A stretch of 64,000 nt of DNA from an uncultured Candidatus Saccharibacteria bacterium. GTDB lineage: Bacteria; Patescibacteriota; Minisyncoccia; Phycocordibacterales; PALSA-1337. Below the pieces are notes generated by a model. That model did no database searches. It had not been told where the DNA came from and saw only the letters and a program-made list of their open reading frames with translations. Below, piece after piece: positions 1-64,000 of the stretch. Numbering within the stretch: position 1 is the stretch's first letter; the number at the start of each line of letters is the position of its first letter. A program made the position numbers and the translations under genes. The stretch is taken from NCBI GenBank assembly GCA_964529025.1, contig CAZGUZ010000004.1, positions 4,805 through 68,804 on the forward strand. Reading direction: 5' to 3'.

Positions 1-202
1 GAAAAATTATATTAGCATGTATGTTTGCTCAATAATTAATGGACAATATGTTGCTGAGAAATACGAAAAAGAGCTTGGTAAGGTGAGTGTCGGCAAAAGC
101 TGCATCCGATTCAATAAGGTCGAGGATATTAATTTGCCGGTCTTGAAAAAGGTAATTAAAGAGGCGGCGAAACGACCCGGTTTAGTTATGGATAAAAGGT
201 AA
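1..202 (+). CDS. DUF1801-like small protein, C-terminal part (ORF may extend upstream of window)
   Basis: Translation CIRFNKVEDINLPVLKKVIKEAAK resembles the conserved C-terminus of DUF1801/YdeI-like proteins; the frame is open to position 1. Confidence 0.45.
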   Translation, partial: KNYISMYVCSIINGQYVAEKYEKELGKVSVGKSCIRFNKVEDINLPVLKKVIKEAAKRPGLVMDKR

Positions 203-224
203 AAAATGATATAAGATAAATACT

Positions 225-425
225 ATGAAAACATTAAAATGCGACATGTGTGATCACGAGGAGAGTGCGGAAACGTTCGAGGAGTGGATGAACAAGCTAA
301 AGCCACATTGGGGATCTGCTCATGCGGAGGACATGAAAAAACACATGAATTTGCCGCCAGAAGAGCAAAAAGCACTCATGCAAAAGTGGATGGCCGACAA
401 CAAAGCTCGTTTTGACGTGGCATAA
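225..425 (+). CDS. DUF1059-like small Cys/His-containing protein
   Basis: 66-aa protein MKTLKCDMCDHEE... has the size and N-terminal MKxxxCxxC pattern of the DUF1059 family. Confidence 0.5.
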   Translation: MKTLKCDMCDHEESAETFEEWMNKLKPHWGSAHAEDMKKHMNLPPEEQKALMQKWMADNKARFDVA

Positions 426-444
426 AATTAGAAACAATTTCAAT

Positions 445-753
445 ATGAATAAAAACGTTATTGTAGAAATCGCACAATTCAAACTTGTAGCAGGCGTAAG
501 CGAGAAAGATTTTTTGCAAGAAGCCGAAGTGGTGCAAAATAATTTTCTTGAAAAGCAAAGCGGCTACATAGACCGCGAGCTTCTAAAAGACAAAGATGGT
601 CAATGGGTGGATATTCTCCACTGGAACTCAATGGAAGAAGCGCAGAAAGCTGCCGAAGTGATGATAAGCGATCCCGCAACACAGGACTTCATGCAAAAAA
701 TCGACCCCTCAAGCGTCAAGATGTTGCATTTGGAAATTGTAAAGAAGTATTAA
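445..753 (+). CDS. ABM (antibiotic biosynthesis monooxygenase-like / Dabb) domain protein
   Basis: About 100-aa protein with ABM-fold-like sequence (VIVEIAQFKLVAGVSEKDFLQEAEVV...WVDILHWNSMEEAQ). Followed by a stem-loop terminator at 779-818. Confidence 0.45.
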   Translation: MNKNVIVEIAQFKLVAGVSEKDFLQEAEVVQNNFLEKQSGYIDRELLKDKDGQWVDILHWNSMEEAQKAAEVMISDPATQDFMQKIDPSSVKMLHLEIVKKY

Positions 754-778
754 CTTACAAATTACAAGGGAGCAACCC

Positions 779-818
779 TCGCCGTTTTATAATGTTTGCT
801 AAAAACGGCGGGGACTTG
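779..818 (+). terminator. Rho-independent terminator hairpin (cgccgtttt...aaaacggcg)
   Basis: Inverted repeat cgccgtttt / aaaacggcg immediately after the stop of the 445-753 ORF. Confidence 0.5.
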
Positions 819-819
819 T

Positions 820-1480
820 GCGCGCACTGGGCGGGTGGGGCAAGCACAAAGAGTTACCACGAACACCGCCGAAGCCACAGAGCGAACACGAAGCAACACC
901 GAGCAGGCATCGTGAGCGGAGCGAGCGACCAGTGAGAGGTGCTTGCGAAGTGCTTGCGAAGTGTGAGCGGACTACCGAACTACCACAGAACGCGGAGACG
1001 GGAGCGCCTCGGGCCGACGCAAACGACGGAGAAAAGGCGGGCGTAAAACTGGCAAAAATGCTAAACTACACTTATAAGCCTTTTTGGAGGAGTGAAGCGG
1101 CGGCGGCAAAACCAAAAATTTCCTTCCTTTCAAATGTTCCGCTTCGCGGCGGGGGGTGTGGGGGGAGCCGCAAATAAAAATGATAGGAAATTTTTGGGTT
1201 TTGCCCCGCGCGAGCTTGTCGAGCGCGGCCGAGGCGCAAGTATCATTCGTCAAAATCCTGCGGATTTTGCCCGAAATACATTCGAACTTCGTCCAATACA
1301 CACCGCAATGATCAGAGAAGACGGCTTAATGCCGTCTGAGCTGAGCATTAACGCGCGAGAAAGTGAGATTCGAAAGCCGGAGCGCGACGGCGCGAGGCGG
1401 GGTCGCAGGCCGAACCAGTAGGTGAGGACCTGTGACCGAATCTCCCTCTCTCCGCCGTGACAATAAAGTATCAGAGTTTA
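820..1480. repeat. GC-rich non-coding region holding two copies (E0 about 880-1000; E1 about 1340-1480) of a repeated GC-rich element family
   Basis: No protein-like ORF on either strand; GC far above flanks. E1 shares gtgagattcgaaagccggagcgcgacRgcgcgaggcgggg...gtgaccRaatc with the copy at 2195-2300. E0 (gagcggagcgagcgaccagtgagaggtgcttgcgaag) resembles the copy after tRNA-Tyr at about 36060-36110. Confidence 0.5.
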
Positions 1481-1547
1481 CCTGTGTGCTTATGTAGGCA
1501 GTCTGACCCGAATACTTAAATATAGTGACCTAGGCTATAATGAACCT

Positions 1548-2057
1548 ATGAACAAGAATATAATTATTACCGTTCAAGCATTGGCACTTTGTTTTGTTGG
1601 GTACTTCATATTTCAAAATACACAAAACTCTGTTAATGCAAATCTAACTCAAGTCGGCGGTATTGATTGGAATAAGCCCTTTGAAAAGAATCTTGCGCTA
1701 GAGGATATCTATAATAAATCGGATAAAACCATCTCACATCATACTCTTTGTATACCTGTTAAAAAATTTCACTGCGATGCTAGTTCTTGCGAAAGTACTG
1801 ATCCTAAAGTTTTTAATTTAATTAGTGGTAATAGAGAGAATCTTATTGTTTCTCGTTGTGATGCTAACGGGTGTGATACCTATAAGTCAGTTTTTAATGA
1901 TTCGGGTGAGTATAAAAATATTCAACCTATAGATCCAAAGGGATTTTTATTCAAAATGTCCTACAATACTGTCGACAAAAAATTTATAGAGATTACAACT
2001 CTTGGGCTAGATACTTTTGTATCATATGGTTATTGTTTATATAAAAAAGAATTTTGA
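1548..2057 (+). CDS. hypothetical secreted/membrane-anchored Cys-containing protein
   Basis: Hydrophobic N-terminus (IIITVQALALCFVGYFIF), several Cys, AT-rich codon usage; tataat directly upstream. Confidence 0.45.
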   Translation: MNKNIIITVQALALCFVGYFIFQNTQNSVNANLTQVGGIDWNKPFEKNLALEDIYNKSDKTISHHTLCIPVKKFHCDASSCESTDPKVFNLISGNRENLIVSRCDANGCDTYKSVFNDSGEYKNIQPIDPKGFLFKMSYNTVDKKFIEITTLGLDTFVSYGYCLYKKEF

Positions 2058-2194
2058 ACAAATAATAATCTTGATCCACGTGCCTCATATTGGATAGTTT
2101 AAACATGCTAAGATAATCTTACAAAGATTAAGAAATTTGGTGCTTAAACCACATGGCCTGCAACAACTGCTCGAATCGAGCACGTCTCAGCGGG

Positions 2195-2300
2195 AGTAGG
2201 TGTTAAATACGAGAAGGTGAGATTCGAAAGCCGGAGCGCGACAGCGCGAGGCGGGGCCGCGGGCGAATGCACCAGCGCAAGGCTCGTGACCAAATCCTCC
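2195..2300. repeat. copy E2 of the GC-rich repeated element
   Basis: gagaaggtgagattcgaaagccggagcgcgacagcgcgaggcggggccgc...cgtgaccaaatcctcctct is nearly identical over about 60 nt to 1355-1420 and shares the gtgaccRaatc tail. Confidence 0.5.
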
Positions 2301-2326
2301 TCTTTAGTGTATGTAGAATTGGTATA

Positions 2327-2899
2327 ATGTACCCATCAATTATGGAAAAATATCTACCTGAAAACCTGCCAAATATTTCTGAAATAATAAAGGACAATCC
2401 TTCAATTGAAAAAATTGCAAAGTTTTGTAATAAAAGAGAGTTTATTCCTGTTAGGCTTGGTATTGTTTCGCAGCCACAAACGCACTCTAACGTAAGTATT
2501 TATGGCCGTTTTGTTATTGTAAAGCAGAACGTAATTGATAACTTGAAAAATAAAAATAAAAATAAAAATAAAAATAAAAATCCAAAGCCAGAAATTAAAC
2601 AAGATTTTATTGCGTACAATAGAGTAACCGGAGAGGCTGTTTATTACTCAGGTGGTTCTAAAAAAAATGTCAGTCAACATAAAAGTATAGACTCTTTTTG
2701 TAAGGAGTATGGAAAAAAGCAGGATGGTAGCATGGGTCAATATGAATGCTACATCTGCCCAGGGTCTTCAAAAGTAGTAAGATATGAGACAAGACACCAC
2801 TGGTATAAAGACGAGAATGATAAAGAGCTTCCTAAAGAACAAATATTTAGAAAAGAAATTGCAGAAGTGATTAAGAAATTTCGAGCTAAAATTCTGTAA
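2327..2899 (+). CDS. hypothetical protein with internal (Asn-Lys)n repeat
   Basis: ORF with a likely start at MYPSIMEKY; contains KNKNKNKNKNKNP encoded by an (aaaaat)6 hexanucleotide tandem repeat. Confidence 0.4.
   Translation: MYPSIMEKYLPENLPNISEIIKDNPSIEKIAKFCNKREFIPVRLGIVSQPQTHSNVSIYGRFVIVKQNVIDNLKNKNKNKNKNKNPKPEIKQDFIAYNRVTGEAVYYSGGSKKNVSQHKSIDSFCKEYGKKQDGSMGQYECYICPGSSKVVRYETRHHWYKDENDKELPKEQIFRKEIAEVIKKFRAKIL
2546..2581 (+). repeat. (aaaaat)x6 hexanucleotide tandem repeat inside a CDS
   Basis: Six perfect 6-nt units read directly in the sequence. Confidence 0.8.
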
Positions 2900-2940
2900 A
2901 AATTTTCTGAACGGCAAAGTCTAATTTGGTAAACATCTCC

Positions 2941-3690
2941 ATGAAAACTCCAATAAACCCACAAACCGGAAGAATATCAATTACTGACATGTTCGGCAAA
3001 GAGCTGGCAGTGCTCTTGTCGAATAAAATTGTTTCTGTGTATAAAGACTTTCCAACCAAAGCATTTTGTACAAGCGTGGGGCATCAAGTTGTCGGTAAGA
3101 GCTATACTCAACGTGTTGAAATCATTGCAGACAATTTAAAAAAGTATTTACCAGATCAGTACGAAGAAGCCGTTTCAATTCTTTCGCAAATACTTGGCCC
3201 AGAAAATACACAAGAAACGGGTATGTTTACACATTTCTATTGGCTCATGCCCGTCGGTAAATTTGTTGAAAAGTATGGACTCGAATACTTTGAGCTTTCA
3301 ATCAAACTGATTGAAGAAATTACCAAAAGAAATACGGGTGAATATGCCATTCGGCCATATGCCCGCAAGTATCCAAGTAAAATACTTGCTGTGTGTGTTT
3401 CATGGGCGCAGAGTGATAATTTTCATTTACGCAGACTTGCTTCTGAAGGGTTACGACCAAAACTGCCTTGGGCAACAAAACTTGATGTATGGAACGATAA
3501 TCCAAAACCAGTATTTGAAATTCTCGAACTACTTAAAGGTGACAGTATTAAATTTGTGAAAAAGTCAGTTGCCAATCATATGCGCGACTGGATAAAGGTT
3601 AATCCTCAAGCTGCGCATAAAATTTTACGCACCTGGGCAAAGTCAAAGAATGAACATACACAGTGGATCGTTAAGTACTCACAAAGGTAA
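2941..3690 (+). CDS. DNA alkylation repair enzyme-like (AlkC/AlkD-type HEAT-repeat) protein
   Basis: Size about 250 aa; motif RRLASEGLRPKLPW and overall helical-repeat composition typical of the DNA_alkylation family. Confidence 0.5.
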   Translation: MKTPINPQTGRISITDMFGKELAVLLSNKIVSVYKDFPTKAFCTSVGHQVVGKSYTQRVEIIADNLKKYLPDQYEEAVSILSQILGPENTQETGMFTHFYWLMPVGKFVEKYGLEYFELSIKLIEEITKRNTGEYAIRPYARKYPSKILAVCVSWAQSDNFHLRRLASEGLRPKLPWATKLDVWNDNPKPVFEILELLKGDSIKFVKKSVANHMRDWIKVNPQAAHKILRTWAKSKNEHTQWIVKYSQR

Positions 3691-5172
3691 ACACTCAAGG
3701 CCTTTAAGAATAGTGTGCGCAGATTTTCGCAGTTCGACAAGTCGCTCGTGGGGAATCTTCTTATAATTTGCTTCAATAAAGCCTAAGCGACCCTCGGTTG
3801 CTAGTTTTGTATGATGAGTATCAATAAAGTTCCAAAAGAGGGTGTCGATGGTGGTGCACCATTCGCCCCGTTTAAAGTAGCTCATTTTAAGAATATAATT
3901 TGATCCTGCTATATATGGTTTTGTTGTAATAAGGCCACCATCCGCATAGAGTGCCATACTATATACATTTGCCACCATTACCCAATCGTATGCATCAATG
4001 TACATTTCCATAAACCAGTGATATGCCTGGTGGGGCTCTATTCCACAAAGATTCATAAAGTTTCCGAATATCATGAGTCGGGGTATATGGTGAGTGTATG
4101 CAAATTTAGAAAGTATATGTACGTGATGATCGATAGGCTCGATATGTGTTGTTCCTGACCACAAAGATTTGGGTAAATTATTGTGTGCATTAAAATAATT
4201 TCCTGAGCGAAGAGTGTTGCCTTCAAGCACATAGAGGGCTCGTATATATTCTCTCCAGCCAATAATCTGGCGAATAAAACCTTCAAGCGATGCTAATGGT
4301 ATTGAAGCCTGAGAGCAATATGCCAGAGTGTATTCAATAACCTGGTGGGGAGTAATGAGTCCACAATTAAGGAGTGGTGATATCGTACTATGAAAAACTG
4401 TGGGAGAACTAGTCGTCATTGCATCTTCATAGGGGCCAAAGTCATGGAGTCTATACTCAACAAAGCTACACATATGCTTGTATGCATCTGCATGTGTAAT
4501 GGGGCACCAAAATTCTTCGGTCTCGCCAAAGTTTTGTGCAAAGTTTTTTTCGACATAGTCTCGAGCTTCATTGATATAGGGCGATGTCTGTCGCACAAAA
4601 GTCTGTGGAATTGTATGGTCGCGTGGCAACTTTTTTCTGTTATCAGCATCATAGCTCCAAGAACCTCCTAAAGGTTTATCTTGCGTAACTAAAATATTGA
4701 GTCGCTTTCGCTGCCAAATATAAAAGTCCTGCATGCTATATTTTCGACGCAAATGATTTCGCTCTGCAAAAAAGTTTTTAAACTCTTGCTCGGGCGTAAT
4801 GAACATGGGGCTTTCAAGAACATTAAATGGAATTGAAAGGGAATTAAGCTTTTCAATAGTTCGCTTATTGAGCCAATTATCAGTTGGATCGTACCATGTA
4901 ACGTGGTTCACTGATTTTTCTGTAAAAGGTATTTTTTGGGTATATTCAATATAGCAAACATTAATGTTGTTATTCACTAAATAATCAAAGTATGCACGCA
5001 TGCTTGCTCGATGGAGTATAAGTTTTTGCTTATGAAACTTAAACTCCGAAAAGAAGAGTGGATCTTCGACAATAAAAACAATATCAGCATGTGCCAAAGG
5101 CGCAATGTCTTTAAAGAGCTGGTGCGGGAACACAATAAAAGCTTTTGTTTGCATACTATTTTGTAATATCAA
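3679..5172 (-). CDS. cryptochrome/photolyase-related protein (COG3046-like)
   Basis: 497-aa protein whose N-terminus begins a Rossmann-like alpha/beta segment; the C-terminal region is helical, rich in W/H/Y as in FAD-binding photolyase domains. Convergent with the AlkD-like gene. Confidence 0.45.
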   Translation of the reverse strand: MILQNSMQTKAFIVFPHQLFKDIAPLAHADIVFIVEDPLFFSEFKFHKQKLILHRASMRAYFDYLVNNNINVCYIEYTQKIPFTEKSVNHVTWYDPTDNWLNKRTIEKLNSLSIPFNVLESPMFITPEQEFKNFFAERNHLRRKYSMQDFYIWQRKRLNILVTQDKPLGGSWSYDADNRKKLPRDHTIPQTFVRQTSPYINEARDYVEKNFAQNFGETEEFWCPITHADAYKHMCSFVEYRLHDFGPYEDAMTTSSPTVFHSTISPLLNCGLITPHQVIEYTLAYCSQASIPLASLEGFIRQIIGWREYIRALYVLEGNTLRSGNYFNAHNNLPKSLWSGTTHIEPIDHHVHILSKFAYTHHIPRLMIFGNFMNLCGIEPHQAYHWFMEMYIDAYDWVMVANVYSMALYADGGLITTKPYIAGSNYILKMSYFKRGEWCTTIDTLFWNFIDTHHTKLATEGRLGFIEANYKKIPHERLVELRKSAHTILKGLECLPL

Positions 5173-5361
5173 GAGCGACGCGTATGGCTGGCTTTGAAAA
5201 CTTAAAACCGGAACCTCCTGTAATAGCTATTTTCATACAAATAGTATACAGCATGTTGTGCGTCACTAGCCTCATAATATATGAAGGTGTTCATATGTTG
5301 ATGCAGCAAACGCATATGTGCCCAAGAATTAACTTTTGATATACTAGTTCTACATACAACA

Positions 5362-5841
5362 ATGTCACAAGAGCAATCACAACAGCAGCAAGCTGAACAA
5401 TTACGCCCCAAAGTAGGCCTCGGTGTCTTTATTGTTAAAGACGGAAAAGTTCTTGTCGGAAAACGAAAAAGTAGCCATGGTGATGGCGAATACTCCCTTC
5501 CGGGCGGCCACCTTGAATACATGGAATCATTTGCTGACTGCGCTCGCAGAGAAGTGCTCGAAGAAACTGGTATAGAAATTACCGATATTGAGCATATGTG
5601 CACTATTAACTTAACGGCATATGCACCTCGTCATTATGTGGCAATTTGTATGCGTGCGACCTGGCTTCGTGGTGAACCGCAGGTACTTGAGCCCGACAGA
5701 ACACATGACTGGATATGGTGTGATATCGATGCTATACCACAACCTCATTACCGTGCTTTAACGCACTATATCGAAGCATATACAACAGGTCGGACCTGTT
5801 TTGATACACAAAGCACGACTAGCCCTTTCGAGAACAAATAA
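5362..5841 (+). CDS. NUDIX hydrolase
   Basis: Nudix box GGHLEYMESFADCARREVLEETGIE (GX5EX7REVXEEXGI). Confidence 0.75.
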   Translation: MSQEQSQQQQAEQLRPKVGLGVFIVKDGKVLVGKRKSSHGDGEYSLPGGHLEYMESFADCARREVLEETGIEITDIEHMCTINLTAYAPRHYVAICMRATWLRGEPQVLEPDRTHDWIWCDIDAIPQPHYRALTHYIEAYTTGRTCFDTQSTTSPFENK

Positions 5842-6865
5842 TAATGTAAGTTACCAAACGAGAATCAGCCGATGTGGTGATAGTAATAGGGTAAGTGGCA
5901 ATAATAGTGAATTGTGATGATTCAAGAGCAAGCTTAAATGTTGCGAGTTCACTTGTATAGGCAATAAGTTTACCGCCAGTGTTTAAATGCTGTTCGGCAT
6001 ATGCAATAAATTCTGTATAAAGTTTTGTAAGGTTGATTCCCTTAGCAATCTTCATACCAAAAGGTAGGTCGGACGTAATAATATCAAAGTTTCCAAAATC
6101 AGGGCGAGCAAAAATATCAGCAACTTTAATTGTTATATTCTTAATGAAGCCAGCATTCTGAATATTGCGTATTGCTCGTGTAGCAGCTTCATTTGAATGG
6201 TCAAAGCCAACATAGTTTAAGCGAGGGTTAATTTGAGCGGCTTCAATAAGGAGTGTTCCGCTGCCAGAAAATATATTCAAATATGATTTTGCTTTAAATA
6301 ATCCGCAAAGACTGTTAATTGCATAAGCAATTGTAGGGTTAAGGCTGCCTTCGCTATGGTTTGTTTTATATCCACGCACAGAAAGCGGTCGAGGGGTCAT
6401 TTGCACTGAAAGCTCCCAATCGTACCCTGGTCGAGCAATTACAATTTTAAGATCAGCTTCTTCTGCCTCGGTGAGCTTATAGGTGCTTTCAATATACTTT
6501 TTAAGCGCAGTTACCGCCTTTGAATCTGAACCAGCACAGCTAATTTTATAGGTTGCAAATTCTCTTGGTTGTGATGATTCATGGAGAACGGTAAAAATAA
6601 GATCACCAAGAAGCGATTTGTGATTTGAAAGATAGTAGGGGTTAAGATGTGTACCTCGGCGCATTAAGCGTATACGAGCAACACTTTTAAGGTTTCTGAG
6701 TGTACTGAATGTTGAAGAACAATCAACAGTTATGCTTTCTTCGCCCGAAGCATCGAGAACTTTAATATCAGAATGTTGAGCCAATTCTTGCACAACAATT
6801 TCTTTAAGACCCTTAAGAAAGTCGAGGGTAATATAGGTAGGTGAGAGGAATTTCTGAGTGCTCAT
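5819..6865 (-). CDS. THUMP-domain class I SAM-dependent RNA methyltransferase (UPF0020 / RlmL-N / Trm14-like)
   Basis: N-terminal THUMP-like region followed by an MTase fold: IFSGSGTLLIEAA (motif I) and SDLPFG (motif IV). Confidence 0.55.
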   Translation of the reverse strand: MSTQKFLSPTYITLDFLKGLKEIVVQELAQHSDIKVLDASGEESITVDCSSTFSTLRNLKSVARIRLMRRGTHLNPYYLSNHKSLLGDLIFTVLHESSQPREFATYKISCAGSDSKAVTALKKYIESTYKLTEAEEADLKIVIARPGYDWELSVQMTPRPLSVRGYKTNHSEGSLNPTIAYAINSLCGLFKAKSYLNIFSGSGTLLIEAAQINPRLNYVGFDHSNEAATRAIRNIQNAGFIKNITIKVADIFARPDFGNFDIITSDLPFGMKIAKGINLTKLYTEFIAYAEQHLNTGGKLIAYTSELATFKLALESSQFTIIATYPITITTSADSRLVTYIIICSRKG

Positions 6866-6933
6866 ATGATATATAATAATATCATAAAATATGAGCGAAG
6901 TAAAGGCTTTTTGTGTCCCACGAGTATCAGGAT

Positions 6934-7869
6934 TTACTGTGTTGCAATGTGAACGTATATATCTTCGAGTGCTTTTACAGCGTCACCTGCTGCAATGTTG
7001 TTTTGATGATAGAGTCCGTCAGTACAATCGCCAGCTGCCCAGATTCCTTTGCATGATGTGGCTTGCGTGCGAGGGTTAACAACAATAGTTCCTACAGGTG
7101 TAAGTTCTACAAGATCTTTGACAAAATAAGTTACAGGTAAAGCACCGATTTCGATAAAGATTCCTGTTGTTGGTATATGTACGATTTTGCCAGATTCTGC
7201 GTTTTTATATGAAATTCCTTCAACAAAACTTGAACCGTGTACTTCGTGAGGAATTGCATTGGTAATAACTGTAAGTTTTGGGTTTTGAGAAAGCTTTTCT
7301 ACAGTAACTGGATCGGCCTTAAATGCTGTACTGCGATTAAGGAGGGTTACACTTTTACAATATGCTAAAAGTTGAGCGGCGCTTTCAAAAGCGGCGTTTC
7401 CACCACCAACTACTACAACATCTTGATCAGCAAAGAGGGGACCGTCGCATGTTGCACAATATGTAAGGCCTTTGTGTTCAAGTTTATCTGCTCCAGGAAC
7501 CTCAAGTTTGCGGCGTGAGCTACCTGTAGTCACTAAAACAGTTTTTGTAGTGTATACGAGCTTTTCAGAGCCTTTAGAGGTAGTTACAGTAAAAGTCCCA
7601 TCTGCATTTTTGGCTACAGTTGAGCATGATTCACCCGTATGAATATCGACAGTTGTGCCCGCATATGCGCGCAAATGTGATTCAAGAGATTTTGATAGAT
7701 CAGTACCACTAATTTTTACCGTACCAATCCAGTTTTCAACACCATCAGAAACTGAACTTTGACCAAGAAAGTCTTTGGTAATAAAAAGTGTACGAAGTTT
7801 TTTTCGCGAAGCATAGACTCCGGCTGCAACACCCGCAGGACCACCACCAATAATTGTTAAATCATACAT
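6934..7869 (-). CDS. trxB: thioredoxin-disulfide reductase
   Basis: GGGPAG FAD motif, redox-active CATCDG, NADPH-binding GGGNAA. Confidence 0.85.
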   Translation of the reverse strand: MYDLTIIGGGPAGVAAGVYASRKKLRTLFITKDFLGQSSVSDGVENWIGTVKISGTDLSKSLESHLRAYAGTTVDIHTGESCSTVAKNADGTFTVTTSKGSEKLVYTTKTVLVTTGSSRRKLEVPGADKLEHKGLTYCATCDGPLFADQDVVVVGGGNAAFESAAQLLAYCKSVTLLNRSTAFKADPVTVEKLSQNPKLTVITNAIPHEVHGSSFVEGISYKNAESGKIVHIPTTGIFIEIGALPVTYFVKDLVELTPVGTIVVNPRTQATSCKGIWAAGDCTDGLYHQNNIAAGDAVKALEDIYVHIATQ

Positions 7870-7904
7870 AATTGTGTGTTCTGCGAATGTATCGCTTATG
7901 ATAA

Positions 7905-9203
7905 TTACTTAATCTTTGAACGTCGAAGAAAAGCGGGAACTGCACCCCATTCATCGTCATCGTTATCAGAAGAATCCCTATCATCCTTAACTGGAGCTGT
8001 AACAGGCTTAATATCGTCAGACTTTGGCGCTTGTGGCATCGAAGGCGCTGAATTTGAAAGGGAATTAAAGATTCGGCCGCGTGGTTTTTCTTCTACCTTG
8101 GGAGCTTGTTCTGGAGCACGGCGATCTTCAATACGTGGTTCACGCAAATCACTACGAACATCAGAACGATTTTCAGAAAGTGGTTGTGGCTTGCGCTGTA
8201 AAATAGTTGCTTGAAGTGGGGGAGTTGGTCCACCTGTTGGCTGCTGACCTTCGGGGAAACCAGAAGCAATAACTGTTATGCGAATCTCATTCTTTTTGAG
8301 TTTTTCATCACGAGAAGTACCAAAGATAACCTTAGCTTGAGGATCAATTGATTCGGTAATAACCTTAGCGGCATCTTGGATTTCGAACATGGTCAAATCT
8401 TCGCCACCAGCAATAGAGAAGAGAACACCCTTTGCCCCTGTAATTGATAGGCCGAGTAGGGGTGAGTTAATTGCCATTTTAGCAGCTTCAATAGCGCGGT
8501 TTTCGCCCGAAGCATGACCAACACCCATAAGAGCTGGGCCAGAGTTTTCAAGAACTGCTCGAATGTCAGCAAAGTCAATGTTAATGATACCTGGTGTTGT
8601 AATAAGGTCAGAAATACCCTCGACAGCTTGGCGAAGTACTTCATTACACATAGCAAAAGCATTTTTTGAAGTAGTTGTTTTGTCGATTGTAGAAAGAAGG
8701 CGGTCGTTAGAGATAACGATAATGGCATCAACTTCTTTGCGGAGTTCTTCGAGAGCGTTTTCGGCAATTCGTGAGCGCTGGGGACCCTCGAAAAAGAAAG
8801 GCTTAGTTACAACAGCAACAGTAAGAGCCCCGAGCTCTTTTGCAGTACGGGCAACAACAGGACTTGCTCCACTGCAGGTACCACCACCCAAACCACCAGC
8901 AATAAATACCATGTCAGAACCTTTAATGGCTTCTTGAACTTCATCACGAGTTTCTTCGATAGCGCGGCGGCCCATATCAGGATTCATTCCTGTGCCAAGA
9001 CCACGGGTAAGATTTTTACCAATGTGAATTTTCTTTTTTGCAAGAGAATTATGAAGATCCTGAGCGTCAGTGTTGATTACGATAAAATCAACGCCTTTAA
9101 CCTTAGAGCTGATCATATGATTAACTGCGTTTCGGCCTGAACCTCCGCAACCAATAACTTTTATTCGGGCAAATGCTTCAATTTCGGGGATGATGTTTGG
9201 CAT
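7905..9203 (-). CDS. ftsZ: cell division GTPase FtsZ with long low-complexity C-terminal tail
   Basis: GGGTCSGASPVVA tubulin signature and N-terminal IKVIGCGGSGRNAV. Confidence 0.9.
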   Translation of the reverse strand: MPNIIPEIEAFARIKVIGCGGSGRNAVNHMISSKVKGVDFIVINTDAQDLHNSLAKKKIHIGKNLTRGLGTGMNPDMGRRAIEETRDEVQEAIKGSDMVFIAGGLGGGTCSGASPVVARTAKELGALTVAVVTKPFFFEGPQRSRIAENALEELRKEVDAIIVISNDRLLSTIDKTTTSKNAFAMCNEVLRQAVEGISDLITTPGIINIDFADIRAVLENSGPALMGVGHASGENRAIEAAKMAINSPLLGLSITGAKGVLFSIAGGEDLTMFEIQDAAKVITESIDPQAKVIFGTSRDEKLKKNEIRITVIASGFPEGQQPTGGPTPPLQATILQRKPQPLSENRSDVRSDLREPRIEDRRAPEQAPKVEEKPRGRIFNSLSNSAPSMPQAPKSDDIKPVTAPVKDDRDSSDNDDDEWGAVPAFLRRSKIK

Positions 9204-9284
9204 GTGGGTAATAAGATATTCATAATTCTACCAAATACAATGAGGTGAACGCAATGCCACACACGAGCACTCTGTGTTCTGGTA

Positions 9285-10466
9285 TTATGGCAAAAATTGT
9301 TTGATCCAAGCAATGAGGTTATTTTTAAACTTACGAGCCGTAATAAGACCTGTAGAAAGCGAAGGTCCTTGTTCTGCATTAAGACCAAGAATACAGAGCC
9401 CGTAAGCTACTGCCCATGTTGTATCGTGCTCAATTTCGCGAGTTTCGCGCGAAAGGGGCATTTCGCCACGGCGAGCAGGTAGTTTAAGTGTTGTACGCGC
9501 CATTTCTTCAATGCCGTTAATGTATGAGCCGCCACCAATAAGGACAATTCCTGCGGGTAATAAGCCATTACGATGAAGTTTTTTGAGGTGATTTTCAATA
9601 GCGTCAAAAATGTCGCCTGCGCGAGCTTGAATAATATCTTCGAGCTTTTTGCGCGGATAAGCAGTGCTTGTAATTGTGCCGATTTTAATGTGCTCAGCTT
9701 CTTCGAGTGAAACTTTAAGGCCAAGAGCAATATCGTTAGTAATATCGGTTGAACCAAGAGCAAAAACTTCGAGTGATACGGGTATATTATTTTCAAAAAC
9801 AGCAATAGAAGTCGTTTCGGCGCCAATATTTGCAAGAACACACCCTGCAATCTTTTGTGTTTTTGAAAGCGTAATAAAGCTTGAAGCAAGTGGTGCTGCC
9901 ATAACATCAATAACTTCAACACCAGCGCCCTCAATGACAGAAATAATTTCATTTACATGTGCTTCGAGGCATGCTATATAGAGCATTTTGACTTCGAGTC
10001 GATGAGTTTTCATTCCCTCAATCTTTCCGAGGGCTTGTTTGCCGTCGAGTGTGTACGAAAGGGGTATGCTATGAAGAATTTTATGATTAAGCGATAGGGC
10101 AGAAGGAATAGCTTGTTCGCAAGCTTCGTGTGACTTTTCTATATCGAGGGCTGTTATTTCGCTATCAGCTCGAGAAATAATTGCGGCTCCAGTTGCAGTA
10201 AAAGACGTTAGGCCAACTCCGCCTACCGAAACATATGCTCGTGAAATTTTTCTATCAATGCGTTTTTCTGCTTCGCGAAGGGCAATGCGGACCGAACGAA
10301 CAGTTTCTTCTGGATTTTGTATATAACCGTGTCGTACTCCTCGAGACTCAACAGCAACACTTGCAAGAATAGTAGGTAAAGCAGAAGAGCGCTGTTGTTC
10401 TTCTGCTACAACCACTTTTACATGGTGAGTTCCAATATCAATACCTGTAACGATGTGTCGAGCCAT
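9285..10466 (-). CDS. ftsA: cell division protein FtsA
   Basis: Actin-fold start IVTGIDIGTHHVKVVVAE and C-terminal GIVLIGGGS; immediately upstream of ftsZ on the same strand. The ORF could start at 10487. Confidence 0.85.
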   Translation of the reverse strand: MARHIVTGIDIGTHHVKVVVAEEQQRSSALPTILASVAVESRGVRHGYIQNPEETVRSVRIALREAEKRIDRKISRAYVSVGGVGLTSFTATGAAIISRADSEITALDIEKSHEACEQAIPSALSLNHKILHSIPLSYTLDGKQALGKIEGMKTHRLEVKMLYIACLEAHVNEIISVIEGAGVEVIDVMAAPLASSFITLSKTQKIAGCVLANIGAETTSIAVFENNIPVSLEVFALGSTDITNDIALGLKVSLEEAEHIKIGTITSTAYPRKKLEDIIQARAGDIFDAIENHLKKLHRNGLLPAGIVLIGGGSYINGIEEMARTTLKLPARRGEMPLSRETREIEHDTTWAVAYGLCILGLNAEQGPSLSTGLITARKFKNNLIAWIKQFLP

Positions 10467-10513
10467 ATGAGCTAAAGCCGAATGCATGCAGATATAAATG
10501 TCGTATTCGACAC

Positions 10514-10900
10514 TTATATACCAAAACGAGTGCGTAATTCAGCTTCAATACTCTCCATTGTACTACCATGATCGAATCCCTTCAAATGGACACAACCGTG
10601 GATAAACAAAAAGGCAAAGAAATTATCGTAAGGGCGGTCAAATTTATGAGCTTCTTTCTCGGCGAGTTCGGGGTTGATGTAGATTTCTCCGGCAGATTCA
10701 GAAATGGGAAAACTCAAAATGTCTGTGGGCTCATCTTTACCGCGGTATGCTTTATTAAGATCATGAATTCTTTGTTTATCAACAATAACTAAAGAAAGGT
10801 CGTAGTTTTCGCCAAGAGCAGCATCTTTAATGTCGGCAAAAGCCACGCGGGGAAGCGTGGCTTTTGTTTCGTTATGGATTCTGAATGAATCATTATCCAT
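10514..10900 (-). CDS. ybeY: rRNA maturation endoribonuclease YbeY
   Basis: HGCVHLKGFDH metal-binding motif (HGxLHLxGYDH). Confidence 0.8.
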   Translation of the reverse strand: MDNDSFRIHNETKATLPRVAFADIKDAALGENYDLSLVIVDKQRIHDLNKAYRGKDEPTDILSFPISESAGEIYINPELAEKEAHKFDRPYDNFFAFLFIHGCVHLKGFDHGSTMESIEAELRTRFGI

Positions 10901-10911
10901 TATAGAGTAGA

Positions 10912-11148
10912 TTAGCGAGCTCGCTTATCTGTCATTTTACCAAGCTTGATGAGCTCTGCAATTTCAGCTTTTCGGCGGAGTGACTTAAGAGTTTTTTGCT
11001 TAGTTTTGTAGTGTGACAACTGACGCTCTGCATATCGAATGCCGCGTACTCGTGGGAGCACTCCAGAACCTTGAACTTTCTTAGTAAAACGGCGGATGAG
11101 GCTCGTTGCGTTCTCGTGTGAATTTCGTGATACTTCTACGTTTATCAT
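10912..11148 (-). CDS. rpsU: 30S ribosomal protein S21
   Basis: 78-aa basic protein; SLIRRFTKKVQGSGVLPRVRGIRYAERQ matches the S21 consensus. Confidence 0.75.
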   Translation of the reverse strand: MINVEVSRNSHENATSLIRRFTKKVQGSGVLPRVRGIRYAERQLSHYKTKQKTLKSLRRKAEIAELIKLGKMTDKRAR

Positions 11149-11169
11149 GGGATGTATGTTACCACACGG

Positions 11170-12456
11170 CTAATTATTTCGCAAGGATTCTCCGAGTTTT
11201 TTCATATATGCCGTTAAATTGTCAAAAAGAACGGCCTCTTGTGAGCGAGTTTTTGAGTCTCGCACCAAGACTGACTTTTCTACGGCTTCTTTCTTGCCCA
11301 TGATAATTGTATAAGGAAGATCGAGCTTTTCTGCGTGAGATACCTGTGCACCAAGCTTATCCTTAGGGAGTGATTGGTAGAGCGGTATTTTTGCATTTCG
11401 CAAGATTTCAATTACATGCAAAGAAAGGAGTTTTGCTTCGAAGCCGAGCTGAATAAAGTATACCCAAGGTTTCTTAGTTTTAAGGAGTGGTTTTCGTAGG
11501 ACTGGGTCTGAACCTTTAATAAGGAGCGATAGACCAACGCCGGGTATATCTTTTTTGGCCCCAACTTTTTTAGAAAGGCCATCGTAGCGAACCCCAACTG
11601 CAAGTGTTCTATTGCCTTTAGATTTCTTAGTGTCGTAATCAAGGTCGACGATTTCGAATATTGTTTCTGAACAATATTTTCGGTTACCAATGAGTGCATT
11701 GTTAATTTTATACGGTATACCGAGTGTTTCAAGGAATTCGAGCACTTCGCGGAAATGGTTGCGACTCGCTTCAGACAAAAATGACATTGATTTAGGAGCA
11801 AGGGAATTGATTTCTTTGCAGTACGAAGCAGTGCTTGTGACAAGCTCGAAAGGGTCACGTTTAAAAATCTGGCGCGCTTCGGGAGTCATGCTATTGATGT
11901 GTTTGCGGTAGTAGTTGGTGAGTTCGCGAGTGAAACGAGCGAGCGAATCCTTGTCTCCAACACTGTTGATTTCGACACCTATATTGGCATAACCTTCTTC
12001 GGCAAGCATCATACGAGCAGTTTGAATCAAGGTTGCTTCTGCAACACTGCGTGTGCTACCGATAATTTCGAGGTCTGCATATCGTGGATATGAACCTTTT
12101 TTACTTGATTCGCGTTGTATGTGCTGAGCGCTTGCTTTAATTGGCTCTGCAAAATACAGCATAAGAGGCTGAGACTGGCTGTACATATCCTCTTCATCAT
12201 ACATACGGAGTAGGGCTACTTTTTCTTCAACATGGAGGGGTAATTTAATTTCATCATGTTCAGTTGTTCCAACAAAATCACCCTCGGCAAATTCTTCTGA
12301 GGTTTTAATGTCATCTTTAGTAACGGTTGGTGTGGCGTGTGGCACAAAACCGTAGTACAAAGGTATTTCACCGATTTTATCGAGATTTTTCCACTCTAGT
12401 ATTGAAGGATTCTTCTCTTTCTTAAACTGAGACGCTTTATTTTTTTGAGGTGTCAT
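11170..12456 (-). CDS. histidyl-tRNA synthetase-like paralog (class II aaRS core, HisZ-like; function unclear)
   Basis: Contains HisRS-family motifs (RYADLEIIGS; VGVRYDGL similar to GGRYD) and an anticodon-binding-like C-terminus. It lacks the N-terminal GxRDFxP motif that the canonical hisS at 42822-44105 has. Confidence 0.5.
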   Translation of the reverse strand: MTPQKNKASQFKKEKNPSILEWKNLDKIGEIPLYYGFVPHATPTVTKDDIKTSEEFAEGDFVGTTEHDEIKLPLHVEEKVALLRMYDEEDMYSQSQPLMLYFAEPIKASAQHIQRESSKKGSYPRYADLEIIGSTRSVAEATLIQTARMMLAEEGYANIGVEINSVGDKDSLARFTRELTNYYRKHINSMTPEARQIFKRDPFELVTSTASYCKEINSLAPKSMSFLSEASRNHFREVLEFLETLGIPYKINNALIGNRKYCSETIFEIVDLDYDTKKSKGNRTLAVGVRYDGLSKKVGAKKDIPGVGLSLLIKGSDPVLRKPLLKTKKPWVYFIQLGFEAKLLSLHVIEILRNAKIPLYQSLPKDKLGAQVSHAEKLDLPYTIIMGKKEAVEKSVLVRDSKTRSQEAVLFDNLTAYMKKLGESLRNN

Positions 12457-12489
12457 ACGTTAATGTATTAGTACTGGGTCCTAAATAAT

Positions 12490-13089
12490 TTATTCAATAG
12501 AATCTGTTCCAGGGAAAAGCGATAGCGAACCAAGAGGGAAAAGACGCACAAGTGGCCTGCCAACGATTAGATCTCGAGGTAAAGCGCCCCAAGCACGAGA
12601 GTCTGAACTTTGAATGCGATTATCACCCATCACAAAGTACTCGTCTTTATTGAGTGTTGATTCAAAAGAGTCATCGCCCTTATTGTCTGCAAAGACATAT
12701 GATTCAGGGAGAGCGAAACCCGCAGGGTTTTCGGGTGATTTTATGGTCACATTTCCATTTTTAATTTCAATAGTTTCACCAGGAAGACCGATGATTCTTT
12801 TAATAAAGAATGTGCGAGGCTCGCGAGGGTATTTAAGAATAACGACATCACCACGGTCAGGTTCACCAAAACGATATGACAATTGATCGACAATAAGGTA
12901 TTGCCCAGTTCTAAATGTTGGATCCATTGATGCACCATTTACAACGAATGGATGTATAACAAACATTCGTATAGGCAAAACAATAATTGCTGCTGTTACG
13001 ATAAACTTTAAAAATTCTTTCCAAAAGCTACTGCTCGGTTTTTGTTCGGCAGAAATTCCTGGTTGTGGTGATGTGTCAATGTCGTTCAT
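12490..13089 (-). CDS. lepB: signal peptidase I
   Basis: GASMDPTF (catalytic Ser box), RIIGLPGE, GDNRIQSSDSR boxes. The ORF may start at 13143. Confidence 0.8.
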   Translation of the reverse strand: MNDIDTSPQPGISAEQKPSSSFWKEFLKFIVTAAIIVLPIRMFVIHPFVVNGASMDPTFRTGQYLIVDQLSYRFGEPDRGDVVILKYPREPRTFFIKRIIGLPGETIEIKNGNVTIKSPENPAGFALPESYVFADNKGDDSFESTLNKDEYFVMGDNRIQSSDSRAWGALPRDLIVGRPLVRLFPLGSLSLFPGTDSIE

Positions 13090-13152
13090 AATACTATTGT
13101 ACTCGGTATATGCACGTTGACACAAGAGAACGCTCCATGTCACACTTTGTAT

Positions 13153-13743
13153 ATGGCATATATAATCGTCGGTTTAGGAAATCCTGGACAAGAATACACG
13201 CAAACACGTCACAATACAGGGCGCATGCTCGTACAAAAAATTGTTGATAAGCTTGGTGGGGAATTTTCATATTCATCAAAAATTTATTCACAAATGGCAA
13301 CTGTAGAAATTGCCGGAGAAAACGTAAAATGCATTCTCCCCGACACTTTTATGAATAAATCGGGTAAAGCAGTTGCCCCTCTCATTAAAAGCCTTAAAGC
13401 AGCAGAAAAGCTTGTTGTTATCTACGACGATTTTCAATTGCCTCTTGGCACAACCCGCATGGCCTTTAACCGTAGTTCTGGCGGTCACAATGGTGTTGAA
13501 TCAATCATTAAAGCCCTTAAAACCGAAGCTTTTGTACGCATACGCATTGGCATTGGGGCAACAAAAGCAAGTGGTGCGGTTAAGGTGCTCAAAGGGGCAG
13601 AAGAAGTGGAAAAGTTTATCCTCGGTGGCTTTAAAAAAGAAGAATTAGAAAAAATTAATAAGCTTTCAAAGAAGGTAAACGAAGTTCTTGAGGTCTTTGT
13701 CGCTGAGGGGCGTGAAAAAGCAACCATGGTTTGTAACTCATAG
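13153..13743 (+). CDS. pth: peptidyl-tRNA hydrolase (with C-terminal extension)
   Basis: MAYIIVGLGNPGQEYTQTRHNTG N-terminal signature. Confidence 0.8.
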   Translation: MAYIIVGLGNPGQEYTQTRHNTGRMLVQKIVDKLGGEFSYSSKIYSQMATVEIAGENVKCILPDTFMNKSGKAVAPLIKSLKAAEKLVVIYDDFQLPLGTTRMAFNRSSGGHNGVESIIKALKTEAFVRIRIGIGATKASGAVKVLKGAEEVEKFILGGFKKEELEKINKLSKKVNEVLEVFVAEGREKATMVCNS

Positions 13744-13751
13744 TGATAACA

Positions 13752-13777
13752 AAAAAGCGCCCTCGGGCGCTTTTTTG
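13752..13777. terminator. bidirectional terminator hairpin aaaaaagcgccctcgggcgctttttt
   Basis: Perfect stem agcgccc/gggcgct flanked by A-run and T-run, between convergent pth and rpsA. Confidence 0.6.
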
Positions 13778-13778
13778 T

Positions 13779-14984
13779 TTACTTTGTTTTCTCTACGAAA
13801 GAGAGAGCCATCTTTTGTTCCTTAGGATCAAAGAGAGTGATCTTAAACTGGTATTTTTTACCAAGTTCAAGCTTAGCTCGAAGCTTTTCTTCATTACCAA
13901 ATTCTGAAATGTGCACAAGACCGGCAATTCCTTCTTCTACTGAAGCAAGAGCACCATGCTTATTGTACTTAATGATAACACCTTCAACGATTTTATCTTT
14001 TTTGTACTTAGCTGTTGCGCTATTCCAAGGGTTTTCCTTAAGAGCCTTGATAGAAAGAGAGATTTTACCTTCTTTGATTTCAATAACCTTAACCTTGATC
14101 TTTTGTCCTACCTTAAAGAGAAGGCGAGGATCTTCAACGAGTGACCAGTCAATTTCTGAAATGTGAACAAGTCCTTCAAGGCCGTCTTCGATCTTAATGA
14201 AGACACCGAAGTCTACGATACCTGTAACTGTTCCTTCTACTTCATCATCAACCTTGTATTTGCCGATAATTTTATCTTTATCCTTATCAGTTGGGCTCTT
14301 TTCAGAGAAAATGAGCTTTCCTTCTTTAGGATTAGCAGAAATAATTGTGACAGAAATCTTTTGACCTACAAGCTTTCGAAGTTCTTCAAGAATTTTGTCT
14401 TTATCGCCATCAGCAACTCGAGGATAGTGTTCTACCTTAAGCTGTGAAGCAGGAAGGAATCCTGAAATTCCTTGCCAACCGATAATAAGACCACCTTTAT
14501 TTGCTTCAAGAACTGGAAGTTCAAGAATAGCCTTAGATTTAATTGCTTCTTCGGCTTCGTTCCAAATAAGAGCTTGTCGAGCTTCTTTAAGAGAAAGTTC
14601 GATATAGCCTTCTTTATTGTTAAGATCAGTTACTTTTGCTGCAATAGCGTCGCCAGCATTAAGTTTTTTAACGATATCACGAGCAGTAATGTATTCACGA
14701 CCGTAAATGATACCTGTTCCGAATGGTGCCAAGTCTACGTATACTGCTGACTTGTCGATACCAATAACTGGTCCTTCAACAACATCACCAACAATTGGAG
14801 GGTTTTTTGAGTCCTCAATAAACTTATTCATGATGCTGTTCTTCTTTGAGAGAGATTTTTCATCCTCAACAATTGGAGCAGCGGCCTTTTTAGCCTTAGC
14901 TGGCTTTGCAGTTGCTGTAGTTTCAAGAGTTTCCTCTACCTTTTCTACAGCTCCAGCAAGAGCATCTTTGATTTTTTTAAGCAT
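13779..14984 (-). CDS. rpsA: 30S ribosomal protein S1 (multi-S1-domain)
   Basis: Four repeated S1 domains (G.V.G.V.....G.F...) and an acidic/Lys-rich N-terminus. Confidence 0.8.
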   Translation of the reverse strand: MLKKIKDALAGAVEKVEETLETTATAKPAKAKKAAAPIVEDEKSLSKKNSIMNKFIEDSKNPPIVGDVVEGPVIGIDKSAVYVDLAPFGTGIIYGREYITARDIVKKLNAGDAIAAKVTDLNNKEGYIELSLKEARQALIWNEAEEAIKSKAILELPVLEANKGGLIIGWQGISGFLPASQLKVEHYPRVADGDKDKILEELRKLVGQKISVTIISANPKEGKLIFSEKSPTDKDKDKIIGKYKVDDEVEGTVTGIVDFGVFIKIEDGLEGLVHISEIDWSLVEDPRLLFKVGQKIKVKVIEIKEGKISLSIKALKENPWNSATAKYKKDKIVEGVIIKYNKHGALASVEEGIAGLVHISEFGNEEKLRAKLELGKKYQFKITLFDPKEQKMALSFVEKTK

Positions 14985-15098
14985 TTGTTATGTCCGCAAG
15001 ACCCGCTTTTTAGTTAATAAATACACATAATGTGCGCCAGTGCGGGGTTCCTTGGGATATTAATAGAGCACAAATACACACACGGCAAAGCCGTAGCC

Positions 15099-15842
15099 CT
15101 ACATTAGCTTATTTATGGGCGTATGTAAAGGGTTTTTGGCAAAATATGCTACCCAATATTTACGCTTATAACGGCGGTCATGCACCTTTGTATAATGAGT
15201 TTCGGAATCAAGGTGTACACATGTAAAACCAGCCTCTAAATAAGTCGTCTCAAGATCTTTTTTGCTAAATACTCGCTCTGCATGGCGAGTCTCGGGCAAT
15301 ATATACATATCTTTTTCCGGCCCTGGGGATAATGTTAAGAGCTTTTTTGCGTGTTCATCGCCATCTTTTGAAAGGGTGCGCACAAGGATTCGAGCTTCTG
15401 GCTTAAGGATTCTATAGAGCTCATTGAGAAAAGCTGTTCTTTCGGGGGTCGTTAATGAATTTGTTGTTGTAACATCAAGAGCTATATCAAAAGAAGCATC
15501 TTTATAAGGTAGCTTTGGACTTGGTATACAGGTATCAATTTTAAAGGTGAGCTGTGGAGAGGGAATACCGCGACGTTCTTGCTCGGCTTGTGCATAAGAA
15601 ATTGCTGTTTTTGATATATCAAAACCAAAGCATGATTGAATTCCGTGTTCAATTGCGTAAAAACTGTTCTTTCCATTGCCACAACCGATATCGATAAGGC
15701 TGCAATTTTCAAGATTAAAACCTTGATCGCGACGAATCCAGCGAATAAAGTCTTTAACACTTACCTGAGGTTCGTAACTGAGGGTTACGAGGGATCCTTT
15801 TTTGTATTCTTGCTCCCATGCATCACTATTCTTCATACCTGT
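15099..15842 (-). CDS. class I SAM-dependent methyltransferase
   Basis: LIDIGCGNGKNS motif I. Confidence 0.6.
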   Translation of the reverse strand, partial: TGMKNSDAWEQEYKKGSLVTLSYEPQVSVKDFIRWIRRDQGFNLENCSLIDIGCGNGKNSFYAIEHGIQSCFGFDISKTAISYAQAEQERRGIPSPQLTFKIDTCIPSPKLPYKDASFDIALDVTTTNSLTTPERTAFLNELYRILKPEARILVRTLSKDGDEHAKKLLTLSPGPEKDMYILPETRHAERVFSKKDLETTYLEAGFTCVHLDSETHYTKVHDRRYKRKYWVAYFAKNPLHTPINKLM

Positions 15843-15881
15843 ACAGTAGCATGAGTTTGGCATGTTTGGTATAATTGACTC

Positions 15882-16520
15882 ATGATTATTACGTACCAAG
15901 GCGCAGAATTTTTCCGCATTCAATTCGGTGACATCACTCTTGCAGTAAACCCTGTATCAAAAGAGTCAAAATTACCCCAATCACGATTTGGTGCCGATAT
16001 CGTACTTTCTTCACTCCATCATGTTGATATGAATGGTGTCGATATGGTTACTCATGGCGAAAGAGTACCTTTTTCAATTAACGGCCCTGGCGAGTACGAA
16101 GTTAAAGAGGTCTTCATTAAAGGCTTTGCTTCTGAATCCATGTATGGTGGTTCTGAACTCATTAATACCATATACAAAGTCGAGCTCGAAGGCATGAACC
16201 TTTGTTTTTTGGGCGGTATTGTAAACCCAGAAATTAAACCCGAAGTTACCGAAGAACTCGGCGAAATCGACATTCTATTCTTACCTATCGGTGGGCAGGG
16301 TGTACTTGATGCTGCAAAGGCATATAAATTAGCTGTTTCTCTTGCCCCTAAAATTATTATTCCAAATCATTTCGGTGATATCGGTGATTCACAAGCTCTT
16401 AAAGCCTTTCTTAAAGAAGCTGGTGTAAATCCTGACCCACTCCCTAAGCTCACCCTTAAAAAGAAAGATCTTGAAGGCAAAGAGGGTGACGTTATCGTTC
16501 TTGAATCATCAAAAGAATAA
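15882..16520 (+). CDS. MBL-fold metal-dependent hydrolase (UPF0173-like)
   Basis: About 210-aa protein with a beta-lactamase-fold-like pattern (ADIVLSSLHHVDMNG...IIPNHF). Confidence 0.45.
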   Translation: MIITYQGAEFFRIQFGDITLAVNPVSKESKLPQSRFGADIVLSSLHHVDMNGVDMVTHGERVPFSINGPGEYEVKEVFIKGFASESMYGGSELINTIYKVELEGMNLCFLGGIVNPEIKPEVTEELGEIDILFLPIGGQGVLDAAKAYKLAVSLAPKIIIPNHFGDIGDSQALKAFLKEAGVNPDPLPKLTLKKKDLEGKEGDVIVLESSKE

Positions 16521-16521
16521 T

Positions 16522-16854
16522 ATGCGCCACCATATTGAAAAAATTCGACAGCAACCAGAACATGTACGCCACATCATAGCGTATACAGTTTCAGGTGTCT
16601 GCACCATTGCACTTTTTGCTGTTTGGTTTTCAAGTTTGTCAGATTTTTCACAAAAGCCGGTAAATCAATTTGCTGTACAAAAGGTACAGCAACAAAAAGT
16701 TGAGACTCTCAAAACTCCTTGGCAAACTGCTACAGCAAATATGGCAAATGCTTTTGAAAGCGTTAGGGGTATAACCCAGTATGTTGAAAGTGCTTTTGGT
16801 AAAGCAGAAACATATACAGCACCACCGCAATATGTTGAAGTCATTGCAAAGTAA
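16522..16854 (+). CDS. hypothetical single-pass membrane protein
   Basis: TM segment IIAYTVSGVCTIALFAVWF, no recognisable domain. Confidence 0.35.
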   Translation: MRHHIEKIRQQPEHVRHIIAYTVSGVCTIALFAVWFSSLSDFSQKPVNQFAVQKVQQQKVETLKTPWQTATANMANAFESVRGITQYVESAFGKAETYTAPPQYVEVIAK

Positions 16855-16875
16855 TACTTAATAACCGATACCACT

Positions 16876-19353
16876 ATGGCAAAAGATAATTCAAAGAAAA
16901 AAGAAGAAATAGTTGCAGCTCCCGAAGAGCGACTCAGTATCGTACCTCGTAGTATTACTACAGAAATGCGTGAAGCATATCTTGACTATGCTATGTCAGT
17001 TATTACTTCGCGTGCTTTGCCTGATATTCGCGACGGCCTTAAGCCGGTGCACCGCCGTATTCTTTTTGCAATGTTTGAAAAAGGCCTTACTGCGTCTGCA
17101 AAGTTTCGTAAGTCTTCCGTAGTGGTCGGAGACGTGCTCGGTAACTATCACCCACACGGCGACGTTGCCGTGTATGAATCTATGGTGCAAATGGCGCAAG
17201 ACTTTAAAATGCGCTATCCACTGGTGCAGGGACAGGGTAACTTTGGTAGTGTTGACGGTGACTCTGCTGCTGCTATGCGATATACCGAAGCCCGCATGTC
17301 AAAAGTAGCTGCTGAATTGCTCCGTGATATTGAAAAAGCTACCGTCGATTTTAGACCAAACTATGACGGTACTCGTAATGAGCCAACAGTATTGCCAACA
17401 GCTGTACCAAACCTTCTTTTAAACGGTACTCTGGGTATTGCTGTGGGTATGGCAACAAACATTGCCCCTCACAATTTGCGCGAAGTAGTAGAAGCAACAA
17501 ATTATTTTGTGGATAATCCTGATGCAACAAACGAAGATTTACTTAAAATCGTTAAGGGTCCAGATTTTCCTACAGGAGCAATAATGTATGGCGAAAAAGA
17601 TATTCACCATGCATATTCAACAGGCCGTGGTGGTATTGTGGTGCGCGGCGAGGCCGAAATTATCGAAGACAAAAAAGGCCAGTATCAAATCATCATTTCA
17701 TCGATTCCATACCGCGTTAATAAATCAGATCTTATTATGAAGATGGCTGATTTAGTTCGCGATAAAGTTATCGAAGGTATTCGCACACTCCGCGATGAAT
17801 CTGATAAAGAGACTCGCATTGTTATTGAACTCAAACAAGGAGCTCACCCAGAAAAGACTCTTAACCTTTTGTATAAGCACACCCAGCTCGAAGATACTTT
17901 CCATGTAAACATGGTGGCTCTTGTTAACGGCGTACCACAAACAGTTTCTCTTAAAACATTTATTGAAGAGTTCATAAGTCATAGACTCGAGGTTATTCGT
18001 CGTCGAACTCAATTTGACTTAACTAAAGCCGAAGATCGCGAACATATCCTTTTAGGTCTCAAAAAGGCTCTTGATCATATTGATGAAATTATTACTTTGA
18101 TTCGTGAGTCAAAAGATGCTGTTGCTGCACATGCTAATTTGATGAAAAAGTTCAAGTTTTCAGAGCGACAAGCAACCGCTATTCTTGAAATGCGTTTGCA
18201 AAAGCTTGCCGGCCTTGAGCGCAAAAAGGTTCTTGATGAATTGGCACAAGTTCAAGAGCTCATTGTTGAACTCAAATCTATTTTGGGTAGCGAAAAGAAA
18301 ATGCGTAGCATTATCAAAGCAGAACTCACTGAAATTTCTGCACGATACGGTGATGAGCGTCGAACAAAAATTGTTCGCCACGGTGTTAAAGAATTCTCTG
18401 CCGAGGATCTTATTCCCGATGAAGAAAGTGTTCTTGTCCTAACTAAGGGCGGCTATATTAAGCGAACAAGTCCTGATGAATACCGCAAACAAAAGCGTGG
18501 TGGTGTAGGGGTTGTTGATCTTGATACAAAAGATGATGACTTCATAACTCACCTTGTAAATGCTACAACGCATAGTGATTTGCTCTTTTTCTCTGATAAG
18601 GGTAAAGCATATCAAATTAAAATGTATGATATTCCCGAGGGTAAGCGCGCAACTCGTGGTAAATCAATCATGAACTTCCTTTCTCTTTCAGATGGCGAAA
18701 AGGTAACATCGATTTTGCCAATGCCAAAGGATAAAAAGACAGCCGAAAACCTAGCTCTCTTTATGGTGACACGACAGGGAACAGGTAAAAAGACTGGGGC
18801 TTCACAATTTAAAGAAGTTCGTCGATCTGGCCTCATTGCAATTACACTTGATGATGGTGATGAGCTTATGTCAGTACAGTTTGTAACTAAGGGTGATGAT
18901 GTTGTTATTGTTACTTCAGAAGGCCAATCAATTCGCTTTACCGAAGATGATGTTCGCGAAATGGGTCGCGGAGCAGCTGGTGTTCGTGTGGTAAAACTCG
19001 GAAAAGGTGATGCTGTTATTAGCGCAGATGCAGTATCAAAGAATGATGAAAAACCAATGCTCTTCGTTATGTCTGCAAATGGCTACGGAAAGCAAACATC
19101 ACTCGATGAATACAAAGTGCAAGGCCGAGGAGGCAGTGGTATTCTTACTATGAATGTTACGGCAAAGACAGGTGCAGTTATTTCGGCCAAGGTTGTTACT
19201 CCAGAACATACAGAAGTCGTAGCTATGTCAAAGAAGAGTCAGGTTGTGCGTGTTGATTTAAGTGAAATTCCTACACTTGGACGCGGAACACAAGGCGTTC
19301 GCGTAATGAAACTCCGAGATGGGGATTCCTTGGCTTCTCTGATTACCATATAG
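16876..19353 (+). CDS. gyrA: DNA gyrase subunit A
   Basis: [10 protein letters not shown] active-site Tyr region and C-terminal beta-pinwheel repeats. Confidence 0.95.
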
Positions 19354-19369
19354 ACAGTATACTGTAGGT

Positions 19370-19882
19370 ATGTTTTCTAATCCTACAGATAACTTACTCC
19401 AATTTGGAATTACCGAAGGAATGACGGTGGCTGATATTGGTGCGGGTAGTGGTCACTATGCACTTAAAGCAGCAGAACTTACTACGGGCAAAGTTTATGC
19501 TATTGATCTTATGCAAAATTTGCTCGATAAGATTAAAAGCGAAGCTGCTCATAAAAAGCTCGTAAATGTAGAAGTAATATGGGCAAATGCCGAAGAAATT
19601 GGCGGCACACGCTTGCGTGAAGCTTCTATTGATAGAGCTATTTCTTCAAACATTCTTTTTCAGCTCGAAAAGATTGATACATATTTACTTGAAATTAAGC
19701 GTATTCTTAAAAAGGGAGGTAAGCTTTTAATTATCGACTGGTCCGAAGCATCTTCTTTGAATTTATCCGAATTTGTGCCTAAAGATACAATTCTTGCCCA
19801 CCTTAAAAATACAGGTTTTGTGCTTGAGCAAAGTTTTAATGCCGGCGACCATCATTACGGTATAATTGCACAAAGAATATGA
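19370..19882 (+). CDS. class I SAM-dependent methyltransferase
   Basis: VADIGAGSGHYAL motif I. Confidence 0.6.
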   Translation: MFSNPTDNLLQFGITEGMTVADIGAGSGHYALKAAELTTGKVYAIDLMQNLLDKIKSEAAHKKLVNVEVIWANAEEIGGTRLREASIDRAISSNILFQLEKIDTYLLEIKRILKKGGKLLIIDWSEASSLNLSEFVPKDTILAHLKNTGFVLEQSFNAGDHHYGIIAQRI

Positions 19883-21189
19883 ATCAAATATCTAAGTTTC
19901 AAATTGGTCTTATTGGCGCTTTCGTCCTTTTTCTTGTTGGTGGCCTTATAGCATTTGCGACATATAAGGGGAGTTCGAGTTCGACAGCACTGCCACCAAT
20001 AACTATTTGGGGAACAATACCGAGCGATACATTCGGAAGCTTTTTTCAGGTATATAATGCGACATTACCGCAACAGCTTCCCATTACGTATATTCAAAAG
20101 TCTGAAGCAACAATTAGCTCTGAATATACCGAAGCCTTAGCCCTTGATACTGGTCCCGATATTCTTTTATTGCCAAGTGATCTTGTATTCCAGAATGAAC
20201 AAAAGATTTTGCCAATTCCTGCTCAAAGTCTTACTTTGCGCACACTGCGAGATGTCTTTATTCCACTTGCCGAGCAATATGCTCGCCCCTCAGGAATTTT
20301 AGCAGTGCCGTTTGCTGTTGATCCTATGGTTATGTATTGGAATCGCGATACATTTACTAATGCCGGTTTGGCAACATATCCACGTACCTGGGGCGAGATT
20401 CAAACACTGGCTCCACGTTTTTTGGTGACTGATGCTAATAAGAATTTGCGAAAAAGCCTTGTTTCACTCGGTGAATACCGCAATGTAACCCACTCTCGAG
20501 AATTACTTGGTTTGCTTTTTATGCAAGCAGGTAATCCCGTATACTCATTGCGTTCTGGTGAGGTTATGAGTTTTCTTGGTTTTACACAAGAACTCAAAGA
20601 CATTGCAGAAGATGTAATTAGCTATTTTGTTCAGTTTGCAAACCCTGTAAGCTCTACCTATTCGTGGAATCGTACGTCACCTCAGTCGAAGAGTGCTTTT
20701 ATAGCAGGAAACCTCGGTCTTTATTTTGGATATTCATCTGAGGTTAGTGACATTAGAACAAAAAACTTTAATTTGAACTTTGATGTTGCACCAATGCCAC
20801 AAATTGCTGGTTCGGGTTTACGTATGACCTACGGCCAGATCTACGGTCTTTCTATTGCTCGCAGCTCACGTAATCCAACGGCTGCTTTCACGGTTATGAT
20901 ACAACTTGCAGACTATGCCGCTCAAAAAGAGTGGTCTGCGCAAACAAAACTACCACCTGTGCGACGTGATCTTATTGCAGAAGGCACAATTGACCCTTAT
21001 CTTACGATTTTCTATGATGGTGCACTTATTTCACGGGGCTGGATTGAGCCAAGTTCACAAGGTACCGATCGAGCATTTCAAGGTCTTGTAGAATCAGTTA
21101 TTTCAGGTAGAGAAACAAAGATCAATGCCATTACAAGAGCTCATGATGAAATGCTCGTTTTATCACAAAGAATTAATGTTAATCAATAA
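19879..21189 (+). CDS. membrane-anchored extracellular solute-binding protein (family 1)-like protein
   Basis: N-terminal TM then an SBP-1-like pattern (ITIWGT...PDILLLPSD...VPFAVDPMVMYWNRDTFTNAGL..PRTWGEI). No adjacent permease genes. Confidence 0.45.
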   Translation: MNQISKFQIGLIGAFVLFLVGGLIAFATYKGSSSSTALPPITIWGTIPSDTFGSFFQVYNATLPQQLPITYIQKSEATISSEYTEALALDTGPDILLLPSDLVFQNEQKILPIPAQSLTLRTLRDVFIPLAEQYARPSGILAVPFAVDPMVMYWNRDTFTNAGLATYPRTWGEIQTLAPRFLVTDANKNLRKSLVSLGEYRNVTHSRELLGLLFMQAGNPVYSLRSGEVMSFLGFTQELKDIAEDVISYFVQFANPVSSTYSWNRTSPQSKSAFIAGNLGLYFGYSSEVSDIRTKNFNLNFDVAPMPQIAGSGLRMTYGQIYGLSIARSSRNPTAAFTVMIQLADYAAQKEWSAQTKLPPVRRDLIAEGTIDPYLTIFYDGALISRGWIEPSSQGTDRAFQGLVESVISGRETKINAITRAHDEMLVLSQRINVNQ

Positions 21190-21191
21190 AT

Positions 21192-21674
21192 ATGATTTAT
21201 AAAATTATCAATTCCTTGTGGGTAAGTGTCGCTGTGTTATTTGCTGTGATTTCTGTTGTGCCTCAGCAAGCACTTGCTCAGCCAGCTCAAACGGGCGGCG
21301 CTGTACAAACAGGGCAAAACAGAGACTACAGTGGTCTTGTAAAGTGCGATGGTTTTATTAAAGATGCGAATAATAAAGAACTTCCGGGTAATTATACTGA
21401 GTGTAATTTGGCCGCTATTGTGTCCATCGTACAGGCCCTCATTAGTTGGTTTTTTGGAATATCAGGCTCACTTGCAGCATTACTCTTTATGTATGGTGGT
21501 GTTTTATACCTTTCAAATAATCCAAGTAATATAGAAAAGGCTCACCAAATATTTACCAATACCGCCCTTGGTATTGGTATTGTTGCTACAGCTTGGCTAT
21601 TTGTAAAGACAATACTTGAATTTGTTGTAAAGCCAGAATATCTATCAATCGTTACAACCTTTTTTGGAAAATAA
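21192..21674 (+). CDS. VirB2/TrbC-like pilin family small membrane protein (paralog 1)
   Basis: Signal peptide plus two hydrophobic helices separated by a short loop; first of six tandem paralogs. Confidence 0.5.
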   Translation: MIYKIINSLWVSVAVLFAVISVVPQQALAQPAQTGGAVQTGQNRDYSGLVKCDGFIKDANNKELPGNYTECNLAAIVSIVQALISWFFGISGSLAALLFMYGGVLYLSNNPSNIEKAHQIFTNTALGIGIVATAWLFVKTILEFVVKPEYLSIVTTFFGK

Positions 21675-21675
21675 T

Positions 21676-22116
21676 ATGAAAAATAAAATTTTTGGAGCAG
21701 TGTGTGCAGTGTGGTGTACTCTATGTATCTTTTCAGCACCTCTACTTATTCAGAGTGCTCATGTTGAGCAAGCTTTTGCTCAGACCCCAACAGATAATCA
21801 AGGGCCAGCTACAACTGGTGGCGCTAGTCAATCGGGTGCAAAATTGCCTACATTGGGTAATCCGCTTAAAGTTAAATCAATTGCAGGTGTTGTTGATTTG
21901 GTTATCGGCCTTGCTTTACGCGCAGCTTTCATTGTTGCAGTCCTTGCAATAATGTACTCAGGCTTTCTGTTTGTTAAAGCGCAGGGAAGTGATGATGAAA
22001 TCACTCATGCTAAAACAGTTTTCTGGAATACGATTATTGGAGTTGCGCTTATATTTGGAGCAAGCGGTTTGGTAAAAATTATACAGGTAACTATTGAGGC
22101 CGTTAAAGCACCATAG
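21676..22116 (+). CDS. VirB2/TrbC-like pilin family protein (paralog 2)
   Basis: Same architecture: signal peptide, helical hairpin. Confidence 0.5.
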   Translation: MKNKIFGAVCAVWCTLCIFSAPLLIQSAHVEQAFAQTPTDNQGPATTGGASQSGAKLPTLGNPLKVKSIAGVVDLVIGLALRAAFIVAVLAIMYSGFLFVKAQGSDDEITHAKTVFWNTIIGVALIFGASGLVKIIQVTIEAVKAP

Positions 22117-22170
22117 AGAGGTTGTGGATAGTTAATAAAATTATACATGTATATGTGGCATAATATATAC

Positions 22171-22818
22171 ATGAAAACTTTAATTTTCCCTCGGTATATT
22201 TTTACAATTTTTGCTGGTGTAGTAGCATTTATTCCTTCGGTAAGTTTTGCCGCAAATAAAACACTGAGCGATCTTACATCTCTTTTGGGTTCGTATATGC
22301 AACAAGCCATATATCTTATTATGGCTTTTGCTGTTTTAACATTCGTTTGGGGAATTTATAATTATTACCTTAAGCCCGATGCTGATAGGGGTGAAGCAAT
22401 GAATTATGTTCTGTACGGTACTATTGGCTTCTTTCTCATGTTGTCATTCTGGGGCTTGGTAAATATTATTAAGAATACACTTGATCTTGATAATACTGCA
22501 CCAAGTATCCCAGTTATTCAGTCATTACAGTTTAGATCGGGTACTCCTGGGGTTGGTTCAGGCGGTGGAACATCTGGAGTTGGTTCTGGTGGGGGTACTT
22601 CCGGTGTAGGGTCAGGGAGTTCAAATTATGTGGCACCACTTCCAAACGGCTCAACTATTAATCCTGTAACCGGACAAGGCTCAGGCGGTGGTACTCCCGG
22701 ACAAGGTTCAGGTGGTGGTACTTCTGGACAAGGCTCAGGTGGAGTGCAAGGTGGAGTGGATTATACACCACCTGCGACTGGACCACTTGATTCGGGTGAT
22801 CAGCAAATCAACTCCTAG
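22171..22818 (+). CDS. VirB2/TrbC-like pilin family protein (paralog 3) with Gly/Ser-rich repetitive C-terminal tail
   Basis: Same N-terminal architecture; tail GVGSGGGTSGVGSGGGTSGVGSGSS...GQGSGGGTPGQGSGGGTSGQGSGG encoded by DNA tandem repeats. Confidence 0.5.
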   Translation: MKTLIFPRYIFTIFAGVVAFIPSVSFAANKTLSDLTSLLGSYMQQAIYLIMAFAVLTFVWGIYNYYLKPDADRGEAMNYVLYGTIGFFLMLSFWGLVNIIKNTLDLDNTAPSIPVIQSLQFRSGTPGVGSGGGTSGVGSGGGTSGVGSGSSNYVAPLPNGSTINPVTGQGSGGGTPGQGSGGGTSGQGSGGVQGGVDYTPPATGPLDSGDQQINS

Positions 22819-22830
22819 TCTATCCCTATA

Positions 22831-23325
22831 ATGAAAACATCACTTAGTGCCATTGTTCTCGGTGTCCTTGCAGCAGTTCCTTCATTTGCTCATGCTCAGA
22901 CGCTCACAACTCTTCAGGGAGTTATTGATTATGCAGCTCGACTTGGTAATGCTATTGTTCCGATCGTTATTTCTATCGGTGTTATCTACCTCGTTATTAA
23001 TATCGTACGATGGTTTATCATTGAACCAGGTGAAGAGCGAACAGCAGCACTTTACCAGGTTCTTTGGGCAGTTCTCGGTCTTTTCCTCATCTTGTCTATC
23101 TGGGGTCTTGTGAACATTCTTCGAAATTCATTCCAAACAAATCGATCAGCTCCTACAACTGAGTTCCCAACAGTGTTTGTGCCAAATATTGGTGGCGGTG
23201 GAACAACAAGGGGATCAAGTCCTTCACCAGTATCGGGGGGTAATAGTAATTTGCAAGGAGCTGTTGATTTTACTCCCACGCAAAATAATCCACTCAATTC
23301 AGGTAATCAGCTCCTTGATTCATAG
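22831..23325 (+). CDS. VirB2/TrbC-like pilin family protein (paralog 4) with Gly-rich tail
   Basis: Signal peptide MKTSLSAIVLGVLAAVPSFAHA plus helical hairpin; first 354 nt identical to the next gene. Confidence 0.55.
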   Translation: MKTSLSAIVLGVLAAVPSFAHAQTLTTLQGVIDYAARLGNAIVPIVISIGVIYLVINIVRWFIIEPGEERTAALYQVLWAVLGLFLILSIWGLVNILRNSFQTNRSAPTTEFPTVFVPNIGGGGTTRGSSPSPVSGGNSNLQGAVDFTPTQNNPLNSGNQLLDS

Positions 23326-23397
23326 TTCTCCACAGGGAAGAAAATGAGGTTAGTATTCTTTGGTATACTTAATATATCTTTAAAATAATTGTAACGT

Positions 23398-23760
23398 ATG
23401 AAAACATCACTTAGTGCCATTGTTCTCGGTGTCCTTGCAGCAGTTCCTTCATTTGCTCATGCTCAGACGCTCACAACTCTTCAGGGAGTTATTGATTATG
23501 CAGCTCGACTTGGTAATGCTATTGTTCCGATCGTTATTTCTATCGGTGTTATCTACCTCGTTATTAATATCGTACGATGGTTTATCATTGAACCAGGTGA
23601 AGAGCGAACAGCAGCACTTTACCAGGTTCTTTGGGCAGTTCTCGGTCTTTTCCTCATCTTGTCTATCTGGGGTCTTGTGAACATTCTTCGAAATTCATTC
23701 CAAACAAATCGATCAGCTCCTACAACTGAGTTCCCAACAGTGTTTGTGCCACGAATTTAA
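23398..23760 (+). CDS. truncated duplicate of paralog 4 (lacks Gly-rich tail)
   Basis: 100% nucleotide identity with 22831-23184 over 354 bp, then diverges into VPRI-stop. Confidence 0.45.
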   Translation: MKTSLSAIVLGVLAAVPSFAHAQTLTTLQGVIDYAARLGNAIVPIVISIGVIYLVINIVRWFIIEPGEERTAALYQVLWAVLGLFLILSIWGLVNILRNSFQTNRSAPTTEFPTVFVPRI

Positions 23761-23767
23761 TACAACT

Positions 23768-24076
23768 ATGAATTTAGGAGTTTTGATTGTGCATGCAGCA
23801 GCAAGCGACGAAGCTCTTAAAAAGGTGGATGCATATATTTCGGTTGTTGCAACAAATATATTAAATCCAATTATTGCTCTAGGTTTTGTAGCTGCAACAC
23901 TCCTCTTTGTTTGGGGAGTGTTTAGCTATATGAGGGGAGCTGCTGATTCTTCGGCTCGGGCAGATGGTGCACGCCATGTTTTGTGGGGTGTCATTGGTAT
24001 GGCAATTATGGTTTCTGTATATGGAATAATTAACTTTATTTCTGCGACAATGGTGAGTGTATTGGAAAAGCAGTAG
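23768..24076 (+). CDS. VirB2/TrbC-like pilin family protein (paralog 6)
   Basis: Helical-hairpin small membrane protein with the same Lx3WGxxNI-like pattern. Confidence 0.45.
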   Translation: MNLGVLIVHAAASDEALKKVDAYISVVATNILNPIIALGFVAATLLFVWGVFSYMRGAADSSARADGARHVLWGVIGMAIMVSVYGIINFISATMVSVLEKQ

Positions 24077-24094
24077 TAATAACTGATGATTTTG

Positions 24095-24160
24095 GCAAAA
24101 GAATAACCGCGCTTTATGGGCGCGGTATTTTGCTGGCCGAGTGACACGAGGTCACTCGGG
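24095..24160. terminator. two adjacent hairpins (ccgcgctttatgggcgcgg; ccgagtgacacgaggtcactcgg) between convergent transcription units
   Basis: Perfect inverted repeats; they mark the boundary between the AT-rich pilin array and the GC-rich island. Confidence 0.5.
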
Positions 24161-24673
24161 CAGTTTCTCGATCCAAATTGTCGATGCCGTTTGCACGGGC
24201 GACGACTGGTCGATCCAACACTCGAGGTATGTGGCAGGCGGGTAGTGAACCCGCTTGCTGCGGTCTCCGGGTTTGGCCCGGAGCTCGAGGTTTTCGTTTG
24301 AGTCTACATCATAGATGTAGCGACGGCTCATGTAGCCGTCCACCTGGATTACGAGCCTGAGGCCCGAGCCCAGGTGCTTCTGGTCAACCGAGAGCTTGAA
24401 GTTTACAACTCCCGGCTTAATGACGGTCGGTTGCCCGACTGAGAGCGGGTACACCGTCACGGTGTACTGCCGCTCATCGCGCTCCGTCTGACGGAATGCG
24501 ACGGTGGCGGCTTCGGCCTGGGATTCCTTGCGGATTCCCGAAACCCAAGCAGTGAGGGGCTCCTTGAGAGCTGATATGATGAGTAGTCCGACGATAATCG
24601 TCACCACCCACCGAATGATACCTACGATCTTCTTTGACGGATCGTTGGCACCTTCTTTTTTCTTGTCTGCCAT
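24152..24673 (-). CDS. hypothetical membrane-anchored protein (GC-rich island gene C; possibly NfeD-like beta-domain partner)
   Basis: N-terminal TM IIRWVVTIIVGLLIISAL then a soluble beta-rich domain; GC about 57%, unlike the host. Confidence 0.45.
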   Translation of the reverse strand: MADKKKEGANDPSKKIVGIIRWVVTIIVGLLIISALKEPLTAWVSGIRKESQAEAATVAFRQTERDERQYTVTVYPLSVGQPTVIKPGVVNFKLSVDQKHLGSGLRLVIQVDGYMSRRYIYDVDSNENLELRAKPGDRSKRVHYPPATYLECWIDQSSPVQTASTIWIEKLPE

Positions 24674-24677
24674 AGCT

Positions 24678-25745
24678 TTACGGGGTTCCTTGGTTCATGT
24701 TGACACCAGCAGGATTCAGGTCGAATGCCCGAACAACATCAGCGATTTGCTCAGGTGAACAGCCAGTTCTTGTCATGGAGGCAATGAGCGCATCGCGCCT
24801 AGCCGCATCGTCAGCTGCTGCATTCGCAAGTGACCGCCTTTGTTCGGTGAGTCTCCTCTCCATCGCTTCATCTTCTGAAGCGGTAGTGAGTGCTAGGCTA
24901 ACAATCTTGAATCTTCCCACAGCGATGCCAAGCTCAATTTGCTTAGGATCAAGTACGGTTTTCTCCCCGTAGCTGAGTTCAAGATGAGCAAGTGCCGCAG
25001 CTTGTCCAGTAGCCCCCTGAACACTGTCAGGGGTCTTCTGGGCAAACCACTGCCTCATGTAGTTGAGCACATGAAGGCGCACCTGTTCTTCGAGGTCTGG
25101 GTAACCTTTGCATTCTCCACTGAAGAATCGCTTAGCGGTGATTCCTGCAAGAGGTCGTATGACTTGGTACTGCAAAGAGAACTCCGCACTAGCAGTTCTC
25201 TGTACGAGGGTTGTTGACCCTGAGTCGGGAAGAGGTGCGGGCATAAGTGGAAATTGATCCTTAAGAACCAGCACCCTTGGCCCCACCTTGAACTTGGTTG
25301 CCACGGTTACCCATGGCGGCTTGACTGTGACAGTGACGGGCATGAACGCTCCATCTATCACTACTGGTGGACCCGTGTAGGACATAACCTTTGTCGGGTC
25401 ATCGTCTTCGATTTCCGGTATATCGAATCCCTTAAGCTCAACTGGGAAGTTAATGCCAAAAGGGTTCTGAAGTACCAGAATTTCATCTGCTTCGGGCACA
25501 ATGAGGTGCTTTCCGATGAAGAAGAAAGTTGAAATCAAAGTGACGGCCGTGAAGGATTTTGCCCCACACTTCCACCCTGAGAATCCAATAATCTCCCCCA
25601 TGGTGTTGAAGACGAATACTGCTAGCGCAGCCACAATGAGTGATGCGACTAGCGAGAGTCCTACATACCCTAGTGGGGTAGACAGGCGGTAGCCCCATTT
25701 CTGCTTGAAGCTTGCTCCCTGAGTTCTAGCTATTAATGTTGACAT
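24678..25745 (-). CDS. hypothetical membrane protein, possibly SPFH/band-7-like (GC-rich island gene B)
   Basis: Two N-terminal TM segments, a central mixed domain, and a C-terminal Ala/Arg-rich coiled coil (ERRLTEQRRSLANAAADDAARRDALIASM) reminiscent of SPFH proteins. Confidence 0.4.
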   Translation of the reverse strand: MSTLIARTQGASFKQKWGYRLSTPLGYVGLSLVASLIVAALAVFVFNTMGEIIGFSGWKCGAKSFTAVTLISTFFFIGKHLIVPEADEILVLQNPFGINFPVELKGFDIPEIEDDDPTKVMSYTGPPVVIDGAFMPVTVTVKPPWVTVATKFKVGPRVLVLKDQFPLMPAPLPDSGSTTLVQRTASAEFSLQYQVIRPLAGITAKRFFSGECKGYPDLEEQVRLHVLNYMRQWFAQKTPDSVQGATGQAAALAHLELSYGEKTVLDPKQIELGIAVGRFKIVSLALTTASEDEAMERRLTEQRRSLANAAADDAARRDALIASMTRTGCSPEQIADVVRAFDLNPAGVNMNQGTP

Positions 25746-25837
25746 GTAATGAACTTACCATTTGTTGAATGGCACCTTTCTGTATATATATTACAATATA
25801 AAATATAGAATGTCAAATATGTTAAATTATGAAAATT

Positions 25838-25866
25838 AGACAAAAGGAAAGGCGCGCCGCAAGCGG
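25838..25866. terminator. 22-nt perfect palindrome ggcgcgccgcaagcggcgcgcc with T/A runs on both sides (bidirectional terminator)
   Basis: Read directly; lies just 3' of the 25900-26601 gene. Confidence 0.55.
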
Positions 25867-25899
25867 CGCGCCGATTTTGTTGTACTACTGCCCGCACCG

Positions 25900-26601
25900 T
25901 TATTCCGGCGTGAACAGGACGATCCGAGGATCGTTACCGTCGTTCGAGATCTCAAACCTCCTGACGGGCATAGGTTTCTTCTGCCACTCGGCAAAAGGGA
26001 TTGTGCCACCGGTTTCAAGGAGGACGTTGATGACAACCCCTGGATCGGGGTCGATGTTGAATCTTACTCGATTACTGATCGTCACGGTGGCGACCTCGCC
26101 ACCGAGGAGTGAGATCGAGCCAACCTGGCTCGAGGTTGTCCAGACATACTCGAGTTGGGGCACCTTAACCTTCCTCTGCGCCTTTTCAGGCTCAGAATAT
26201 GTGCGTTCTGCACGTACCGACCCCGTTGGAGGACGGACGAGAGTAGAGCGCTCAAGGTGATGGTTCTCGTTGTCCAACTGGTCCTCCAACGCAGCGAGTT
26301 TCTTTCGAAGCTCCGCAGCGTCGCGGATTGCCGTGTCACGCGAATGTTCAATTCTCGAGACGTGGTTGGTGAGTTCGCGAATGCGGGCTTCCGAACCGCT
26401 TTCGACATCGTGCCGTCGAGGAGTTGTTGGCGAGTTCGTTGCACCGGCCGTGGTGGCCGCAGTTCGCTTCTCAGCAACCAACTGCCCCCCAAGCCAGTGC
26501 CGAACACTCGGCACGAAGAGGAGGGCGCAGGCCGTGATGATCACGAGCTTGAACCAATGAGCTTTGACGAATTTCCAAATAGCTGCCCAAATTGCTGTCA
26601 T
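25900..26601 (-). CDS. hypothetical single-pass membrane protein with coiled coil (GC-rich island gene A)
   Basis: TM LVIITACALLFVP, coiled-coil RIRELTNHVSRIEHSRDTAIRDAAELRKKLAALEDQL, C-terminal beta-rich domain; GC-rich. Confidence 0.45.
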   Translation of the reverse strand: MTAIWAAIWKFVKAHWFKLVIITACALLFVPSVRHWLGGQLVAEKRTAATTAGATNSPTTPRRHDVESGSEARIRELTNHVSRIEHSRDTAIRDAAELRKKLAALEDQLDNENHHLERSTLVRPPTGSVRAERTYSEPEKAQRKVKVPQLEYVWTTSSQVGSISLLGGEVATVTISNRVRFNIDPDPGVVINVLLETGGTIPFAEWQKKPMPVRRFEISNDGNDPRIVLFTPE

Positions 26602-26787
26602 GATTCCTTTCTGCCCGTACCTTCATGGTACGAGATCTGTTAATATCTTATCATACTTAAGCAGCAATGTCAATAGCTTGAGGTAACGTATTTAATATGA
26701 GAATCCTGCTGTTCTTTTTGCTATAAAATCTATGGTGTTAAAAAGAGTGCAGAAAAAACCGCAAATGCGGTTTAAATAATGTTAAAT

Positions 26788-26872
26788 TGGTGCTGGAGGG
26801 GAGACTCGAACTCCCACGGGTTACCCCGCTTGCTCCTAAGGCAAGTGCGTATACCAATTCCGCCACCCCAGC
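26788..26872 (-). tRNA. tRNA-Leu (anticodon TAG), CCA encoded
   Basis: Reverse complement GCTGGGGTGGCGGAATTGGTA...CTTGCCTTAGGAGCAAG...GGGAGTTCGAGTCTCCCCTCCAGCACCA; long variable arm. Confidence 0.85.
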
Positions 26873-26876
26873 AATG

Positions 26877-26949
26877 TGCTCCCAGTAGGATTCGAACCTA
26901 CGACCAATCGCTTAAGAGGCGAGTGCTCTACCAACTGAGCTATAGGAGC
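26877..26949 (-). tRNA. tRNA-Lys (anticodon CTT)
   Basis: Reverse complement GCTCCTATAGCTCAGTTGGTAGAGCACTCGCCTCTTAAGCGATTGGTCGTAGGTTCGAATCCTACTGGGAGCA. Confidence 0.85.
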
Positions 26950-26999
26950 TTGATAGAAAATATACCTTAAAACTTGATTTTGAGCAATGCTTGAGTGAC

Positions 27000-27140
27000 T
27001 GTGCTAGGGGAATTGAATGGGTGAATCGGTCACGCGTTAAAATTGCTACACAATTTTACGCTCGACCCCGCCTCCTGTGCACCGGTTCGCTACGCTCACA
27101 TCGGTGCTACAGTCCGGCTTTCGATTCCCGCCTCGGGCAC
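27000..27140 (-). repeat. copy E3 of the GC-rich repeated element, between tRNA-Leu(TAA) and tRNA-Lys on the tRNA strand
   Basis: Read on the minus strand: gtgcccgaggcgggaatcgaa-AGCCGGA-ctgtagcaccgatgtgagcgtagcgaaccggtgcacaggaggcggggtcgagcg...cgtgaccgattcaccc. The first 20 nt are a perfect inverted copy of the 3' end of tRNA-Leu(TAA). Confidence 0.5.
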
Positions 27141-27173
27141 TTAAATAAGCGCTTTCGCGCTTATAAAATACTG

Positions 27174-27255
27174 TGCCCGAGGCGGGAATCGAACCCGCAC
27201 GCCGTGAGGCCGCCGATTTTAAGTCGACTACGTATACCAGTTCCGTCACTCGGGC
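27174..27255 (-). tRNA. tRNA-Leu (anticodon TAA)
   Basis: Reverse complement GCCCGAGTGACGGAACTGGTATACGTAGTCGACTTAAAATCGGC...GCGGGTTCGATTCCCGCCTCGGGCA; long variable arm. Confidence 0.8.
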
Positions 27256-27349
27256 TTAATGGCTAGTATAGCTATATTTGGGCTTATGGTAAAGCGCAGA
27301 GAGCCTTGGAGTGGGCTATAAACTGTATGAGAGGGGTTTTAAAAAAGAC

Positions 27350-28033
27350 TTAAGAAAGCGGTTCTCTTGGTACATCTTTTTCTGCTACTTGAGCAAGCTT
27401 TGGTCGAACGATTTCGAGGAAAATATAGATTGCAACAAGGGCTACAATTGTACCACCGACAACAACAATACTCAAAACAAGAGGGTTCTTAATGATATCA
27501 ACGGTAGCTCCAAAGCCTACGAGTATAACTGTGGGTATAAGGCCAATGATACTGTGTATCCAAATAAAGCGCGAGAACTTAATCTTAGTTAAGCCAGCTG
27601 CATATGATACGACTTCTGGTAGTGGGGCAAAGACGATGCGGGCTATGATAAAGCCACGCATGTCTTCCATATAGGTTAGGACTGCATCGACATACTGTTC
27701 GCTTTTTGCATCAAGTAAAGCGTTAACGATCTTGCGGCCATAGATTCGAGAAATATAAAAGCTTATTACTGAACCCAATAAGTCACCAAGGACTATATAG
27801 AGCATTCCAAACCAAGGACCAAAAATCAAACCAGCAACAGGGTACAGGGGTGAGCCTGATATTGGGGCAGCAACGATGGTTGTTGCTTTAAGTAAAATAA
27901 GGACAATTGGAGCCCAAATGCCTGCTTTTGCTACGTATTCCTGGGCAGTATCAATAGGAATAAAGAATGAGGCTATAACAAAAGCTCCCAAAAGAGCAGC
28001 TACACCGAGCATTGTTCCGTATGATTTTTTCAT
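27350..28033 (-). CDS. DedA/TVP38/TMEM64 family membrane protein
   Basis: Multi-TM protein with a DedA-like core (LLKATTIVAAPISGSPLYPVAGLIFGPWFG). The start codon abuts tRNA-Cys, so the longer 28102 ORF start is rejected. Confidence 0.6.
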   Translation of the reverse strand: MKKSYGTMLGVAALLGAFVIASFFIPIDTAQEYVAKAGIWAPIVLILLKATTIVAAPISGSPLYPVAGLIFGPWFGMLYIVLGDLLGSVISFYISRIYGRKIVNALLDAKSEQYVDAVLTYMEDMRGFIIARIVFAPLPEVVSYAAGLTKIKFSRFIWIHSIIGLIPTVILVGFGATVDIIKNPLVLSIVVVGGTIVALVAIYIFLEIVRPKLAQVAEKDVPREPLS

Positions 28034-28034
28034 G

Positions 28035-28108
28035 AGGCGTAGGCCGGGATCGAACCGGCGCATAGCAGTTTTGCAGACTGCCGCGTTGACCAACTTCGCC
28101 ACTACGCC
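28035..28108 (-). tRNA. tRNA-Cys (anticodon GCA)
   Basis: Reverse complement GGCGTAGTGGCGAAGTTGGTCAACGCGGCAGTCTGCAAAACTGCTATGCGCCGGTTCGATCCCGGCCTACGCCT. Confidence 0.8.
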
Positions 28109-28150
28109 AACTGTGCCATACTAGAATAGCACAAAAACTCACGATATTCA

Positions 28151-28522
28151 TTATTTAATATCTGACTGTACTTCGGGGTTCGAAGAAATTTCTTCAATGC
28201 GCTGGCGATTCTTTTCGCCAACATCGAGAATAAAGTCAAAACGAGGAATTCTAAAGAGTCGAGATTTTTCTGTTACATAGCTTCGTAGATCGCTGCGCAT
28301 ACGTTTCAAAAATTCAAGTGCTGTTTCGGCCATTGAATCTGGTAGAACGGTAACGAAAATTCGAGCTTCGCGGCCTCGGTCAATGAGTTCGACACGAGTT
28401 ACAGTAATAAGAGAGGTGCGATTTGATTCACGCTCAATAAAATCTGCTGCGAGACTCTTAATAATATCGGTCATTCGACCATCTTTTTGACTTGAAGTTT
28501 TTTCTGTAATGAATCCTCCCAT
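28151..28522 (-). CDS. rbfA: ribosome-binding factor A
   Basis: About 120-aa protein downstream of infB; SLITVTRVELIDRGREARIFVTVL matches the RbfA KH-like core. Confidence 0.7.
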   Translation of the reverse strand: MGGFITEKTSSQKDGRMTDIIKSLAADFIERESNRTSLITVTRVELIDRGREARIFVTVLPDSMAETALEFLKRMRSDLRSYVTEKSRLFRIPRFDFILDVGEKNRQRIEEISSNPEVQSDIK

Positions 28523-28531
28523 ATATTTAAG

Positions 28532-30085
28532 TTAAAATGTTTTTTCTGCGGTTTTCTCTACGGTATGGAATGCTTCTATTTTATCACCCACTGCAATTTC
28601 GATAGAACATTCAATCATCATTCCGCACTCAAATCCTTCGCGCACTTCATTACCTTTAACTTTTTGCACCTGGATTTCGCGGATCTTTCCCATAGCTACT
28701 TGAATGTCTCGGCGCATGATTCTGACCTCGTTTCCTGTGCGTAGGGTACCCTCGGTTACCTTAAGACCAATGATTCTGCGGTCTTTCTGACTTCCAAAGA
28801 GGGCAAGAATTTTTCCTTTGCCGGTAATTTCTTCGACAAATTCTTTAGGAATCTTTGAAGTTACGATTCCCTTAAGGTAATCAATGAGTTCGTAAATAAT
28901 TGTATAGGTAGAAATGGTAACCGGTGTTCGTTCAATAACTGCACGGGCTTTTGTATCAACCTTAGTATTAAAGGCAACAATAATAGTGTCAGGGTTTGGA
29001 ATTGCTGCTTTAACATCGGCTTCGGTAACATCACCAATACCTTCGCTAATAACGTGGATTTTTACCTTAGGATGGCTAATTTTCTTAAGTTCATGATGAA
29101 TTCCTTCAATACTGCCAGTTACATCGGCTTTAATAATGAGGGGAATATACACCATACCTTCTTCAACAGGCATTGCTTCTTTGGTATTGAGCTTAAGTTC
29201 TTTTTCGAGATTGATATTTTTAAGAACCTCGGCCTCGGCTTCTTTTTTGGTTGCTACGATACTAATTGTTGAGCCAACACGAGGAATTGCATTCCAGCCA
29301 ATAATTTTAACGGGGCTCGAAGGAATAGCGCTTTTGATGAGTTTTCCTTGATAGTTTTCCATGATGCGAATTGGAGCAAAAGCGTTCTCGGCAACAATGA
29401 AGTCGCCAGAGGTAATTGTTCCATTGGTTACGATCACCGTAGCAGAAACACCTTTTTTTGTATCAAGATTTGCCTCGATAATTACTCCTTGCGCTGGGGC
29501 AGAGTGGTCTGCAGTTAAGTCTTCGAGCTCTGCAACGAGCATAATCATATCAAGAAGATCAGGAATACCTGTTCCTTTAAGGGCTGAAATATTAACGACA
29601 GGAGTGTCGCCGCCATAGCCTTCAACGTAAACCTCGGCTTCAGCTAGGGTAAGTTTTGTTCGCTCAGGATCAGCGCCTGGTTTATCAATTTTATTAATAG
29701 CCACGATAAAAGGTAGTTGCTCTTTTTTAATGCAATTAAGAGCTTCGAGAGTTTGTGGCTTTACGCCGTCTTCGGCAGAAACAACGAGGATAGCAATATC
29801 AGCAACCTTTGCTCCACGAGAACGAATACCAGAAAACGCTGCATGGCCAGGAGTGTCCAAAAAAGTAATAGTTCCTTTTTTACCTTCGCTTGTTGTGTGC
29901 TCTACTTCGTATGCGCCAAGGTGCTGTGTAATACCACCAGCTTCATGAGCTACAATGTTTGATTTGCGAATATAGTCGAGAAGGGTAGATTTACCATGGT
30001 CAATATGGCCCATGATAACAACAACAGGGGGTCGAGAAGTACTACCCTGTGATACGGGCTCTACATTGTGAGTGCGAGGAGACAT
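28532..30085 (-). CDS. infB: translation initiation factor IF-2 (short form)
   Basis: G-domain VVVIMGHIDHGKSTLLD, DTPGH, NKID; C-terminal IF2 domains. Confidence 0.9.
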   Translation of the reverse strand: MSPRTHNVEPVSQGSTSRPPVVVIMGHIDHGKSTLLDYIRKSNIVAHEAGGITQHLGAYEVEHTTSEGKKGTITFLDTPGHAAFSGIRSRGAKVADIAILVVSAEDGVKPQTLEALNCIKKEQLPFIVAINKIDKPGADPERTKLTLAEAEVYVEGYGGDTPVVNISALKGTGIPDLLDMIMLVAELEDLTADHSAPAQGVIIEANLDTKKGVSATVIVTNGTITSGDFIVAENAFAPIRIMENYQGKLIKSAIPSSPVKIIGWNAIPRVGSTISIVATKKEAEAEVLKNINLEKELKLNTKEAMPVEEGMVYIPLIIKADVTGSIEGIHHELKKISHPKVKIHVISEGIGDVTEADVKAAIPNPDTIIVAFNTKVDTKARAVIERTPVTISTYTIIYELIDYLKGIVTSKIPKEFVEEITGKGKILALFGSQKDRRIIGLKVTEGTLRTGNEVRIMRRDIQVAMGKIREIQVQKVKGNEVREGFECGMMIECSIEIAVGDKIEAFHTVEKTAEKTF

Positions 30086-30122
30086 GCACTACATCATATA
30101 ACAAAATGTGCATTTGGTAAAG

Positions 30123-30587
30123 CTAGTTAAGCTTTTTGCGGGCTTCACTGAGGGCTAGTTTTTCTTCGGCAGTAAGCTCAAATTCTGAGTCGTACTTAGT
30201 AATTGGTTTTGAATATACACTAACATGGTCACGAGAATATAAGCTTGAAATAATTACTCCATCGCCATGCTCATTTAAAAGTGCTGTTGCAAAACTTTGA
30301 TTGCCACCCGAGCCAGTTCCTTTAAAAGGGTTAAAGCGAACAGTATGAATTCCTTGTGTGCTACGCTTAAGGCGACCCTCTACTGTCTGCAAATAGTTCT
30401 CAAGCTCTTGGCGAAACTTTTTTAAATCAATAACATCGGTATCAATTGCTCCAAGAGCACCTTCGATATTGTCGGCACCTGTTGTCCGTAAAAACTTTTT
30501 GAGCTTGTACTCGAGGCGAATAATAAGACCAGCAAGAATAAGTACAAGAACTATAAGAGAAATAATGAGAATATTTTCGAGTGACAT
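30123..30587 (-). CDS. DUF4446-family membrane-anchored protein
   Basis: N-terminal TM plus conserved RFNPFKGTGSGGNQSFA...SSLYSRD block typical of DUF4446. Confidence 0.55.
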   Translation of the reverse strand: MSLENILIISLIVLVLILAGLIIRLEYKLKKFLRTTGADNIEGALGAIDTDVIDLKKFRQELENYLQTVEGRLKRSTQGIHTVRFNPFKGTGSGGNQSFATALLNEHGDGVIISSLYSRDHVSVYSKPITKYDSEFELTAEEKLALSEARKKLN

Positions 30588-30683
30588 GCTATGAGTATAT
30601 CAAATTTTTGTAGCAGACTTTTTGTGTGCAAGAATACACCATACACAATTGCATAGAGCAAGGTTACCGTGTAGAGTATAGTT

Positions 30684-31991
30684 ATGAAAATCGTGAGTCA
30701 TTTAAATGCTGCCTACATAGCATGTACCGAGAGTCTTCATCGCACTTTTGTGCGCAATTTTTGGTACGGTTCATATATACGGGGCTATGCTGATTATGCA
30801 GCTCTTACTCCTCTTGATCCAAGGAATGGCTCATTGCATGCACTCATAAGTGGTCACAACTTACGAAATATCTGGGCTAACCCTGGCTCTTTGCATACAC
30901 AGGGTGTATATGCTCGAAGGGCTTTAGCAGAGCAGAGGAATGTTTGTGCCGAGCTTTTACGCGCACATGCCGACGAAATTATTTTTACCAGCTCTGGCAC
31001 CGAGGCTAATAACCTGGCTATTATGGGCTACATTGAAGCCCTCATTGATACAGGTATGAAATATGCTGATATGCATATTATTGTTTCATCAATCGAACAT
31101 CAATCTGTACTTGCTTGTATTGAAGAGCTTGAAAAGCGTGGGGTAAAAGTGACTTATATAAGTGTTGAGCACGGTAAATTTGATTTTGAGGCTTTTGATA
31201 AAGCTCTTAAGAATAATAAAAATACTGTGCTCGTTTCGTGCATGATGGTTAACAATGAAGTCGGTATTCGCTTGCCAGTTGAAGACATTGTTAAAAAAGT
31301 GCGCCACTATAATAGTGAGAACAATGCGGGCGGTAACAATAAAGCACCGGCACCACGCTGCCGAATTCACACTGATGCTTGCCAAGCAATAGTGCACGAA
31401 CAAATTTCTCTAGAAAAACTTGGTGTAGATTTTCTGGTTCTTGATAGTCATAAAATATATGGCCCTCGCGGAGTTGGAATACTTTTTGCTCGCCGTGGAG
31501 CAGAACTTAAATCTGTAATATATGGTGGAGGTCAAGAAAACGGCCGCCGCAGCGGAACAGAAAACTTATACGGTATACACGGTGCAGTGACAGCTCTTAA
31601 GCGAATAAATGAGATCCGTACCTATGAAACCATGCGTATTTCAAAACTCCAAAACTATTTTGAAAACAAAGTTAAACAGTCAAAGATTCTTGGTGCAAAA
31701 TTTAAGTGCATTGGTGCAGACGTTCGCCGTAGTCCGCATATATCAAGCCTACTTGTGCCCGAAGGAGTAGATGCAGAAATGCTCGTTTTAAGACTCGACG
31801 CAGCTCATTGTGCAATCTCTACAAAAAGTGCTTGCTTACGCGATGAAGATGAATCGTATGTTCTTGCAAATCTTGGTTTTAAAGGCCGACACGCTCTACG
31901 TTTTTCTTGGGGAAGATATACAACAAAAGGGGATATACAAAGAATGGTGGCAGAGCTTGAAAGAATTGTTAAAATTTTTGTGCAAAAATAG
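30684..31991 (+). CDS. cysteine desulfurase (class V aminotransferase, IscS/NifS-like) with internal insertion
   Basis: YADYAALTPLDP, FTSSGTEANNLAI, PLP-Lys motif DSHKIYGPRGVG; an extra Asn/Gly-rich insert NSENNAGGNNKAPAP. Confidence 0.75.
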   Translation: MKIVSHLNAAYIACTESLHRTFVRNFWYGSYIRGYADYAALTPLDPRNGSLHALISGHNLRNIWANPGSLHTQGVYARRALAEQRNVCAELLRAHADEIIFTSSGTEANNLAIMGYIEALIDTGMKYADMHIIVSSIEHQSVLACIEELEKRGVKVTYISVEHGKFDFEAFDKALKNNKNTVLVSCMMVNNEVGIRLPVEDIVKKVRHYNSENNAGGNNKAPAPRCRIHTDACQAIVHEQISLEKLGVDFLVLDSHKIYGPRGVGILFARRGAELKSVIYGGGQENGRRSGTENLYGIHGAVTALKRINEIRTYETMRISKLQNYFENKVKQSKILGAKFKCIGADVRRSPHISSLLVPEGVDAEMLVLRLDAAHCAISTKSACLRDEDESYVLANLGFKGRHALRFSWGRYTTKGDIQRMVAELERIVKIFVQK

Positions 31992-32038
31992 GTTTTGACG
32001 ATATATAAAACTGTACTATAGTATATATATGATAAATT

Positions 32039-32215
32039 TCCTCAGAAAAATCTTTAGGCCACACCCAGCATCACTCGATGCTGTTATTGAGCGTCAGTTT
32101 AAAGCCAATAAGGGTGTTTTTAAGGATTTAAGAGATTACGATGCAGGAAAAAAAGATATTTCAACAACTAACATCGAAAAACTTATTGGAGATTTACACC
32201 AGTAAGCTCGTAGAA
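32039..32215 (+). CDS. candidate small ORF (58 aa), hypothetical
   Basis: ATG at 32039 to TAA at 32213-32215 (MINFLRKIFRPHPASLDAVIERQFKANKGVFKDLRDYDAGKKDISTTNIEKLIGDLHQ); host-like codon usage; not in the supplied ORF track because it is under 60 aa. Confidence 0.3.
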
Positions 32216-32245
32216 AAATTTACACTTTGATTTATAAGTAAAAGA

Positions 32246-33073
32246 GTGTACTATACAGGTATGGAAGATCTCACCAAACAACAAATTGTTCTGGTTACGA
32301 TACTCACAAGTTTTGTAACATCTATTGCAACAGGCATTGTGGTGGTTTCACTTGTTGATACAACACCTCAAGGTAATGTAGTTCAAACAATTAATCGCGT
32401 TGTTGAACGTACAATTGAAAAAGTTGTTACGCCAGAACCTGCTCTACAACAAGCAGCAGCAGTTCAGACAGTTAAGACAGTTATTGTTCCTGCCGAAGAT
32501 GTTATTGCTCAAGCTACAGAAAAGACAATTAATTCAGTAGGCACAATAAAATTAGTACAAAGAAATTCTCCAGCATCATTTGTGGCTATCGGTGCAGTTA
32601 TTGGAGACGGTACAGTTGTAATGACCGATGCTGGGGTAATTAATCAGACAAGTAAATATACAGTTACTTTTTACGGCCAAACAGAAGCAGTTCCAGTTAC
32701 AGAAATTATTATTCCAAAAAATAGTGCAGTAGCATTTTTAAGATTTGGCCCAGTTCCACCCGGGGTAAAGCTTAGCCCACTTGAAATTGCAGAAAACGAT
32801 CAAGTAAAAGTAGGACAAACAAACCTCGTATATAATGGCAGAGAAGTAGTAAAAGTAGCCCAAACACTCATTGATGGCCAAGTCGCCTCAACACCAACTA
32901 CGCCCGATGGAATGAGTTTCTCACAAACATTGCAATTTGTACCAGGATCTTTCGCAGTTAATTTGCAAGGAAAAATATCAGGAATGTATCTTGTAGACAC
33001 AGCAACAACACGACCAGATTTTCCTTTCGTTTCGGTGACAACACTTAAAAATTCTCGAGCTCTTCTCAAGTAG
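32246..33073 (+). CDS. hypothetical membrane-anchored protein, possibly a catalytically degenerate trypsin-like (S1C) fold
   Basis: N-terminal TM. The downstream pattern (DGTVVMTDAGVI; YTVTFYGQTEAVPV...SAVAFLRF; VGQTNLVYNG) follows the spacing of HtrA-type protease blocks but with the His/Asp/Ser positions substituted. Confidence 0.35.
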   Translation: MYYTGMEDLTKQQIVLVTILTSFVTSIATGIVVVSLVDTTPQGNVVQTINRVVERTIEKVVTPEPALQQAAAVQTVKTVIVPAEDVIAQATEKTINSVGTIKLVQRNSPASFVAIGAVIGDGTVVMTDAGVINQTSKYTVTFYGQTEAVPVTEIIIPKNSAVAFLRFGPVPPGVKLSPLEIAENDQVKVGQTNLVYNGREVVKVAQTLIDGQVASTPTTPDGMSFSQTLQFVPGSFAVNLQGKISGMYLVDTATTRPDFPFVSVTTLKNSRALLK

Positions 33074-33152
33074 GATAGTTAAATATGACAGTGAAAATGC
33101 AAAAAGTGCGGTTTGACCCGACCCTAATTTATTGGTATAGTTTTTCCACGAT

Positions 33153-35831
33153 ATGCCCCCATTCAAAGATTTTACAACCAAAGCTAAAGAAGCAATTAGA
33201 AAGGCTCATGAATTAGCAATAGAGCGCGGACAGAATCATGTTAATCCTGTGCATCTTTTGTGTGCTCTTGTTGTGCAAGAAGAAAGTATGGTGGTTTCTA
33301 TTCTCGATAAGCTCGAAATTGATACAGTTTCTTTCACTGATCATGTTGTGGATAGTATTGAGTCTCCAGAAAACGCAACAGTACTTTCGCCATCGTATCA
33401 AATCTATTTAACTCCTGATTTGGCTCAGATTCTTGAGAATGCAGCAAAAGTAGCACAGAGTATGGGTGATAATTTTATCTCTACTGAACACCTCTTTGTG
33501 TCGATTCTTGATATTGCTGGCCAAGCTAAAGAGATTTTGTCTAAGTTTAAGATTCAACGCGCTGCTGTTGTGCGTGTTATTGAAGAACTTCGCACACAAA
33601 ATTCTTCGAATGCAAAGAATGATAAGAGTATGCGAACACTCGCAAAGTACACGCGTAGCCTTACTCGTTTAGCTAAAGAAAATAAGCTTGACCCTGTAAT
33701 TGGCCGCGATACCGAAATTTTGCGTGTTATTCAAATCTTGTCACGCCGAACAAAAAACAATCCAATCCTCATTGGTGAAGCTGGTGTAGGTAAAACTGCA
33801 GTAGCCGAAGGCTTGGCTTTGCGCATGGCAGCGGGCGATGTTCCAGAATCACTTAAGGATAAAGAGCTCGTTTCTCTTGATTTGGGTGCGCTTGTTGCTG
33901 GTACAAAGTACCGTGGAGAATTTGAAGAGCGACTCAAAAATATTCTTAAAGAAATTGAGCGTGCCGAAGGTAAGGTGATTCTTTTTATCGATGAAATCCA
34001 CACAATCGTAGGGGCAGGGGCTTCTGAAGGATCAATGGATGCTTCAAATATGCTTAAGCCAGCTCTTGCTCGTGGCGAACTCCGTGCAATTGGTGCAACA
34101 ACACTCCGTGAGTATCAAAAGCATATTGAAAAGGATCCCGCTCTTACTCGACGCTTCCAGCCAGTATACGTTAATGAGCCTTCTGAAGAAGATGCAATTT
34201 CTATTCTTCGTGGCCTTAAAGAAAAGTACGAGCTGTACCACGGCGTGCGTATTACTGACGATGCCCTTGTGGCGGCTGTTGAACTTTCAACACGCTATAT
34301 CGCTGATCGTTTTTTGCCTGATAAAACAGTCGACCTTATTGACGAAGCTGCTTCTGCTCTTAAGATTTCTCTTGAAAATATGCCACCAGAGCTCGAAGAA
34401 ACTCGTCGCAAAATTATGCGCCTCGAAATTGAGCGCGAAGCCCTTAAAAAGGAGACTTCGAAAGAATCAAAAGCTCGAACAGAAAAGATCGAGACTGATA
34501 TTGCTGACCTTAAAGAAGGTACTTCAGAGCTCGAGCTTAAATGGAAAAATGAAAAAGATACTCTTACCGAAATTAAGCGCATTAAAAAAGACCTTGAGCA
34601 ATTGCGTATTGATGCAGAGTCTGCAGAGGCTCGTGCCGATTTAGCTCGAGCTGCCGAAATTCGCTACGGAAAGATTCCAGCCCTCGAGCGAGATTTAGAT
34701 ATAAAGAGCAAGCGCCTCAAAAAGCTACAATCATCACGCAGAATTCTTAAAGAAGAAATTACTGCCGAAGACATTGCAGATGTTGTCTCTCGTTGGACAG
34801 GTATTCCTGTATCACGCATGCTCGAAGCCGAGGCTCATAAATTGTCGCGTATGGAAGAAGAGCTTAAAAAGCGCATTGTTGGCCAAGATGAAGCAGTGCA
34901 AAAGATTTCTGACACCATTAAACGTTCTCGTGCAGGAATTGCTGATCCAAATCGACCAATTGGCTCTTTCATTTTCCTTGGACCAACGGGTGTTGGTAAG
35001 ACAGAACTTACGAAGGCTCTTGCAGAATTCCTCTTCAATGACGATAAAGCATTAATTCGAGTTGATATGAGTGAGTTCATGGAAAAACATTCAATTGCTA
35101 AACTTATTGGTGCTCCTCCAGGCTATGTTGGTTACGATGAAGGTGGCGGCCTTACCGAAAAAGTTCGACATCGACCATACTCTGTTATTTTGTTCGATGA
35201 AATCGAAAAAGCTCACCCAGAAGTATTTAATATGCTTCTTCAGGTTCTTGATAATGGTCGCCTTACCGATGCAAAGGGAAGAACGGTTAACTTTAAGAAT
35301 ACCGTTATTATCATGACCTCAAATATTGGCGCTCAGTACATCGAGAGGATGGAAAAGATTGGCTTCTCAGGTTCTGCTTCATTGGCGCAAACCATAAGTG
35401 GCGAACGTGATCGAGCAAGCTATGCCGATGTTAAGGATAAGGTTATGGGTAGTCTTAAAGATTACTTTAGACCAGAATTCCTTAACCGCATCGACGACAT
35501 TATTCTCTTTGATATCTTGAGCAAAGAATCAATTCAGAACATTGTTAAAATCCAAGTTAAAGAAGTCGTTGATCGTTTGACTGCTAAAGACATCTATCTT
35601 GAAATATCTCAAGAAGTATACGAATACTTAGCTCGTGAAGGTTATAACCCTCAGTACGGAGCACGCCCATTGCGCCGACTTATTCAGAATAAGATTCTGA
35701 CACAGGTTGCCAATCTTATGATTTCGCGTGGAATCACAAAGGGTGGAACAATCCTTGTTGGAATTAAGGGTGAAGCATTTACTTTCGATGTAAAGAAGGT
35801 TCGAAAGGGAGTAAAAGAATTAGTTGTATAA
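33153..35831 (+). CDS. clpB: ATP-dependent chaperone ClpB
   Basis: Clp N-domain, two AAA modules (GEAGVGKTA; GPTGVGKTE), long middle coiled coil. Confidence 0.95.
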
Positions 35832-35922
35832 GACATGAGCTTAAAGAAAGAAAAAGGCCCCAGCACCAGTGAGGGCTTTTTTCTTTATAAATATGTGCTA
35901 TAATTTGACCGTTATTTTATTT

Positions 35923-36008
35923 GCGCAGGTGGTAGAGTGGTCAATTACAACAGACTGTAAATCTGTCGCCTTCGGGCTACGGGGGTTCAAATCCCTCCCT
36001 GCGCACCA
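35923..36008 (+). tRNA. tRNA-Tyr (anticodon GTA), CCA encoded
   Basis: GCGCAGGTGGTAGAGTGGTCAATTACAACAGACTGTAAATCTGTCGCCTTCGGGCTACGGGGGTTCAAATCCCTCCCTGCGCACCA. Confidence 0.85.
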
Positions 36009-36012
36009 ATTA

Positions 36013-36036
36013 AAAAACCGCCCCAAGGCGGTTTTT
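36013..36036 (+). terminator. terminator hairpin aaaaaccgccccaaggcggttttt
   Basis: Stem accgcc/ggcggt with a T-run, directly after tRNA-Tyr. Confidence 0.6.
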
Positions 36037-36037
36037 A

Positions 36038-36210
36038 AGTGCGCAGGGAGGGATTTGAAAGACGGAACGAGCGCAGGCGAGCGAGTCGGGTGAGAATGTG
36101 TAGCATTCGCAAGACTCATTGAGCTCGAGTACTCGAGGGCCAATGAGTGGACAGACCCTGTAAGGGTCGCAGAAACTTTCAGCAGAAAATTATCTGTGAC
36201 CAAATCCTTG
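36038..36210 (+). repeat. copy E4 of the GC-rich repeated element; first 21 nt are a perfect inverted copy of the tRNA-Tyr 3' end
   Basis: gtgcgcagggagggatttgaa-AGACGGA-acgagcgcaggcgagcgagtcgggtgagaatgtgtagcattcgcaag...ctgtgaccaaatcc. The reverse complement of nt 36038-36058 equals ttcaaatccctccctgcgcac of the tRNA. Confidence 0.5.
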
Positions 36211-36248
36211 CATTTAAGCATGCGGCGGTATATTCTCTAGCAAGAATG

Positions 36249-36737
36249 AAACTCATAATAATGCGTCATGGAGACCATTTCGAAAATGCGCTCACTAAAT
36301 ATGGAATTGGCCAGATAACAGATCTCGGCAAGGCGCTACCGCAAATCATTGCTAGGCATGGCATTGATGTTTCAAGAGTCCTCTTTTTGGTGAGTCCACA
36401 AGGAAGGACACGTGCAACAGCTTATAGACTCGAGGCACACCTCGAGTCCTGTGGTATGCAACATTGCCAATACGAAGTCGTAGAAGTATTTGAAAGCGAG
36501 GATGATGCTGGCTACCAAAAGGCAGCAGAGCTCATCGCCGAGCGCTGTAAGCGTGAAGACTACACGTTGGTGTGGGTGGTAACCCATTTTTACCATATGG
36601 CTAACGTCCCGTATCTTGTACTGAGTCTGATGTGTGGCGAAGGTGTTGCCGACCCAGTCCAAATCTCTACAGCGTGCTGCGACCCAATCCTGATCGACAC
36701 GACTAATGGTAAGAGCTGGTATCCTCTTTGTGACTAG
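36249..36737 (+). CDS. histidine phosphatase superfamily (phosphoglycerate-mutase-like) protein
   Basis: IIMRHGD (RHG catalytic motif) and a downstream RTRATA segment. Confidence 0.55.
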   Translation, partial: KLIIMRHGDHFENALTKYGIGQITDLGKALPQIIARHGIDVSRVLFLVSPQGRTRATAYRLEAHLESCGMQHCQYEVVEVFESEDDAGYQKAAELIAERCKREDYTLVWVVTHFYHMANVPYLVLSLMCGEGVADPVQISTACCDPILIDTTNGKSWYPLCD

Positions 36738-36767
36738 AGACTGGTTCAATGTCTCACCTTGGTCTAA

Positions 36768-36797
36768 CAAAAAACCGCGCCTAGCGCGGTTTTCTTT
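36768..36797. terminator. bidirectional terminator aaaaaccgcgcctagcgcggttttctttt
   Basis: Perfect stem ccgcgc/gcgcgg between convergent genes. Confidence 0.55.
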
Positions 36798-36802
36798 TGC
36801 AA

Positions 36803-37534
36803 TTATTTCTCTGTCAACAATAGCGTATCAATAGCCGCTTTAACTGCACTATAGGGCTGCGCACCATTAATTGGTACAACCTTACCAGATTTAGTCACAA
36901 TAAAGGTAAATGGAGTACCCATGACACCAGCATTACTACCATCTTCAAGATCCGCTTGAATCTTATCAGTATGCTTTTGGCTTGCCATACACTCATTAAA
37001 CTTTGTTACATTAAGCCCAACAGTAGCAGCAATTTTAGGTAATTCATTCTGATCAAGACCACGAGGAGAATTTTGAGTTACCGCCGGAGTAACTTCATAA
37101 AGCTTATTGGTATAATTCCAGAATCCATCATTACCACCAATTTCAGCAGCACATTCAAGCGCATGAGCTTCATTACGTGCGTTGGGATGAATATTTTCAA
37201 GAGGGAAATGTCGGTACACCCAAGCAACATCACCAGACTTAGCATATTCTTCAGAAATACGCTTCATCGTACCGTGATATGTCTTACAGAAAGGACAAGA
37301 AGTGTCAGAGTACTCAACCAAGAATATTTTGGCCTGAGGATTTCCAAAAATGTGATCATTGGCAGAAATTGGAGCAATTTCACCGCTACCTGCTTGGGGA
37401 ATATTGCTGCCATCATTAACTCGTACACTGGCTCCACGCTGTGTCCACAAAACTGCACCAGCAATTAAAGCGCCAGCGACAATAATTGCCACGGGAATAG
37501 TAATTGGTTGCGAAGAAGGGGTGTGTGTTTCCAT
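36803..37534 (-). CDS. DsbA-like thiol:disulfide oxidoreductase (membrane-anchored)
   Basis: CPFC active site within a thioredoxin fold; N-terminal TM. Confidence 0.65.
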   Translation of the reverse strand: METHTPSSQPITIPVAIIVAGALIAGAVLWTQRGASVRVNDGSNIPQAGSGEIAPISANDHIFGNPQAKIFLVEYSDTSCPFCKTYHGTMKRISEEYAKSGDVAWVYRHFPLENIHPNARNEAHALECAAEIGGNDGFWNYTNKLYEVTPAVTQNSPRGLDQNELPKIAATVGLNVTKFNECMASQKHTDKIQADLEDGSNAGVMGTPFTFIVTKSGKVVPINGAQPYSAVKAAIDTLLLTEK

Positions 37535-37561
37535 GTTTTTTATATATGCTAGTATTGTAGC

Positions 37562-38128
37562 ATGATTCGAAAAACAAAGATTACCCCCAAGAAAATTACC
37601 AAGAAAGCAGTCAAAGTCATGCCCAAAAAAGCCGCTAAAGAACCAAAAATACAGAAAAACCTAGAATTTAAGGTTGGCGATGTTATGCCCGACTTTTTGG
37701 TGAATGATCAAGATGGAAATGCGCATAAGCTTTCTGACTACCGGGGTAGTGTTGTTGTTCTCTATTTTTACCCTAAAGATATGACATCGGGCTGTACGCT
37801 CGAGGCTCAAGGTTTTCAAGAAGCATGGCTCCAATTCACCGCTCTCGGCGCTATGATTTTTGGTGTGAGCCCAGACTCAGAAGAATCACATAATAAATTC
37901 TGCGAAAAAGAATCTATATCATTTCCACTATTTGCAGATATTGACCACAAAATTGCAGATAAATATGGCGTATGGAAAGAAAAGAGTATGTACGGAAAAA
38001 AGTATATGGGAGTTTCTCGCGAGACTTTCGTTATCGATGAAGAAGGAAAACTCATGAAGCACTTTACCGACGTTAAGCCAGCTGATCATCCACAAGAAGT
38101 ATTAAAATTCATCGAAGAAAATAAATAA
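37562..38128 (+). CDS. bcp: thiol peroxidase Bcp / peroxiredoxin with Lys-rich N-terminal extension
   Basis: VVLYFYPKDMTSGCTLEAQGF peroxidatic-Cys motif. Confidence 0.75.
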   Translation: MIRKTKITPKKITKKAVKVMPKKAAKEPKIQKNLEFKVGDVMPDFLVNDQDGNAHKLSDYRGSVVVLYFYPKDMTSGCTLEAQGFQEAWLQFTALGAMIFGVSPDSEESHNKFCEKESISFPLFADIDHKIADKYGVWKEKSMYGKKYMGVSRETFVIDEEGKLMKHFTDVKPADHPQEVLKFIEENK

Positions 38129-38129
38129 T

Positions 38130-38918
38130 ATGAACACAACACTTGTTGTTGTTTTAGTTGGAGCAGGGGCATGCCTCGCTACATTTTTAGGGGGATTTTT
38201 CGCGCTTAAGTTTAAAGATAGACTGCATTTAATGCTCGGTCTTTCTGCGGGACTTATGATTGCCGTAGCATTTTTTGATCTTATACCAGAATCAATTGAG
38301 CTTGCGGTGCATGGAGATGAGCTTGTGCATGTCATGCTTTGGGTAGCACTAGGCTTTGTGGGCTTTATGTTCATTGATCGTTTTGGTGGTCATTATCACT
38401 CTCATGCTGATGAGGGTTGCGCCCATGATCACGACAATCATGACCATAGCCATGATATGGCCCAAGCTCAAACTGTAGCACATCAAGGAAAGCTTGGTGC
38501 AAGTAGCTTGTCACTTCACAGTTTTCTTGATGGTTTTGTTATTGGTGTTGCTTTTCAGATTTCTGCAGAGCTTGGTGCTGTAGTTGCTTTGGCTGTTCTT
38601 GCTCACGGTTTTTCTGATGGAATTAGTACAGTTACACTCATTACTCGCCATGGTGGCGACAAAAAGAGTGCACTTAAATGGCTTTCTCTAGATGCCGCTG
38701 CTCCGGTTATTGGTATTATTGCAGGATCGCTCATTGGCGTGCCGTTTGCTTTTCTTTCGCCGCTCTTGGGTATTTTTGCAGGTTTCTTTATGTATATTGG
38801 AGCAAGTGATCTCTTGCCCGAAAGTCACCATGCTCATAAAACAGTGTGGACGACGGTGGCAACACTCGTGGGTATGGCAATTATTCTTGCTATAGTTCTT
38901 GTTGGGCACGGACATTAA
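38130..38918 (+). CDS. ZIP family metal (zinc) transporter
   Basis: His-rich loop HSHADEGCAHDHDNHDHSHD and HSFLDGFVIG motif; multi-TM. Confidence 0.75.
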   Translation: MNTTLVVVLVGAGACLATFLGGFFALKFKDRLHLMLGLSAGLMIAVAFFDLIPESIELAVHGDELVHVMLWVALGFVGFMFIDRFGGHYHSHADEGCAHDHDNHDHSHDMAQAQTVAHQGKLGASSLSLHSFLDGFVIGVAFQISAELGAVVALAVLAHGFSDGISTVTLITRHGGDKKSALKWLSLDAAAPVIGIIAGSLIGVPFAFLSPLLGIFAGFFMYIGASDLLPESHHAHKTVWTTVATLVGMAIILAIVLVGHGH

Positions 38919-38919
38919 T

Positions 38920-39720
38920 ATGATTGATGCAATCGTTCTTGGCTTAATACAAGGTCTTACTGAATTTATACCAGTATCTTCTTCGGGCCACATGGTTTTG
39001 TACCATGCACTCAGTTCGACAGTATTGTCGCCCGAAGCTGAGCTTGCATATGACGCAGTATTACAGCTGAGTACATTACTTGCAGTCTTTGTTTACTTTA
39101 GAAAAGACATTATTGAGCTCATACGAAAGTTTTTTGCAAAAGAATTTTTACCGATAATTCAAATTGCAATTGCTACGATACCCGCTGTAATCATTGGTAT
39201 CGTACTTAAGGATTATCTAACTATGCTGCGGGGGCCATATATTGTAGCTGCTGCACTAATTGTAGGTTCAGTAATTATGATATATGCAGAATACTTTTTG
39301 CAGAAAAAAGGTGCTGTGAGTTTGCATGACAATAAGCAAGGGCCTGTGCTTTCATTGCGCAAAGCTTTGTACATCGGTTTTTTTCAAGTATTAGCTTTGA
39401 TTCCGGGAATGTCACGCTCGGGCATGACGGTCTCGGGTGGAATTTTTAATGGTTTGAATCGCGAACAAGCAGCTCGTTTTTCTTTTTTAATTTCTATACC
39501 GATCATTGGGGGTTCAGGTGGCCTTAAGCTTATTGAGGCTTTTTCTTTAGAAGGGCTTAATTTTTTTGAACTTGGTGTATCGTCAGTGGTCTCATTTGGA
39601 GCAGGGTTAGGTGCAATATATATTTTTATGAAAATCGTTTCGAATAAAAACCTATGGCCATTTATTTGGTATCGCTTAGGTCTTGCTCTTGTGGTAATTC
39701 TTATTTCAATTATCAGCTAG
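38920..39720 (+). CDS. uppP: undecaprenyl-diphosphatase
   Basis: GLTEFIPVSSSGHM BacA motif; 8 TM. Confidence 0.8.
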   Translation: MIDAIVLGLIQGLTEFIPVSSSGHMVLYHALSSTVLSPEAELAYDAVLQLSTLLAVFVYFRKDIIELIRKFFAKEFLPIIQIAIATIPAVIIGIVLKDYLTMLRGPYIVAAALIVGSVIMIYAEYFLQKKGAVSLHDNKQGPVLSLRKALYIGFFQVLALIPGMSRSGMTVSGGIFNGLNREQAARFSFLISIPIIGGSGGLKLIEAFSLEGLNFFELGVSSVVSFGAGLGAIYIFMKIVSNKNLWPFIWYRLGLALVVILISIIS

Positions 39721-39740
39721 TTTAATATGCGGGCTATAGT

Positions 39741-39769
39741 TGCACAAGTGTAAGAATTAGTGTATAGTA
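39741..39769 (+). promoter_or_regulatory. sigma70-like promoter (ttgcac - 17 nt - tatagt)
   Basis: Read directly; precedes the candidate ncRNA. Confidence 0.4.
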
Positions 39770-39774
39770 TAAGT

Positions 39775-40062
39775 GTCGGTGAATGGTTCGCCAAACACTC
39801 ACACTGGATATGGGGTTCGGTATCGCTTATGGCGGTTTACGAATCTCACTCAAGGAACCTTGCATTCCAGTTGCATGTCCTTGAGATTCCTCGGGTTTTT
39901 GACCCACCGAGAAGCTTCGGCCCCGGCCAGCTTCTCCTCAGGATGTCCTGAGTACGTTCTTTCTGGGGTTGCTAACACACGTTATGCACCCCATCGGAAT
40001 AGCTTTCGAGCTCTTCCAACCCCCATTTTTTGAGGCTTCGCCATTCGGTGAAGCCTCTTTTC
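39775..40062 (+). ncRNA. candidate structured non-coding RNA (about 280 nt, unidentified) ending in an intrinsic terminator
   Basis: No ORF. Multiple hairpins (gagaagct...agcttctc; ctcagga...cctgag; ggg-ttttt-gaccc) and a terminal gaggcttcgccattcggtgaagcctc stem plus T-run at 40029-40062. Confidence 0.35.
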
Positions 40063-40327
40063 GTTATTGTGTAGGAAGGGGTTGTCGTGAAGGTAATGAT
40101 ACAAAGATTTGACTAATTAAATATATCGTGTAATATTGTTTTTATGACAAAATCACACATTACTTTGTATACAAAGGCACATCCTTCTGTTCGGGAAGGC
40201 CTTTTCTATATACCGTGTGACGCTCTGACTACTTGTAGTGCCTAGACTCGAGTAATTTAAGCGCCACACGTGTGGCGCTGTTCTTTTAATTGTTCTTTTC
40301 AACACAAACTCGTAGGCGAAAGGCTCT

Positions 40328-42121
40328 ATGTCAGAAGCAAAAATATGTACTGATACAGCAGAACCGCTGTTCACTCGAAACCCTGTTGGCTACCTTTTTG
40401 CAGCAATGTGGAGGTATTCAAGAGGGAATCGGTTGGTTGTTGCGGCGTTCTGGCTCATGTTTGCAGTTGGTGGCATCATTGCAATCGCTCTTGAACCTTA
40501 CTTTATTGCGCAGATCCTTGATCATGTGCAAAAGAAGGGTGTGAGCGAATCGGATATTCCGTTCATTACAAAGAATCTGTTCGGAATCGTAGCAGTCGCT
40601 ATAGGTTTTTGGTGTTTTCATGGCCCAGCTCGGGTTATGGAAATTGCCAATGCTTTTTTGGTGCGTCGAAACCATCGAGAATTCTTTGTGGGCGGTGTCC
40701 TAAGTATGCCGATGAAATGGCACAATGAGAATCACTCAGGTGAAATCATTGATCGCATGGAGAAGGGTTCTGCTTCACTCCATGGTTTTGCAGGCGACAC
40801 ATTCGACGTATTGTATGTCGTTGCCCGACTCATTGTTACCTATGTAGTACTTATCCATTACAATTTTGTTGCGGGTTGTATTGCAACGGTGTTCTTGGGT
40901 ATATCTATTTGGGTTACGGTTAGATTCGATCGGATACTTAAGGATCGATATGTGCAAATGTCGAAGGCTGAAAATAAAACAGCTCGCGACGTTCATGATA
41001 CGGTAACGAATGTTGCAACAGTCATTACGCACAGAGTCCAACATCGAGTATTCGATAGGATTATGTGTGGAATGGATGAACAAGCGAGCATTACAAAGAC
41101 TACCGCAAAACTCGATGAAACCAAGTGGTTCATTACTTCGGTACTGTGCGCATGTATGCTCGTTGCAATCCTCTGTTTTTACTTTTGGAATGCAATTGAG
41201 CGCAAAGAGGTAATTGCCTTTGGCAGTCTGTTCTCCCTCTATACGTATACAAACGGTTTGTCGCAAGTATTTTACCGGTTCTCGGGGTCATACTCGAGAA
41301 TTGTTCGATACAGGACACGCGCGAAAAACGCAGAAGAGGTGGCCAAGGAATTCCCCACTCATATTGCAGAATCTGAGCGGCTTCCTGAGTCATGGGCGAC
41401 TATTCGTATTTCAGGGCTTAGTTTTGGTTATAGCACTGATTGCCCTGAAGTAGTTCGAAACATCAATGCCGAGTTTCGGCGGGGCGAAAAAGTCGCCCTT
41501 GTTGGAGCAAGTGGAACTGGTAAAAGTACAATACTTTCGCTTTTGCGAGGTTTGTACGACCCCACGTACGGTGTAGTCTTTGTTGATGGTGTGTTTTGGC
41601 CGAGTGGTCTTAAGGGTTTTGGGGAGTCTGTAGGCTTTATGCGCCAGACGTCTCAGATCCTTGACGGCACTATTAGGTATAACCTCACTCTTGATGCTGA
41701 ATACACTGAAGAGCAAATCAACGAGGCAATTGCCATGGCCCGCTTTGATACCGTGGTTCAAAGACTACCAAAAGGACTTGAGTCTAGAGTCTTTGAGCAA
41801 GGTGTTAACTTGAGCGGTGGCGAGTGCCAGCGGCTCGCACTTGCACGGAGTATCCTTGCCTCATTCGGGAGGGAAATAATCCTCCTTGATGAACCAACGA
41901 GCAGTCTTGATCCGGTAACAGAAAAGTTTGTGCTTGATGGAATCATGCAAAGATTCCGTAAAGAGCTCATCATCTGTTCAACACACAGGTTCGACATACT
42001 GCCTCAGTTCGACAGGATCATCGTCATGAAAAACGGTGAGATTGTGGACTGTGGTACCTATGATGAACTTATGGAGCGCTGTTCTGAGTTTGTCAGACTC
42101 AAGAGCGCTAAGGTCGAGTAG
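40328..42121 (+). CDS. ABC transporter, fused permease/ATP-binding (exporter type)
   Basis: 6-TM N-terminal half; Walker A GASGTGKST, signature LSGGECQRLALARS, Walker B ILLDEPTSSLD. Confidence 0.8.
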   Translation: MSEAKICTDTAEPLFTRNPVGYLFAAMWRYSRGNRLVVAAFWLMFAVGGIIAIALEPYFIAQILDHVQKKGVSESDIPFITKNLFGIVAVAIGFWCFHGPARVMEIANAFLVRRNHREFFVGGVLSMPMKWHNENHSGEIIDRMEKGSASLHGFAGDTFDVLYVVARLIVTYVVLIHYNFVAGCIATVFLGISIWVTVRFDRILKDRYVQMSKAENKTARDVHDTVTNVATVITHRVQHRVFDRIMCGMDEQASITKTTAKLDETKWFITSVLCACMLVAILCFYFWNAIERKEVIAFGSLFSLYTYTNGLSQVFYRFSGSYSRIVRYRTRAKNAEEVAKEFPTHIAESERLPESWATIRISGLSFGYSTDCPEVVRNINAEFRRGEKVALVGASGTGKSTILSLLRGLYDPTYGVVFVDGVFWPSGLKGFGESVGFMRQTSQILDGTIRYNLTLDAEYTEEQINEAIAMARFDTVVQRLPKGLESRVFEQGVNLSGGECQRLALARSILASFGREIILLDEPTSSLDPVTEKFVLDGIMQRFRKELIICSTHRFDILPQFDRIIVMKNGEIVDCGTYDELMERCSEFVRLKSAKVE

Positions 42122-42222
42122 GGTGCAGGAATTGCACTCGGTGATCGACACAAAAAACCACTCTCGCGAGTGGTTTTCTTTTGGCCGAAGAGATATGACT
42201 GGCAACTCGATTGCAAATAGTA

Positions 42223-42798
42223 TTAAAACGGTAGTGTAAAATTCATTGCTGTTTCTTGGGCCTTTTCCCAGTTTTGTGTATTGAGCTTAATGTCGCGAAC
42301 AATTCCAAGGTCGGGGTACAAAAGTTTGCCATTCTTAAGGGCATACTCGTACACTTCTTTAGTAATCTTCACATCTTCAAGACAGTATTTAATGATTTTG
42401 TCGATTTCACCGTTCTTCCACCACGTAATTGCTTCAAGGCCGTGTGCAATTTTATTTTTTCCAAGAGTTGCTTCGGCAATACTGTCGAGCTTAATTCTGC
42501 GACCAAGAGAGTTGCGGATCTCTACAAGCAGATCAAGACTTTTAATTTTTGTTAAATCACCGGCATAGTACTTGTTGAGCAAAGGAATATCAAAGTGATC
42601 ACCGTTAAAAGTGATGAGCATATCTGCAGTTTCGAGGAGTTTCCAAAGCTTAGAAAAATCTTCTTGAAGAAAGCTTGAATATGTATCAGTAGAATAGTCA
42701 TAGGTGCAAACGACCGATATATCAAGATCCTTGGGATCATTCGAACCGGCTTCTTGGAAAGTGTTTCGTGTTTCAATGTCAAAGACAATTTTACGCAT
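42223..42798 (-). CDS. RNase H-like (DEDD-type) 3'-5' exonuclease domain protein, predicted
   Basis: N-terminal MRKIVFDIETRNTF (Exo I-like DxE motif) and later FNGDHFDIPLL, YCLEDVKIT motifs. Confidence 0.4.
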   Translation of the reverse strand: MRKIVFDIETRNTFQEAGSNDPKDLDISVVCTYDYSTDTYSSFLQEDFSKLWKLLETADMLITFNGDHFDIPLLNKYYAGDLTKIKSLDLLVEIRNSLGRRIKLDSIAEATLGKNKIAHGLEAITWWKNGEIDKIIKYCLEDVKITKEVYEYALKNGKLLYPDLGIVRDIKLNTQNWEKAQETAMNFTLPF

Positions 42799-42821
42799 GG
42801 TTGTAGGTGCCGTTCTGCTGG

Positions 42822-44105
42822 CTATTTAAGCTGATAGTCTTTAGAAATTGTGCGAGTTTCGCCAGTTTCAAGATTCTTAATGTCAAAGCTACCACTATTC
42901 ATTTCGGTTTCGCCAAGAACAATAACGTAGGTTGAGCCGTGACGTTCTGCACTTTTAAATTGATCGCCAATTTTTTTAAGAGAATAATCAATAGCAACGC
43001 GTACTCCTTGTGATCTAAAGTTTTGAGCAATATCGTGCGCATAGCCAAAGATATTTTCGGCAAGAACGCATAGGGTGAGTGTTGGACCCGTAGTAATTGG
43101 TGGAAGCAGGTTATAAGTTTCGAGCACATCACGCATAGTAACGTCGCCCATACCAAAACCAACAGCAGAGATTGAATCGCCACCAAACATACCAACAAGA
43201 TTGTCATAGCGGCCGCCACCAAAAAGTGATCGGCGATTATCAGGATTCTTGTCGAAGATTTCAAAAACAATTCCCGTATAGTAGTCAAAACCACGCATAA
43301 GGGTTTGGCTAAAAACTACATTTGTAATACCAAGAGAATCGAGCCCAGAAATAACTTGGCGAATTTCATTAAGTGCAAGGTCACGCTCGGCAGACGGCGC
43401 TAAGTGACTTGTAAATTCTTCAAAGTTATTTGAATTGATAAGGGCAAAGAAGGTAAGGTTATGTTCGCCCATAATATCAATAGCGGCTTTCTCAAAATCC
43501 TCGGCACTAATTTTTGCTTTCTTATCAATGAGTTTTGAAAGAGCGTGCTCTTGTGTGTCAGAAAGCTTAAGAACCGACTTCATGATATAGGTCATGAGCT
43601 TTCGGTTATTGAGTCGAATTTCATAGTCAGTTGGCTTAAGGCCAAAAGCTGTCATGATTTGAGATGCACAAGCAATAACTTCGACTTCGGCTTGAATACT
43701 TGAAACACCAAAAATGTCGACATTGAGCTGCCAGTGTTCACGAAGGCGACCACGCTGTGGTTTTTCGTAGCGGAAAAGGTTTGGAATAGAGAACCAACGA
43801 ATTGGTGTTGGTAAGTTGCGGCGCTCATGTGCAACCATGCGAGCTACGGTTGGAGTCATTTCGGGACGTAGAGTAACTTCGCGATCGCCGCGATCAGTAA
43901 AGGTATAGGTTTGCTCATTAACAATTTCTTCGCCAGATTTTGCTCGGTAGAGCTCGGCTGGCTCGAGTACCGAAGCCGAATATTCTTCATAGCCAAAAGA
44001 ACTCACTACATTCTTCCATGTTGAAAATATATAATTTTGTATTGCCATGTCGCGGGGATAAAAATCCCGAACGCCCTTGTATGGCAGTGTTTCTAGGGTA
44101 GACAT
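42822..44105 (-). CDS. hisS: histidyl-tRNA synthetase
   Basis: GVRDFYP motif, GGGRYDNL motif 3, anticodon-binding C-terminus. Confidence 0.9.
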   Translation of the reverse strand: MSTLETLPYKGVRDFYPRDMAIQNYIFSTWKNVVSSFGYEEYSASVLEPAELYRAKSGEEIVNEQTYTFTDRGDREVTLRPEMTPTVARMVAHERRNLPTPIRWFSIPNLFRYEKPQRGRLREHWQLNVDIFGVSSIQAEVEVIACASQIMTAFGLKPTDYEIRLNNRKLMTYIMKSVLKLSDTQEHALSKLIDKKAKISAEDFEKAAIDIMGEHNLTFFALINSNNFEEFTSHLAPSAERDLALNEIRQVISGLDSLGITNVVFSQTLMRGFDYYTGIVFEIFDKNPDNRRSLFGGGRYDNLVGMFGGDSISAVGFGMGDVTMRDVLETYNLLPPITTGPTLTLCVLAENIFGYAHDIAQNFRSQGVRVAIDYSLKKIGDQFKSAERHGSTYVIVLGETEMNSGSFDIKNLETGETRTISKDYQLK

Positions 44106-44150
44106 GCTGTTAGTCTAGCATATTTTTATGCATTGTGGCAGAGTGTTTAT

Positions 44151-44978
44151 ATGAACGATACTCAGGAACAACTAGTGCAGCCTCGGGCTGTTGTAATTCA
44201 TAAGAAATGGGGAGAAACTCCGCTTATGTGTCTTGAAGTTGTGCGCTCACTCTATAAAATTCCTAAAACTACTCCTATGACATATGCGGGTAGACTTGAT
44301 CCTTTGGCTACAGGTGCTCTCATTATCCTTATTGGCGAAGAATGTTTGCAAAAAGATGCATACTTAGGTTTTGATAAAGAGTATCAAGCGCAATTTGCTT
44401 GTGGTATTTCTACTGATACCGGTGATATTTTTGGTTTAATTACAAAATTTAGTTCAGAAGTTGTGGGCGGCAAAGACTTTGCGCTATCAGATGCTCATCT
44501 ATTACAGGCAGAGCAAATCTGTCGTGCTACTACAGAGCAACAATACCCACTTTTTTCTTCTAAGAAAGTTCTGGGCAAACAATTATTTGAGTACGGCCTT
44601 GAGGGTAATACTACAATTGATCGCCCATATAGAGCAGTTACTATACACTCATGCAACCTTGCTTTGGGTAAGCAAATTACCGTGCACGATGTTTATGATC
44701 AGGTGTGTAAGGCGGCACAAGAGCTCGGCAATGGATTTAGAGCAGACCAGATAGTGACAGATTGGGGCGCATTAGTTAGGGATGGAGTTATTGGCGGTGC
44801 TACATTGCCTACGATAACAATGAGCTGCAAGGTTTCTTCGGGCACATATATACGAGGTTTTTCGGATACATTTGCTCAAGAATTTAAGCAGCCTTGGCTC
44901 ATGACTTCACTCCATCGCAAGCGTATTGGCGAATATGAATGCCCGCAAGCACCACACGACACTTTTGTGATACGATAG
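44151..44978 (+). CDS. truB: tRNA pseudouridine(55) synthase
   Basis: GRLDPLATGALIIL catalytic-Asp motif. Confidence 0.7.
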   Translation: MNDTQEQLVQPRAVVIHKKWGETPLMCLEVVRSLYKIPKTTPMTYAGRLDPLATGALIILIGEECLQKDAYLGFDKEYQAQFACGISTDTGDIFGLITKFSSEVVGGKDFALSDAHLLQAEQICRATTEQQYPLFSSKKVLGKQLFEYGLEGNTTIDRPYRAVTIHSCNLALGKQITVHDVYDQVCKAAQELGNGFRADQIVTDWGALVRDGVIGGATLPTITMSCKVSSGTYIRGFSDTFAQEFKQPWLMTSLHRKRIGEYECPQAPHDTFVIR

Positions 44979-44982
44979 AGGT

Positions 44983-45972
44983 ATGATTACCCAGAAAATC
45001 TTTGTAAAAGAAGGACCACTCGTCTTTTTGCGCGACGTACTTGGTTTTGAAGTACTTACAGGACTTTTCTTCTTTGCAATTTCTTTTCTCGAGAACTATG
45101 AATTATTCTTACGCAACATTGGCGTACTTGAGTACATTCGCTACGACCTCCTTATTATGGTTGTATTTTCTTTGCTCCAAATTGCAATTATTACTTTATT
45201 ATTTTTGCGATGGTATTTTAGTTTTTATGAAATTCGAGAAAATGAAATCATACGCCGATCCGGCATTATATTGCGCAAACACGTCTCAGTTTCAATGAAC
45301 CATATTGCTACGGTTGAATTCTCGCAAGGAATTGTTGAGCGTTTTATGAATCACGGAACAATTGTTCTTGAGCATACGAATAACCGAATTACTCGACTCC
45401 GCAATGTCGAAAATTATGAAGAGTCGCTCTTGTACATTAAAGAACGTCTACTTAAATTGCGCGATGCTCAAGGCATTCATCAAAAAAAGGTTATTCCGCA
45501 GCTTATTACCCAAGGGGAATCATCAAAAGTAGAATTCAAAGAAACTCTACGCGTTGATATACGCAACGGTGGCTTGCATAAAGATGTAGAGAGGGCAGTA
45601 GTTAAAACTATCGTTGGTTTTTTGAATGCGCACGGCGGTACGCTTGTTATTGGAGTAAGTGATAGCGGTGAGATTAAAGGTCTTGATAAAGACTATGCTT
45701 CATTACCAAGAAAGAATCGCGATGGTTTTGAAAATCATATTGCTACCCTAGTAAAAAATCATATTGGAATTAAGTTTCGACCGTATCTCGATATTTCTTT
45801 CGAAAGTATTCAAGAAAAAGATGTATGCGTAATCGACATTGAGGCTTCGCCAAAGCCTGCCTATCTAAAGGGTGGGGAAGGTAAAGAAGAATTCTTTGTG
45901 CGCACAGGAAACTCTACCCAACCTTTCTCTATGAGTGAGGCTGAGGAGTATATTAAGAATCATTGGAAATAA
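44983..45972 (+). CDS. membrane bPH_2 (YdbS/YdbT-like) domain fused to Schlafen/AlbA_2 putative DNA-binding domain
   Basis: Two TM helices plus a bacterial PH-like segment (ENEIIRRSGIILRKHVSVSMNHIATVEF...HGTIVLEH). C-terminal KVEFKETLR...VVKTIVGFLNAHGGTLVIGVSDSGEIKGL matches the AlbA_2/AAA-4 core. Confidence 0.5.
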   Translation: MITQKIFVKEGPLVFLRDVLGFEVLTGLFFFAISFLENYELFLRNIGVLEYIRYDLLIMVVFSLLQIAIITLLFLRWYFSFYEIRENEIIRRSGIILRKHVSVSMNHIATVEFSQGIVERFMNHGTIVLEHTNNRITRLRNVENYEESLLYIKERLLKLRDAQGIHQKKVIPQLITQGESSKVEFKETLRVDIRNGGLHKDVERAVVKTIVGFLNAHGGTLVIGVSDSGEIKGLDKDYASLPRKNRDGFENHIATLVKNHIGIKFRPYLDISFESIQEKDVCVIDIEASPKPAYLKGGEGKEEFFVRTGNSTQPFSMSEAEEYIKNHWK

Positions 45973-45973
45973 A

Positions 45974-46005
45974 AGGCGCGCGCAACGAAAGTTGCGCGCG
46001 TTTGA
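45974..46005. terminator. bidirectional terminator ggcgcgcgcaacgaaagttgcgcgcg
   Basis: Perfect 9-bp stem between convergent genes. Confidence 0.55.
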
Positions 46006-46016
46006 TTAAATGGTGG

Positions 46017-46907
46017 TTACTCCATGATGCTTCTTGCAGCATCAAGGATTTCCTTGAGGTAGTTCTCAGCTGACCACCCGTTGCCGAGAAGGCCAAAGAC
46101 TGGCTTTTTGAATGCGTACCTCGGCTGTACCTCAGGCGTGACACGGCCAGTCCAGCCAACTTGTTTGGCAAAATCGCCGAAACTCTTGAGGGGAAGCTTG
46201 CCGCGGCCGGGTATAGGATTTCGGCCTTTTGTGTCACCAAGATCAGGTAATGCATCGCAAAGGTGAATCTCTTGAGTGCACCTAAGCAAAGTGCGGGCTC
46301 CTTCAAGAAGCATGCGCTCAAGATCACTGTTGGTGTACCTAGCAAGTCTCGAGACTCCGATTCCGCCAGTACACCATTCAAGGTAGTGCATTGTGTCGAA
46401 CACAACGCAACGGGTGACGGGCGAGCAAGTTGTTGCAATACGGACAAAGTCCGCAATGCTAATCTGCTTGTCTACCACCTGGCACGTTTGAAACAGAAGT
46501 CCGTCCCTAGCGCGATGAACTTCATTCTGGATTCTGTGGGCATAGCCCACGAAAAACCCTTGTGTTTCGTTAAGTCGAATCTGCGACTCAATCGGCTCTG
46601 TTTTCCGAGGGATTTTGCCGAGTGCAGCAGCCACGTAGTTAAACTTGTGGTTACTCCCATTCTCCAACGACCAGACTTCATGAAACCTCACCTCGAAGGG
46701 CCTGCTGTGGCGACTTGTGGTCGCTTCAGCAAGCTCTTTGATTTTGGTAAAGTCTGTTCCGGGGAATGTGACAATCTCAATACCATCGAAGCCAACACTC
46801 GCAGCCATTTCCATCTGTTCCCCAAGAGGAATGCTTGGAAATGCTGTAAGCGCTGCCGACGGCATGATGTACGTATGTCGATGTTTCATCTGACTACTTT
46901 TTAACAC
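46017..46907 (-). CDS. sugar phosphate isomerase/epimerase-like TIM-barrel protein (moderately GC-rich)
   Basis: Xylose-isomerase-like TIM-barrel pattern (VGFDGIEIV...); GC visibly above genome background. Confidence 0.45.
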   Translation of the reverse strand: MLKSSQMKHRHTYIMPSAALTAFPSIPLGEQMEMAASVGFDGIEIVTFPGTDFTKIKELAEATTSRHSRPFEVRFHEVWSLENGSNHKFNYVAAALGKIPRKTEPIESQIRLNETQGFFVGYAHRIQNEVHRARDGLLFQTCQVVDKQISIADFVRIATTCSPVTRCVVFDTMHYLEWCTGGIGVSRLARYTNSDLERMLLEGARTLLRCTQEIHLCDALPDLGDTKGRNPIPGRGKLPLKSFGDFAKQVGWTGRVTPEVQPRYAFKKPVFGLLGNGWSAENYLKEILDAARSIME

Positions 46908-46957
46908 AAAAAAACGCTTTTGTACAGCGTTTCTTGCTTCCTGCTATCAGATTAGAA

Positions 46958-48745
46958 CTATTCCTTAACTGTTCGCTTAAACTTTGCTCGGTCAGTGGCA
47001 GTGAGATATTTTTTACGGAGTCGTACTGAAAGAGGAGTGATTTCGAGGTATTCATCGTCGCGCATAGTTTCAAGACCACGCTCAATGTCGAGCTTCCAAG
47101 CTGGTGTAAGCATGATGTGCTCATCAGAACCAGAAGCACGCATGTTAGTGAGCTGCTTTCCTTTGCATGGGTTAACCTCCATATCTTCGCCCTTTGATAC
47201 GTCACCAACAATCATGCCTTCGTAAACGTTAGTGCCCGGCTCAATAAAGATTCGGCCTCGTGCTTGTAGGTTCCACAAAGCAAATGCTACTGCTTGGCCA
47301 GCCATCATCGATGACATAGCTCCTGTTGTATGCTTTTCAATTGAGCCAGCATATTCTTTAAAGCCAACGAAACGACTTGCAAGAATTCCTTGACCCTTAG
47401 TGTCGATAACGAAAGCTCCACGGTATCCCAAAAGACCACGAGTAGGGATTTCGAAAATCATGCGAACCTGATTTTCTTTTGTCTTCATGTCTGTCATGAG
47501 AGCCTTTCGAACACCGAGCTTTTCGATAATTGCTCCAGAGAATTCCTCGGGAATATCGATAGTAAGCTCTTCATATGGTTCAAGCTTAACGCCGTTTTCT
47601 TCTTTAAAGATTACCTGTGGCTGTGATACTTGAAGCTCATAACCTTCGCGACGCATATTTTCAAGAAGAACTGCAATGTGGAGTTCACCTCGGCCATATA
47701 CTTTGTAGTATTCAGAAGAACTAAAATCTACCTTAAGACCAACGTTAATTTCGAGCTCTTTTTCGAGTCTGTCACGAATCTGTCGGCCAGTTACAAATTT
47801 ACCTTCTTTTCCGGCAAATGGAGAGTTGTTAACAAGAAAGTTAAGCGAGATCGTTGGCTCATCAATCGTAATAGCAGGCATTGCAGGAGTAGCATCGGCA
47901 TCGGTAATAGTTTCACCGATGTAAATATCAGGAATACCGGCTATGGTAATGATGTCGCCAGATTCTGCTTGGGCTACTTCGACACGCTTTTTACCTTCGA
48001 AAGAGAAAAGCTTAGTAATGCGTCCAGTAATTGTTGAACCATCAATCTTTTTTACAAAAACTTGCTGACCATTTTTAATGGTACCGTCATATACTCGGGC
48101 AATAGCAAGGCGACCAAGAAAGTTGTCATAGCCAAGGTTAAATGTTTGAGCAACAAGAGGTGCCTCAGGGTTTTTATTTGCCTTTGGAACAAACTCAATA
48201 ATAGTGTCGAGAAGTGGTGTAAGGTCTGTTGATGTATCGGTAAGGTTCTTTTTAGCAATTCCTTGGCGGCCAATAGCGTAAATTGTAGGGAAGTCGATTT
48301 GAATATCATTTGCACCAAGCTCCATAAAGAGTTCGAGCACCATTTCATGAACCTTTTCTGGCTGAGCAGCTGGCTTATCAATTTTATTGATAATAACAAT
48401 AGGGCGTAGGCCAAGTTCAAGAGACTTCTTAAGTACGAAACGAGTCTGTGGCATAGGGCCTTCCTGAGCGTCGACAACAAGGAGAACAGTGTCGATTGAT
48501 CGCAAAACGCGTTCTACTTCTGAGCCAAAGTCAGCGTGTCCTGGTGTGTCGACAATGTTAATCTTTGTTCCTTTATAGTTAATTGAGGTGTTTTTGGCGT
48601 AAATGGTAATGCCTCGTTCTTGTTCAAGAGCATTTGAATCCATACTACCTTCGTCGCCATGACCACATTGTGTCATGATTGCATCGGTAAGGGTTGTTTT
48701 GCCGTGGTCCACGTGTGCGATAATCGCAATGTTTCGTATATCCAT
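46958..48745 (-). CDS. typA: translational GTPase TypA/BipA
   Basis: [31 protein letters not shown]-motifs and EF-G-like C-terminal domains. Confidence 0.9.
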
Positions 48746-48823
48746 ATAGAGAAATTAGACCATAATTAAAGCAAAATAATGGCTTAATGTCAATTTATTT
48801 GTTATTGAGGGTATAAAATTCTA

Positions 48824-50101
48824 CTAGGGAACTCGAATTCGCTTGAGGAGAGGTGAAATATGCACTGCAATATCGTAACTTAGTGTCTTTGCTTCACGAG
48901 CAATTGAATAGAGAGAGTTCTGGTGCATAAAATCTTCTCCGCTCATGACACAAACTTCATCACCTTCTTTAATAATCATAATTTGCGAAGCTAAAGTAAT
49001 ATCAATTGCAGTAATGTTCATGCTTACTCTTCCAATGATTGGGCAATAGATTTCATTAATACGAACGTTGCCATTATTAGATAATGCTCGAGGAATACCT
49101 TCGTTGTATCCAAGGGGGATTAGGGCAATTAAGCGGTCGCGCGGAGCAATGTATGTCATATTGTAACCGACACTTTCTCCAGCTTTTACTTTTTTTATAC
49201 CATAGAGCTTTGCATATACAGACATAACTAATTTAAGAGGAACAATGTCGTCGACAGTTGCACCAATGGTAAGGCCAAACATACCACCGCCAATACGTAC
49301 AACATTGGCATGTGCTTGATTTGCATAATAGGTTCCACCTGTATTACTGATATGTGTGTATTTGAGTTGCGGAGCAAAAGGCGAGAGTTCTTGTACTGCA
49401 TTATTCCATGTCGTGATTTGTTCGAGAGATTTTGTAGGATCAGCAGAATCAGAATCTGCAAAGTGTGAAGCAAAACCGTGGACGTGTATTTTTGCCTTCG
49501 GACAGACTTCCAAAAGTTCTTTGAGATCAGTAAATTCGTTCGGCTTTATGCCTTGTCGATTCATTCCTGTATCAATTTTGATGTGAATAGAAACAGGTAC
49601 GGGCTCGAATACTCGAGTTGGTTCGCCTTTGTACTCAATGCGGTACTTAATGAGGTCGCGGAAATGATCCATACTTGAAATCATGTATGAACAATGCGGA
49701 ATACTGTCATAGTGTATGGTGCGTGCCTCGGTGTAGCCGGCAATAAGGATAGGGAGGTGTGTGCTTTGTGCGCGCAAAGCTTGTGCTTCAAAAAAAGAAT
49801 CAACAACAAAGAATGGGATTTTGTCGGCAAAATTCTCGGTGAGAATTTGCGCAACAAGGGTTGCACCATGCCCGTATGCATTGCTTTTGAGTACAGGAGC
49901 AATTTTGAGCGGTTTGTCCGCCTGCGCTAAAAGTGCTGACCACGCAGAAAAATTGTGCTTAAGGGCAGATTCAGAAATGCGTACGGTAATAAGGGGAGGA
50001 AACTTGCCAGCTCGTGCCGAGCGCAGTTTATAAAATATTTGTCGCAAGTTACGACCTACGGTGTACAACCAATGTGTTATAAAAAACGGCATTTTATACA
50101 T
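48824..50101 (-). CDS. alr: alanine racemase with about 35-aa N-terminal extension encoded inside a tandem repeat
   Basis: PLP-Lys motif APVLKSNAYGHG. The ORF continues to 50200, but the first in-frame Met codons (MYKMPFF) lie at about 50101/50092. Confidence 0.75.
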   Translation of the reverse strand: MYKMPFFITHWLYTVGRNLRQIFYKLRSARAGKFPPLITVRISESALKHNFSAWSALLAQADKPLKIAPVLKSNAYGHGATLVAQILTENFADKIPFFVVDSFFEAQALRAQSTHLPILIAGYTEARTIHYDSIPHCSYMISSMDHFRDLIKYRIEYKGEPTRVFEPVPVSIHIKIDTGMNRQGIKPNEFTDLKELLEVCPKAKIHVHGFASHFADSDSADPTKSLEQITTWNNAVQELSPFAPQLKYTHISNTGGTYYANQAHANVVRIGGGMFGLTIGATVDDIVPLKLVMSVYAKLYGIKKVKAGESVGYNMTYIAPRDRLIALIPLGYNEGIPRALSNNGNVRINEIYCPIIGRVSMNITAIDITLASQIMIIKEGDEVCVMSGEDFMHQNSLYSIAREAKTLSYDIAVHISPLLKRIRVP

Positions 50102-50391
50102 AGAGAGAGTATACAAGAAGTGGGGGGATGTTGCTATTGATGTGTGGGGTTTTAGTGTTGGCAGGTTAGGGTATTGTGAGGGGATCGAGCTACCCACCAC
50201 GTGCCGAACGTAGTTTATAAAATATTTGTCGCAAGTTACGACCTACGGTGTACAACCAATGTGTTATAAAAAACGGCATTTTATACATAGAGAGAGTATA
50301 CAAGAAGTGGGGGGATGTTGCTATTGATGTGTGGGGTTTTAGTGTTGGCAGGTTAGGGTATTGTGAGGGGATCGAGCTACCCACCACGTGC
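50010..50391. repeat. 187-bp tandem direct duplication (two units, 2 mismatches) covering the alr 5' end/promoter; a third partial copy of about 40 nt at about 51120-51160
   Basis: Unit gtgccgaRcgYagtttataaaatatttgtcgcaag...gatcgagctacccaccac occurs at 50014-50200 and 50201-50387. The motif cattttataYatagagaRWKYatacaagaaKg recurs at about 51120-51160. Confidence 0.8.
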
Positions 50392-50429
50392 TATTTACTA
50401 TCATTATACTGTATGTTATAATATAAATA

Positions 50430-50987
50430 GTGAAAACATTTGTAATCTTTCTGGATCAGCTTGAAAAGGCCGGGCTAGATGTAGAAGCTGTAGAAGCCTT
50501 TTCTGTGCTTTCGGGCGCAGAGAAGGCACGCATTGCCGCCGCAATGATGGCAGTGATGAGGGTACCGCCTGACTCCGGTCAGACGGTGGTCATGCAGCCT
50601 CCTCCGGTCCAGCAAGGCAAGAGCCGGAAGGTACATATCGTCAATCGCACGAGTGGCCTTCCGAAGGTGGAGTGCAGTGTCCACCGAGAATGGCCGCCAA
50701 TCGGTGTCGTCGCTATTGGCACTGAAATGTGCCTCGGTGATATCGAAGACGTTGGGCCGGGGTGGCGGCTGGCAAACCCAGCTGAGATGCTGTGGTATGT
50801 AGCTGTAGTAACACCAAAGACATCGTTCATTGGGGAGAGGGCTGTGGTCCACGGGAAGGGTTATCAACTTCTCCTTAAGTTGAGAGATGACGGGTCCTGG
50901 ACTCAAGAGTTTGGGACCATGGCAAAGGGCGGGAGTCACTTTCCAGCACTCCTCGTCAAGATCAACAACGAGGACTACATCATCTAG
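50430..50987 (+). CDS. hypothetical protein (GC-rich, probable acquired gene)
   Basis: 185-aa ORF with protein-like composition and GC about 58%. The antisense 264-aa ORF is Cys/His/Arg-rich and was judged spurious. Confidence 0.4.
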   Translation: MKTFVIFLDQLEKAGLDVEAVEAFSVLSGAEKARIAAAMMAVMRVPPDSGQTVVMQPPPVQQGKSRKVHIVNRTSGLPKVECSVHREWPPIGVVAIGTEMCLGDIEDVGPGWRLANPAEMLWYVAVVTPKTSFIGERAVVHGKGYQLLLKLRDDGSWTQEFGTMAKGGSHFPALLVKINNEDYII

Positions 50988-51179
50988 AGTACTTGCTCTG
51001 GATGATGCGCAAAAGACGGTCATTCTCGAAAGAGGTGGCCGTTTTCTTTTTTGTACTACGCAAGACTTTTTTGATAAGGATATACGCATTCCACATAACT
51101 TTGTATAGGTATCGGGTGATAAGAACGACATTTTATATATAGAGAATTCATACAAGAATGACTGATCGATCACGTAATT

Positions 51180-51208
51180 GACATATATAGCTAAAAGTAG
51201 TATAATCT
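51180..51208 (+). promoter_or_regulatory. consensus sigma70 promoter ttgaca - 17 nt - tataat
   Basis: Read directly, about 50 nt upstream of the 51261 ORF, with a gaggga SD-like motif before the ATG. Confidence 0.5.
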
Positions 51209-51260
51209 TCTTCAGAAAGGACCCTATAAACGGTTCATAACGAGCCGAGGGAACAATCAA

Positions 51261-51677
51261 ATGAGTCATTATTTACATAGAGGCCCGTCGAGGGTCGAGT
51301 ACCTCAAAGCAACCTTTTCGATGGTTGCCTCATCGGTGTTTTACTTCGTCGCAGCTGCCATCGTCTTGGTGGTGGCGCTGTGTCTGAAGCTCGACATCGA
51401 GTTTACGTACAGACCTATCTGGGCGCTGTTTGGTGTCATTGTGGCGATTGCATCGCTTGGGCAGTTGTGCTGGATTGTACCCAGCACAATCTACGCCCTG
51501 CGAAATGAGTTCAAAAATCAGGTCATCTGCGACATGGAGTCGCGGATCGACACTGCACAAGTGATGCTTCCGTGGCGGCTGCCACGAGAGGTGTGGGATG
51601 GGTTGGCTGACGACGCACAACGACTTCGCCGCTCTTGGAAACGGCGACAAGAGCGGCGGCGAAGTGCTGGGAAGTAG
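51261..51677 (+). CDS. hypothetical 2-TM membrane protein with Arg-rich C-terminus (GC-rich)
   Basis: TM segments VFYFVAAAIVLVVALCL and IWALFGVIVAIASLGQLCWIV; followed by terminator ggcggagga-cttgtt-cctccgcc-tttttt (51686-51720). Confidence 0.45.
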   Translation: MSHYLHRGPSRVEYLKATFSMVASSVFYFVAAAIVLVVALCLKLDIEFTYRPIWALFGVIVAIASLGQLCWIVPSTIYALRNEFKNQVICDMESRIDTAQVMLPWRLPREVWDGLADDAQRLRRSWKRRQERRRSAGK

Positions 51678-51685
51678 TATCCCAG

Positions 51686-51720
51686 CACACGAGGCGGAGG
51701 ACTTGTTCCTCCGCCTTTTT
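51686..51720 (+). terminator. intrinsic terminator
   Basis: Stem ggcggagga/tcctccgcc plus a T6 run. Confidence 0.6.
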
Positions 51721-51808
51721 TCTTAGCTAGTTTTCCTATTTGCAGTAATAAACAGTATGTATTGCATTTTTTACAAGATTAATGTATTCTGTGATCTATA
51801 ACAAAGCC

Positions 51809-51967
51809 ATGGCAAAACAGACCCGACTTATACAACTCAAGAATAAGGAAACTGGCGAAGTATACTGGACCGCTAAAAACAAGCGAAAAGTTGAGCGAAA
51901 AATCGAGCTCAAAAAGTACAGTTCAAAACTTCGAAAACACGTTTCATTCAAAGAAGGAAAGAAGTAG
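51809..51967 (+). CDS. rpmG: 50S ribosomal protein L33 (Cys-less, non-zinc form)
   Basis: MAKQTRLIQLKNKETGEVYWTAKNKRKVERKIELKKYSSKLRKHV aligns to L33; the four Zn-ribbon Cys are absent. Confidence 0.65.
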   Translation: MAKQTRLIQLKNKETGEVYWTAKNKRKVERKIELKKYSSKLRKHVSFKEGKK

Positions 51968-52032
51968 CAAAAATACCGCTCTGCGGTTTTTTGTTTGCGA
52001 TTCCGCAATTTTCGCGCTACAGTAGGTGTAAA

Positions 52033-52105
52033 GGGCGATTAGTTAAGTGGTATAACTACGGTCTCCAAAACCGTTGTCGGGGGTTCGATTCCCTCATCGC
52101 CCGCA
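52033..52105 (+). tRNA. tRNA-Trp (anticodon CCA)
   Basis: GGGCGATTAGTTAAGTGGTATAACTACGGTCTCCAAAACCGTTGTCGGGGGTTCGATTCCCTCATCGCCCG. Confidence 0.8.
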
Positions 52106-52124
52106 ACAGCAGTATGAGCTAAGC

Positions 52125-52430
52125 ATGTCTCGGCGAATACTGACTCTTGATCGAGCCAAAGAATGGATTAATAAATTTAACTTGGACTTACATTTTACTG
52201 GTGTTGGATACAAACAGAGTAAGGCTCCAGCGTGTAAAGATCTTGATATCTATGTTGATGATGATATTGATAAACTCGAGGAGTTGTTGAGTGTTGTTCC
52301 ACAGCGACTGTTGCTATCGTGGGATTATAATCAACATGTTCCCAGTTCAAACATTGCTCAACGAATTAATTCGTGGCACGAGATTTATAATTTTGTTATT
52401 TCAAATAACCTTCACGAGAGGAGTCGATAA
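52125..52430 (+). CDS. hypothetical protein
   Basis: ORF trimmed to the first Met after the tRNA-Trp gene; no TM (so not SecE); no recognisable domain. Confidence 0.3.
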   Translation: MSRRILTLDRAKEWINKFNLDLHFTGVGYKQSKAPACKDLDIYVDDDIDKLEELLSVVPQRLLLSWDYNQHVPSSNIAQRINSWHEIYNFVISNNLHERSR

Positions 52431-52472
52431 ATTCTTTGTAAGTTCTTTATAAAGTCGTGGTATACTCTGTGT

Positions 52473-53258
52473 ATGAATCGGTCTCTGGTTAAAGTAAGTA
52501 TTGTTATGAGCGCGGGAGTCGCTCTTATTTGCGCTCTTATTGTAGGAATTCCTCCACTACAAAATTGGATCACTCTTTCTACTGCGCGAAAAGCTAATTC
52601 TGTTTCGTATTCAGTTGCTAATGTGGTTGCTGCTGCGCATCAGGTGTGGGGGCATGCTTCGAGTACAACGTATTTAACGGTTCCTTTTCTTAAGCAAAAA
52701 TATTCGCTCTCGTGCGAAATCGCTTCTTTGCGCATGGCTTTAGCGTATAAAGGAAAGCCTATTGATGAAGACTTCTTAATTTCTCAATTGCCTTTTGATA
52801 CCATTGATCCTATTTCTATAGACAAAGTGACGGGCGCTCGAGTTTGGGGTGATCCATATAAGGGTTTTGTCGGCATCATCAATGGAAAAATGCCTGTAAC
52901 TGGCTATGGTGTATATGATAAGCCAGTATACGACATTGCAAAACTCTATGGCGAAGCCGAGCTCTTAGAGAATGCAACACTCCGCGATATTATTCGTGAA
53001 ATTCTTTTGGGTAATCCTGTTGTTGTGTGGGGTTCATTAACGGATGGAAAAGATATTTCTTGGTTTACTCCCGAGGGAAAGGAAATTAAAGCAATTGCAG
53101 GTGAGCATGCTCGTGTTTTCGTTGGTTTTTATGGTGATCCAGAGCAACCAACAGAAATTCTTTTAATTGACCCTGTGTACGGACATATTCGTATGTCAAC
53201 AGAAAAGTTTTTGAAAGATTGGTCTCTTTTAGGGAATATGGGTGTTGTGATTCGTTAA
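52473..53258 (+). CDS. peptidase C39-like domain protein (YvpB/C39_2 family), membrane-anchored
   Basis: N-terminal TM; FLKQKYSLSCEIASLRMALAYKG (catalytic Cys context) with later His/Asp positions. Confidence 0.5.
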   Translation: MNRSLVKVSIVMSAGVALICALIVGIPPLQNWITLSTARKANSVSYSVANVVAAAHQVWGHASSTTYLTVPFLKQKYSLSCEIASLRMALAYKGKPIDEDFLISQLPFDTIDPISIDKVTGARVWGDPYKGFVGIINGKMPVTGYGVYDKPVYDIAKLYGEAELLENATLRDIIREILLGNPVVVWGSLTDGKDISWFTPEGKEIKAIAGEHARVFVGFYGDPEQPTEILLIDPVYGHIRMSTEKFLKDWSLLGNMGVVIR

Positions 53259-53280
53259 TGATAAGCCTGTTTTAAATACT

Positions 53281-54264
53281 TTAATTGTTCGTACCAAGTT
53301 TGACTTTAATGTGATTGAGTATTTGCTGGGTATTCTTTGGATCAAACCAAACAATATCAGTATTTTTTTTATGCCAGGTAAGTTGGCGTTTTGCATACTG
53401 CCAAATTTTTGTTTCGAGTTCGGCGAGTAATTCCTTTTCACGAGGCGTTCCTTGTGATTTTTCTGCGATAATTTGCGCCATGTATGCATATTCAAGACCG
53501 AGCTCCTTGCAGCGTTCCAGAGTTAACTTTTGAGAATCGAGTAAGTGTTGTGACTCGGCAAGCATTCCATTATTGTATCGTTGAATAAGTCGCTCCGAAA
53601 TCAATAAGCGGAGTTCTGTAAGTGGAGGGCAAACACCAATCCAAATAATGTTGTAGTCTTGTGGGTCTATTTGATAGCTCTGCACTTGCTGTGGAGCGGC
53701 ATTCTCAGGTTGTACTTTAGACAAAGTTTGCTCGACAAATAATGCGCGAATTAAACGGCGTATGTTATGAGGATCAAGATTTGATGCTCGCTCAGGATTC
53801 AAGGTGTGAATATCGTGGAGGATTTCATTGGGTGTGCGCTTTTCTTGCTCTTGAATAAATGAAAGTGGTGTAGGGGGTACATTGTGCATGCTTGTTCGAC
53901 ATAAAAGTGTGTCGATGTAAAAACCTGTTCCACCGCAAACTATTGGAATAGAGTTGTGTGACTCAATTGCAGTAATTGCAGTGCGGGCATATTGTGACCA
54001 CGTTACAGCACTCATAGAACCCAGCTGTGATTGTGGCTCTTGTATATCGATACAGTGGTGGGGAATACCCGCCATTTCCGTGTGAGTAATTTTACCTGTA
54101 CCAATGTTGAGGCCGCAGTACACCTGCCGAGAATCTGCCGATATGATTTCGCCACCAAACTGTTGCGCAACTTTAATAGAAAGGCTAGTTTTACCCGCTG
54201 CGGTGGGGCCGGTGATGATAATAAGGGGTTTTTGAGCTGTTTTCATGCAAGGTTGGGTGCACAT
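53281..54264 (-). CDS. miaA: tRNA dimethylallyltransferase
   Basis: P-loop ITGPTAAGKTSLS and SADSRQVY motif. Confidence 0.85.
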   Translation of the reverse strand: MCTQPCMKTAQKPLIIITGPTAAGKTSLSIKVAQQFGGEIISADSRQVYCGLNIGTGKITHTEMAGIPHHCIDIQEPQSQLGSMSAVTWSQYARTAITAIESHNSIPIVCGGTGFYIDTLLCRTSMHNVPPTPLSFIQEQEKRTPNEILHDIHTLNPERASNLDPHNIRRLIRALFVEQTLSKVQPENAAPQQVQSYQIDPQDYNIIWIGVCPPLTELRLLISERLIQRYNNGMLAESQHLLDSQKLTLERCKELGLEYAYMAQIIAEKSQGTPREKELLAELETKIWQYAKRQLTWHKKNTDIVWFDPKNTQQILNHIKVKLGTNN

Positions 54265-54345
54265 ATTCGCAGCAGAGTATCATTCATTTCTCGTTCTGCT
54301 TCTACGGCTTGAGCTAGCGTTTCTCATTCAAATATTCATTTCGTA

Positions 54346-54430
54346 TGGTGCCGGAGGAGAGAATCGAACTCTCATGGGTTGCCCCGCACGATTTTGAGTC
54401 GTGTGCGTCTGCCAATTCCGCCACTCCGGC
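54346..54430 (-). tRNA. tRNA-Leu (anticodon CAA), CCA encoded
   Basis: Reverse complement GCCGGAGTGGCGGAATTGGCAGACGCACACGACTCAAAATCGTG...GAGAGTTCGATTCTCTCCTCCGGCACCA. Confidence 0.85.
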
Positions 54431-54532
54431 ATTTATTGCGCTACCTTTCGGTTGTCTATTACACGTGATACTGTAGCAGATTTTTAAATAAAATACGAGA
54501 CTTGCATTCGAGAGCTGGATCCACTGAGTTGT

Positions 54533-54565
54533 AATTGACAGACTCGATAAAAATAGGGTATATTC
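54533..54565 (+). promoter_or_regulatory. sigma70-like promoter ttgaca - 17 nt - gtatat/tatatt
   Basis: Read directly upstream of the GC-rich small ORF. Confidence 0.4.
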
Positions 54566-54677
54566 TATTCGTAGTTCTTTATTATGAACCCCCCCCAAAA
54601 AAAATCCCCTCCTCGATGTCCTATCGAGGGACGGAGACCCCACAGATGATGAGGTCGACAGTGTCGACCTTTCTACA

Positions 54678-54944
54678 ATGCTCGTTAAGGCGAGCATCAA
54701 CAGAGCTCCGACTTTTGCAAGTCCGGGGCTCGAGGGTGGCAGCTTTATTGCTGCGAGTAACGGCAACTTGCTTGCCGCAGAACACAACTCCACTCTGCGG
54801 TTTTTGCAGGGAGGTACTACGGGTAACCAGGTCGTCATGACCGCAGTTCCCGAGACCGGTAGTGCTGGTATGCTGTTCGGTATTGCGGCATGTTTTGTCG
54901 CCGGCCTTCTGTTCCTGCGGGGGCGCAGGGCAGTTGTTGGGTAG
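54678..54944 (+). CDS. candidate small GC-rich ORF (88 aa) with C-terminal sortase-like sorting signal (VPETG + hydrophobic segment + RGRR) but no N-terminal signal peptide
   Basis: AVPETGSAGMLFGIAACFVAGLLFLRGRRAVVG at the C-terminus. Flanked by a promoter (54533-54565) and a strong terminator gcggcgaccgt-ttgg-acggtcgccgc-ttttat (54964-54995). GC about 58%. Confidence 0.3.
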   Translation: MLVKASINRAPTFASPGLEGGSFIAASNGNLLAAEHNSTLRFLQGGTTGNQVVMTAVPETGSAGMLFGIAACFVAGLLFLRGRRAVVG

Positions 54945-54963
54945 AGCCTTGGGCAGGCTTTTC

Positions 54964-54995
54964 AGGCGGCGACCGTTTGGACGGTCGCCGCTTTT
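54964..54995 (+). terminator. intrinsic terminator
   Basis: 11-bp perfect stem plus T-run. Confidence 0.6.
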
Positions 54996-55096
54996 ATATT
55001 TCCTCAATTTAAATAAACATACATGTACCCGCTATGTTATACTAAGTATACGTTTGCAATGCATACAGCATTTAATGTAATTACTCATTTACCCAC

Positions 55097-56170
55097 ATGT
55101 CGCAGTACCAGAACGATTCAATTTTTTGGATAGAAGTAGAAAAGGTTAAGCCTAATCCATACCAGCCTCGCCACGAATTTGACGATGCTCGTCTCAAGGA
55201 TTTGGCTGAGTCTATTCGAATGTATGGAATTCTGCAGCCACTTGTTGTTACGCGCAAAGAAGTGTATCGAGAAGACGGCGGCTTACACACCGAGTACGAG
55301 CTCATTTCTGGGGAGCGCCGTTTGCGTGCATCTAAAATTGCTGGTCTAGCACAGGTTCCTGCCCTTATTCGTAGTGGCGAAGATGATGCCCGCGTAAAGC
55401 TCGAGCTTGCAATTATTGAAAACCTTCAGCGCGAAGATCTTAATGCTGTTGATCGAGCTCGTTCTTTCCAACGCCTTGCTGATGAATTCGGTCTTAAGCA
55501 TACACAAATTGCCGAAAAGGTAGGTAAAAGTCGTGAATATGTTTCAAACACACTACGCATTCTTGCTTTGCCTGAAGAAATGCTCAATGCTCTTTCTGAA
55601 GGAAAAATCAGCGAAGGTCATACTCGACCGCTCCTTATGTTGGTTGATCATAAAGATGAACAAATGACTTTGTACAAAGAAATTATGTACAAAAAGCTTA
55701 CGGTTCGCGAAGCTGAATCAATTGCTCGAAAAGTTGCTACTGATCGAGTGCGAAAAAAAGAATACGCTGTTGATCCAGAAATTGTTGAGCTCGAGCAGCG
55801 TTTTAAAGAGACTCTGGGAACACGAGTACATATTGAGCGCAAAGATCGTGGTGGCAAGATTATGATTGATTATTTTTCTCCCGAAGACTTGCGTGCCATT
55901 CTTGATTTGGTTAATTCAAGTTCTAAAAAAGTCGGCACAACATCGCTCGAGCGTTTTGAATCAACTCTTGCACAGGCAACCCCTGTGCAAACAGTAACTT
56001 CGACTGAGCAAGCCCAGACTCAAACTCAAGCTCCAGCTTTGGCTCAAGCTGATGAACTCAATACTGCTGCAGAGGTAAATCCTGCAATTCTTGATGATAG
56101 GACAAAACAAGAAAAACAAGCCGATGAAACAGACGAAGATTTATACTCAATAGCAAACTTTACGGTTTAG
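55097..56170 (+). CDS. parB: ParB/Spo0J-family partition protein with long Gln/Thr/Ala-rich C-terminal tail
   Basis: ParB box GERRLRASKIAGL and HTH region. No parA adjacent. Confidence 0.8.
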   Translation: MSQYQNDSIFWIEVEKVKPNPYQPRHEFDDARLKDLAESIRMYGILQPLVVTRKEVYREDGGLHTEYELISGERRLRASKIAGLAQVPALIRSGEDDARVKLELAIIENLQREDLNAVDRARSFQRLADEFGLKHTQIAEKVGKSREYVSNTLRILALPEEMLNALSEGKISEGHTRPLLMLVDHKDEQMTLYKEIMYKKLTVREAESIARKVATDRVRKKEYAVDPEIVELEQRFKETLGTRVHIERKDRGGKIMIDYFSPEDLRAILDLVNSSSKKVGTTSLERFESTLAQATPVQTVTSTEQAQTQTQAPALAQADELNTAAEVNPAILDDRTKQEKQADETDEDLYSIANFTV

Positions 56171-56187
56171 TTAGTTTGTCCGAGTTG

Positions 56188-58392
56188 CTATTCCTTCTTT
56201 GGGGCTTTGCGAGCAAATCTACCTTTTCGCACAGCTTTTGGTTCACTGAATATTTCGAGGGCTCGCTTAAGTTCGATGGTGTATACATCGTCCTTTTTGA
56301 GTGACCTAAAATCACCATCGTGCACAACATATGGACCAAAGCGGCCATTATTAGCAGTTATTGTCTTGTGGGTTTCTGGGTGCTCTCCTAAAACTCGAGG
56401 GAGACTCAAAAATTTAAGTGCATCGGCAAGGGTAACACTTGCTATTTCGACACCGCGTGGTATAGAAGCCATTTTGGGCTTAGTTGCTTTTTCAGCTTTA
56501 CTTGCTGTTTTCTCTGCACGAGTACCAAGCTGAACATACGGTCCATATTTACCGACAAGTACAAAAATTGGTAGGCCGGTAGCAGGGTCAAAACCGAGTG
56601 GTTCATCTTTTTTAATTTCGGTTCCATCAAGCATGAGGGCTCCTGTACAATCGGGATAATTACTGCAAGAAAGAAACTTTCCATTGCGGCCAAGTTTAAT
56701 TACCATATGCTTTCCGCAAGTAGGACATTTAAACTTTGGATCAGCATCGCCAAGATGCGTTGCTTTTTCAAGCTTTTCTTTACTTTTTACCTCTTTAAGG
56801 AATGGCTTATAGAATTCTGAAAGTGTTTTTTCGTACTCTTTTTCACCATGTGCTATATGGTCGAGTTTGTCTTCCATTTCGGCAGTAAAGGTGTCGCTAA
56901 TGTATGTTGGAAAATTTTCTTCAAGGAAAGTTGATACGACTTCGCCAGTATCAGTGGGGAAGAGAGTTTTGCCTTCTTTAGTTACGTACTCGCGCTCAAT
57001 AATTGTATTGATGATTGAAGCATAGGTGGAAGGTCGCCCAATACCACGCTTTTCAAGTTCGTGTACAAGGCCGGCTTCAGTATAGCGTGACGGTGGCTCG
57101 GTTTGCTTTTCAATGTCGGTAATTGAAAGCAGGGTAAGTTTCTCACCCTCTGTTACTTTTGGTAGGGTAACTTCTTCGCCTTGAGCATCGGGGTCAGCTT
57201 TAAGCCAACCGTCGAATAGTATGCGGTTACCGTTGGCAGTAAAGTCGGGAGTTTCTGCAGCACCTGTTATACGCGCAACAATTTTTGTACGCATGATTGA
57301 AGCATCGGCCATTTGTGAAGCTATGGTTCGTTGCCAGATGAGTTTGTACAGACTTTTTTGCTCATCGGTAAAACCGGCAGATAATTTACTAAGGTCAGTA
57401 GGACGAATTGCCTCGTGAGCTTCCTGCGCATTTTTACTCTTTGCAGCAAAAGTATTTTCGGCATGATACTGCGCTCCATACATTGATTTAATTACAGTTG
57501 CAGCTTGCGCAATTGCAACTTTACTCAATGTTGTACTGTCGGTACGCATATAAGTAATTGCTCCAGCTTCATAGAGCTTTTGCGCAATTGACATGGTTTT
57601 TGAAGGAGAGTAGCCAAGTCGTGTGCTTGCAACCTGCTGGAGTGTTGAAGTAATAAAAGGAGCTCGCGCACTACGTGAGACTTTTGACTCTTGAATTGCT
57701 GCCACTTGCCAGTCGTTAGTCTGAGCAGCTTTGAGAATTTTTTCTACAATATCGCGTGATCGGGGCTCTTCTGTAGCAGTTACCAAGAGTTCTGCTCCAG
57801 CTTGTGTTTTAGTTTTTGCTTGCAAAACCCAGTATGTCTCGGGAATAAATGCTTTAATTTCGCGTTCACGCTCGACAATAATACGGAGGGCTGGTGATTG
57901 TACTCGCCCAGCAGAAAGGCCATAGCGGACTTTTTTCCAAATAACTCCAGAAAGATCGTAGCCTACTAGTCGATCGAGTACACGTCGTGCCTCTTGAGCT
58001 TTACGCAAGTTTGTATCAATGGCTCGAGGGTGAGCAATTGCATCTAAAATAGCGTCTTTAGTAATTTCGTGAAAAGTAATTCTTTTTGGGTGCTTGAGGT
58101 TTGCACTTTCGGCAATGTGCCAGGCTATAGCTTCACCTTCGCGGTCGGGGTCGGTTGCAAGGTAAACGGTGTCAGCTTTTTTTGCGAGTTTTTGAATATT
58201 TGCAATGATATCTTCTTTTCCGGGTGATACTACATATCGAGGCGCAAAGCCATTTTCTATGTCTATTGCTGTCTTATTACTCTTAGGTAAATCACGAATG
58301 TGACCCACAGATGCAGTAACAGTGTACCCAGATCCAAGATAGGTGCTGAGCTTTTTAACTTTAGAGGGTGACTCCACAATTACAAGTTTCAT
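56188..58392 (-). CDS. topA: DNA topoisomerase I
   Basis: TOPRIM N-terminus LVIVESPSKVKKL, the active-site Tyr region, and C-terminal Zn-ribbon-like repeats (CPTCGKHMV). Confidence 0.95.
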   Translation of the reverse strand: MKLVIVESPSKVKKLSTYLGSGYTVTASVGHIRDLPKSNKTAIDIENGFAPRYVVSPGKEDIIANIQKLAKKADTVYLATDPDREGEAIAWHIAESANLKHPKRITFHEITKDAILDAIAHPRAIDTNLRKAQEARRVLDRLVGYDLSGVIWKKVRYGLSAGRVQSPALRIIVEREREIKAFIPETYWVLQAKTKTQAGAELLVTATEEPRSRDIVEKILKAAQTNDWQVAAIQESKVSRSARAPFITSTLQQVASTRLGYSPSKTMSIAQKLYEAGAITYMRTDSTTLSKVAIAQAATVIKSMYGAQYHAENTFAAKSKNAQEAHEAIRPTDLSKLSAGFTDEQKSLYKLIWQRTIASQMADASIMRTKIVARITGAAETPDFTANGNRILFDGWLKADPDAQGEEVTLPKVTEGEKLTLLSITDIEKQTEPPSRYTEAGLVHELEKRGIGRPSTYASIINTIIEREYVTKEGKTLFPTDTGEVVSTFLEENFPTYISDTFTAEMEDKLDHIAHGEKEYEKTLSEFYKPFLKEVKSKEKLEKATHLGDADPKFKCPTCGKHMVIKLGRNGKFLSCSNYPDCTGALMLDGTEIKKDEPLGFDPATGLPIFVLVGKYGPYVQLGTRAEKTASKAEKATKPKMASIPRGVEIASVTLADALKFLSLPRVLGEHPETHKTITANNGRFGPYVVHDGDFRSLKKDDVYTIELKRALEIFSEPKAVRKGRFARKAPKKE

Positions 58393-58502
58393 TGTGTACA
58401 GTATTACACGGTTTTTTAAAAAAGTGCAATTTCTGTGGTCAAATATGTGAATAAACTCACATGAAATGTCGGTGATGTGTGCCGCTATTATATCGGTGCA
58501 GA

Positions 58503-59417
58503 CTAGTTTGATAGAGGGGTACGAGCTAATTCATACTGACCAGCACTGAGTGTAATTATTCCTTTAAGCTCAAGGTTGAGGAGTGTTTCGTATATATCGT
58601 GCTCTGCCAAAAACTTTTGTTGTTCAAGAGTTTGCACAATTAAATTGAGTGATGCTGGACCATTTTTAAGAATGCTGACGATAGCTACACTCAAGGGGTC
58701 GGTGTTTTGAGTAGATGTAGAGTTTGAGACTTTGTGTCGGGTAACTTTTTGCTTAAGGCACGGATGCTCAAGAATATAGGTTCGCAATGTTTCAATGCTT
58801 GTAACTGGTGTTGCTCCATGTTTAATTAAGTTATGAGTACCATGTGAAAGGGGCGAGAATATAGAGCCAGGGACAGCAAAAATGTCGCGGTTAAATTCAA
58901 GGGCATGAAAAGCAGTAATTAGACTACCGCTTTTGTGGTCAGCTTCGATAATTACAACTGCATGGCAAAGTGCCGCCATGAGTTTATTACGTACAGGAAA
59001 CATCCAAGGCTGGCTTTGAGCATCGGGCTCGAACTGTGTTACCAAGGTACCACCACGATCAGTAATACTTTGAGCAAGCGATGCCGAAGCGCGCGGGTAA
59101 ATTACAGTACTCTTTATGCCAGAGCCAGGTACACCAATTGCAGGTATTTGAGCGTCGACAGCTGCTTGTAACGCATATGAATCAATGCCATATGCCAAAC
59201 CCGATATAATAGTGCAGGGTAAATCAGCTAATGCTTGCACTAATTCATATGTAACACGCTTGCCATATTCTGTAGGTCTACGAGAGCCTACAATGCAAAT
59301 ACAAATCCTATCATGTAAGAGCTGGGTCAAATGCGGGGCTGAGCTGTAAATATATGGCGGTGGGCCAATTGCTGTTTGAATGCGAATGGGTAGGGCTTCG
59401 AGTGGTATTTTGTGCAT
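58503..59417 (-). CDS. dprA: DNA processing protein DprA (Smf)
   Basis: Rossmann-like DprA core GLAYGIDSYALQAAV...IGVPGSGI. Confidence 0.8.
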   Translation of the reverse strand: MHKIPLEALPIRIQTAIGPPPYIYSSAPHLTQLLHDRICICIVGSRRPTEYGKRVTYELVQALADLPCTIISGLAYGIDSYALQAAVDAQIPAIGVPGSGIKSTVIYPRASASLAQSITDRGGTLVTQFEPDAQSQPWMFPVRNKLMAALCHAVVIIEADHKSGSLITAFHALEFNRDIFAVPGSIFSPLSHGTHNLIKHGATPVTSIETLRTYILEHPCLKQKVTRHKVSNSTSTQNTDPLSVAIVSILKNGPASLNLIVQTLEQQKFLAEHDIYETLLNLELKGIITLSAGQYELARTPLSN

Positions 59418-59518
59418 AATTTGATACTATTAGAGAATAATAACTATAGTCTGTCATTGATAGATAAATTGTTAATCAATTATTCTTCAATGAAAGATAA
59501 AAAACTTGAGAGAAAACC

Positions 59519-60796
59519 ATGCTCGACATAAAATTTATCCGTGAAAATAAAGAGTTGATTGCCCAAGGTGCACAGAAAAAGCGCATTAAATTTGATGTTG
59601 AAGCTCTCATTTCTCTTGATACAGAACGCCGCGACCTTTTAACTAAAGTCGAGAATCAGCGTGCAGAACAAAATGCTGCCACTGAAAAGATTTCTCAAGC
59701 ACAAGATCAGACTGAACGAGCACGGCTCATTGATTCAATGAAGATCCTCAAAGAAACTCTTCAGGCCGACGAAGAAAAGCTCAAAGAGGTCATGAAAAAG
59801 TGGCAAGCACTCATGCTCGAAGTGCCCAACATTCCTGACATTTCAGTTCCTGAAGGTGAATCAGATGCCGATAATCGAGAAGAGCGTGTATGGGGAACTC
59901 AGCCTACAATGAATTTTGAGCCTAAAGACCATATAGAAATTATGGAAAAGCTCGACATTGTTGATTTTGAGCGCGGTGTTAAGGTGGCAGGTTTCCGAGG
60001 ATATTTCCTTAAGGGCCTTGGAGCGCAACTTGAACTTGCTGTGTGGAATTTAGCTGTTGATATGCTTACTCGTCGAGGCTATCAGCTTATTATTGCTCCA
60101 TCTCGTGTTCGCCGAGAATCTTTTGTAGGGACAGGTATGATTCCGCAAAGCGAAGAGGATCTTTATAAAGTTGGCGAAAATGAATATTTGGCTGGTACTG
60201 CCGAGGTTCCAACAATGGGGTACCACATGAATGAAACTCTCGCAGCAACTGATTTGCCTAAAAAGTATTTGGCTTTTTCTCCTTGTTTTCGTGCAGAAGC
60301 CGGAAAGCACGGTAAAGATGTTAAGGGTCTGATTCGAGTGCATGAATTCTTCAAGATGGAACAAGTTATTTTATGTGAAGCAAGTCATGCAGAAAGTGTT
60401 CGCCTCCACGAAGAGCTTACGCAGAATGCAGAAGATATTATGCAGGCACTTAAGTTGCACTACCATGTTGTGGTTAATTGTGGTGCTGATCTTGGTTTAG
60501 GGCAAGTTAAAAAATACGACATTGAGGCTTGGATGCCATCACAAAAGAAATTCCGCGAAACACATTCTTCATCATATTTCCACGATTTCCAAACTCGCCG
60601 ACTCAACATTCGCTACAAAGATGCTGAGGGAAAAATTCGCTATACACACTCACTCAATAATACGGCGGTTGCAACACCTCGAATTCTTGCATGTATCATA
60701 GAAAACTATCAGCAAGCTGACGGCAGCGTTATTATTCCCGAAGTATTGCGCCCATATATGGGAGGCGCAACCGTTATTACTCCGCGAGCAAATTAA
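59519..60796 (+). CDS. serS: seryl-tRNA synthetase
   Basis: N-terminal coiled coil and class II motifs (FRAEAGKHGKDVKGLIRVHEF; GLGQVKKYDIEAWMP). Confidence 0.95.
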   Translation: MLDIKFIRENKELIAQGAQKKRIKFDVEALISLDTERRDLLTKVENQRAEQNAATEKISQAQDQTERARLIDSMKILKETLQADEEKLKEVMKKWQALMLEVPNIPDISVPEGESDADNREERVWGTQPTMNFEPKDHIEIMEKLDIVDFERGVKVAGFRGYFLKGLGAQLELAVWNLAVDMLTRRGYQLIIAPSRVRRESFVGTGMIPQSEEDLYKVGENEYLAGTAEVPTMGYHMNETLAATDLPKKYLAFSPCFRAEAGKHGKDVKGLIRVHEFFKMEQVILCEASHAESVRLHEELTQNAEDIMQALKLHYHVVVNCGADLGLGQVKKYDIEAWMPSQKKFRETHSSSYFHDFQTRRLNIRYKDAEGKIRYTHSLNNTAVATPRILACIIENYQQADGSVIIPEVLRPYMGGATVITPRAN

Positions 60797-60811
60797 ATCG
60801 CAAAATTTTCT

Positions 60812-61726
60812 ATGTGTGCTCGTACATTACAATCTCCACAGCGTGCTCAACAAGTAAAGATTCGCCAAGGAATTGTATTCGGTAGTTTTTTTGTACTCGC
60901 CGTGCTACTTATTGGCGGGGTAGTGAGCTTATTGCGTAGCGACATCCTTAACATTGCAAAACTCGATGTTATTGGCGCTCGCAGTATTAATACTGAGCAA
61001 ATTTCACTCGAGATTGAAAAATTCTTTGATGAGAACGCTTCTTTATTTGCTCACGAACGCAGCTGGGTTGCTTTTTCGAGTAAAGGCCTCGCTAATTATC
61101 TTGAGACAGCATTGCCTGTTGTCGAAGATGTCACGGTTGAGCGCAATGGTTTGGGATCAATAACGGTAACACTTAATGAACGTCAGCCATATGCACAGAT
61201 GTGTTCTGTGTCAGGAAACGCTCTTATTGTTCCGTGTTTCCATATCGATGCTCAAGGAGTAATTTTTGGACAAATTGCAGAGCAGGGTGCAGAAAGCCTC
61301 AACGCCTCATCGACGGTAGCCATGAATATTGAGCCGGCGCATATTAAGGTCGGTTTTTCTGATTTTATTCCAAGCCTGCCCGAAGATCAAAAGCCACAGC
61401 AATTTAACCCCCACATTTGGGAAGGAATAACCAATACAATTACAACTTTTGATAGTTACGGACTCATTATTGATTCAGTGCTCGTAGTGTCGTCGACAAC
61501 GGTTCGTATTGATGTCGGTTCTTTTGTAATAAAAGCGCCGCTCTTTGGTGAGTTTGGTCCTGCAAAAGCGGCCGAAAATGTTGCAGCACTCCTTATTCAA
61601 AAATTTAATTGGCATAAAGGCATGCCATTGCCACAGCTCGATTATATTGACGCTCGATACGGTAATGCACTATTTTATCGCACAATTGGAGGTTCTTCAT
61701 ATGAACAAAGTGCTGAAAGTCTCTAG
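60812..61726 (+). CDS. FtsQ/DivIB-like cell division protein (POTRA domain)
   Basis: N-terminal TM; VIGARSINTEQISLEIEKFF and VEDVTVERNGLGSITVTLNERQPYA fit the FtsQ POTRA pattern. Confidence 0.45.
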   Translation: MCARTLQSPQRAQQVKIRQGIVFGSFFVLAVLLIGGVVSLLRSDILNIAKLDVIGARSINTEQISLEIEKFFDENASLFAHERSWVAFSSKGLANYLETALPVVEDVTVERNGLGSITVTLNERQPYAQMCSVSGNALIVPCFHIDAQGVIFGQIAEQGAESLNASSTVAMNIEPAHIKVGFSDFIPSLPEDQKPQQFNPHIWEGITNTITTFDSYGLIIDSVLVVSSTTVRIDVGSFVIKAPLFGEFGPAKAAENVAALLIQKFNWHKGMPLPQLDYIDARYGNALFYRTIGGSSYEQSAESL

Positions 61727-61734
61727 ATAATTTA

Positions 61735-62685
61735 GTGTACAATAGTACTATGCGCAGAAAGAATCCCTACAAGTCTATAGTCTTCCAATATGTACTCTTT
61801 TCTTGTGCGGCAATTTTTGCTGGCTTCGCTGGTACCTACTTTGTTGTTAAAGTGGCTTCGCTCAACCAACTTTTTGCTCGCATTCCGCGCTCTTTTAATA
61901 TTTTTGAACGAACCGAAGAGGTGACTCACCGAGAAATAGCTGGGGGAAGACTTGGTCTATTAGCTCAAGCATACATTGTTAAGCGACTCGATACGGGGGA
62001 AATTTTGTATGAATACAATCCCGATAAAGTTTTGCCTATTGCTTCAGTTACAAAGCTTGTTACGGCAGTTGTTGCACGCGAGGCTCTTGATCTAGATTCA
62101 CGCGTTACGATCGATGACAATATTCTTGCAACCGAAGGTGTTGCCGGTAACTTACGAAGAGGTGAGAGTCTACGAGTTCGAGAGCTCATGTACCCACTCC
62201 TCATGGTTTCAAGTAATGATGCTGCCGAGGCTATTGCCCGAGCACAGTCACGATCTGATTTCATTGCACTTATGAATCGCTGGGTTCGCAGTATTGGTGC
62301 TACGCAAACAACTTTTGATGATCCTTCAGGATTATCACCACGCAATACATCATCGGCTCGAGATGTTTTGGCAATTCTCGAAAAGATTTCTACTTCATAC
62401 GATGGAATTATCGATATTACTCGGCTCAAAACTTTTACGGTACGCTCACATGTTTGGCAGAATCCAACATCGTTTCTTAATTTAAGTCAGTACCAAGGTG
62501 GCAAGAATGGATATACCGAAGAAGCCGATCGAACCGCCGCTCTATTGTTCGGTATTCCTGCTCAAAAGTATGGCGATGAATCAGAGACGGTTCCCATTGC
62601 TGTTGTTATCTTAAAAAGTAGTGATCGCTCAAAAGATGTGCTCAAAATACTCGATACACTTGAGAAAGACTTCGGAGTGCGCTAA
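61735..62685 (+). CDS. D-alanyl-D-alanine carboxypeptidase (S11/PBP5-like)
   Basis: SVTK (SxxK), SSND (SxN) motifs and a later KNG-like motif (GKNGYT). Confidence 0.7.
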   Translation: MYNSTMRRKNPYKSIVFQYVLFSCAAIFAGFAGTYFVVKVASLNQLFARIPRSFNIFERTEEVTHREIAGGRLGLLAQAYIVKRLDTGEILYEYNPDKVLPIASVTKLVTAVVAREALDLDSRVTIDDNILATEGVAGNLRRGESLRVRELMYPLLMVSSNDAAEAIARAQSRSDFIALMNRWVRSIGATQTTFDDPSGLSPRNTSSARDVLAILEKISTSYDGIIDITRLKTFTVRSHVWQNPTSFLNLSQYQGGKNGYTEEADRTAALLFGIPAQKYGDESETVPIAVVILKSSDRSKDVLKILDTLEKDFGVR

Positions 62686-62696
62686 TCTCGTACATA

Positions 62697-63881
62697 ATGA
62701 AACTAGGATCAATCATACATACCCTATGTAAGTATTGGGCAAAAGTGTTGCCAGGGAATAGTGCTTTACATAAGCCACAAACTCCACCACACGATAATCA
62801 TGGCTTTTGGAAAGATCTTCCTGCTGGTTTTTGTGTTCTTGCACCTATGGCCGATGTTACCGATGCTGCCTTTAGACGAATGATAGCAAAATATAGTCGA
62901 ATGGGAGCCAAAGGAGGCGGTCCACATGTTATGTGGACAGAGTTCGTATCAGCAGATGGACTTGCTTCGCGTGGGCGAGAGGTATTGTTACGTGATTTAG
63001 CATTTACGCCAGCAGAGCGACCTATTGTTGCTCAGCTCTTTACTTCGAATCCAGACAATATGAAGTTTGCTGCACGTTTAGTGAGCGAGCTGGGCTTTGA
63101 TGGAATTGACATAAATATGGGTTGCCCTGATAAGAGTATTGAAAAGCAGGGTGCAGGAGCTGCAATGATTAAAAACCCTGAGCTTGCTCAAAAAATTATT
63201 CGCGCAGCACAACAAGGTGCGCGTGAATATGCTGATGAACATGGTACACAGCCAATTCCTGTGTCAGTTAAAACTCGCGTTGGATATAGCAAGGTTGAAA
63301 TCGATCGTTGGATTCCACAAATTTTAAGTATGAATATTGCTGCTCTTACGATACATGCTCGTACTCGTAAGGATCTTTCATTAGTTCCTGCAAATTGGGA
63401 TTATGTTCGTAGTGTAGTTGCGCTTCGAAATTCTAGTACTGTTCTTAATGCACAAGGTATTGCTGTTCCTTGTACAACACGCATTATTGGTAACGGTGAT
63501 GTAACAACACTTGCTCAAGCTGCGCAGCGCGTTGCAGAGACCGGTTGCGATGGTGTTATGATTGGTCGCGGAATTTTTGGTAGCCCATGGTTTTTTGACT
63601 CTGAGTTTAATGCGAGTTCAATGCAAACAATACGCGAACGCTTACTTATTATGGTTGAGCATACAAAGCTTTATGCTGAGCTTCTTGGTGATGTAAAGAA
63701 TTTTGCAATTATGAAAAAGCACTATAAAGCATACGTGCATGGTTGGCATGGAGCAAAAGACTTTAGAATAAAGCTCATGGAGGCACAAAATGTTGCCGAT
63801 GTTGAGCGTTGTGTTAATGAATATTGTGCAGCAGAACCAGAACTCGTTGGTCAAAAACTTTCAAACTTTGGTATACTATAG
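62697..63881 (+). CDS. tRNA-dihydrouridine synthase
   Basis: LAPMADVTDAAFR, FDGIDINMGCP, and a C-terminal helical domain. Confidence 0.8.
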   Translation: MKLGSIIHTLCKYWAKVLPGNSALHKPQTPPHDNHGFWKDLPAGFCVLAPMADVTDAAFRRMIAKYSRMGAKGGGPHVMWTEFVSADGLASRGREVLLRDLAFTPAERPIVAQLFTSNPDNMKFAARLVSELGFDGIDINMGCPDKSIEKQGAGAAMIKNPELAQKIIRAAQQGAREYADEHGTQPIPVSVKTRVGYSKVEIDRWIPQILSMNIAALTIHARTRKDLSLVPANWDYVRSVVALRNSSTVLNAQGIAVPCTTRIIGNGDVTTLAQAAQRVAETGCDGVMIGRGIFGSPWFFDSEFNASSMQTIRERLLIMVEHTKLYAELLGDVKNFAIMKKHYKAYVHGWHGAKDFRIKLMEAQNVADVERCVNEYCAAEPELVGQKLSNFGIL

Positions 63882-63883
63882 GC

Positions 63884-64000
63884 ATGAAATCTTCAACAAA
63901 TTCTCGCACTGCCGAACCTCAAACTCATATAACCTTATACCGTAAGTACCGCCCACAAAAGTTTAATGATGTTAAAGGGCAAGATCATATTGTTGATGTT
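63884..64000 (+). CDS. dnaX: DNA polymerase III subunit gamma/tau, N-terminal fragment (continues beyond window)
   Basis: LYRKYRPQKFNDVKGQDHIVDV matches the DnaX N-terminus. Confidence 0.6.
   Translation, partial: MKSSTNSRTAEPQTHITLYRKYRPQKFNDVKGQDHIVDV

Follow-up and report, generated by a model that had tools for sequence, protein, structure and literature searches.

The window, a stretch of 64 kb of Candidatus Saccharibacteria DNA, carries between positions 820 and 2300 two blocks with near-identical, GC-rich segments, which raises the question whether these represent a structured RNA, a miniature mobile element or a recombination hotspot. The repeat described in the initial annotation is real, whereas several of the details attached to it did not hold. 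A direct repeat of 94 nt with 79% identity (1356-1449 versus 2210-2303) bears out the near-identical segments in the two blocks, and the motifs TYGAAAGVCGGA and GTGACCRAWTC co-occur in the same order exactly four times in the window, at approximately 1370/1432, 2224/2286, 27124/27033 (minus strand) and 36055/36196. Likewise, a covariance model built from relatives yielded exactly four copies, E1 (1353-1456), E2 (2210-2308) and E4 (36039-36218) on the plus strand and, on the other strand, E3 (27140-27011). Their E-values range between 2e-27 and 1e-9, and no further match in the window falls below E = 0.02. Both motifs and the model thereby match at 27000-27140 and 36038-36210, where the same architecture had been proposed, and with a GC content of 0.56-0.62 compared to ~0.41 for the window the elements are indeed rich in GC. 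A fifth piece postulated at about 880-1000 neither matches the model nor shows BLAST similarity to the copies. Moreover, the description of the block 820-1480 as free of ORFs is loose, since mechanical ORFs of 110-119 aa overlap it; nothing suggests that they are genes.

A structured module at the 3′-flank of tRNA and tmRNA genes

The four window copies are class 1 of a superfamily of non-coding modules of ~100-200 nt that reside at the 3′-flank of tRNA and tmRNA genes in Patescibacteria (CPR). Relatives were found in Saccharibacteria, Paceibacterota/Parcubacteria and WWE3, and also in Elusimicrobia. The order of the module is the 3′-part of the tRNA from C56 to N73 (A), a trailer or terminator hairpin, often in the form of a conserved hairpin P0, a segment A′ that is the Watson-Crick complement of A, the core, and a tail in which A recurs as a direct copy. 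The same order of parts is common to at least four unrelated cores.

E1 to E4 adopt one common fold with a three-way junction (GAAAG / P2 / GG / P3 ending with GUGAC), which is supported by the covariation of 125 relatives. When 25 copies were aligned with MAFFT without regard to structure, compensatory changes were apparent at 19 of the 28 pairs. Among the 125 copies, 93% of the cells are paired and double changes occur in 25 of the 28 pairs; none of 500 shuffles reached the observed values, and slid controls were paired to 36-44%. One pair of the core is G-U in 119 of the 125 copies, while another is found as GC (46), GU (45) or AU (24), and on the opposite strand the G-U pairs would become C-A mismatches. 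As the conserved G-U pairs are present on one strand only, selection acts on the single-stranded tRNA-sense form, which is most simply RNA. The unpaired nucleotides of the junction are invariant across phylum-level distances. Taken together, of the structured-RNA option of the initial annotation, a structured nucleic acid is strongly supported by the covariation, the strand-specific G-U pairs included. By eye, no consistent covariation of the conserved P0 loop (AACUGCUU) with P3 was observed that would indicate a pseudoknot.

The statement that the repeats match no known RNA family likewise holds against Rfam 15, which returned only tRNAs for the whole window at the gathering score and nothing relevant for 780-2340 at E ≤ 10. 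For 12 orphan loci and eight loci with other core classes (2, 3 and 5), Rfam identified only tRNA and tmRNA. A tmRNA, RNase P, 6S or SRP RNA in the block 820-1355 was rejected, as neither ARAGORN nor Rfam gave a match. A tmRNA-like start (GGGGAC) with an 'AND...' frame, noticed by eye in the same block, was discarded for lack of a matching 3′-end.

Direct and inverted copies of tRNA 3′-ends

The organising principle, namely that tRNA and tmRNA 3′-ends are present in direct and inverted copy, had been missed in the initial annotation, including the fact that in E3 and E4 the initial 21 nt are perfectly complementary, in reverse, to the 3′-end of the tRNA located 32 nt upstream. In the case of E4, tRNA-Tyr(gta) (35923-36008, plus strand; ARAGORN and Rfam) is followed by a 32-nt trailer with the terminator-like hairpin AAAAAACCGCC-CCAA-GGCGGUUUUU (36007-36038) and by the 5′-arm A′ GTGCGCAGGGAGGGATTTGAA (36039-36059), both apparent from inverted repeat I16. 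This A′ is complementary to T54 to C74 of tRNA-Tyr over all 21 nt. It reads GAGGG, whereas the 5′-strand of the T-stem, which contains a G-U pair at this site, reads GGGGG; A′ was therefore copied from the 3′-strand of the tRNA. The class-1 core of E4 (36060-36200; 38-48 bits in cmsearch) is degenerate, with a large insertion, an altered P2 and an intact P3, and folds with z = -3.1. In L204, a relative with an identical tRNA-Tyr, ~145 nt of an E4-type core are lost. Of the tail CAAATCCTTGCATTTAAG (36201-36218), 7-8 nt still match the tRNA.

E3 is organised in the same manner on the minus strand. Here, tRNA-Leu(taa) (27173-27255; ARAGORN and Rfam) and the element are separated by a trailer of 32 nt with the terminator-like hairpin AUAAGCGC-GAAA-GCGCUUAU (27141-27172), and A′ GTGCCCGAGGCGGGAATCGAA (27120-27140; inverted repeat I14, 100% complementary) is the perfect 21-nt reverse complement of T54 to C74 of tRNA-Leu. 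P2 of the class-1 core (27029-27119; 51-58 bits) is extended by 30 nt and contains a compensatory change relative to the 85%-identical relative L022, and the fold has a z-score of -3.95. In L022, the inverted repeat coincides with a gap of Ns. The first 6-7 nt of the tail CGATTCACCCATTCAATT (27011-27028) are all that still matches the tRNA.

For E1, the sequence reveals an upstream hairpin AGACGGC-TTAAT-GCCGTCT (1319-1337) in the position of the trailer/P0 hairpin of the relatives. Its 5′-arm A′ GCGCGAGAAAGTGAGATTC (1353-1371) pairs with the tail CGAATCTCCCTCTCTCCG(CC) (1437-1456) in an interrupted closing helix of 17 bp. This tail is shaped like the 3′-end of a tRNA of the Ser type, running from C56 to G73 with CC added; A′ resembles the complement of a tRNA-Ser 3′-end and is, by eye, similar to the A′ that is present in L097 in the element linked to tRNA-Ser(tga). 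The class-1 core (1372-1436; 93.6 bits, E = 2e-27) comprises GAAAG, a P2 built of GCC/GGC, a GA.GA internal loop and a GCGC-GACG-GCGC hairpin, GG, and P3 (GGUCGC...GUGAC), and the minimum free energy of E1 is -58.3 kcal/mol (z = -4.9). No tRNA was detected upstream, neither within 780-2340 at E ≤ 10 nor on contig L121, which extends the upstream sequence by 3.2 kb, and E1 is therefore an orphan copy. For the same reason, we rejected the idea that E1 is preceded by a tRNA-Ser that is split or by a tRNA that contains an intron. The arm of E2, CGAGAAGGTGAGATTC (2210-2225), is of the same lineage as that of E1, the class-1 core (2226-2290) scores 72.6 bits (E = 1e-20), and the tail CAAATCCTCCTCTTTAGT (2291-2308) is a decayed copy of the tRNA-Ser-like 3′-end of E1 with mismatches in P1; as a single sequence E2 folds weakly (z = -1.2).

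Upstream of E1, a second conserved and probably structured segment (1096-1250, plus strand) matches, at 77% identity across 146 nt, the sequence that precedes an orphan class-1 element on the Harrisonbacteria contig L041. It forms a long hairpin with three compensatory pairs and has no match in Rfam; whether it belongs to the element is uncertain.

Among the 125 copies, 94 are located at most 120 nt downstream of a tRNA gene on the same strand, representing at least 32 anticodons, or of a tmRNA gene, the latter in two cases. In all 94 the gene called by ARAGORN and Rfam is complete; orphan copies without any tRNA exist as well. The left boundary of the direct repeat is exactly C56 in all 55 scored loci. 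From there the tail repeats the tRNA up to about N73, with an identity of ~0.9 in the T-loop part and ~0.65 through N73 and +1, which drops to the random level (0.3) by +3, and the 18-nt direct repeat is perfect in 40 of 85 copies. A downstream copy of the 3′-end within 1.5 kb was found for 81 of 194 tRNAs, compared to one in the upstream control. CPR tRNA genes are generally followed by CA or CC, and the bases +1 to +3 of the tails are the same as those of tRNA genes, which lends no support to a retro-origin from CCA-tailed mature tRNA.

The inverted copy is perfect over 20-21 nt in E3, E4 and L090. In most copies A′ spans only positions 57-63/65, and beyond position 65 complementarity is near random. 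Where the two copies of A differ, the better fit to A′ is the upstream tRNA in 30 cases and the tail in 7. Pairing of A′ is also more stable with the upstream copy in 54 cases against 6, a comparison that is confounded by the neighbouring trailer hairpin, which takes part in this pairing.

Origin of the modules

To what extent the modules come and go can be followed at 108 orthologous tRNA-Tyr loci, 74 of which were scored empty and ~34 occupied. As the empty class was defined by motif criteria only and at least four of its members (L222, L228, L204 and L180) carry an element or a remnant on inspection, the number of true empty sites is nearer 70. The occupied loci contain cores of class 1, 2/4, 3 or 5 in the same layout, some of them in tandem or partially deleted; a partial deletion is also present in L204. 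The trailer-P0 module termX is shared by six loci scored as filled and by L228, which looks filled, and is absent from the other loci scored as empty. The filled locus L234 and the empty locus L126 have flanking tRNA genes in common. No truly isogenic pair of an empty and a filled site is present among the loci compared, and insertion is therefore indistinguishable from ancestral presence followed by frequent loss. A strain-level comparison by exact-protein look-ups yielded only short contigs of the same strain; the short contigs L122-L124 end within about 550 nt of window copies.

Tandem or serial copies occur in L005 and L004. In L050, L112, L137 and L153 a proximal element is followed by a distal one, and in L050 and L112 it is the distal tail that is decayed. 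In L090 the remnant GTGACCGAATCC lies behind an intact copy. In addition, arrays of element-ORF-element-ORF in one orientation are found in the window (E1-ORF169-E2-ORF185) and in L086, with one A common to each array; their cargo ORFs are AT-rich and without assigned function. L021 is one possible case of a 1.1-kb cargo. Most units lack an ORF, and their median length is 154 nt.

Given the direct repeats of tRNA 3′-ends, the polymorphism in presence and class of the elements and the serial arrays, the miniature non-autonomous mobile element considered in the initial annotation is the reading best supported overall. We put the probability at roughly 0.45, hence somewhat below an even chance, that the modules are non-autonomous, site-specific insertion elements that target the T-loop of tRNA genes and restore the gene. 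On this reading, a unit consisting of A, the trailer hairpin, A′ and the core would be inserted into the T-loop of tRNA or tmRNA genes, in the interval from about 55/56 to 60/61. As the unit would bring its own replacement 3′-end, the tRNA would stay intact, and the original 3′-end would be pushed downstream as the tail, where it could decay. Repeated insertion would leave several copies in tandem or in series, some of them separated by a small gene (E1-ORF-E2-ORF). The unit alone may fold into a rod, in which A pairs with A′ under a hairpin cap, joined to the three-way junction; for two such rods -92 and -89 kcal/mol are predicted (z = -7 and -11). The enzymes would have to act in trans. We infer that insertion rather than local duplication creates the layout, and likewise which copy of A is the incoming one, that the RNA form matters, and whatever is said here about the enzymes of insertion.

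Several observations count against mobility. All-against-all clustering of ORFs did not reveal any integrase, transposase or reverse transcriptase that recurs within 4 kb of 51 copies and yielded housekeeping families only, and Pfam searches of the ORFs near the window copies identified no recombinase and nothing mobile. The elements are absent from viral contigs: a pattern scan of 2.9 million gave no more than one chance match of 15.7 bits, and a phage origin was rejected on these grounds. The invariance of the junction across phyla is unusual for a parasitic element without a protein, and the rewriting of A and A′ for more than 32 tRNAs lacks an explanation. Moreover, the integrity of the core helices does not correlate with that of the tail (rho = -0.07), and the prediction that both should be preserved together was thereby rejected. 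Judged by eye in L090, the copies of one genome show no particular similarity to each other, and there is thus no sign of a recent burst. Finally, at least five further contigs of Saccharibacteria (L031, L070, L076, L101 and L091) have a clpB homologue next to a tRNA-Tyr gene that carries an element, which could reflect long vertical retention under host-level selection.

Next in probability, and unlikely in our view, is a tRNA-mimicking non-coding RNA that derives from the tRNA trailer and is kept by the host as useful. A read-through RNA would form a closing helix equivalent to the acceptor and T-stem of the neighbouring tRNA, ending at the discriminator base, with the T-loop replaced by the three-way junction, and could serve as decoy, as substrate of processing enzymes (RNase P, RNase Z, CCA-adding enzyme) or as partner of a factor that recognises the acceptor/T-arm. 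The immediate adjacency to the tRNA on its own strand, the RNA-type covariation with junction nucleotides invariant across phyla, and the lack of a mobility gene nearby are all in line with such a function. The contiguous A′ of E3, E4 and L090 gives a complete minihelix of 19-21 bp, and members of the P0 subfamily contain, just 5′ of P0, a strand of 7 nt complementary to the acceptor part of the tail, which permits a cloverleaf-like fold; its spacing is 27-28 nt in 10 loci, and the 7-mer is perfect in 23 of 106 cases versus 7 of 106 in the shuffled control. The acceptor part of the tail is also ~65% identical to the tRNA, while the trailer beyond +3 is random. What disfavours the mimic is that most copies lack an acceptor helix, because A′ covers only 57-63/65. 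In E3, E4 and L038, terminator-like hairpins with U-tracts intervene between tRNA and element. In addition, ~70% of the orthologous tRNA-Tyr genes have no element and the remainder carry unrelated cores, which is hard to fit with one conserved host function. Some lineages show decayed or deleted tails and cores, and orphan copies have no tRNA at all.

Less likely still is a mobile agent at the RNA level, a viroid-sized (~150 nt) rod-plus-junction RNA in which A′ would be a re-writable guide to the T-loop and 3′-half of a given tRNA and the core, belonging to one of several unrelated classes, would catalyse or recruit cleavage and ligation at 55/56. If this were true, the element would be an intron-like insertion that never needs splicing and carries a spare 3′-exon, and thus a new protein-less, RNA-guided insertion element, possibly comprising several new ribozyme classes.

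We consider it improbable that the module is a cis-acting three-strand RNA switch, in which A′ would pair either with the 3′-half of the tRNA, thereby unfolding or blocking it, or with the tail, thereby closing the three-way junction, and a ligand or protein at the junction would select the helix and thus the level of tRNA maturation, different cores being different sensors. The succession of A, A′, an aptamer-like core and A is a design of mutually exclusive helices on one platform common to several core classes with invariant unpaired junction nucleotides, and all three strands retain the inner part 57-63 despite decay of the outer parts, e.g. in E3 and E4. In several loci, pairing of A and A′ also reaches into the tRNA trailer, which would act as a toehold (e.g. 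the CAATGATC/GATCATTG type, and L049), and the rod is predicted to be very stable. Against this, folding of the tRNA precedes transcription of A′, the usual A′ of 7-9 nt makes for a weak competing helix, and terminators precede some of the elements. The direct repeat retains the acceptor part also where pairing with A′ is impossible, most tRNA-Tyr orthologues lack the element, and orphan copies have nothing to regulate. To our knowledge, a riboswitch located 3′ of its target is without precedent, which likewise counts against a switch.

We further doubt, and rate as more improbable yet, that recombination occurs at the DNA level in the manner of an integron, with the folded strand A′-core-A corresponding to attC, the T-loop to attI and the units to cassettes moved by a tyrosine recombinase encoded elsewhere in the genome. 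Such a system would account for the one-orientation element-ORF arrays with a common A (E1/E2, L086), their AT-rich cargo ORFs without assigned function, the tandem units and a strand-specific, imperfect inverted repeat that closes a variable structure. The consensus contains no R/L-box or GTTRRRY core, its conserved ends being GAAAG and GUGACC, and no integrase was found beside any array among the part of the window proteins scanned. The retained G-U pairs (G-T in DNA) and the GC/GU/AU pattern are typical of RNA and not of folded DNA, and most units, at the median length given above, have no ORF.

The distances from the end of the tail to the next start are 92 nt (E1), 34 nt (E2) and 28 nt (E4), and E3 is followed after 62 nt by tRNA-Lys instead of a protein gene; -10-like hexamers are visible by eye after the window copies, although a consensus promoter scan called none. 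The earlier description of a gene start with a tataat box 60-80 nt behind each copy is therefore only roughly right. The position after tRNAs is shared by the relatives, as stated above, whereas the position before small secreted genes is not general: a hydrophobic N-terminus is predicted for only 22 of 94 downstream ORFs, and the neighbours of the relatives' copies are mostly housekeeping genes. The next gene lies within 28-92 nt of each window copy, and the genes behind E1 and the two copies of L086 encode small proteins that are membrane-anchored or secreted. A role in regulating the gene that follows, as leader, riboswitch or promoter-associated element, is nevertheless highly improbable, as the genes downstream of the conserved core are unrelated (pilin, pseudouridine synthase, ParB, and a tRNA after E3), the upstream tRNA is the only constant neighbour, and the elements of the window would lie outside the downstream mRNAs, given that the -10-like boxes are located after the element.

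Taken together, the modules are a previously uncatalogued element family that is widespread in ultra-small (CPR) bacteria, and they behave like tiny mobile insertions. CPR genomes comprise ~1 Mb, and every 150 nt should count. If mobile, the elements would be the smallest tRNA-gene-targeting elements we are aware of, which without a protein gene have nevertheless reached tmRNA and the majority of tRNA species throughout the Candidate Phyla Radiation. This would raise the questions of which enzyme or RNA activity inserts them at the T-loop, how the target-matching arm is rewritten for each tRNA and whether tRNA supply is affected. If they are host RNAs instead, they would constitute a new class of tRNA-linked regulator or tRNA mimic. 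In either case, at least four structured-RNA families not yet catalogued become available to Rfam-type annotation, the elements may account for the assembly breaks that recur beside CPR tRNA genes, and they provide natural markers of strain-level variation in CPR genomes.

Comparison with known systems

A full-text search of the literature, including motif strings, did not retrieve a description of the element family. Integration into tRNA and tmRNA genes follows sublocation preferences, including a class with crossover in the T-loop, as reportedly described by Williams in NAR in 2002. The ssrA islands of Dehalococcoides provide a comparison case for islands that integrate into tRNA and tmRNA genes (PMC3146451). 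As in genomic islands and prophages mobilised by tyrosine integrases, a direct repeat of the 3′-segment of the gene, starting in the T-loop, brackets the insert, the tRNA remains intact, tmRNA genes are used as well, and successive insertions stack behind the gene. Occupied and empty alleles likewise exist at one site, although for tRNA-Tyr no near-isogenic pair was found. Unlike such islands, the element measures ~150 nt and not kilobases, has neither an own nor a nearby integrase, and contains an inverted copy of the target (A′) and an RNA-type three-way junction; moreover, the same core occurs on more than 32 different tRNAs.

With integron cassettes and their attC sites the modules share a small, strand-specific structured site closed by an imperfect inverted repeat and arrays in one orientation with short ORFs of no assigned function. 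No intI, attI or Pc platform was seen beside any array among the part of the window proteins scanned. In contrast to integron cassettes, the elements are tied to tRNA 3′-ends, and they terminate with ...TC-GAAAG and GUGACC-GA, without R″-L″...L′-R′ boxes in the consensus alignments. In addition, the conserved G-U pairs point to RNA, and most units are empty. MITEs, REP/BIME and Correia elements are likewise short, non-coding, multi-copy, intergenic, foldable and GC-rich relative to the genome. In contrast to MITE and REP elements, the A′... and ...GUGAC ends are not inverted repeats of each other, short target-site duplications are absent, and the modules combine strict specificity for the tRNA T-loop with cross-phylum covariation and a flanking repeat of 18-21 nt or more of the target gene.

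A subset resembles tRNA-like structures (viral TLS, mascRNA, the tmRNA domain) in the stacking of acceptor and T-stem up to the discriminator base and in the possible use of tRNA-processing enzymes. This 12-bp stack is present in E3, E4, L090 and the P0 subfamily and missing in most copies; in contrast to tRNA-like structures, the T-loop is replaced by a three-way junction and the stems are literal copies of the neighbouring tRNA. Finally, the group I introns that Patescibacteria carry within tRNA genes reside in the same phylum and are likewise selfish structured RNAs in tRNA genes without a homing endonuclease, in which a guide-like segment pairs with the flanking tRNA sequence. These introns are located in the anticodon loop (35/36 among others), interrupt the gene, require splicing and match the group I models of Rfam, whereas the element described here is much smaller, matches no Rfam model and follows a complete tRNA.

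Class-1 copies in the window and their relatives

The GC content of the window is ~41%, and a repeat search yielded a 94-nt direct repeat (D5; 1356-1449 and 2210-2303, 79% identity). The initial annotation had proposed a recurring family of GC-rich elements, and four copies were borne out by the motifs TYGAAAGVCGGA and GTGACCRAWTC, which have four exact matches each in constant order and orientation, at ~1370/1432, 2224/2286, 27124/27033 (minus strand) and 36055/36196. These class-1 copies are termed E1 (1353-1456), E2 (2210-2308), E3 (27140-27011, minus strand) and E4 (36039-36218). The covariance model R1, trained on relatives from other genomes, gave bit scores of 93.6, 72.6, 51-58 and 38-48 for the four copies and, with filters off, no further match below E = 0.02 in the 64 kb. 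Neither R1 nor BLAST supported the fifth piece placed at 880-1000. The distance to the next gene, put at 60-80 nt, was measured as 92 (E1), 34 (E2) and 28 nt (E4); the feature following E3 is a tRNA, 62 nt away. The -10-like boxes ascribed to these gene starts are discernible by eye and were not called by a consensus scan.

When one genome per GTDB species was scanned with an exact pattern, at least 119 loci were obtained, and the matches listed derive mostly from Patescibacteria (CPR), comprising Saccharibacteria, Paceibacterota/Parcubacteria and WWE3, and from a few Elusimicrobia. R1 detected at least 125 copies in the window and 99 of the scanned loci, often with two to four within one 8-kb locus. 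Matches in GC-rich genomes, e.g., Streptomyces, do not form the closing helix P1 and look like chance. When 2.9 million viral contigs were scanned with the same pattern, one chance match emerged. No Rfam 15 family matches any class-1 copy, and a full-text literature search for the family found no description; it is uncatalogued in the databases and literature searched.

Other features of the window were noted as well. The segment 820-1095 is purine-rich (60% GC), contains a short tandem GTGCTTGCGAA (two copies) and starts with GGGGAC directly after a terminator-like inverted repeat and a TATAAT hexamer; it includes GCAAACGACGG, recalling the start of a tmRNA tag, and ARAGORN and Rfam detect no tmRNA there. 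A second conserved stretch, 1096-1250, contains a long interrupted hairpin (GAAGCGGCGG...CCGAGGCGC) and has 77% identity over 146 nt to sequence preceding an orphan class-1 element in a Harrisonbacteria contig (L041). It has no Rfam match and could represent a further class of element or an RNA of unassigned type. A 300-nt direct repeat with 100% identity (22831-23130 and 23398-23697, 567 nt apart) spans the starts of the adjacent ORFs 22831-23325 and 23398-23760, and a degenerate GGTTCAGGYGGTGGWAC-type repeat (22528-22739) comprises three overlapping or nearby 62-nt copies (D4) over ORF 22147-22818. At 49992-50365, within a region of raised GC and strong GC skew, a 187-nt unit is tandemly duplicated at 95% identity. 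A GC-rich block (24000-27000; 0.49-0.53 versus 0.41) adjoins E3; two of its ORFs, 24152-24673 and 24678-25745, were compared with Pfam and gave no match.

tRNA-matching arms and core classes

The initial 21 nt of E3 and E4 match in reverse complement, without a mismatch, the 3′-end of the adjoining upstream tRNA from T54 to C74; this tRNA, tRNA-Leu(taa) for E3 and tRNA-Tyr for E4, lies on the same strand as the element. The inverted arms are 32 nt apart in both copies, the spacer being a terminator-like hairpin (I14, I16). The E4 arm reads GAGGG, whereas the T-stem 5′-strand of tRNA-Tyr, which contains a G-U pair at this position, reads GGGGG; thus, the arm is a templated complement of the 3′-strand rather than a copy of the 5′-strand. 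Among the matches listed, 94 of 125 copies begin within 120 nt of the end of an upstream tRNA on the same strand, with at least 32 anticodons represented, and two apparent orphans actually sit behind tmRNA genes.

In every scored case, the sequence after GUGAC, here termed the tail, copies the neighbouring tRNA from exactly C56. Its identity to the 3′-part of the tRNA gene itself (A, from C56 to about N73) is ~0.9 in the T-loop part and 0.65-0.75 from the T stem through the acceptor strand and N73 to +1, and has dropped to 0.3, the random level, by +3; a perfect 18-nt repeat is present in 40 of 85 copies. The unit from C56 to C56 has a median length of 154 nt (range 67-215 nt).

For all four window copies, folding predicts a common three-way junction. 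P1 is followed by single-stranded GAAA(G), by P2 (GCC/GGC, a GGA/GA internal loop and a short hairpin tolerating insertions), by a GG linker, by P3 (GGUCG...YGUGACC with a variable tip) and by GA returning into P1. Covariation within the family is strong. A structure-blind MAFFT alignment of 25 copies revealed compensatory changes at 19 of 28 pairs. In a 125-copy alignment, which was fitted to R1 and is therefore biased towards the structure, 93% of cells are paired and double changes occur at 25 of 28 pairs; none of 500 shuffles matched the observed values, and shifted partners were 36-44% paired. Folded in silico as circles, the E3 and E4 units are predicted to form a 19-bp rod with a hairpin cap plus P2 and P3, with energies of -89 and -92 kcal/mol (z = -11 and -7).

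tRNAs without an R1 match are often followed by an inverted T-loop/T-stem copy, a different sequence and a direct copy of the 3′-end. The layout tRNA, terminator, optional hairpin P0, 5′-arm complementary to A (A′), core and tail recurs in at least three other core families, namely class 2/4 (GAAARGCUUUUC...GAAAAG...GGURUACUG-hairpin-AGAAAUU), class 3 (GAACRGGAAAGGGGUCGGGAAAAC...) and class 5 (GAACCGNNGG...), none of which is in Rfam. Among 194 tRNAs at CPR loci, a sample skewed to occupied loci, 81 have a direct N59-N73 copy within 1.5 kb downstream versus one in the upstream control; 65 of the 81 carry a class-1 core and 16 another core. A mini-hairpin of ~13 nt (consensus GTGTACTCAC) follows CGA(T) in the tail copy only of L004, L049, L027 and L050; three of these four class-1 elements lie behind tRNA-Trp, and the hairpin resembles the GGUGUACUG motif of class-2 cores.

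Stacking and turnover behind tRNA genes

Elements also occur in series. The unit is present twice in L005, A-trailer-P0-A′ is repeated on either side of one core in L004, and L050, L112, L137 and L153 each have a distal element behind a proximal one, the distal tail being more decayed in L050 and L112. A remnant (GTGACCGAATCC) lies behind an intact copy in L090. E1 and the more decayed, distal E2 have a common tRNA-Ser-like A and A′; between them lies an AT-rich ORF of 169 aa without assigned function. No tRNA was found upstream of them at E <= 10, nor on a contig extending 1.7 kb past the window start. L086 is arranged likewise, with a tRNA-Asp-like A. In L021 a tail matches a tRNA-Arg(tct) located 1.1 kb upstream; one ORF and two tRNAs intervene.

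A less biased sample was obtained by scanning metagenome contigs with the 36-nt body of the window's tRNA-Tyr. Of 108 usable loci, 74 were scored empty by motif criteria and ~34 occupied, by class 4 (10), class 2 (7-8), class 1 (6-7), class 5 (2-3) and class 3 (1), sometimes in series. On inspection, at least four of the 'empty' loci (L222, L228, L204, L180) hold an element or remnant, so true empty sites number nearer 70. The trailer-P0 module termX occurs in six loci scored filled and in L228, which looks filled on inspection, across five tRNA-Tyr variants; it is absent from all other scored-empty loci. L234 (class 3) and L126 (empty) have tRNA-Tyr and the next tRNA genes in common and differ by ~150 nt. 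Over the 60 nt aligned, the tRNA-Tyr 3′-portion of L204 is identical to that of the window; this locus lacks ~145 nt (terminator, A′, P2) and retains P3 and the tail start, so the E4 lineage is decaying.

In four scored-empty loci (L135, L136, L177, L162), native terminator hairpins reach 3-6 bp into the acceptor 3′-end (e.g., GGCGCA...TGCGCC). This brief inverted stretch of the tRNA end is present without any element and may have seeded the A′ arm. The window's tRNA-Trp (52033-52104) lacks an element and is 95% identical to a tRNA-Trp with a class-1 element in L049 (3215-3430); the flanks are non-syntenic, and thus this is not a clean empty/filled pair. An assembly gap (a run of N, L022:2000-2080) coincides exactly with the inverted repeat that lies between the E3 orthologue and tRNA-Leu, and short contigs of the window's strain (L122-L124) end within ~550 nt of window copies; the elements may break CPR assemblies.

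Proposed insertion elements and alternative readings

Unrelated cores at one site together with many element-free orthologues point to repeated gain and loss over one conserved host function. On these grounds, and on the integration footprint described below, we favour, at a probability of roughly 45%, non-autonomous insertion elements. The mobile unit would consist of A, trailer hairpin, A′ and core, the tail being the displaced original 3′-end, because the arms of E3, E4 and L090 fit the upstream tRNA perfectly while the tail has decayed, because 30 of 37 informative loci have an A′ closer to the upstream copy than to the tail (with the caveat that the tail decays and the tRNA is constrained), and because termX travels with the elements. 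However, this reading leaves unaccounted for the absence of any enzyme, the rewriting of A and A′ per tRNA, the phylum-wide invariance of junction nucleotides and the uncorrelated integrity of core and tail. ORFs within 4 kb of 51 copies comprise only housekeeping clusters, e.g., MiaA, L19, RluA, ClpB, ParB and TrxB, and the proteins encoded beside the window copies are IF-2, cysteine desulfurase, DsbA, peroxiredoxin and a photolyase-related protein.

Because of what the favoured reading leaves unaccounted for, three rivals stay in play. The first, a tRNA-mimic RNA derived from the trailer, is a minority option. In the P0 subfamily (loop AACUGCUU), a 7-nt acceptor-strand complement just 5′ of P0 gives a cloverleaf-like outline. 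In the P0 hairpins of L023, L024, L038, L057, L069, L117, L130, L182 and others, the stem covaries, but core classes 1, 2 and 4 and different phyla have the loop (C)AACUGCUU(G) in common, which suggests a shared recognition site or tertiary contact. A three-strand switch, in which A′ would toggle between the tRNA 3′-half and the tail, is improbable; A′ is complementary at positions 57-63 in 71-94% of copies and barely above chance at 66-73, so that P1 usually has 7-9 bp, the full 20-21-nt arm being the exception (E3, E4, L090). Slightly less probable still is an integron-like folded-DNA site. Of the 125 copies, 119 have G-U at one P3 pair, and a second pair is GC in 46, GU in 45 and AU in 24, a pattern that restricts the fold to the tRNA-sense strand; such one-strand folding is the usual signature of an RNA, with a folded DNA strand as the alternative. 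A leader for the downstream gene is very unlikely, and the downstream genes of relatives have no common theme.

A small probability attaches to a categorically new, protein-less T-loop insertion element that is RNA-guided or ribozyme-driven. The classical footprint of site-specific integration into tRNA and tmRNA genes, reportedly set out by Williams in 2002, comprises a direct repeat of the 3′-segment of the gene starting in the T-loop, an intact upstream gene, use of tmRNA, stacked copies and empty sites. The elements described here resemble tRNA/tmRNA-targeting integrative elements in each of these respects, but differ from them in four defining respects: in their size, in that no integrase was seen, in the inverted, guide-like arm and in the conserved fold of RNA type.

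Follow-up and report, generated by a model that had tools for sequence, protein, structure and literature searches.

A tandem array of VirB2-like pilin genes in a Paceibacteria chromosome with one gene pair under concerted evolution

Known pilin arrays and related systems

VirB2-like pilin genes occur in tandem arrays in Patescibacteria. A survey of 441 such arrays found 2-11 genes per array in 383 assemblies, with a maximum within-array identity of 54% and a mean of 25% (Quiñonero-Coronel et al. 2025, PMC12102498). In Southlakia epibionticum ML1, the T4SS cluster spans SEML1_0006-0019, and its pilin array is essential (Wang et al. 2023, PMC10633639). VirB2-like arrays are among the few Patescibacteria-specific features with a demonstrated essential role in epibiotic growth.

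The locus described here lies in a 64-kb stretch of DNA, referred to as the window. It resembles the published arrays in that small genes matching PF18895/PF04956, encoding a signal peptide and a helical hairpin, stand in tandem (six consecutive matches, within the published range of 2-11) on the chromosome of a CPR genome without relaxase context. The paralogs are divergent, with 17-39% identity in 14 of the 15 pairs. It differs in its position away from virB4, joined in one operon 3' of gyrA with genes for a methyltransferase and an SBP-like protein, and in the long low-complexity C-terminal tails of two members. The high paralog divergence of published arrays also breaks down in one pair, g4/g5, which is 99% identical over 120 aligned residues and 100% identical over 118 codons, against the published maximum of 54%. 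The six-gene array is therefore of a kind already published (Wang et al. 2023; Quiñonero-Coronel et al. 2025), and its unusual feature is the homogenised g4/g5 pair. No new kind of system is revealed, and the array layout together with the homogenised pair provides testable hints at subunit roles.

Agrobacterium VirB2, F-type TraA, and RP4 TrbC share with the window pilins a small size, a long signal peptide, two hydrophobic helices, a short charged Arg/Lys loop, and termini expected on the same (outer) side. In contrast to them, the window pilins have no match to solved pilin sequences, remain below the PF04956 threshold, and belong to a monoderm host. The Trw system of Bartonella is reportedly also based on tandem VirB2-family pilins (trwL/trwJ), which are said to undergo concerted evolution through repeat recombination together with diversifying selection, with fast-evolving surface-exposed parts. 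Trw, however, is said to be a T4SS that serves host adhesion in a diderm, with all of its machinery encoded alongside, and it reportedly amplifies whole genes or segments to many copies, whereas the window homogenises a partial-gene tract in two genes with unlike C-termini. Neisseria pilE/pilS also involves recombination among pilin gene copies within one genome, but it concerns type IV pili, a class with no relation to VirB2. There, promoterless, 5'-truncated silent cassettes donate variable segments and the outcome is variation, whereas the window copies are 5'-complete, the core tract is transferred, and the outcome is homogenisation.

Organization of the locus

The locus is a chromosomal operon composed of gyrA, a small methyltransferase gene, an SBP-like lipoprotein or anchor gene, and six VirB2-like pilin genes, in a member of the Paceibacteria (Parcubacteria, Patescibacteria/CPR). 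ORF calls place the six pilin genes at 21192-24076 on the + strand. The features are as follows.

19370..19882, + strand: small class I SAM methyltransferase (Pfam Methyltransf_31/11/25)
19879..21189, + strand: SBP-like gene, membrane-anchored, solute-binding-protein-like (SBP_bac_8 7.9e-13, SBP_bac_1 1.4e-12)
21192..21674, + strand: g1, pilin paralog, 160 aa (PF18895 36.8 bits)
21676..22116, + strand: g2, pilin paralog, 146 aa from ATG (locus-derived pilin HMM 6e-26)
22171..22818, + strand: g3, pilin paralog, 215 aa (PF18895 30.8 bits)
22528..22742, + strand: tandem repeats of the g3 tail, two blocks, 27-nt (9-aa) period (TRF period 27, 2.7 copies, 89% matches)
22831..23325, + strand: g4, pilin, 164 aa, a core of the g5 type (codons 1-118) extended by a disordered tail of 46 aa (PF18895 33.0 bits)
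22831..23184, + strand: R1, copy 1 of the 354-nt perfect repeat (exact self-match)
23185..23325, + strand: D1, part of g4 that encodes its tail; it is a diverged copy of the g3-tail 3' end, stop codon included
23326..23397, + strand: U2, 72-nt spacer 5' of g5 (promoter-like site 23360-23389)
23398..23760, + strand: g5, tail-less pilin, 120 aa (PF18895 33.3 bits)
23398..23751, + strand: R2, copy 2 of the 354-nt perfect repeat (exact self-match)
23768..24076, + strand: g6, final pilin paralog, 102 aa (PF18895 27.8 bits)
24106..24126, + strand: likely operon terminator, a GC-rich hairpin (9-pair stem, 6 GC pairs) followed by a T-run

The methyltransferase gene overlaps with its stop codon the first bases of the SBP-like gene, which ends 2 nt before g1. 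A standalone SBP-like gene upstream of the pilins had been predicted, and the SBP_bac_8 and SBP_bac_1 matches agree with this; the gene is linked directly 5' of the pilins in about 80 Paceibacteria loci. For g2, g3, and g6, the probable true starts according to gene calls made independently on near-identical contigs are ATG 21676, ATG 22171/22153, and ATG 23768, respectively. An alternative TTG start at 21664 gives g2 150 aa, and ATG 22147 gives g3 223 aa. R2 is followed by CGA ATT TAA (two codons and a stop), and the g6 ATG is located 7 nt further on. The promoter-like site in U2 reads TTGGTA-18-AATAAT, although the count of such matches (16 against 12.6 +/- 3.6 by chance) is not above chance. 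The U2 sequence is conserved in the related loci L083, L084, and L087, and the terminator hairpin is kept in L001 and L087.

Pilin family and predicted topology

PF18895 (T4SS_pilin, gathering threshold 26.6 bits) is passed by five of the six genes, and g2 remains below it at 20.1 bits. None of the six genes reaches the PF04956 (TrbC/VirB2) threshold of 27.9 bits, and the sole match is g2 (19.4 bits, E 0.0013). All six genes have weak matches to the mycoplasma ICE pilin-like family NF045849. Hydropathy analysis of g1-g5 revealed a hydrophobic, signal-like segment at the N-terminus and two TM-length hydrophobic helices with a short charged loop between them; in g1, an insert of about 45 aa with two Cys separates the signal peptide from helix 1. 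The signal peptides are of the Sec type with AxA at the end (for example, FAHA|Q). The original reading as VirB2/TrbC-type pilin-like proteins is supported by PF18895, and the topology of signal peptide and two hydrophobic helices also fits, with g6 beginning with a 13-aa hydrophobic stub in place of a full-length signal segment.

The AF2 model of g4 contains helices at 28-63 and 68-103 (pLDDT 70-84), and tail residues 107-164 are below 50. Foldseek against the PDB returned generic helical hairpins only (best E 0.74), and a two-helix hairpin carries too little signal for such a comparison. No VirB2/TraA match was obtained by this fold search of the PDB, and profile search found no pilin among PDB sequences. 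The suggested HMM comparison with TrbC/VirB2 and type IV pilin families favors the T4SS side through PF18895, but not through PF04956. A type IV pilin identity was rejected, as the Pfam N_methyl/pilin domains had no match at E <= 1 and the signals are of the Sec type rather than class III with a prepilin-peptidase site (G|F/M-T-L-x-E).

Conservation in related Paceibacteria loci

The order gyrA, methyltransferase, SBP-like gene, and 4-8 pilins is kept in about 80 Paceibacteria loci, and the relatives are Paceibacteria/Parcubacteria MAGs. Homologues in the related loci number 58 for gyrA, 79 for the methyltransferase, 82 for the SBP-like gene, and 65 for g6. Wherever the contig reaches far enough, 4-8 pilin genes lie directly 3' of the SBP-like gene, with at least 5 in 59 loci. 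In most of these 59 arrays, the positional equivalent of g5 is tail-less, 110-131 aa long, and preceded by a spacer of 65-230 bp. In Paceibacteria, the array forms a conserved operon together with the genes for the methyltransferase and the SBP-like protein, beside gyrA and apart from virB4. Its internal grammar is fixed (3-4 genes, a spacer, a gene of about 120 aa, and a gene of about 95 aa), and long low-complexity tails are confined to the two positions immediately 5' of the spacer.

Concerted evolution of g4 and g5

Positions 22831-23184 and 23398-23751 are 100% identical over 354 nt. The match begins at the A of the ATG, with no identical base 5' of it, and is the longest repeat within the window; the only other repeat above 100 nt in the 64 kb is an unrelated 187-nt tandem. 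Six tandem pilin paralogs with a 354-bp perfect duplication, as in the original prediction, are therefore confirmed by the ORFs and the exact self-match.

L083 and L084 are related lineages, about 9% diverged from the window, that share its architecture. A perfect repeat is likewise present in L083, where it measures 364 nt and has the same 567-nt spacing. Between the cores of the window and L083, 30 of the 354 sites are different, with 12 synonymous codons among them, and all 30 differences are common to both copies in each genome. The number of paralog differences is thus 0, where 30 are expected (P ~1e-13). The tail and spacer are orthologous between lineages (84.5%) and far less similar to the tail of g3; therefore, the g4/g5 duplication is ancestral and older than the split of at least three lineages. 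The identity of the 354-nt core within each genome has been kept by recurrent homologous recombination, through gene conversion or unequal crossover. The tract borders lie where homology ends, namely U1 against U2 on the 5' side and the tail against the stop codon on the 3' side, and the 5' border coincides with the ATG in the window and lies 11 nt further 5' in L083. The 798 intra-array pairs from related loci have a mean identity of 31%, with the 99th percentile at 61%, and values above 90% occur only in the window and L083. This is concerted evolution rather than a fresh duplication. Recombination among the paralogs is ongoing, as had been proposed; its supposed diversifying effect is contradicted, because the copies are identical within a genome whereas orthologues differ, and the process is homogenising.

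In this pair, g5 is the ancestral, canonical penultimate pilin, and g4 is a derived chimera of the core and a tail related to that of g3. The 120-aa gene had been taken for a truncated variant, which does not fit the tail-less penultimate gene of most of the 59 arrays. In P0002 and P0003, the stop of g5 falls at the same position.

Glycine-rich tails

The C-terminal tail of g3 (about 113 aa) is rich in Gly/Ser/Thr/Pro and ends ...GGVDYTPPATGPLDSGDQQINS, with its repeat blocks at 22528-22616 and 22670-22742. The 46-aa tail of g4 is rich in Gly/Ser/Thr/Pro/Asn, and TRF found no DNA tandem repeat in it (23190-23260), even at score 30. Tandem-repeat coding of the tails therefore applies to g3 but not to g4. 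Alignment of g3-tail DNA with g4-tail DNA (22684-22825 vs 23194-23331) has a local score of 48, against 20.5 +/- 3.3 for shuffles.

The tails evolve faster than any other part of the locus. Between lineages, they are 84.5-87.8% identical (84.5% for D1 and its L083 orthologue) with indels of 9-aa units, compared with 95% for the SBP-like gene, g1, and g6. Within the strain, the g3 tail is unchanged across overlapping contigs from independent assemblies and runs, except for a SNP at 22570 in L001; the g4 tail is covered within the strain by L002 only, where it is identical to the window. The tails are hence hypervariable between lineages but not within the strain, whose overlapping contigs from independent assemblies and runs have no tail-length variation.

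Proposed function of the array

The locus is probably a T4SS-pilin operon in which an ancestral g4/g5 pair is homogenised by recombination. Based on Wang et al. (2023) and Quiñonero-Coronel et al. (2025), the pilins would be exported by Sec and inserted as helical hairpins. A VirB4-type monoderm-style T4SS encoded elsewhere would then assemble them into a pilus-like filament or a conduit on which the epibiotic lifestyle depends. g5, with its own promoter-like spacer, is the conserved penultimate subunit and probably a major pilin. g4 has the same signal peptide and helical core, and its 46-aa disordered tail may decorate the filament exterior, since both termini face outward in solved VirB2 pili, as in the T-pilus (10.1101/2022.09.25.509369). 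One lineage holds tail-bearing and tail-less isoforms of the same core, made identical by recombination, which argues that both must fit the same assembly. The direct repeats could also delete a 567-bp unit (tail, spacer, and one repeat copy). To our knowledge, no filament has been seen for this pilin family.

The link to a T4SS is drawn from family annotation and the literature, because VirB4, VirB6, and VirD4 are absent from the 64-kb window, where all ORFs of at least about 500 aa were identified as other proteins, and because the +/-10 kb surroundings of 80 related loci contain no conserved large ORF beyond SBP, GyrA, and IF-2, and none of VirB4 size. VirB11 and PilB ATPases are likewise absent from the window. 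The dprA gene is present (58503-59417, - strand), but it is a housekeeping neighbor of topA, 35 kb from the pilin array. Nothing therefore indicates the local DNA-uptake apparatus at which its presence had seemed to hint.

Alternative explanations

Programmed antigenic or phase variation could take the form of pilE/pilS-like cassettes or of the 354-nt repeats acting as a switch for the 567-bp unit, and either is doubtful. Such a switch would excise or amplify the tail isoform along with the internal promoter, giving surface heterogeneity in the population. In two lineages, the same or closely related populations did yield both one- and two-copy assemblies: L001 matches the window except for a missing 567 bp, and L092 lacks 567 bp relative to L083, with 100% identity to L083 on both sides. 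Deletion of the 567-bp unit would account for these one-copy contigs. In GCA_013566075.1, a copy-specific SNP at R position 228 is G in the tail-linked g4 copy and A in the g6-linked g5 copy, and L001 has the derived G228 allele joined to g6. The rapid evolution of the tails also speaks for variation, as does the concerted evolution with diversifying selection reported for the Trw pilins of Bartonella (Nystedt et al. 2008, Mol Biol Evol 25:287, cited in PMC3483213). However, the one-copy contigs may reflect how the assembler chose its path and not true deletion alleles, loss of the unit is not readily reversible, and tail length is constant within the strain. The cassette system, which had also been suggested, was rejected; neither copy lacks an ATG or a signal peptide, exchange affects the conserved core and not a variable region, and no silent, 5'-truncated, or variant cassettes or further partial pilin copies occur in the 64 kb.

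With similar reserve, the repeats can be imagined as a selected device, in which conversion keeps the g4 display subunit co-polymerisable with g5 and recombination pops out or amplifies the 567-bp unit. If so, epibiont cells would vary in the presence and density of Gly-rich decoration on the T4SS filament. Paceibacteria would then have a phase switch for host attachment that works through copy number, and this would explain the one- and two-copy forms assembled in two lineages.

It is also unlikely that the six genes encode small bitopic or hairpin membrane proteins with a non-pilus envelope role alongside the SBP-like protein and methyltransferase, and with no tie to a T4SS. The lack of T4SS genes in the window and within 10 kb in 80 related loci, the tight and conserved coupling to the SBP-like gene, the non-specific fold search, and the annotation of PF18895 by inference only are all compatible with such a role. 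Against it, five of the six genes pass a curated PF18895 threshold, g2 touches PF04956, and NF045849 is matched weakly throughout. VirB2-like pilin arrays of Saccharibacteria sit within an essential T4SS cluster (PMC10633639), and in about 40% of the Patescibacteria assemblies that encode the pilin, it lies apart from virB4, which is nearby in 1135 of 1948 (PMC12102498).

An assembly artefact, which the original prediction allowed for, is very improbable. In this case, a single core copy with strain variants or chimeric joins would form a graph loop traversed by the assembler. All data appear to come from short-read assemblies, in which bubble-popping can inflate "100% identity", and one-copy contigs exist in both lineages. 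However, such a loop needs both the U2-to-R and the R-to-tail junctions in reads, and L002, from the independent assembly GCA_013566075.1, reproduces the R-tail-spacer-R junctions at 100% identity. In Logan unitigs from three separate runs, the ends coincide precisely with the borders of the repeat, at 22860 (k-1 nt into R) and 23184. The same topology recurs in three lineages about 9% diverged; in the L084 scaffold, an N-gap inside g4 hides the repeat, and the layout is otherwise like the window. Because independent assemblies and unitigs branch at both borders, and the SNP separates the copies in one sample, each allele with its own downstream context, the repeat is real, and other assemblies, if anything, collapse it.

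Recent independent duplications in each lineage, without gene conversion, are scarcely credible: perfect copy identity is what very young duplicates would show, but the same junctions, the 567-nt unit, and an orthologous tail and spacer more diverged than R are found in both the window and L083, the tail, spacer, and junctions occur also in L084 (where the N-gap hides the unit length), the fusion is old because the g4 tail is far diverged from its g3-tail relative, and the 5' tract border is lineage-specific, as separate conversion events would give.

Pilin Genes and Family Assignment

The array consists of six plus-strand genes (g1 to g6), which follow a methyltransferase gene and an SBP-like gene on the same strand.

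Genes of the pilin locus
19370-19882, +, methyltransferase gene
19879-21189, +, SBP-like gene
21192-21674, +, g1, ORF of 160 aa
21664/21676-22116 (alternative starts), +, g2, ORF of 150/146 aa
22147/22171-22818 (alternative starts), +, g3, ORF of 223/215 aa
22831-23325, +, g4, ORF of 164 aa
23398-23760, +, g5, ORF of 120 aa
23744/23768-24076 (alternative starts), +, g6, ORF of 110/102 aa

Each of g1 to g5 encodes an N-terminal Sec-type signal segment, followed by two hydrophobic helices of transmembrane length with a short charged loop between them; the N-terminus of g6 is only a 13-aa stub. In the AlphaFold model of g4 (mean pLDDT 58), helices span residues 28-63 and 68-103 (pLDDT 70-84), and the tail at 107-164 is disordered (pLDDT <50). 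The Gly-rich C-terminal tails were previously attributed to DNA tandem repeats, which is correct for g3 (two blocks of 27-nt repeats) but not for g4, whose tail is of low complexity without a DNA tandem repeat. An AT-rich inverted repeat at 22134-22185 (21-nt arms, 81% complementary, 10-nt loop) covers the g2-g3 spacer and the first g3 codons and adjoins a promoter-like site at 22114-22141. This inverted repeat may serve as an operator or as a site of transcript processing.

HMM analysis supported the original prediction that the genes encode VirB2/TrbC-type, pilin-like proteins, with five of the six exceeding the gathering threshold of Pfam T4SS_pilin (PF18895). The g2 product scored below threshold for both PF18895 and TrbC/VirB2 (PF04956). 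A search of the pilins against NCBIfam returned sub-threshold matches only, to the mycoplasma ICE pilin-like family NF045849. Foldseek comparison of the g4 AF2 model with the PDB returned only generic helical hairpins (E ≥ 0.74), and the sole match of the pilin profile to PDB sequences was a spurious GST (E 0.34). A type IV pilus reading was rejected, the six genes being without a type IV pilin signal, and a pilE/pilS reading was likewise rejected.

VirB4, VirD4, VirB11, and PilB were not found among the genes of the 64-kb window, and no VirB4-sized ORF was conserved within ±10 kb of the related loci. Outside the pilin locus, the window is housekeeping chromosome, encoding FtsA, FtsZ, S1, GyrA, IF-2, ClpB, HisRS, BipA, Alr, ParB, TopA, DprA, and SerRS. 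The suggested link between the array and DNA uptake through dprA was not upheld, as DprA is part of this housekeeping set.

A Conserved Operon in Paceibacteria

A total of 80 loci were retrieved with homologues of the SBP-like gene (best match 94% identical), all of them from Patescibacteria MAGs of the Paceibacteria/Parcubacteria (Campbell-, Yonath-, Zambryski-, Taylor-, Lloyd-, and Nomurabacteria). With a profile HMM of the window pilins, 4-8 pilin genes, mostly 5-6, were detected directly 3' of the SBP-like gene wherever the contig was long enough, and 59 related loci carried at least five. The arrays follow a stereotyped order: three or four genes come first, a spacer (mostly 65-230 bp) and a gene of approximately 110-131 aa follow, and a gene of approximately 80-121 aa closes the array. 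The related loci include 58 with a homologue of GyrA, 79 with one of the 170-aa methyltransferase, and 82 with one of the SBP-like gene. The order of gyrA, methyltransferase, SBP-like gene, and pilins is kept across the class-level diversity of Paceibacteria (window 19370-21189; loci L003-L082). The stops and starts of the methyltransferase gene, the membrane-anchored SBP-like gene, and the array overlap or lie 2 nt apart, and from gyrA to g2 successive genes are spaced by -4 to +16 nt, indicative of co-transcription. No ABC permease partner was found near this locus, an Rfam scan of 19000-28500 returned only tRNAs, and no description of the methyltransferase-SBP-pilin context was found in the literature consulted.

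Tails extending at least 40 aa past helix 2 are present in just 22 of 413 pilins. Almost all of these long tails belong to the two positions immediately before the spacer (14 of 15 in complete arrays). A word-indexed homologue search with g4 recovered only six relatives, so the g4/g5 subfamily is narrow.

The 354-nt Repeat

The predicted perfect duplication was verified: 22831-23184 in g4 and 23398-23751 in g5 are identical over 354 nt. This repeat (R) is the longest in the window, and its match begins at the ATG, with zero upstream bases in common. The duplication is real and not the assembly artefact that had been considered, because the R-tail-spacer-R junctions recur in an independent assembly and unitigs of separate runs break at the R borders. 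A 694-bp contig of GCA_013566075.1 consists of R, tail, spacer, and R (127 nt) with a 100% match to the window, which corresponds to the 567-bp cycle of tail, spacer, and one R plus a k=127 overlap. Logan unitigs from SRR10036063 and SRR10036065 end 30 nt (k-1) into R, and one from SRR10036059 ends at the last base of R. Runs SRR10036056-65 hold sequence of the window's strain at 100% identity. When metagenomes were scanned for the initial 21 nt of R, only the already known contig was found.

The cycle contig of GCA_013566075.1 has G at R position 228 and continues into the tail. A second contig of this assembly starts 126 nt before this synonymous SNP, has A there, and continues into g6. All relatives have A at this position, and both window copies have G. 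This is how g4-to-g5 conversion would look, unfinished in GCA_013566075.1 and finished in the window; a strain mixture is a possible alternative explanation.

Concerted Evolution of the Repeat Copies

The related locus L083 (ENA ERZ28593437, 8.7 kb, without Ns) has the same gene order as the window and carries a perfect repeat of its own (364 nt), with the same spacing of 567 nt. Its R differs from that of the window at 30 of 354 positions (12 synonymous and 12 non-synonymous codons), and all 30 differences are common to both copies in each genome. A third lineage (L084), with R approximately 91% identical to the window, shows the g4 ends, tail, spacer, g5, and g6, and a gap of 100 Ns hides the repeat. 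The tail and spacer are orthologous between lineages and more diverged (84.5% identity) than R (91.5%), indicating that the duplication predates the lineage split. Zero paralog differences were found where about 30 were expected (P ~1e-13). Purifying selection was ruled out as the cause of R identity because synonymous changes are shared by both copies. Judged from these sequences, the R copies are homogenised by concerted evolution. The 100% identity could mask 1-2 SNPs through bubble-popping by short-read assemblers, and its contrast with the 8.5% orthologue divergence holds. In 21 of 59 Paceibacteria loci, a taxon sampling too sparse to judge recurrent g4/g5 homogenisation across the group, g4-g5 identity within the genome was higher than g4-g4 identity with the nearest relative. 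The tails, as compared between relatives, are fast-evolving, with repeat-unit indels.

Some contigs carry only one copy. L001 is the window minus the 567-bp unit, with identities of 99.97% upstream and approximately 98% downstream, and L092 (JGI 3300043339) is L083 minus this unit, with flanks 100% identical on both sides. These contigs are either true deletion alleles from direct-repeat recombination or assembler paths skipping the loop. The latter is plausible for L092 and L083 because their flanks are perfectly identical.

Origin of g4 and g5

Sequence comparison indicates that g5 is the ancestral gene and g4 the derived gene. The 120-aa g5 was initially described as truncated; its length, post-spacer position, and stop codon are all kept in relatives, which contradicts this description and rules out a pseudogene or truncation. 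The stop lies two codons beyond the repeat, preceded by VPRI in the window and the relative P0002 and by VPQI in the relative P0003. The two nearest outgroups (L087 and L088; core 75-77% identical) carry five-gene arrays in which only one gene is of the g5 type. From the g4 tail through its stop codon and a few bases beyond, the sequence is a diverged copy of the g3 tail end (score 48 vs 20.5 ± 3.3 for shuffles), and both tails end with G(G/A)VD(Y/F)TP...P(L)(D/N)SG(D/N)Q..(N/D)S.

Two histories fit the origin of g4. First, a unit of approximately 567 bp (g3 tail end, spacer, and R) was duplicated in tandem and the first spacer was then lost. Second, an older g3-like fourth gene had its core overwritten by g5. 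In L083, 11 nt of the spacer 3' end are kept upstream of g4, which is compatible with both. In the L083 g3 orthologue (L083:4581-5198), the C-terminal tail motif GGVDYTPP...SGDQQINS is replaced by ...SGGASEPHPDDVFNGGN, just upstream of the 11-nt spacer sequence that extends the repeat. This replacement suggests a recombination scar or a frameshift at the g3/g4 junction.

Comparison with Known Arrays and Proposed Function

Arrays of 2-11 VirB2-like genes are carried by 383 Patescibacteria assemblies (PMC12102498), and a 2025 review stresses the six divergent pilins of Southlakia (PMC12857230). The present array belongs to this already described kind. Identity within the published arrays has a mean of 25% and a maximum of 54% (PMC12102498); in contrast, a partial-gene tract is identical between two window paralogs, and among 798 pairs only the g4/g5 type (the window and L083) exceeds 90% intra-array identity. 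The pair of one tailed (g4) and one tail-less (g5) isoform and the conserved SBP-methyltransferase context, apart from virB4, are also unusual compared with published arrays. For tandem T4SS pilin genes, concerted evolution has a precedent in the Bartonella Trw system (Nystedt 2008, as cited in PMC3483213).

The pilins are probably subunits used by a VirB4-type T4SS encoded elsewhere in the genome. In Southlakia, the pilin array within the T4SS cluster is essential (PMC10633639), and among Patescibacteria assemblies having both, roughly 40% encode the pilins apart from virB4 (PMC12102498). g5 has a conserved promoter-like spacer of its own, with promoter-like match counts not above chance, and is probably a major subunit. 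g4 has the g5 core and a C-terminal extension. In the T-pilus, the VirB2 termini point outward (10.1101/2022.09.25.509369); thus, the g4 extension would lie on the filament exterior. Homogenisation would hold g4 compatible with g5.

Other Features of the Window

On one side of a GC-rich stretch (24100-26700; 48-51% vs approximately 41%) is the terminator of the pilin operon, and on the other is a cluster of tRNA genes (Leu, Lys, Leu, Cys; 26788-28108).

ORFs of the GC-rich stretch
24152-24673, -, ORF without Pfam match
24678-25745, -, ORF without Pfam match
25900-26601, -, ORF without Pfam match

Homologues of these ORFs are confined to the 2-5 closest relatives, and the stretch may be an insertion specific to this lineage. 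In more distant Paceibacteria, this position is occupied by a membrane protein and a Band_7/SPFH protein, neither of them with detectable similarity to the ORFs. The ORFs were rejected as T4SS or SPFH components, as they lack Pfam matches and do not resemble the Band_7 protein that L012 encodes there.

A 187-nt tandem duplication (49992-50365; copies 95% identical) overlaps the 5' end of an alanine racemase ORF (48824-50200, -), whose N-terminal extension is unusually long. Two copies of a 94-nt GC-rich element (79% identical) were noted, one between ORFs and the other overlapping the 5' end of ORF 2267-2899 (1356-1449 and 2210-2303). The element had no Rfam match at E ≤ 0.1; it could represent a regulatory repeat or a structured RNA outside the known classes. 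HisRS-type anticodon-binding domains are encoded by two class II aaRS-like genes. The gene at 42822-44105 (-) is a clear HisRS (1.6e-47), and that at 11170-12456 (-) matches tRNA-synt_His weakly (2.7e-4) and may encode a divergent paralog or another aaRS. Finally, parB (55097-56170), topA (56188-58392, -), and dprA (58503-59417, -) are clustered at 55097-59417. Together with gyrA (16876-19353), this cluster may mean that the window lies close to the replication origin, which would fit the published remark that Patescibacteria T4SS genes are often origin-proximal.

Follow-up and report, generated by a model that had tools for sequence, protein, structure and literature searches.

A GC-rich three-gene membrane module between tRNA and pilin genes: probably a resident SPFH-type scaffold with cassette-exchanged ancient alleles

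The three GC-rich, minus-strand genes described here probably (roughly 65%) constitute a resident SPFH-type membrane-scaffold module, housed in a conserved slot that runs from tRNA-Cys/Leu/Lys/Leu to the pilin genes and carrying ancient alleles exchanged as cassettes, rather than an inserted island. SPFH proteins are usually seen as conserved housekeeping membrane scaffolds, and in ultra-small, probably symbiotic bacteria pilins are thought to be used for surface interactions. In this locus, a predicted SPFH-fold protein that is invisible to sequence libraries appears to be the core of a region that is among the most variable between near-identical strains, and that keeps its position beside pilin genes across a large group of ultra-small bacteria, the Paceibacteria-type Patescibacteria. 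The layout in the window (the whole 64-kb stretch of DNA that was analysed) is as follows.

21192..24076, plus strand: six T4SS_pilin (PF18895) genes that converge on the module and form the slot's conserved boundary on the left
24106..24161, no strand assigned: double hairpin, consisting of a predicted bidirectional terminator (24106-24126) and a stem (~24137-24161)
24152..24673, minus strand: gene C, ORF of 173 aa
24519..26600, no strand assigned: hypervariable block, which spans the whole of A and B, the B-C promoter and the N-terminus of C, with sharp drops in nucleotide identity at both ends
24678..25745, minus strand: gene B, ORF of 355 aa
25788..25816, minus strand: promoter-like site of the B-C operon, TTGACA-17-TAATAT, in the AT-rich spacer
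25851..25872, no strand assigned: 22-nt perfect GC palindrome, GGCGCGCCGC-AA-GCGGCGCGCC, with A/T-rich tails on both sides
25900..26601, minus strand: gene A, ORF of 233 aa
26645..26673, minus strand: promoter-like site of gene A, TTGACA-17-TAAGAT with TG, in conserved flanking sequence immediately beyond the variable block
26788..27255, minus strand: tRNA-Leu(tag), tRNA-Lys(ctt) and tRNA-Leu(taa), which form the slot's conserved boundary on the right

Most of the landmarks named in a preliminary description of this DNA were recovered. The tRNA-Leu/Lys/Leu cluster does lie beside the block, and the double hairpin, placed earlier at 24095-24160, is present at its left end; the terminator within it is common to the module and the convergent pilin array, and the stem overlaps the stop codon of C. 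A palindrome with a flanking terminator had been reported at 25838-25866. The 22-nt palindrome exists, about 13 nt away from that position, and none is expected by chance. It is 84-93% conserved between allele classes, its hairpin is kept in all of them, and it appears to serve both as a bidirectional intrinsic terminator and as a crossover anchor between cassette A and cassette B/C. C starts 4 nt past the stop codon of B with no terminator between the two, a spacing that suggests a single operon in which B and C are probably translationally coupled. Judged from these signals, gene A would be a separate transcription unit and an independently exchangeable cassette. Within allele classes the genes are under purifying selection, and the dN/dS of 0.16-0.32 with an excess of third-position changes indicates that A, B and C are real genes.

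The block of three minus-strand membrane-protein ORFs is a clear compositional outlier, as had been claimed. GC over the coding block (24152-26601) is 0.529, and the remaining 2.5-kb windows have a mean of 0.419 (sd 0.018, maximum 0.469), which gives z = 6.0; the tetranucleotide distance of the block is the largest in the 64-kb window. Of the rise to about 57% proposed earlier, the rise itself holds and the uniform level does not, the average being ~53%: in 300-nt windows across 24050-26600, GC runs from 0.49 to 0.59 between flanks of ~0.40-0.43, and it dips to 0.40 within the GC-rich block, at the A-B spacer. GC3 of the three genes is 0.50-0.71 against a background of ~0.30 and reaches 0.75 in the C-terminal domain of C, codon usage shifts widely toward G-ending and C-ending codons alike, and in the proteins Pro, Val, Trp and Arg are modestly up while Lys and Ile are down. 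The abrupt changes of composition at the block edges could also arise if a GC-rich foreign fragment had been mis-joined into the contig. Such an assembly chimera is scarcely credible, since the same junctions recur in ten independent assemblies (from NCBI, ENA, JGI and Logan) and the promoters and terminators fit the gene boundaries.

These compositional features, together with the adjoining tRNA cluster, could be taken to indicate that an SPFH/NfeD module was acquired once and recently, at a tRNA hotspot, from a Gram-positive host of high GC. The distribution of the module makes this very unlikely. The three genes occupy the same site in 10/10 relatives, each from one of the independent assemblies and one of them with an infB only 86% identical, so that where an empty site beside the tRNA cluster had been sought, every retrieved low-GC relative holds the same three genes; the preliminary description had itself named this outcome as contradicting acquisition. 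Outgroups whose infB is 44-53% identical keep the order infB-rbfA-tRNAs-slot-pilins-SBP-MT-gyrA, and in 26 distant Paceibacteria an SPFH gene with a membrane partner lies in the same slot, between the tRNA cluster and the T4SS-pilin array. An exhaustive HMMER search of 1.84 billion cluster representatives found no homologue beyond the lineage; it returned five clusters, and those contigs that were looked up for them proved to be chromosomal stretches of this genus. No integrase or recombinase gene was detected among the neighbours scanned with Pfam, in agreement with the absence of an integrase stated earlier, and a search for an att-like direct repeat of the tRNA 3' end returned only short two-copy matches of the chance type, of which none includes the 3' end of a tRNA. 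With the site occupied in all ten relatives and no donor found, the earlier proposal of a horizontally acquired island, passed from host to episymbiont, was not upheld. The neighbours identified by Pfam comprise pilins, a VTT-domain gene and genes of housekeeping function. Accessory genes, among them those for a MazF/PemK toxin and a response regulator, also accumulate in the slot of outgroups.

The predicted structure of gene B provides the link to SPFH proteins. An AlphaFold2 (AF2) model based on no more than 8 sequences gives B the SPFH alpha/beta domain fold; scores of the four other AF2 models were lower (51-65), and an earlier model from 4 sequences was unusable (pLDDT 49.5). The model places helices at 24-53 and 58-80 and a further helix at 290-326, and hydropathy across alleles agrees. 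The predicted architecture is thus an N-terminal transmembrane (TM) helical hairpin followed by the SPFH-fold domain and, at the C-terminus, a long Ala/Glu/Arg helix, which matches the SPFH layout of membrane anchor, SPFH domain and long C-terminal helix. The charge bias around the TM segments of B tentatively places its SPFH domain in the cytoplasm, while the same bias is ambiguous for A and C. Sequence libraries do not recognise B as an SPFH protein: Pfam Band_7 (PF01145) gave no match at E <= 1 in any of 8 B alleles, the B profile matched nothing among PDB sequences, and A, B and C returned only noise from Pfam, NCBIfam, PHROGs and PADLOC (coiled-coil, an Rz-like spanin at E 0.01, BrxC/ZorA at E > 0.02). 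Of the earlier assignment of B to the SPFH/band-7 proteins, the fold and architecture therefore stand in the AF2 model, and the Pfam Band_7 sequence match does not, across the 8 alleles.

The proteins in the distant slots form a family of 25-26 members, 17/26 of which match Pfam Band_7 (best E 2e-13). Aligned by hhalign with 25 of these proteins, the B family gave a probability of 73% (E 3e-5, 95 collinear columns), and an iterated HMM search gave E 0.015-0.03; direct hhalign of B to three slot proteins gave no significant match. Against an approximate stomatin sequence, the B profile reached a non-significant 3.6%, with the aligned strand in the right position. Position, orientation, architecture and the 73% hhalign probability lead us to infer that B is orthologous to the outgroup slot genes. 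An alternative possibility is that SPFH genes were captured independently at a hotspot.

Genes A and C appear to encode single-pass membrane proteins. In A, a single TM segment at the N-terminus is followed by a linker rich in Thr, Pro and Ala and by a coiled coil, and the conserved C-terminal domain (~85 aa) contains the motif FEISN. C (173-180 aa, one TM segment in all alleles) combines a variable N-terminus of ~52 aa with a conserved C-terminal domain of ~120 aa, in which an alternating hydrophobic pattern suggests a beta-rich fold of ~7 strands; the beta-domains of A and C are unrelated (hhalign 1.3%). C had been proposed as an NfeD partner. NfeD proteins are 140-150 aa long, with three N-terminal hydrophobic stretches and a soluble domain of the all-beta type (PMC2636767). 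C shares with them a place in the same operon as an SPFH gene (4-nt gap from B) and differs in architecture, having one TM segment where three are usual. Pfam NfeD matched none of 10 C alleles or 23 positional equivalents in outgroups, and profile searches of PDB sequences with C found no solved NfeD chain at E <= 10, so the NfeD assignment is not borne out. A resemblance of C to levivirus coat proteins was rejected as chance: the profile reached E 1e-4 only with an engineered tandem dimer, single chains gave 0.16-0.7 and hhalign 25%, and the match weakened after divergent alleles were added.

The locus stands out for its variability, with near-identical strains carrying versions that share only about 22-60% identity. 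Flanking proteins are 93-99% identical between strains (dS 0.2-0.6), and the right flank retains 84-94% nucleotide identity up to ~26600, whereas A, B and the N-terminus of C are only 21-85% identical between strains with near-identical flanks. Alleles of A are 26-85% identical and those of B, which fall into at least 6 classes, 21-94%; over the whole protein, C is 61-94% identical. Between allele classes synonymous sites are saturated (pS 0.75-0.8). These differences do not follow the hosts. The strain of the window, L002 and L004 share 95-96% identity in pil6 DNA and only 23-26% in B, while the window strain and L085/L086 are 83-85% identical in pil6 and 81-84% in B; L085 is a mosaic of a B like that of the window strain (82%) and an A like that of L004 (70%). 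Identity breaks at window positions 24518, 25828-25889 and 26595-26605, and the breakpoints of the A cassette coincide with its start codon and the terminator. With its fixed position, conserved flanks, breakpoints, discordant deep alleles and mosaic, the slot is an allelic-replacement (cassette) locus. In this genus, the comparison shows, it holds at least six ancient allele classes that are exchanged between lineages as two cassettes, one consisting of A and the other of the C N-terminus, B and the promoter. The exchange proceeds by homologous recombination at three conserved anchors: codon ~52 of C, the terminator formed by the GC palindrome, and the start codon of A with its 5' flank. The 64-kb window contains neither a second copy nor a silent cassette.

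In principle, the sharp bounds of the variable block might reflect targeted hypermutation in situ, by a diversity-generating retroelement or local error-prone repair. This is highly improbable. No reverse-transcriptase domain occurs in the neighbouring genes scanned and there is no template-like repeat, the divergence extends over all codon positions with dN/dS < 1, and host-discordant, mosaic alleles indicate exchange rather than clock-like local mutation. Instead, the deep alleles, the purifying selection and the discordance with the host tree point to long-term balancing or diversifying selection, the source of which is most plausibly biological conflict with phages or interaction between cells or with a host.

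The unusual composition extends across the clade. Across allele classes module GC3 is 0.40-0.75 in a host with GC3 of 0.30, and in the slots the GC3 of the SPFH gene exceeds that of infB in 19/20 AT-rich hosts (mean +0.14), with partner GC3 tracking SPFH GC3 (r = 0.88). The GC3 of the SPFH gene follows that of the host weakly (slope 0.32, 30 loci), and in the GC-rich host L082 the difference between module and host changes sign. Module GC3 is thus decoupled from host GC3 throughout the clade, and the codon style, GC-rich across the whole clade, has long belonged to the module and does not mark recent transfer. Translational selection is an unlikely cause of the excess, because rare G-ending and C-ending codons rise together. 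As a sole cause, GC-biased gene conversion is doubtful, since neither pil6 nor the tRNA spacer, the recombination anchors on the flanks, is GC-rich. Polarised synonymous changes, counted to tell decay of GC from its maintenance, were 27 S-to-W against 27 W-to-S in class I of B and 20 against 6 in C, counts to be read alongside core controls that show a parsimony bias.

One possible explanation, which we advance tentatively, is that the clade-wide SPFH module beside the pilins is a conflict or identity locus under balanced polymorphism, whose cassette-exchanged alleles predate the species and whose GC-rich synonymous composition is kept far from the equilibrium of the genome by a process specific to the locus, such as selection on nucleotide composition or, at a recombination hotspot, GC-biased gene conversion. 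A second explanation, also possible but doubtful, is that the resident cassette is repeatedly replaced by imports from an unsampled GC-richer reservoir, either other Paceibacteria or a plasmid or phage of the clade. Such imports would explain at once why the alleles diverge so deeply, why they disagree with the hosts and why their codon usage is not that of the host. Saturated synonymous sites between classes with a GC3 still well above that of the host are in its favour, as are the broad shift toward codons ending in G as well as in C, a pattern typically seen under a different mutational regime, the weak dependence on host GC3 with its reversal in L082, and the presence of higher-GC Paceibacteria such as L082 and L022 among the loci. 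However, no reservoir was found: besides the five chromosomal HMMER clusters, tblastn of B against phage and plasmid records gave no match, viral contigs scanned with B, C, A5 and A6 yielded nothing, and neither did 79 distant loci searched for the module. Moreover, replacement at exactly the conserved anchors requires the same AT-rich flanks, which implies that the donors are members of the same genus. Two metagenome scans, one anchored on the VTT gene and one on the C alignment, returned no matches.

Within the reading of a resident, cassette-exchanged module, a working mechanism can be sketched. B would insert into the membrane through its N-terminal helical hairpin and, by analogy with other SPFH proteins, would probably use its long C-terminal helix to oligomerise as a membrane-bound ring or cage. 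C would be its single-pass partner, with a variable N-terminus and TM segment and a conserved ~120-aa C-terminal domain, and A, made from its own transcript, a single-pass protein that presents a coiled-coil stalk and a conserved C-terminal domain. Covariation of B with the N-terminal tail and TM segment of C suggests that the two proteins make an allele-specific contact; it could also be simple linkage within one haplotype block. On this view, the assembly would consist of a ring-shaped SPFH scaffold and membrane partners matched to it allele by allele, and its role would probably lie in biological conflict.

A more specific version of such conflict is an anti-phage, abortive-infection or superinfection-exclusion system built on an SPFH membrane sensor, its hypervariability being the outcome of an arms race against phage inhibitors. 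Defence loci typically combine deep diversity of alleles with rapid turnover, atypical composition and a place in a variable slot beside tRNAs, and this locus shows these features. The toxin and response-regulator genes gathered in outgroup slots would also suit the idea, as would the location of most variation in the tentatively cytoplasmic B and not in those domains of A and C that are conserved, and the fact that Band-7 proteins are also encoded by phages. It nevertheless seems unlikely. PADLOC gave no matches above noise, no effector domain is recognisable, and neither this locus nor any defence system based on SPFH proteins turned up in a literature search. Most defence systems are patchy in presence, whereas this module is seemingly universal.

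If the variability does reflect conflict or partner specificity, it would represent a new kind of role for SPFH assemblies, and the locus would be of use for strain typing and recognition in Patescibacteria; under balanced polymorphism, specificity in a system not described before would lie with the SPFH scaffold as its variable element. Synonymous sites that are saturated and still keep a GC3 excess offer a tractable test case for non-mutational forces on base composition. Since this block is older than the genus, a GC and codon outlier beside tRNAs is not necessarily recent foreign DNA, and a GC outlier that proves to be long-resident calls for caution in island detection.

Among the closest known systems are the SPFH-NfeD operons, including E. 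coli QmcA-YbbJ (PDB 8z5g), YqiK-YqiJ, B. subtilis FloT/YuaG-YuaF and P. horikoshii stomatin PH1511 with its NfeD. In contrast to these, B and C are undetectable by sequence, and C, with 173 aa, a ~120-aa C-terminal domain and one TM segment instead of about three, lies downstream of the SPFH gene. A third gene, A, is present here, and the locus is hypervariable and compositionally anomalous. Unlike the HflK/HflC-FtsH and prohibitin cages, the module has a single SPFH gene rather than a paralogous pair and no adjacent FtsH. HflK/C are periplasmic, whereas B has a TM hairpin and a charge bias that suggests a cytoplasmic domain. The syntenic Paceibacteria Band_7 genes (for example L018:13468-14862) share the slot, orientation and architecture and have a membrane partner next to them, although 17/26 are recognisable by Pfam and the B family is not, pairwise identity is ~12-28% and the partners are unrelated in sequence. 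The B. subtilis pspA-ydjGHI (samGHI) system, which acts in envelope stress, likewise pairs two small membrane proteins with an SPFH protein; here there is no PspA gene, and SamI is described as an SPFH protein of the cytosol, in contrast to B with a TM hairpin of its own (PMC8581546; bioRxiv 10.64898/2026.02.06.704340). Finally, the fixed position, conserved flanks and divergent content among close strains recall flexible genomic islands of the replacement type and hypervariable modules of conflict or recognition, such as the hypervariable regions of SAR11 (PMC2217521) and the hypervariable Ig-domain module of Thermococcales (PMC8416519). In contrast to those, in this slot the same three families persist as deep alleles rather than as swapped genes, around a predicted SPFH scaffold core and with a GC content above that of the host.

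The sequence is chromosomal DNA of the Patescibacteria, Paceibacteria/Parcubacteria in type, and its nearest public genomes are labelled Patescibacteria MAGs. Three membrane-protein genes, A, B and C, are flanked on one side by gyrA, a methyltransferase gene, a solute-binding-protein gene and six T4SS_pilin genes, and on the opposite side by tRNA-Leu/Lys/Leu, a VTT-domain gene, tRNA-Cys, rbfA and infB. The preliminary description saw here a GC-rich block of three minus-strand ORFs (233, 355 and 173 aa) bounded by hairpins, and the ORFs, the block and the hairpins are all present, with the GC palindrome lying slightly away from where it had been placed, at 25851-25872. From 24050 to 26600, GC is 0.49-0.59 versus about 0.40-0.43 outside, with one intergenic spacer down to 0.40; the coding block reaches 0.529 versus 0.419 +/- 0.018 (maximum 0.469) in all other 2.5-kb windows (z = 6.0), and its tetranucleotide distance is the largest in the window. 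The excess is mainly synonymous, GC1 and GC2 being raised slightly, and GC3 is 0.63 in A, 0.50 in B and 0.71 in C versus 0.26-0.37 in neighbouring genes. Codons rare in core genes, G- and C-ending alike, are enriched in the module formed by the SPFH gene (B, see below) and its partners (CGG, 19% versus 1% in core genes; GGG, 27% versus 4%; GTC, 31% versus 8%; AAG, 71% versus 38%). ORFs with raised GC3 (0.45-0.64; genome ~0.30) also occur at 36147-36737, 40328-42121, 46017-46907, 50475-51269, 51261-51677 and 818-1421, and include an ABC transporter, weak matches to AP_endonuc_2 and to an 8xMP membrane protein, and ORFs without a family; thus, GC-rich coding patches are not unique to this locus.

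The gene structure and operon layout comprise two transcription units, A alone and B-C:

26673-26645, minus strand: promoter of A (TTGACA-17-TAAGAT), predicted from sequence
26601-25900, minus strand: gene A
25851-25872: bidirectional terminator, a 22-nt perfect palindrome
25816-25788, minus strand: promoter of B-C (TTGACA-17-TAATAT), predicted from sequence
25745-24678, minus strand: gene B
24673-24152, minus strand: gene C, starting 4 nt past the stop of B
24106-24126: bidirectional terminator common to C and the convergent pilin array

At the palindrome and its homologous sites in relatives L001-L088, the central dinucleotide is TT or AA by strain (CT in L088) with unchanged arms, a flip that loop inversion or template switching in the hairpin would produce. 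The L089 stem carries compensatory changes.

The surroundings have features of their own. In the pilin array, 22831-23325 and 23398-23760 are a tandem duplication in which the first ~118 aa are identical and the second ORF is truncated to 120 aa; such a duplication recurs in the relative L004. Across the array (21192-24076), pil3, pil4 and pil5 are 80-89% identical to L004 at the amino acid level, versus 92-96% for the outer pilins and 98-99% for neighbouring housekeeping proteins, which suggests that some pilins evolve faster. The spacer that separates tRNA-Lys from tRNA-Leu(taa), 223 nt long and unusually rich in GC, contains 21 nt that perfectly repeat, in inverted orientation, the 3' end of tRNA-Leu(taa) (27120-27140 versus 27173-27193), 32 nt off the gene; this inverted match occurs also in L002, L085 and L088 and may be what is left of a tRNA, or a structure serving processing or termination. 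The mechanically called GTG start (28102) of the VTT-domain ORF (27350-28102) overlaps tRNA-Cys (28034-28108), and the relatives' 237-aa protein makes the ATG near 28060 the probable true start. In L090, the expected place of A upstream of B (1-600, minus strand) holds a broken, putative zinc-ribbon-transposase-like ORF at the contig end.

The block had been read as a candidate island acquired from a host. Homologues are few: among 5.8 billion sequences B has 4 clusters, A has 3 and C has 9, and an exhaustive HMMER search for B, run over 1.84 billion representatives, gives 5. Every recovered genomic context, from 10 independent assemblies (NCBI, ENA, JGI, Logan), has the order tRNAs-A-B-C-pilins as far as each contig extends, including L089, whose infB is just 86% identical. 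No integrase gene or att-like repeat was found at the locus, and no empty site among the relatives; phage and plasmid records and viral contigs gave no homologues. The preliminary description had itself named shared synteny in related low-GC genomes as grounds for refutation, and all recovered contexts show it, so the reading as a recent, host-derived island is set aside.

The SPFH assignment of B, also proposed earlier, holds at the level of fold. The protein combines a TM helical hairpin with a domain of mixed alpha/beta type and a long Ala/Glu/Arg helix, and is unrecognised by Pfam, NCBIfam, PHROGs, PADLOC or a profile search of PDB sequences. An AlphaFold model with 8 divergent alleles as input (pLDDT 74) gave independently agreeing Foldseek matches (best 17, E 8e-8 to 3e-4), and a viral structure library returned phage and giant-virus Band-7 proteins; together, these matches place the predicted fold of B among SPFH proteins.

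In distant Paceibacteria, whose infB is 44-53% identical, the order infB-rbfA-tRNA-Cys/Leu/Lys/Leu-[about 3 kb]-pilin array-SBP-MT-gyrA is retained. Within the gap, and oriented as in the window, lies a gene for a protein of 330-480 aa that has TM segments and an Ala/Glu-rich helix at its C-terminus; a second membrane-protein gene comes after it. The slot protein of one such locus, L018, belongs to Pfam Band_7 (E 6e-11; 43 bits, cutoff 23.6), and iterated HMM searches from it collected 25 proteins, one per locus and all in this slot; 17/26 slot proteins match Band_7 (best E 2e-13). By hhalign, the B and slot families align with a probability of 73% (E 3e-5) over 95 collinear columns, stopping at the beta-strand ahead of the long helix. 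Given fold, position, orientation, architecture and this moderate profile link, B probably belongs, as a very diverged member, to an SPFH lineage resident in the slot; the synteny is conserved and the slot arrangement is ancient. The outgroup downstream partners, though membrane proteins, have no NfeD match by sequence and no relation to C. The L018 slot also contains a MazF/PemK toxin gene (12906-13292, minus strand), and the outgroup L022 has a gene for a response regulator plus, inserted between tRNAs, two ORFs of similar size, 274 and 311 aa (L022 12130-13944 and 14624-15001).

Within the genus, the slot is hypervariable. Between the window and its relatives, identity is 93-99% for flanking proteins (dS 0.2-0.6, dN/dS 0.02-0.06), versus 26-85% for A, 21-94% for B and 61-94% for C, and B falls into at least six allele classes.

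Allele classes of B (W, the window's own strain)
Class 1: W, L085, L086
Class 2: L001, L087, L088
Class 3: L089
Class 4: L090
Class 5: L002
Class 6: L004

Synonymous sites are saturated between classes (pS 0.75-0.8), and dN/dS is 0.16-0.32 inside them, values that point to old alleles under purifying selection and to neither decaying nor hypermutating DNA. Allele relationships are at odds with host relationships: W, L002 and L004 have the most similar flanks (pil6 95-96% nt) and the most different B proteins (23-26%), whereas L085 and L086 have flanks more divergent from W (pil6 83-85%) and a similar B (81-84%). A and B are reassorted, as in L085, a mosaic of a W-like B (82%) and an L004-like A (70%). 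Nucleotide identity collapses at 24518 (inside C), 25828-25889 (the palindrome) and 26595-26605 (the A start codon), and the palindrome and promoter are kept across classes. The locus thus behaves as a pair of cassettes, one being [A] and the other [C N-terminus + B + promoter], which homologous recombination exchanges at conserved anchors. Over its N-terminal ~52 codons C diverges in parallel with B, while about 90% identity is kept in its C-terminal domain. Allele-specific contact of B and C in the membrane would fit this, and so would simple linkage. The alleles are deep, constrained and reassorting.

GC3 is high in every allele (B 0.40-0.55, C 0.46-0.75, A 0.53-0.69) and peaks in the most conserved segments. 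Across 30 loci it depends weakly on host GC3 (slope 0.32, r 0.37), exceeding it in 19/20 AT-rich hosts (mean +0.14 for the SPFH gene, +0.21 for the partner) with the sign reversed in L082, a GC-rich host; partner and SPFH GC3 track closely (r 0.88). The composition is thus a long-standing and coherent feature of this module and no sign of recent transfer. Movement of the module between lineages differing in GC is a candidate cause, but no reservoir was found; GC-biased gene conversion at a recombination hotspot is another, although the AT-rich flanking anchors argue against its simple form. Selection on composition is also a candidate.

Plausibly, B assembles on the membrane into a ring of SPFH type. 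C would be the operon partner of B, probably coupled to it in translation and paired with it via the membrane segments, and A, which combines a single TM segment with a low-complexity linker, a coiled coil and, at the C-terminus, a conserved domain of ~85 aa, could be a stalked membrane protein working with both. Balancing or diversifying selection may keep the alleles diverse in a conflict with phage or in cell-cell or host interaction, possibly tied to the adjoining pilin apparatus; the array's conserved adjacency and the outgroup accessory genes (MazF toxin, response regulator) are suggestive only. A weak likeness of the C profile (residues ~36-84) to levivirus (MS2/fr) coat proteins (single chains E 0.16-0.7; hhalign 25%) was judged chance because the score drops once more divergent alleles are added. 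The NfeD identity proposed for C is unproven: no allele of A or C matches NfeD or any other family, and profile searches of PDB sequences did not retrieve solved NfeD chains. In sum, this is an SPFH module missed by sequence methods, which acts as a hypervariable locus of cassettes and has a composition decoupled from that of the host, and whose partner C has one TM segment ahead of a conserved ~120-aa domain, beta-rich as judged from sequence pattern, whereas NfeD typically has roughly three TM segments (PMC2636767).
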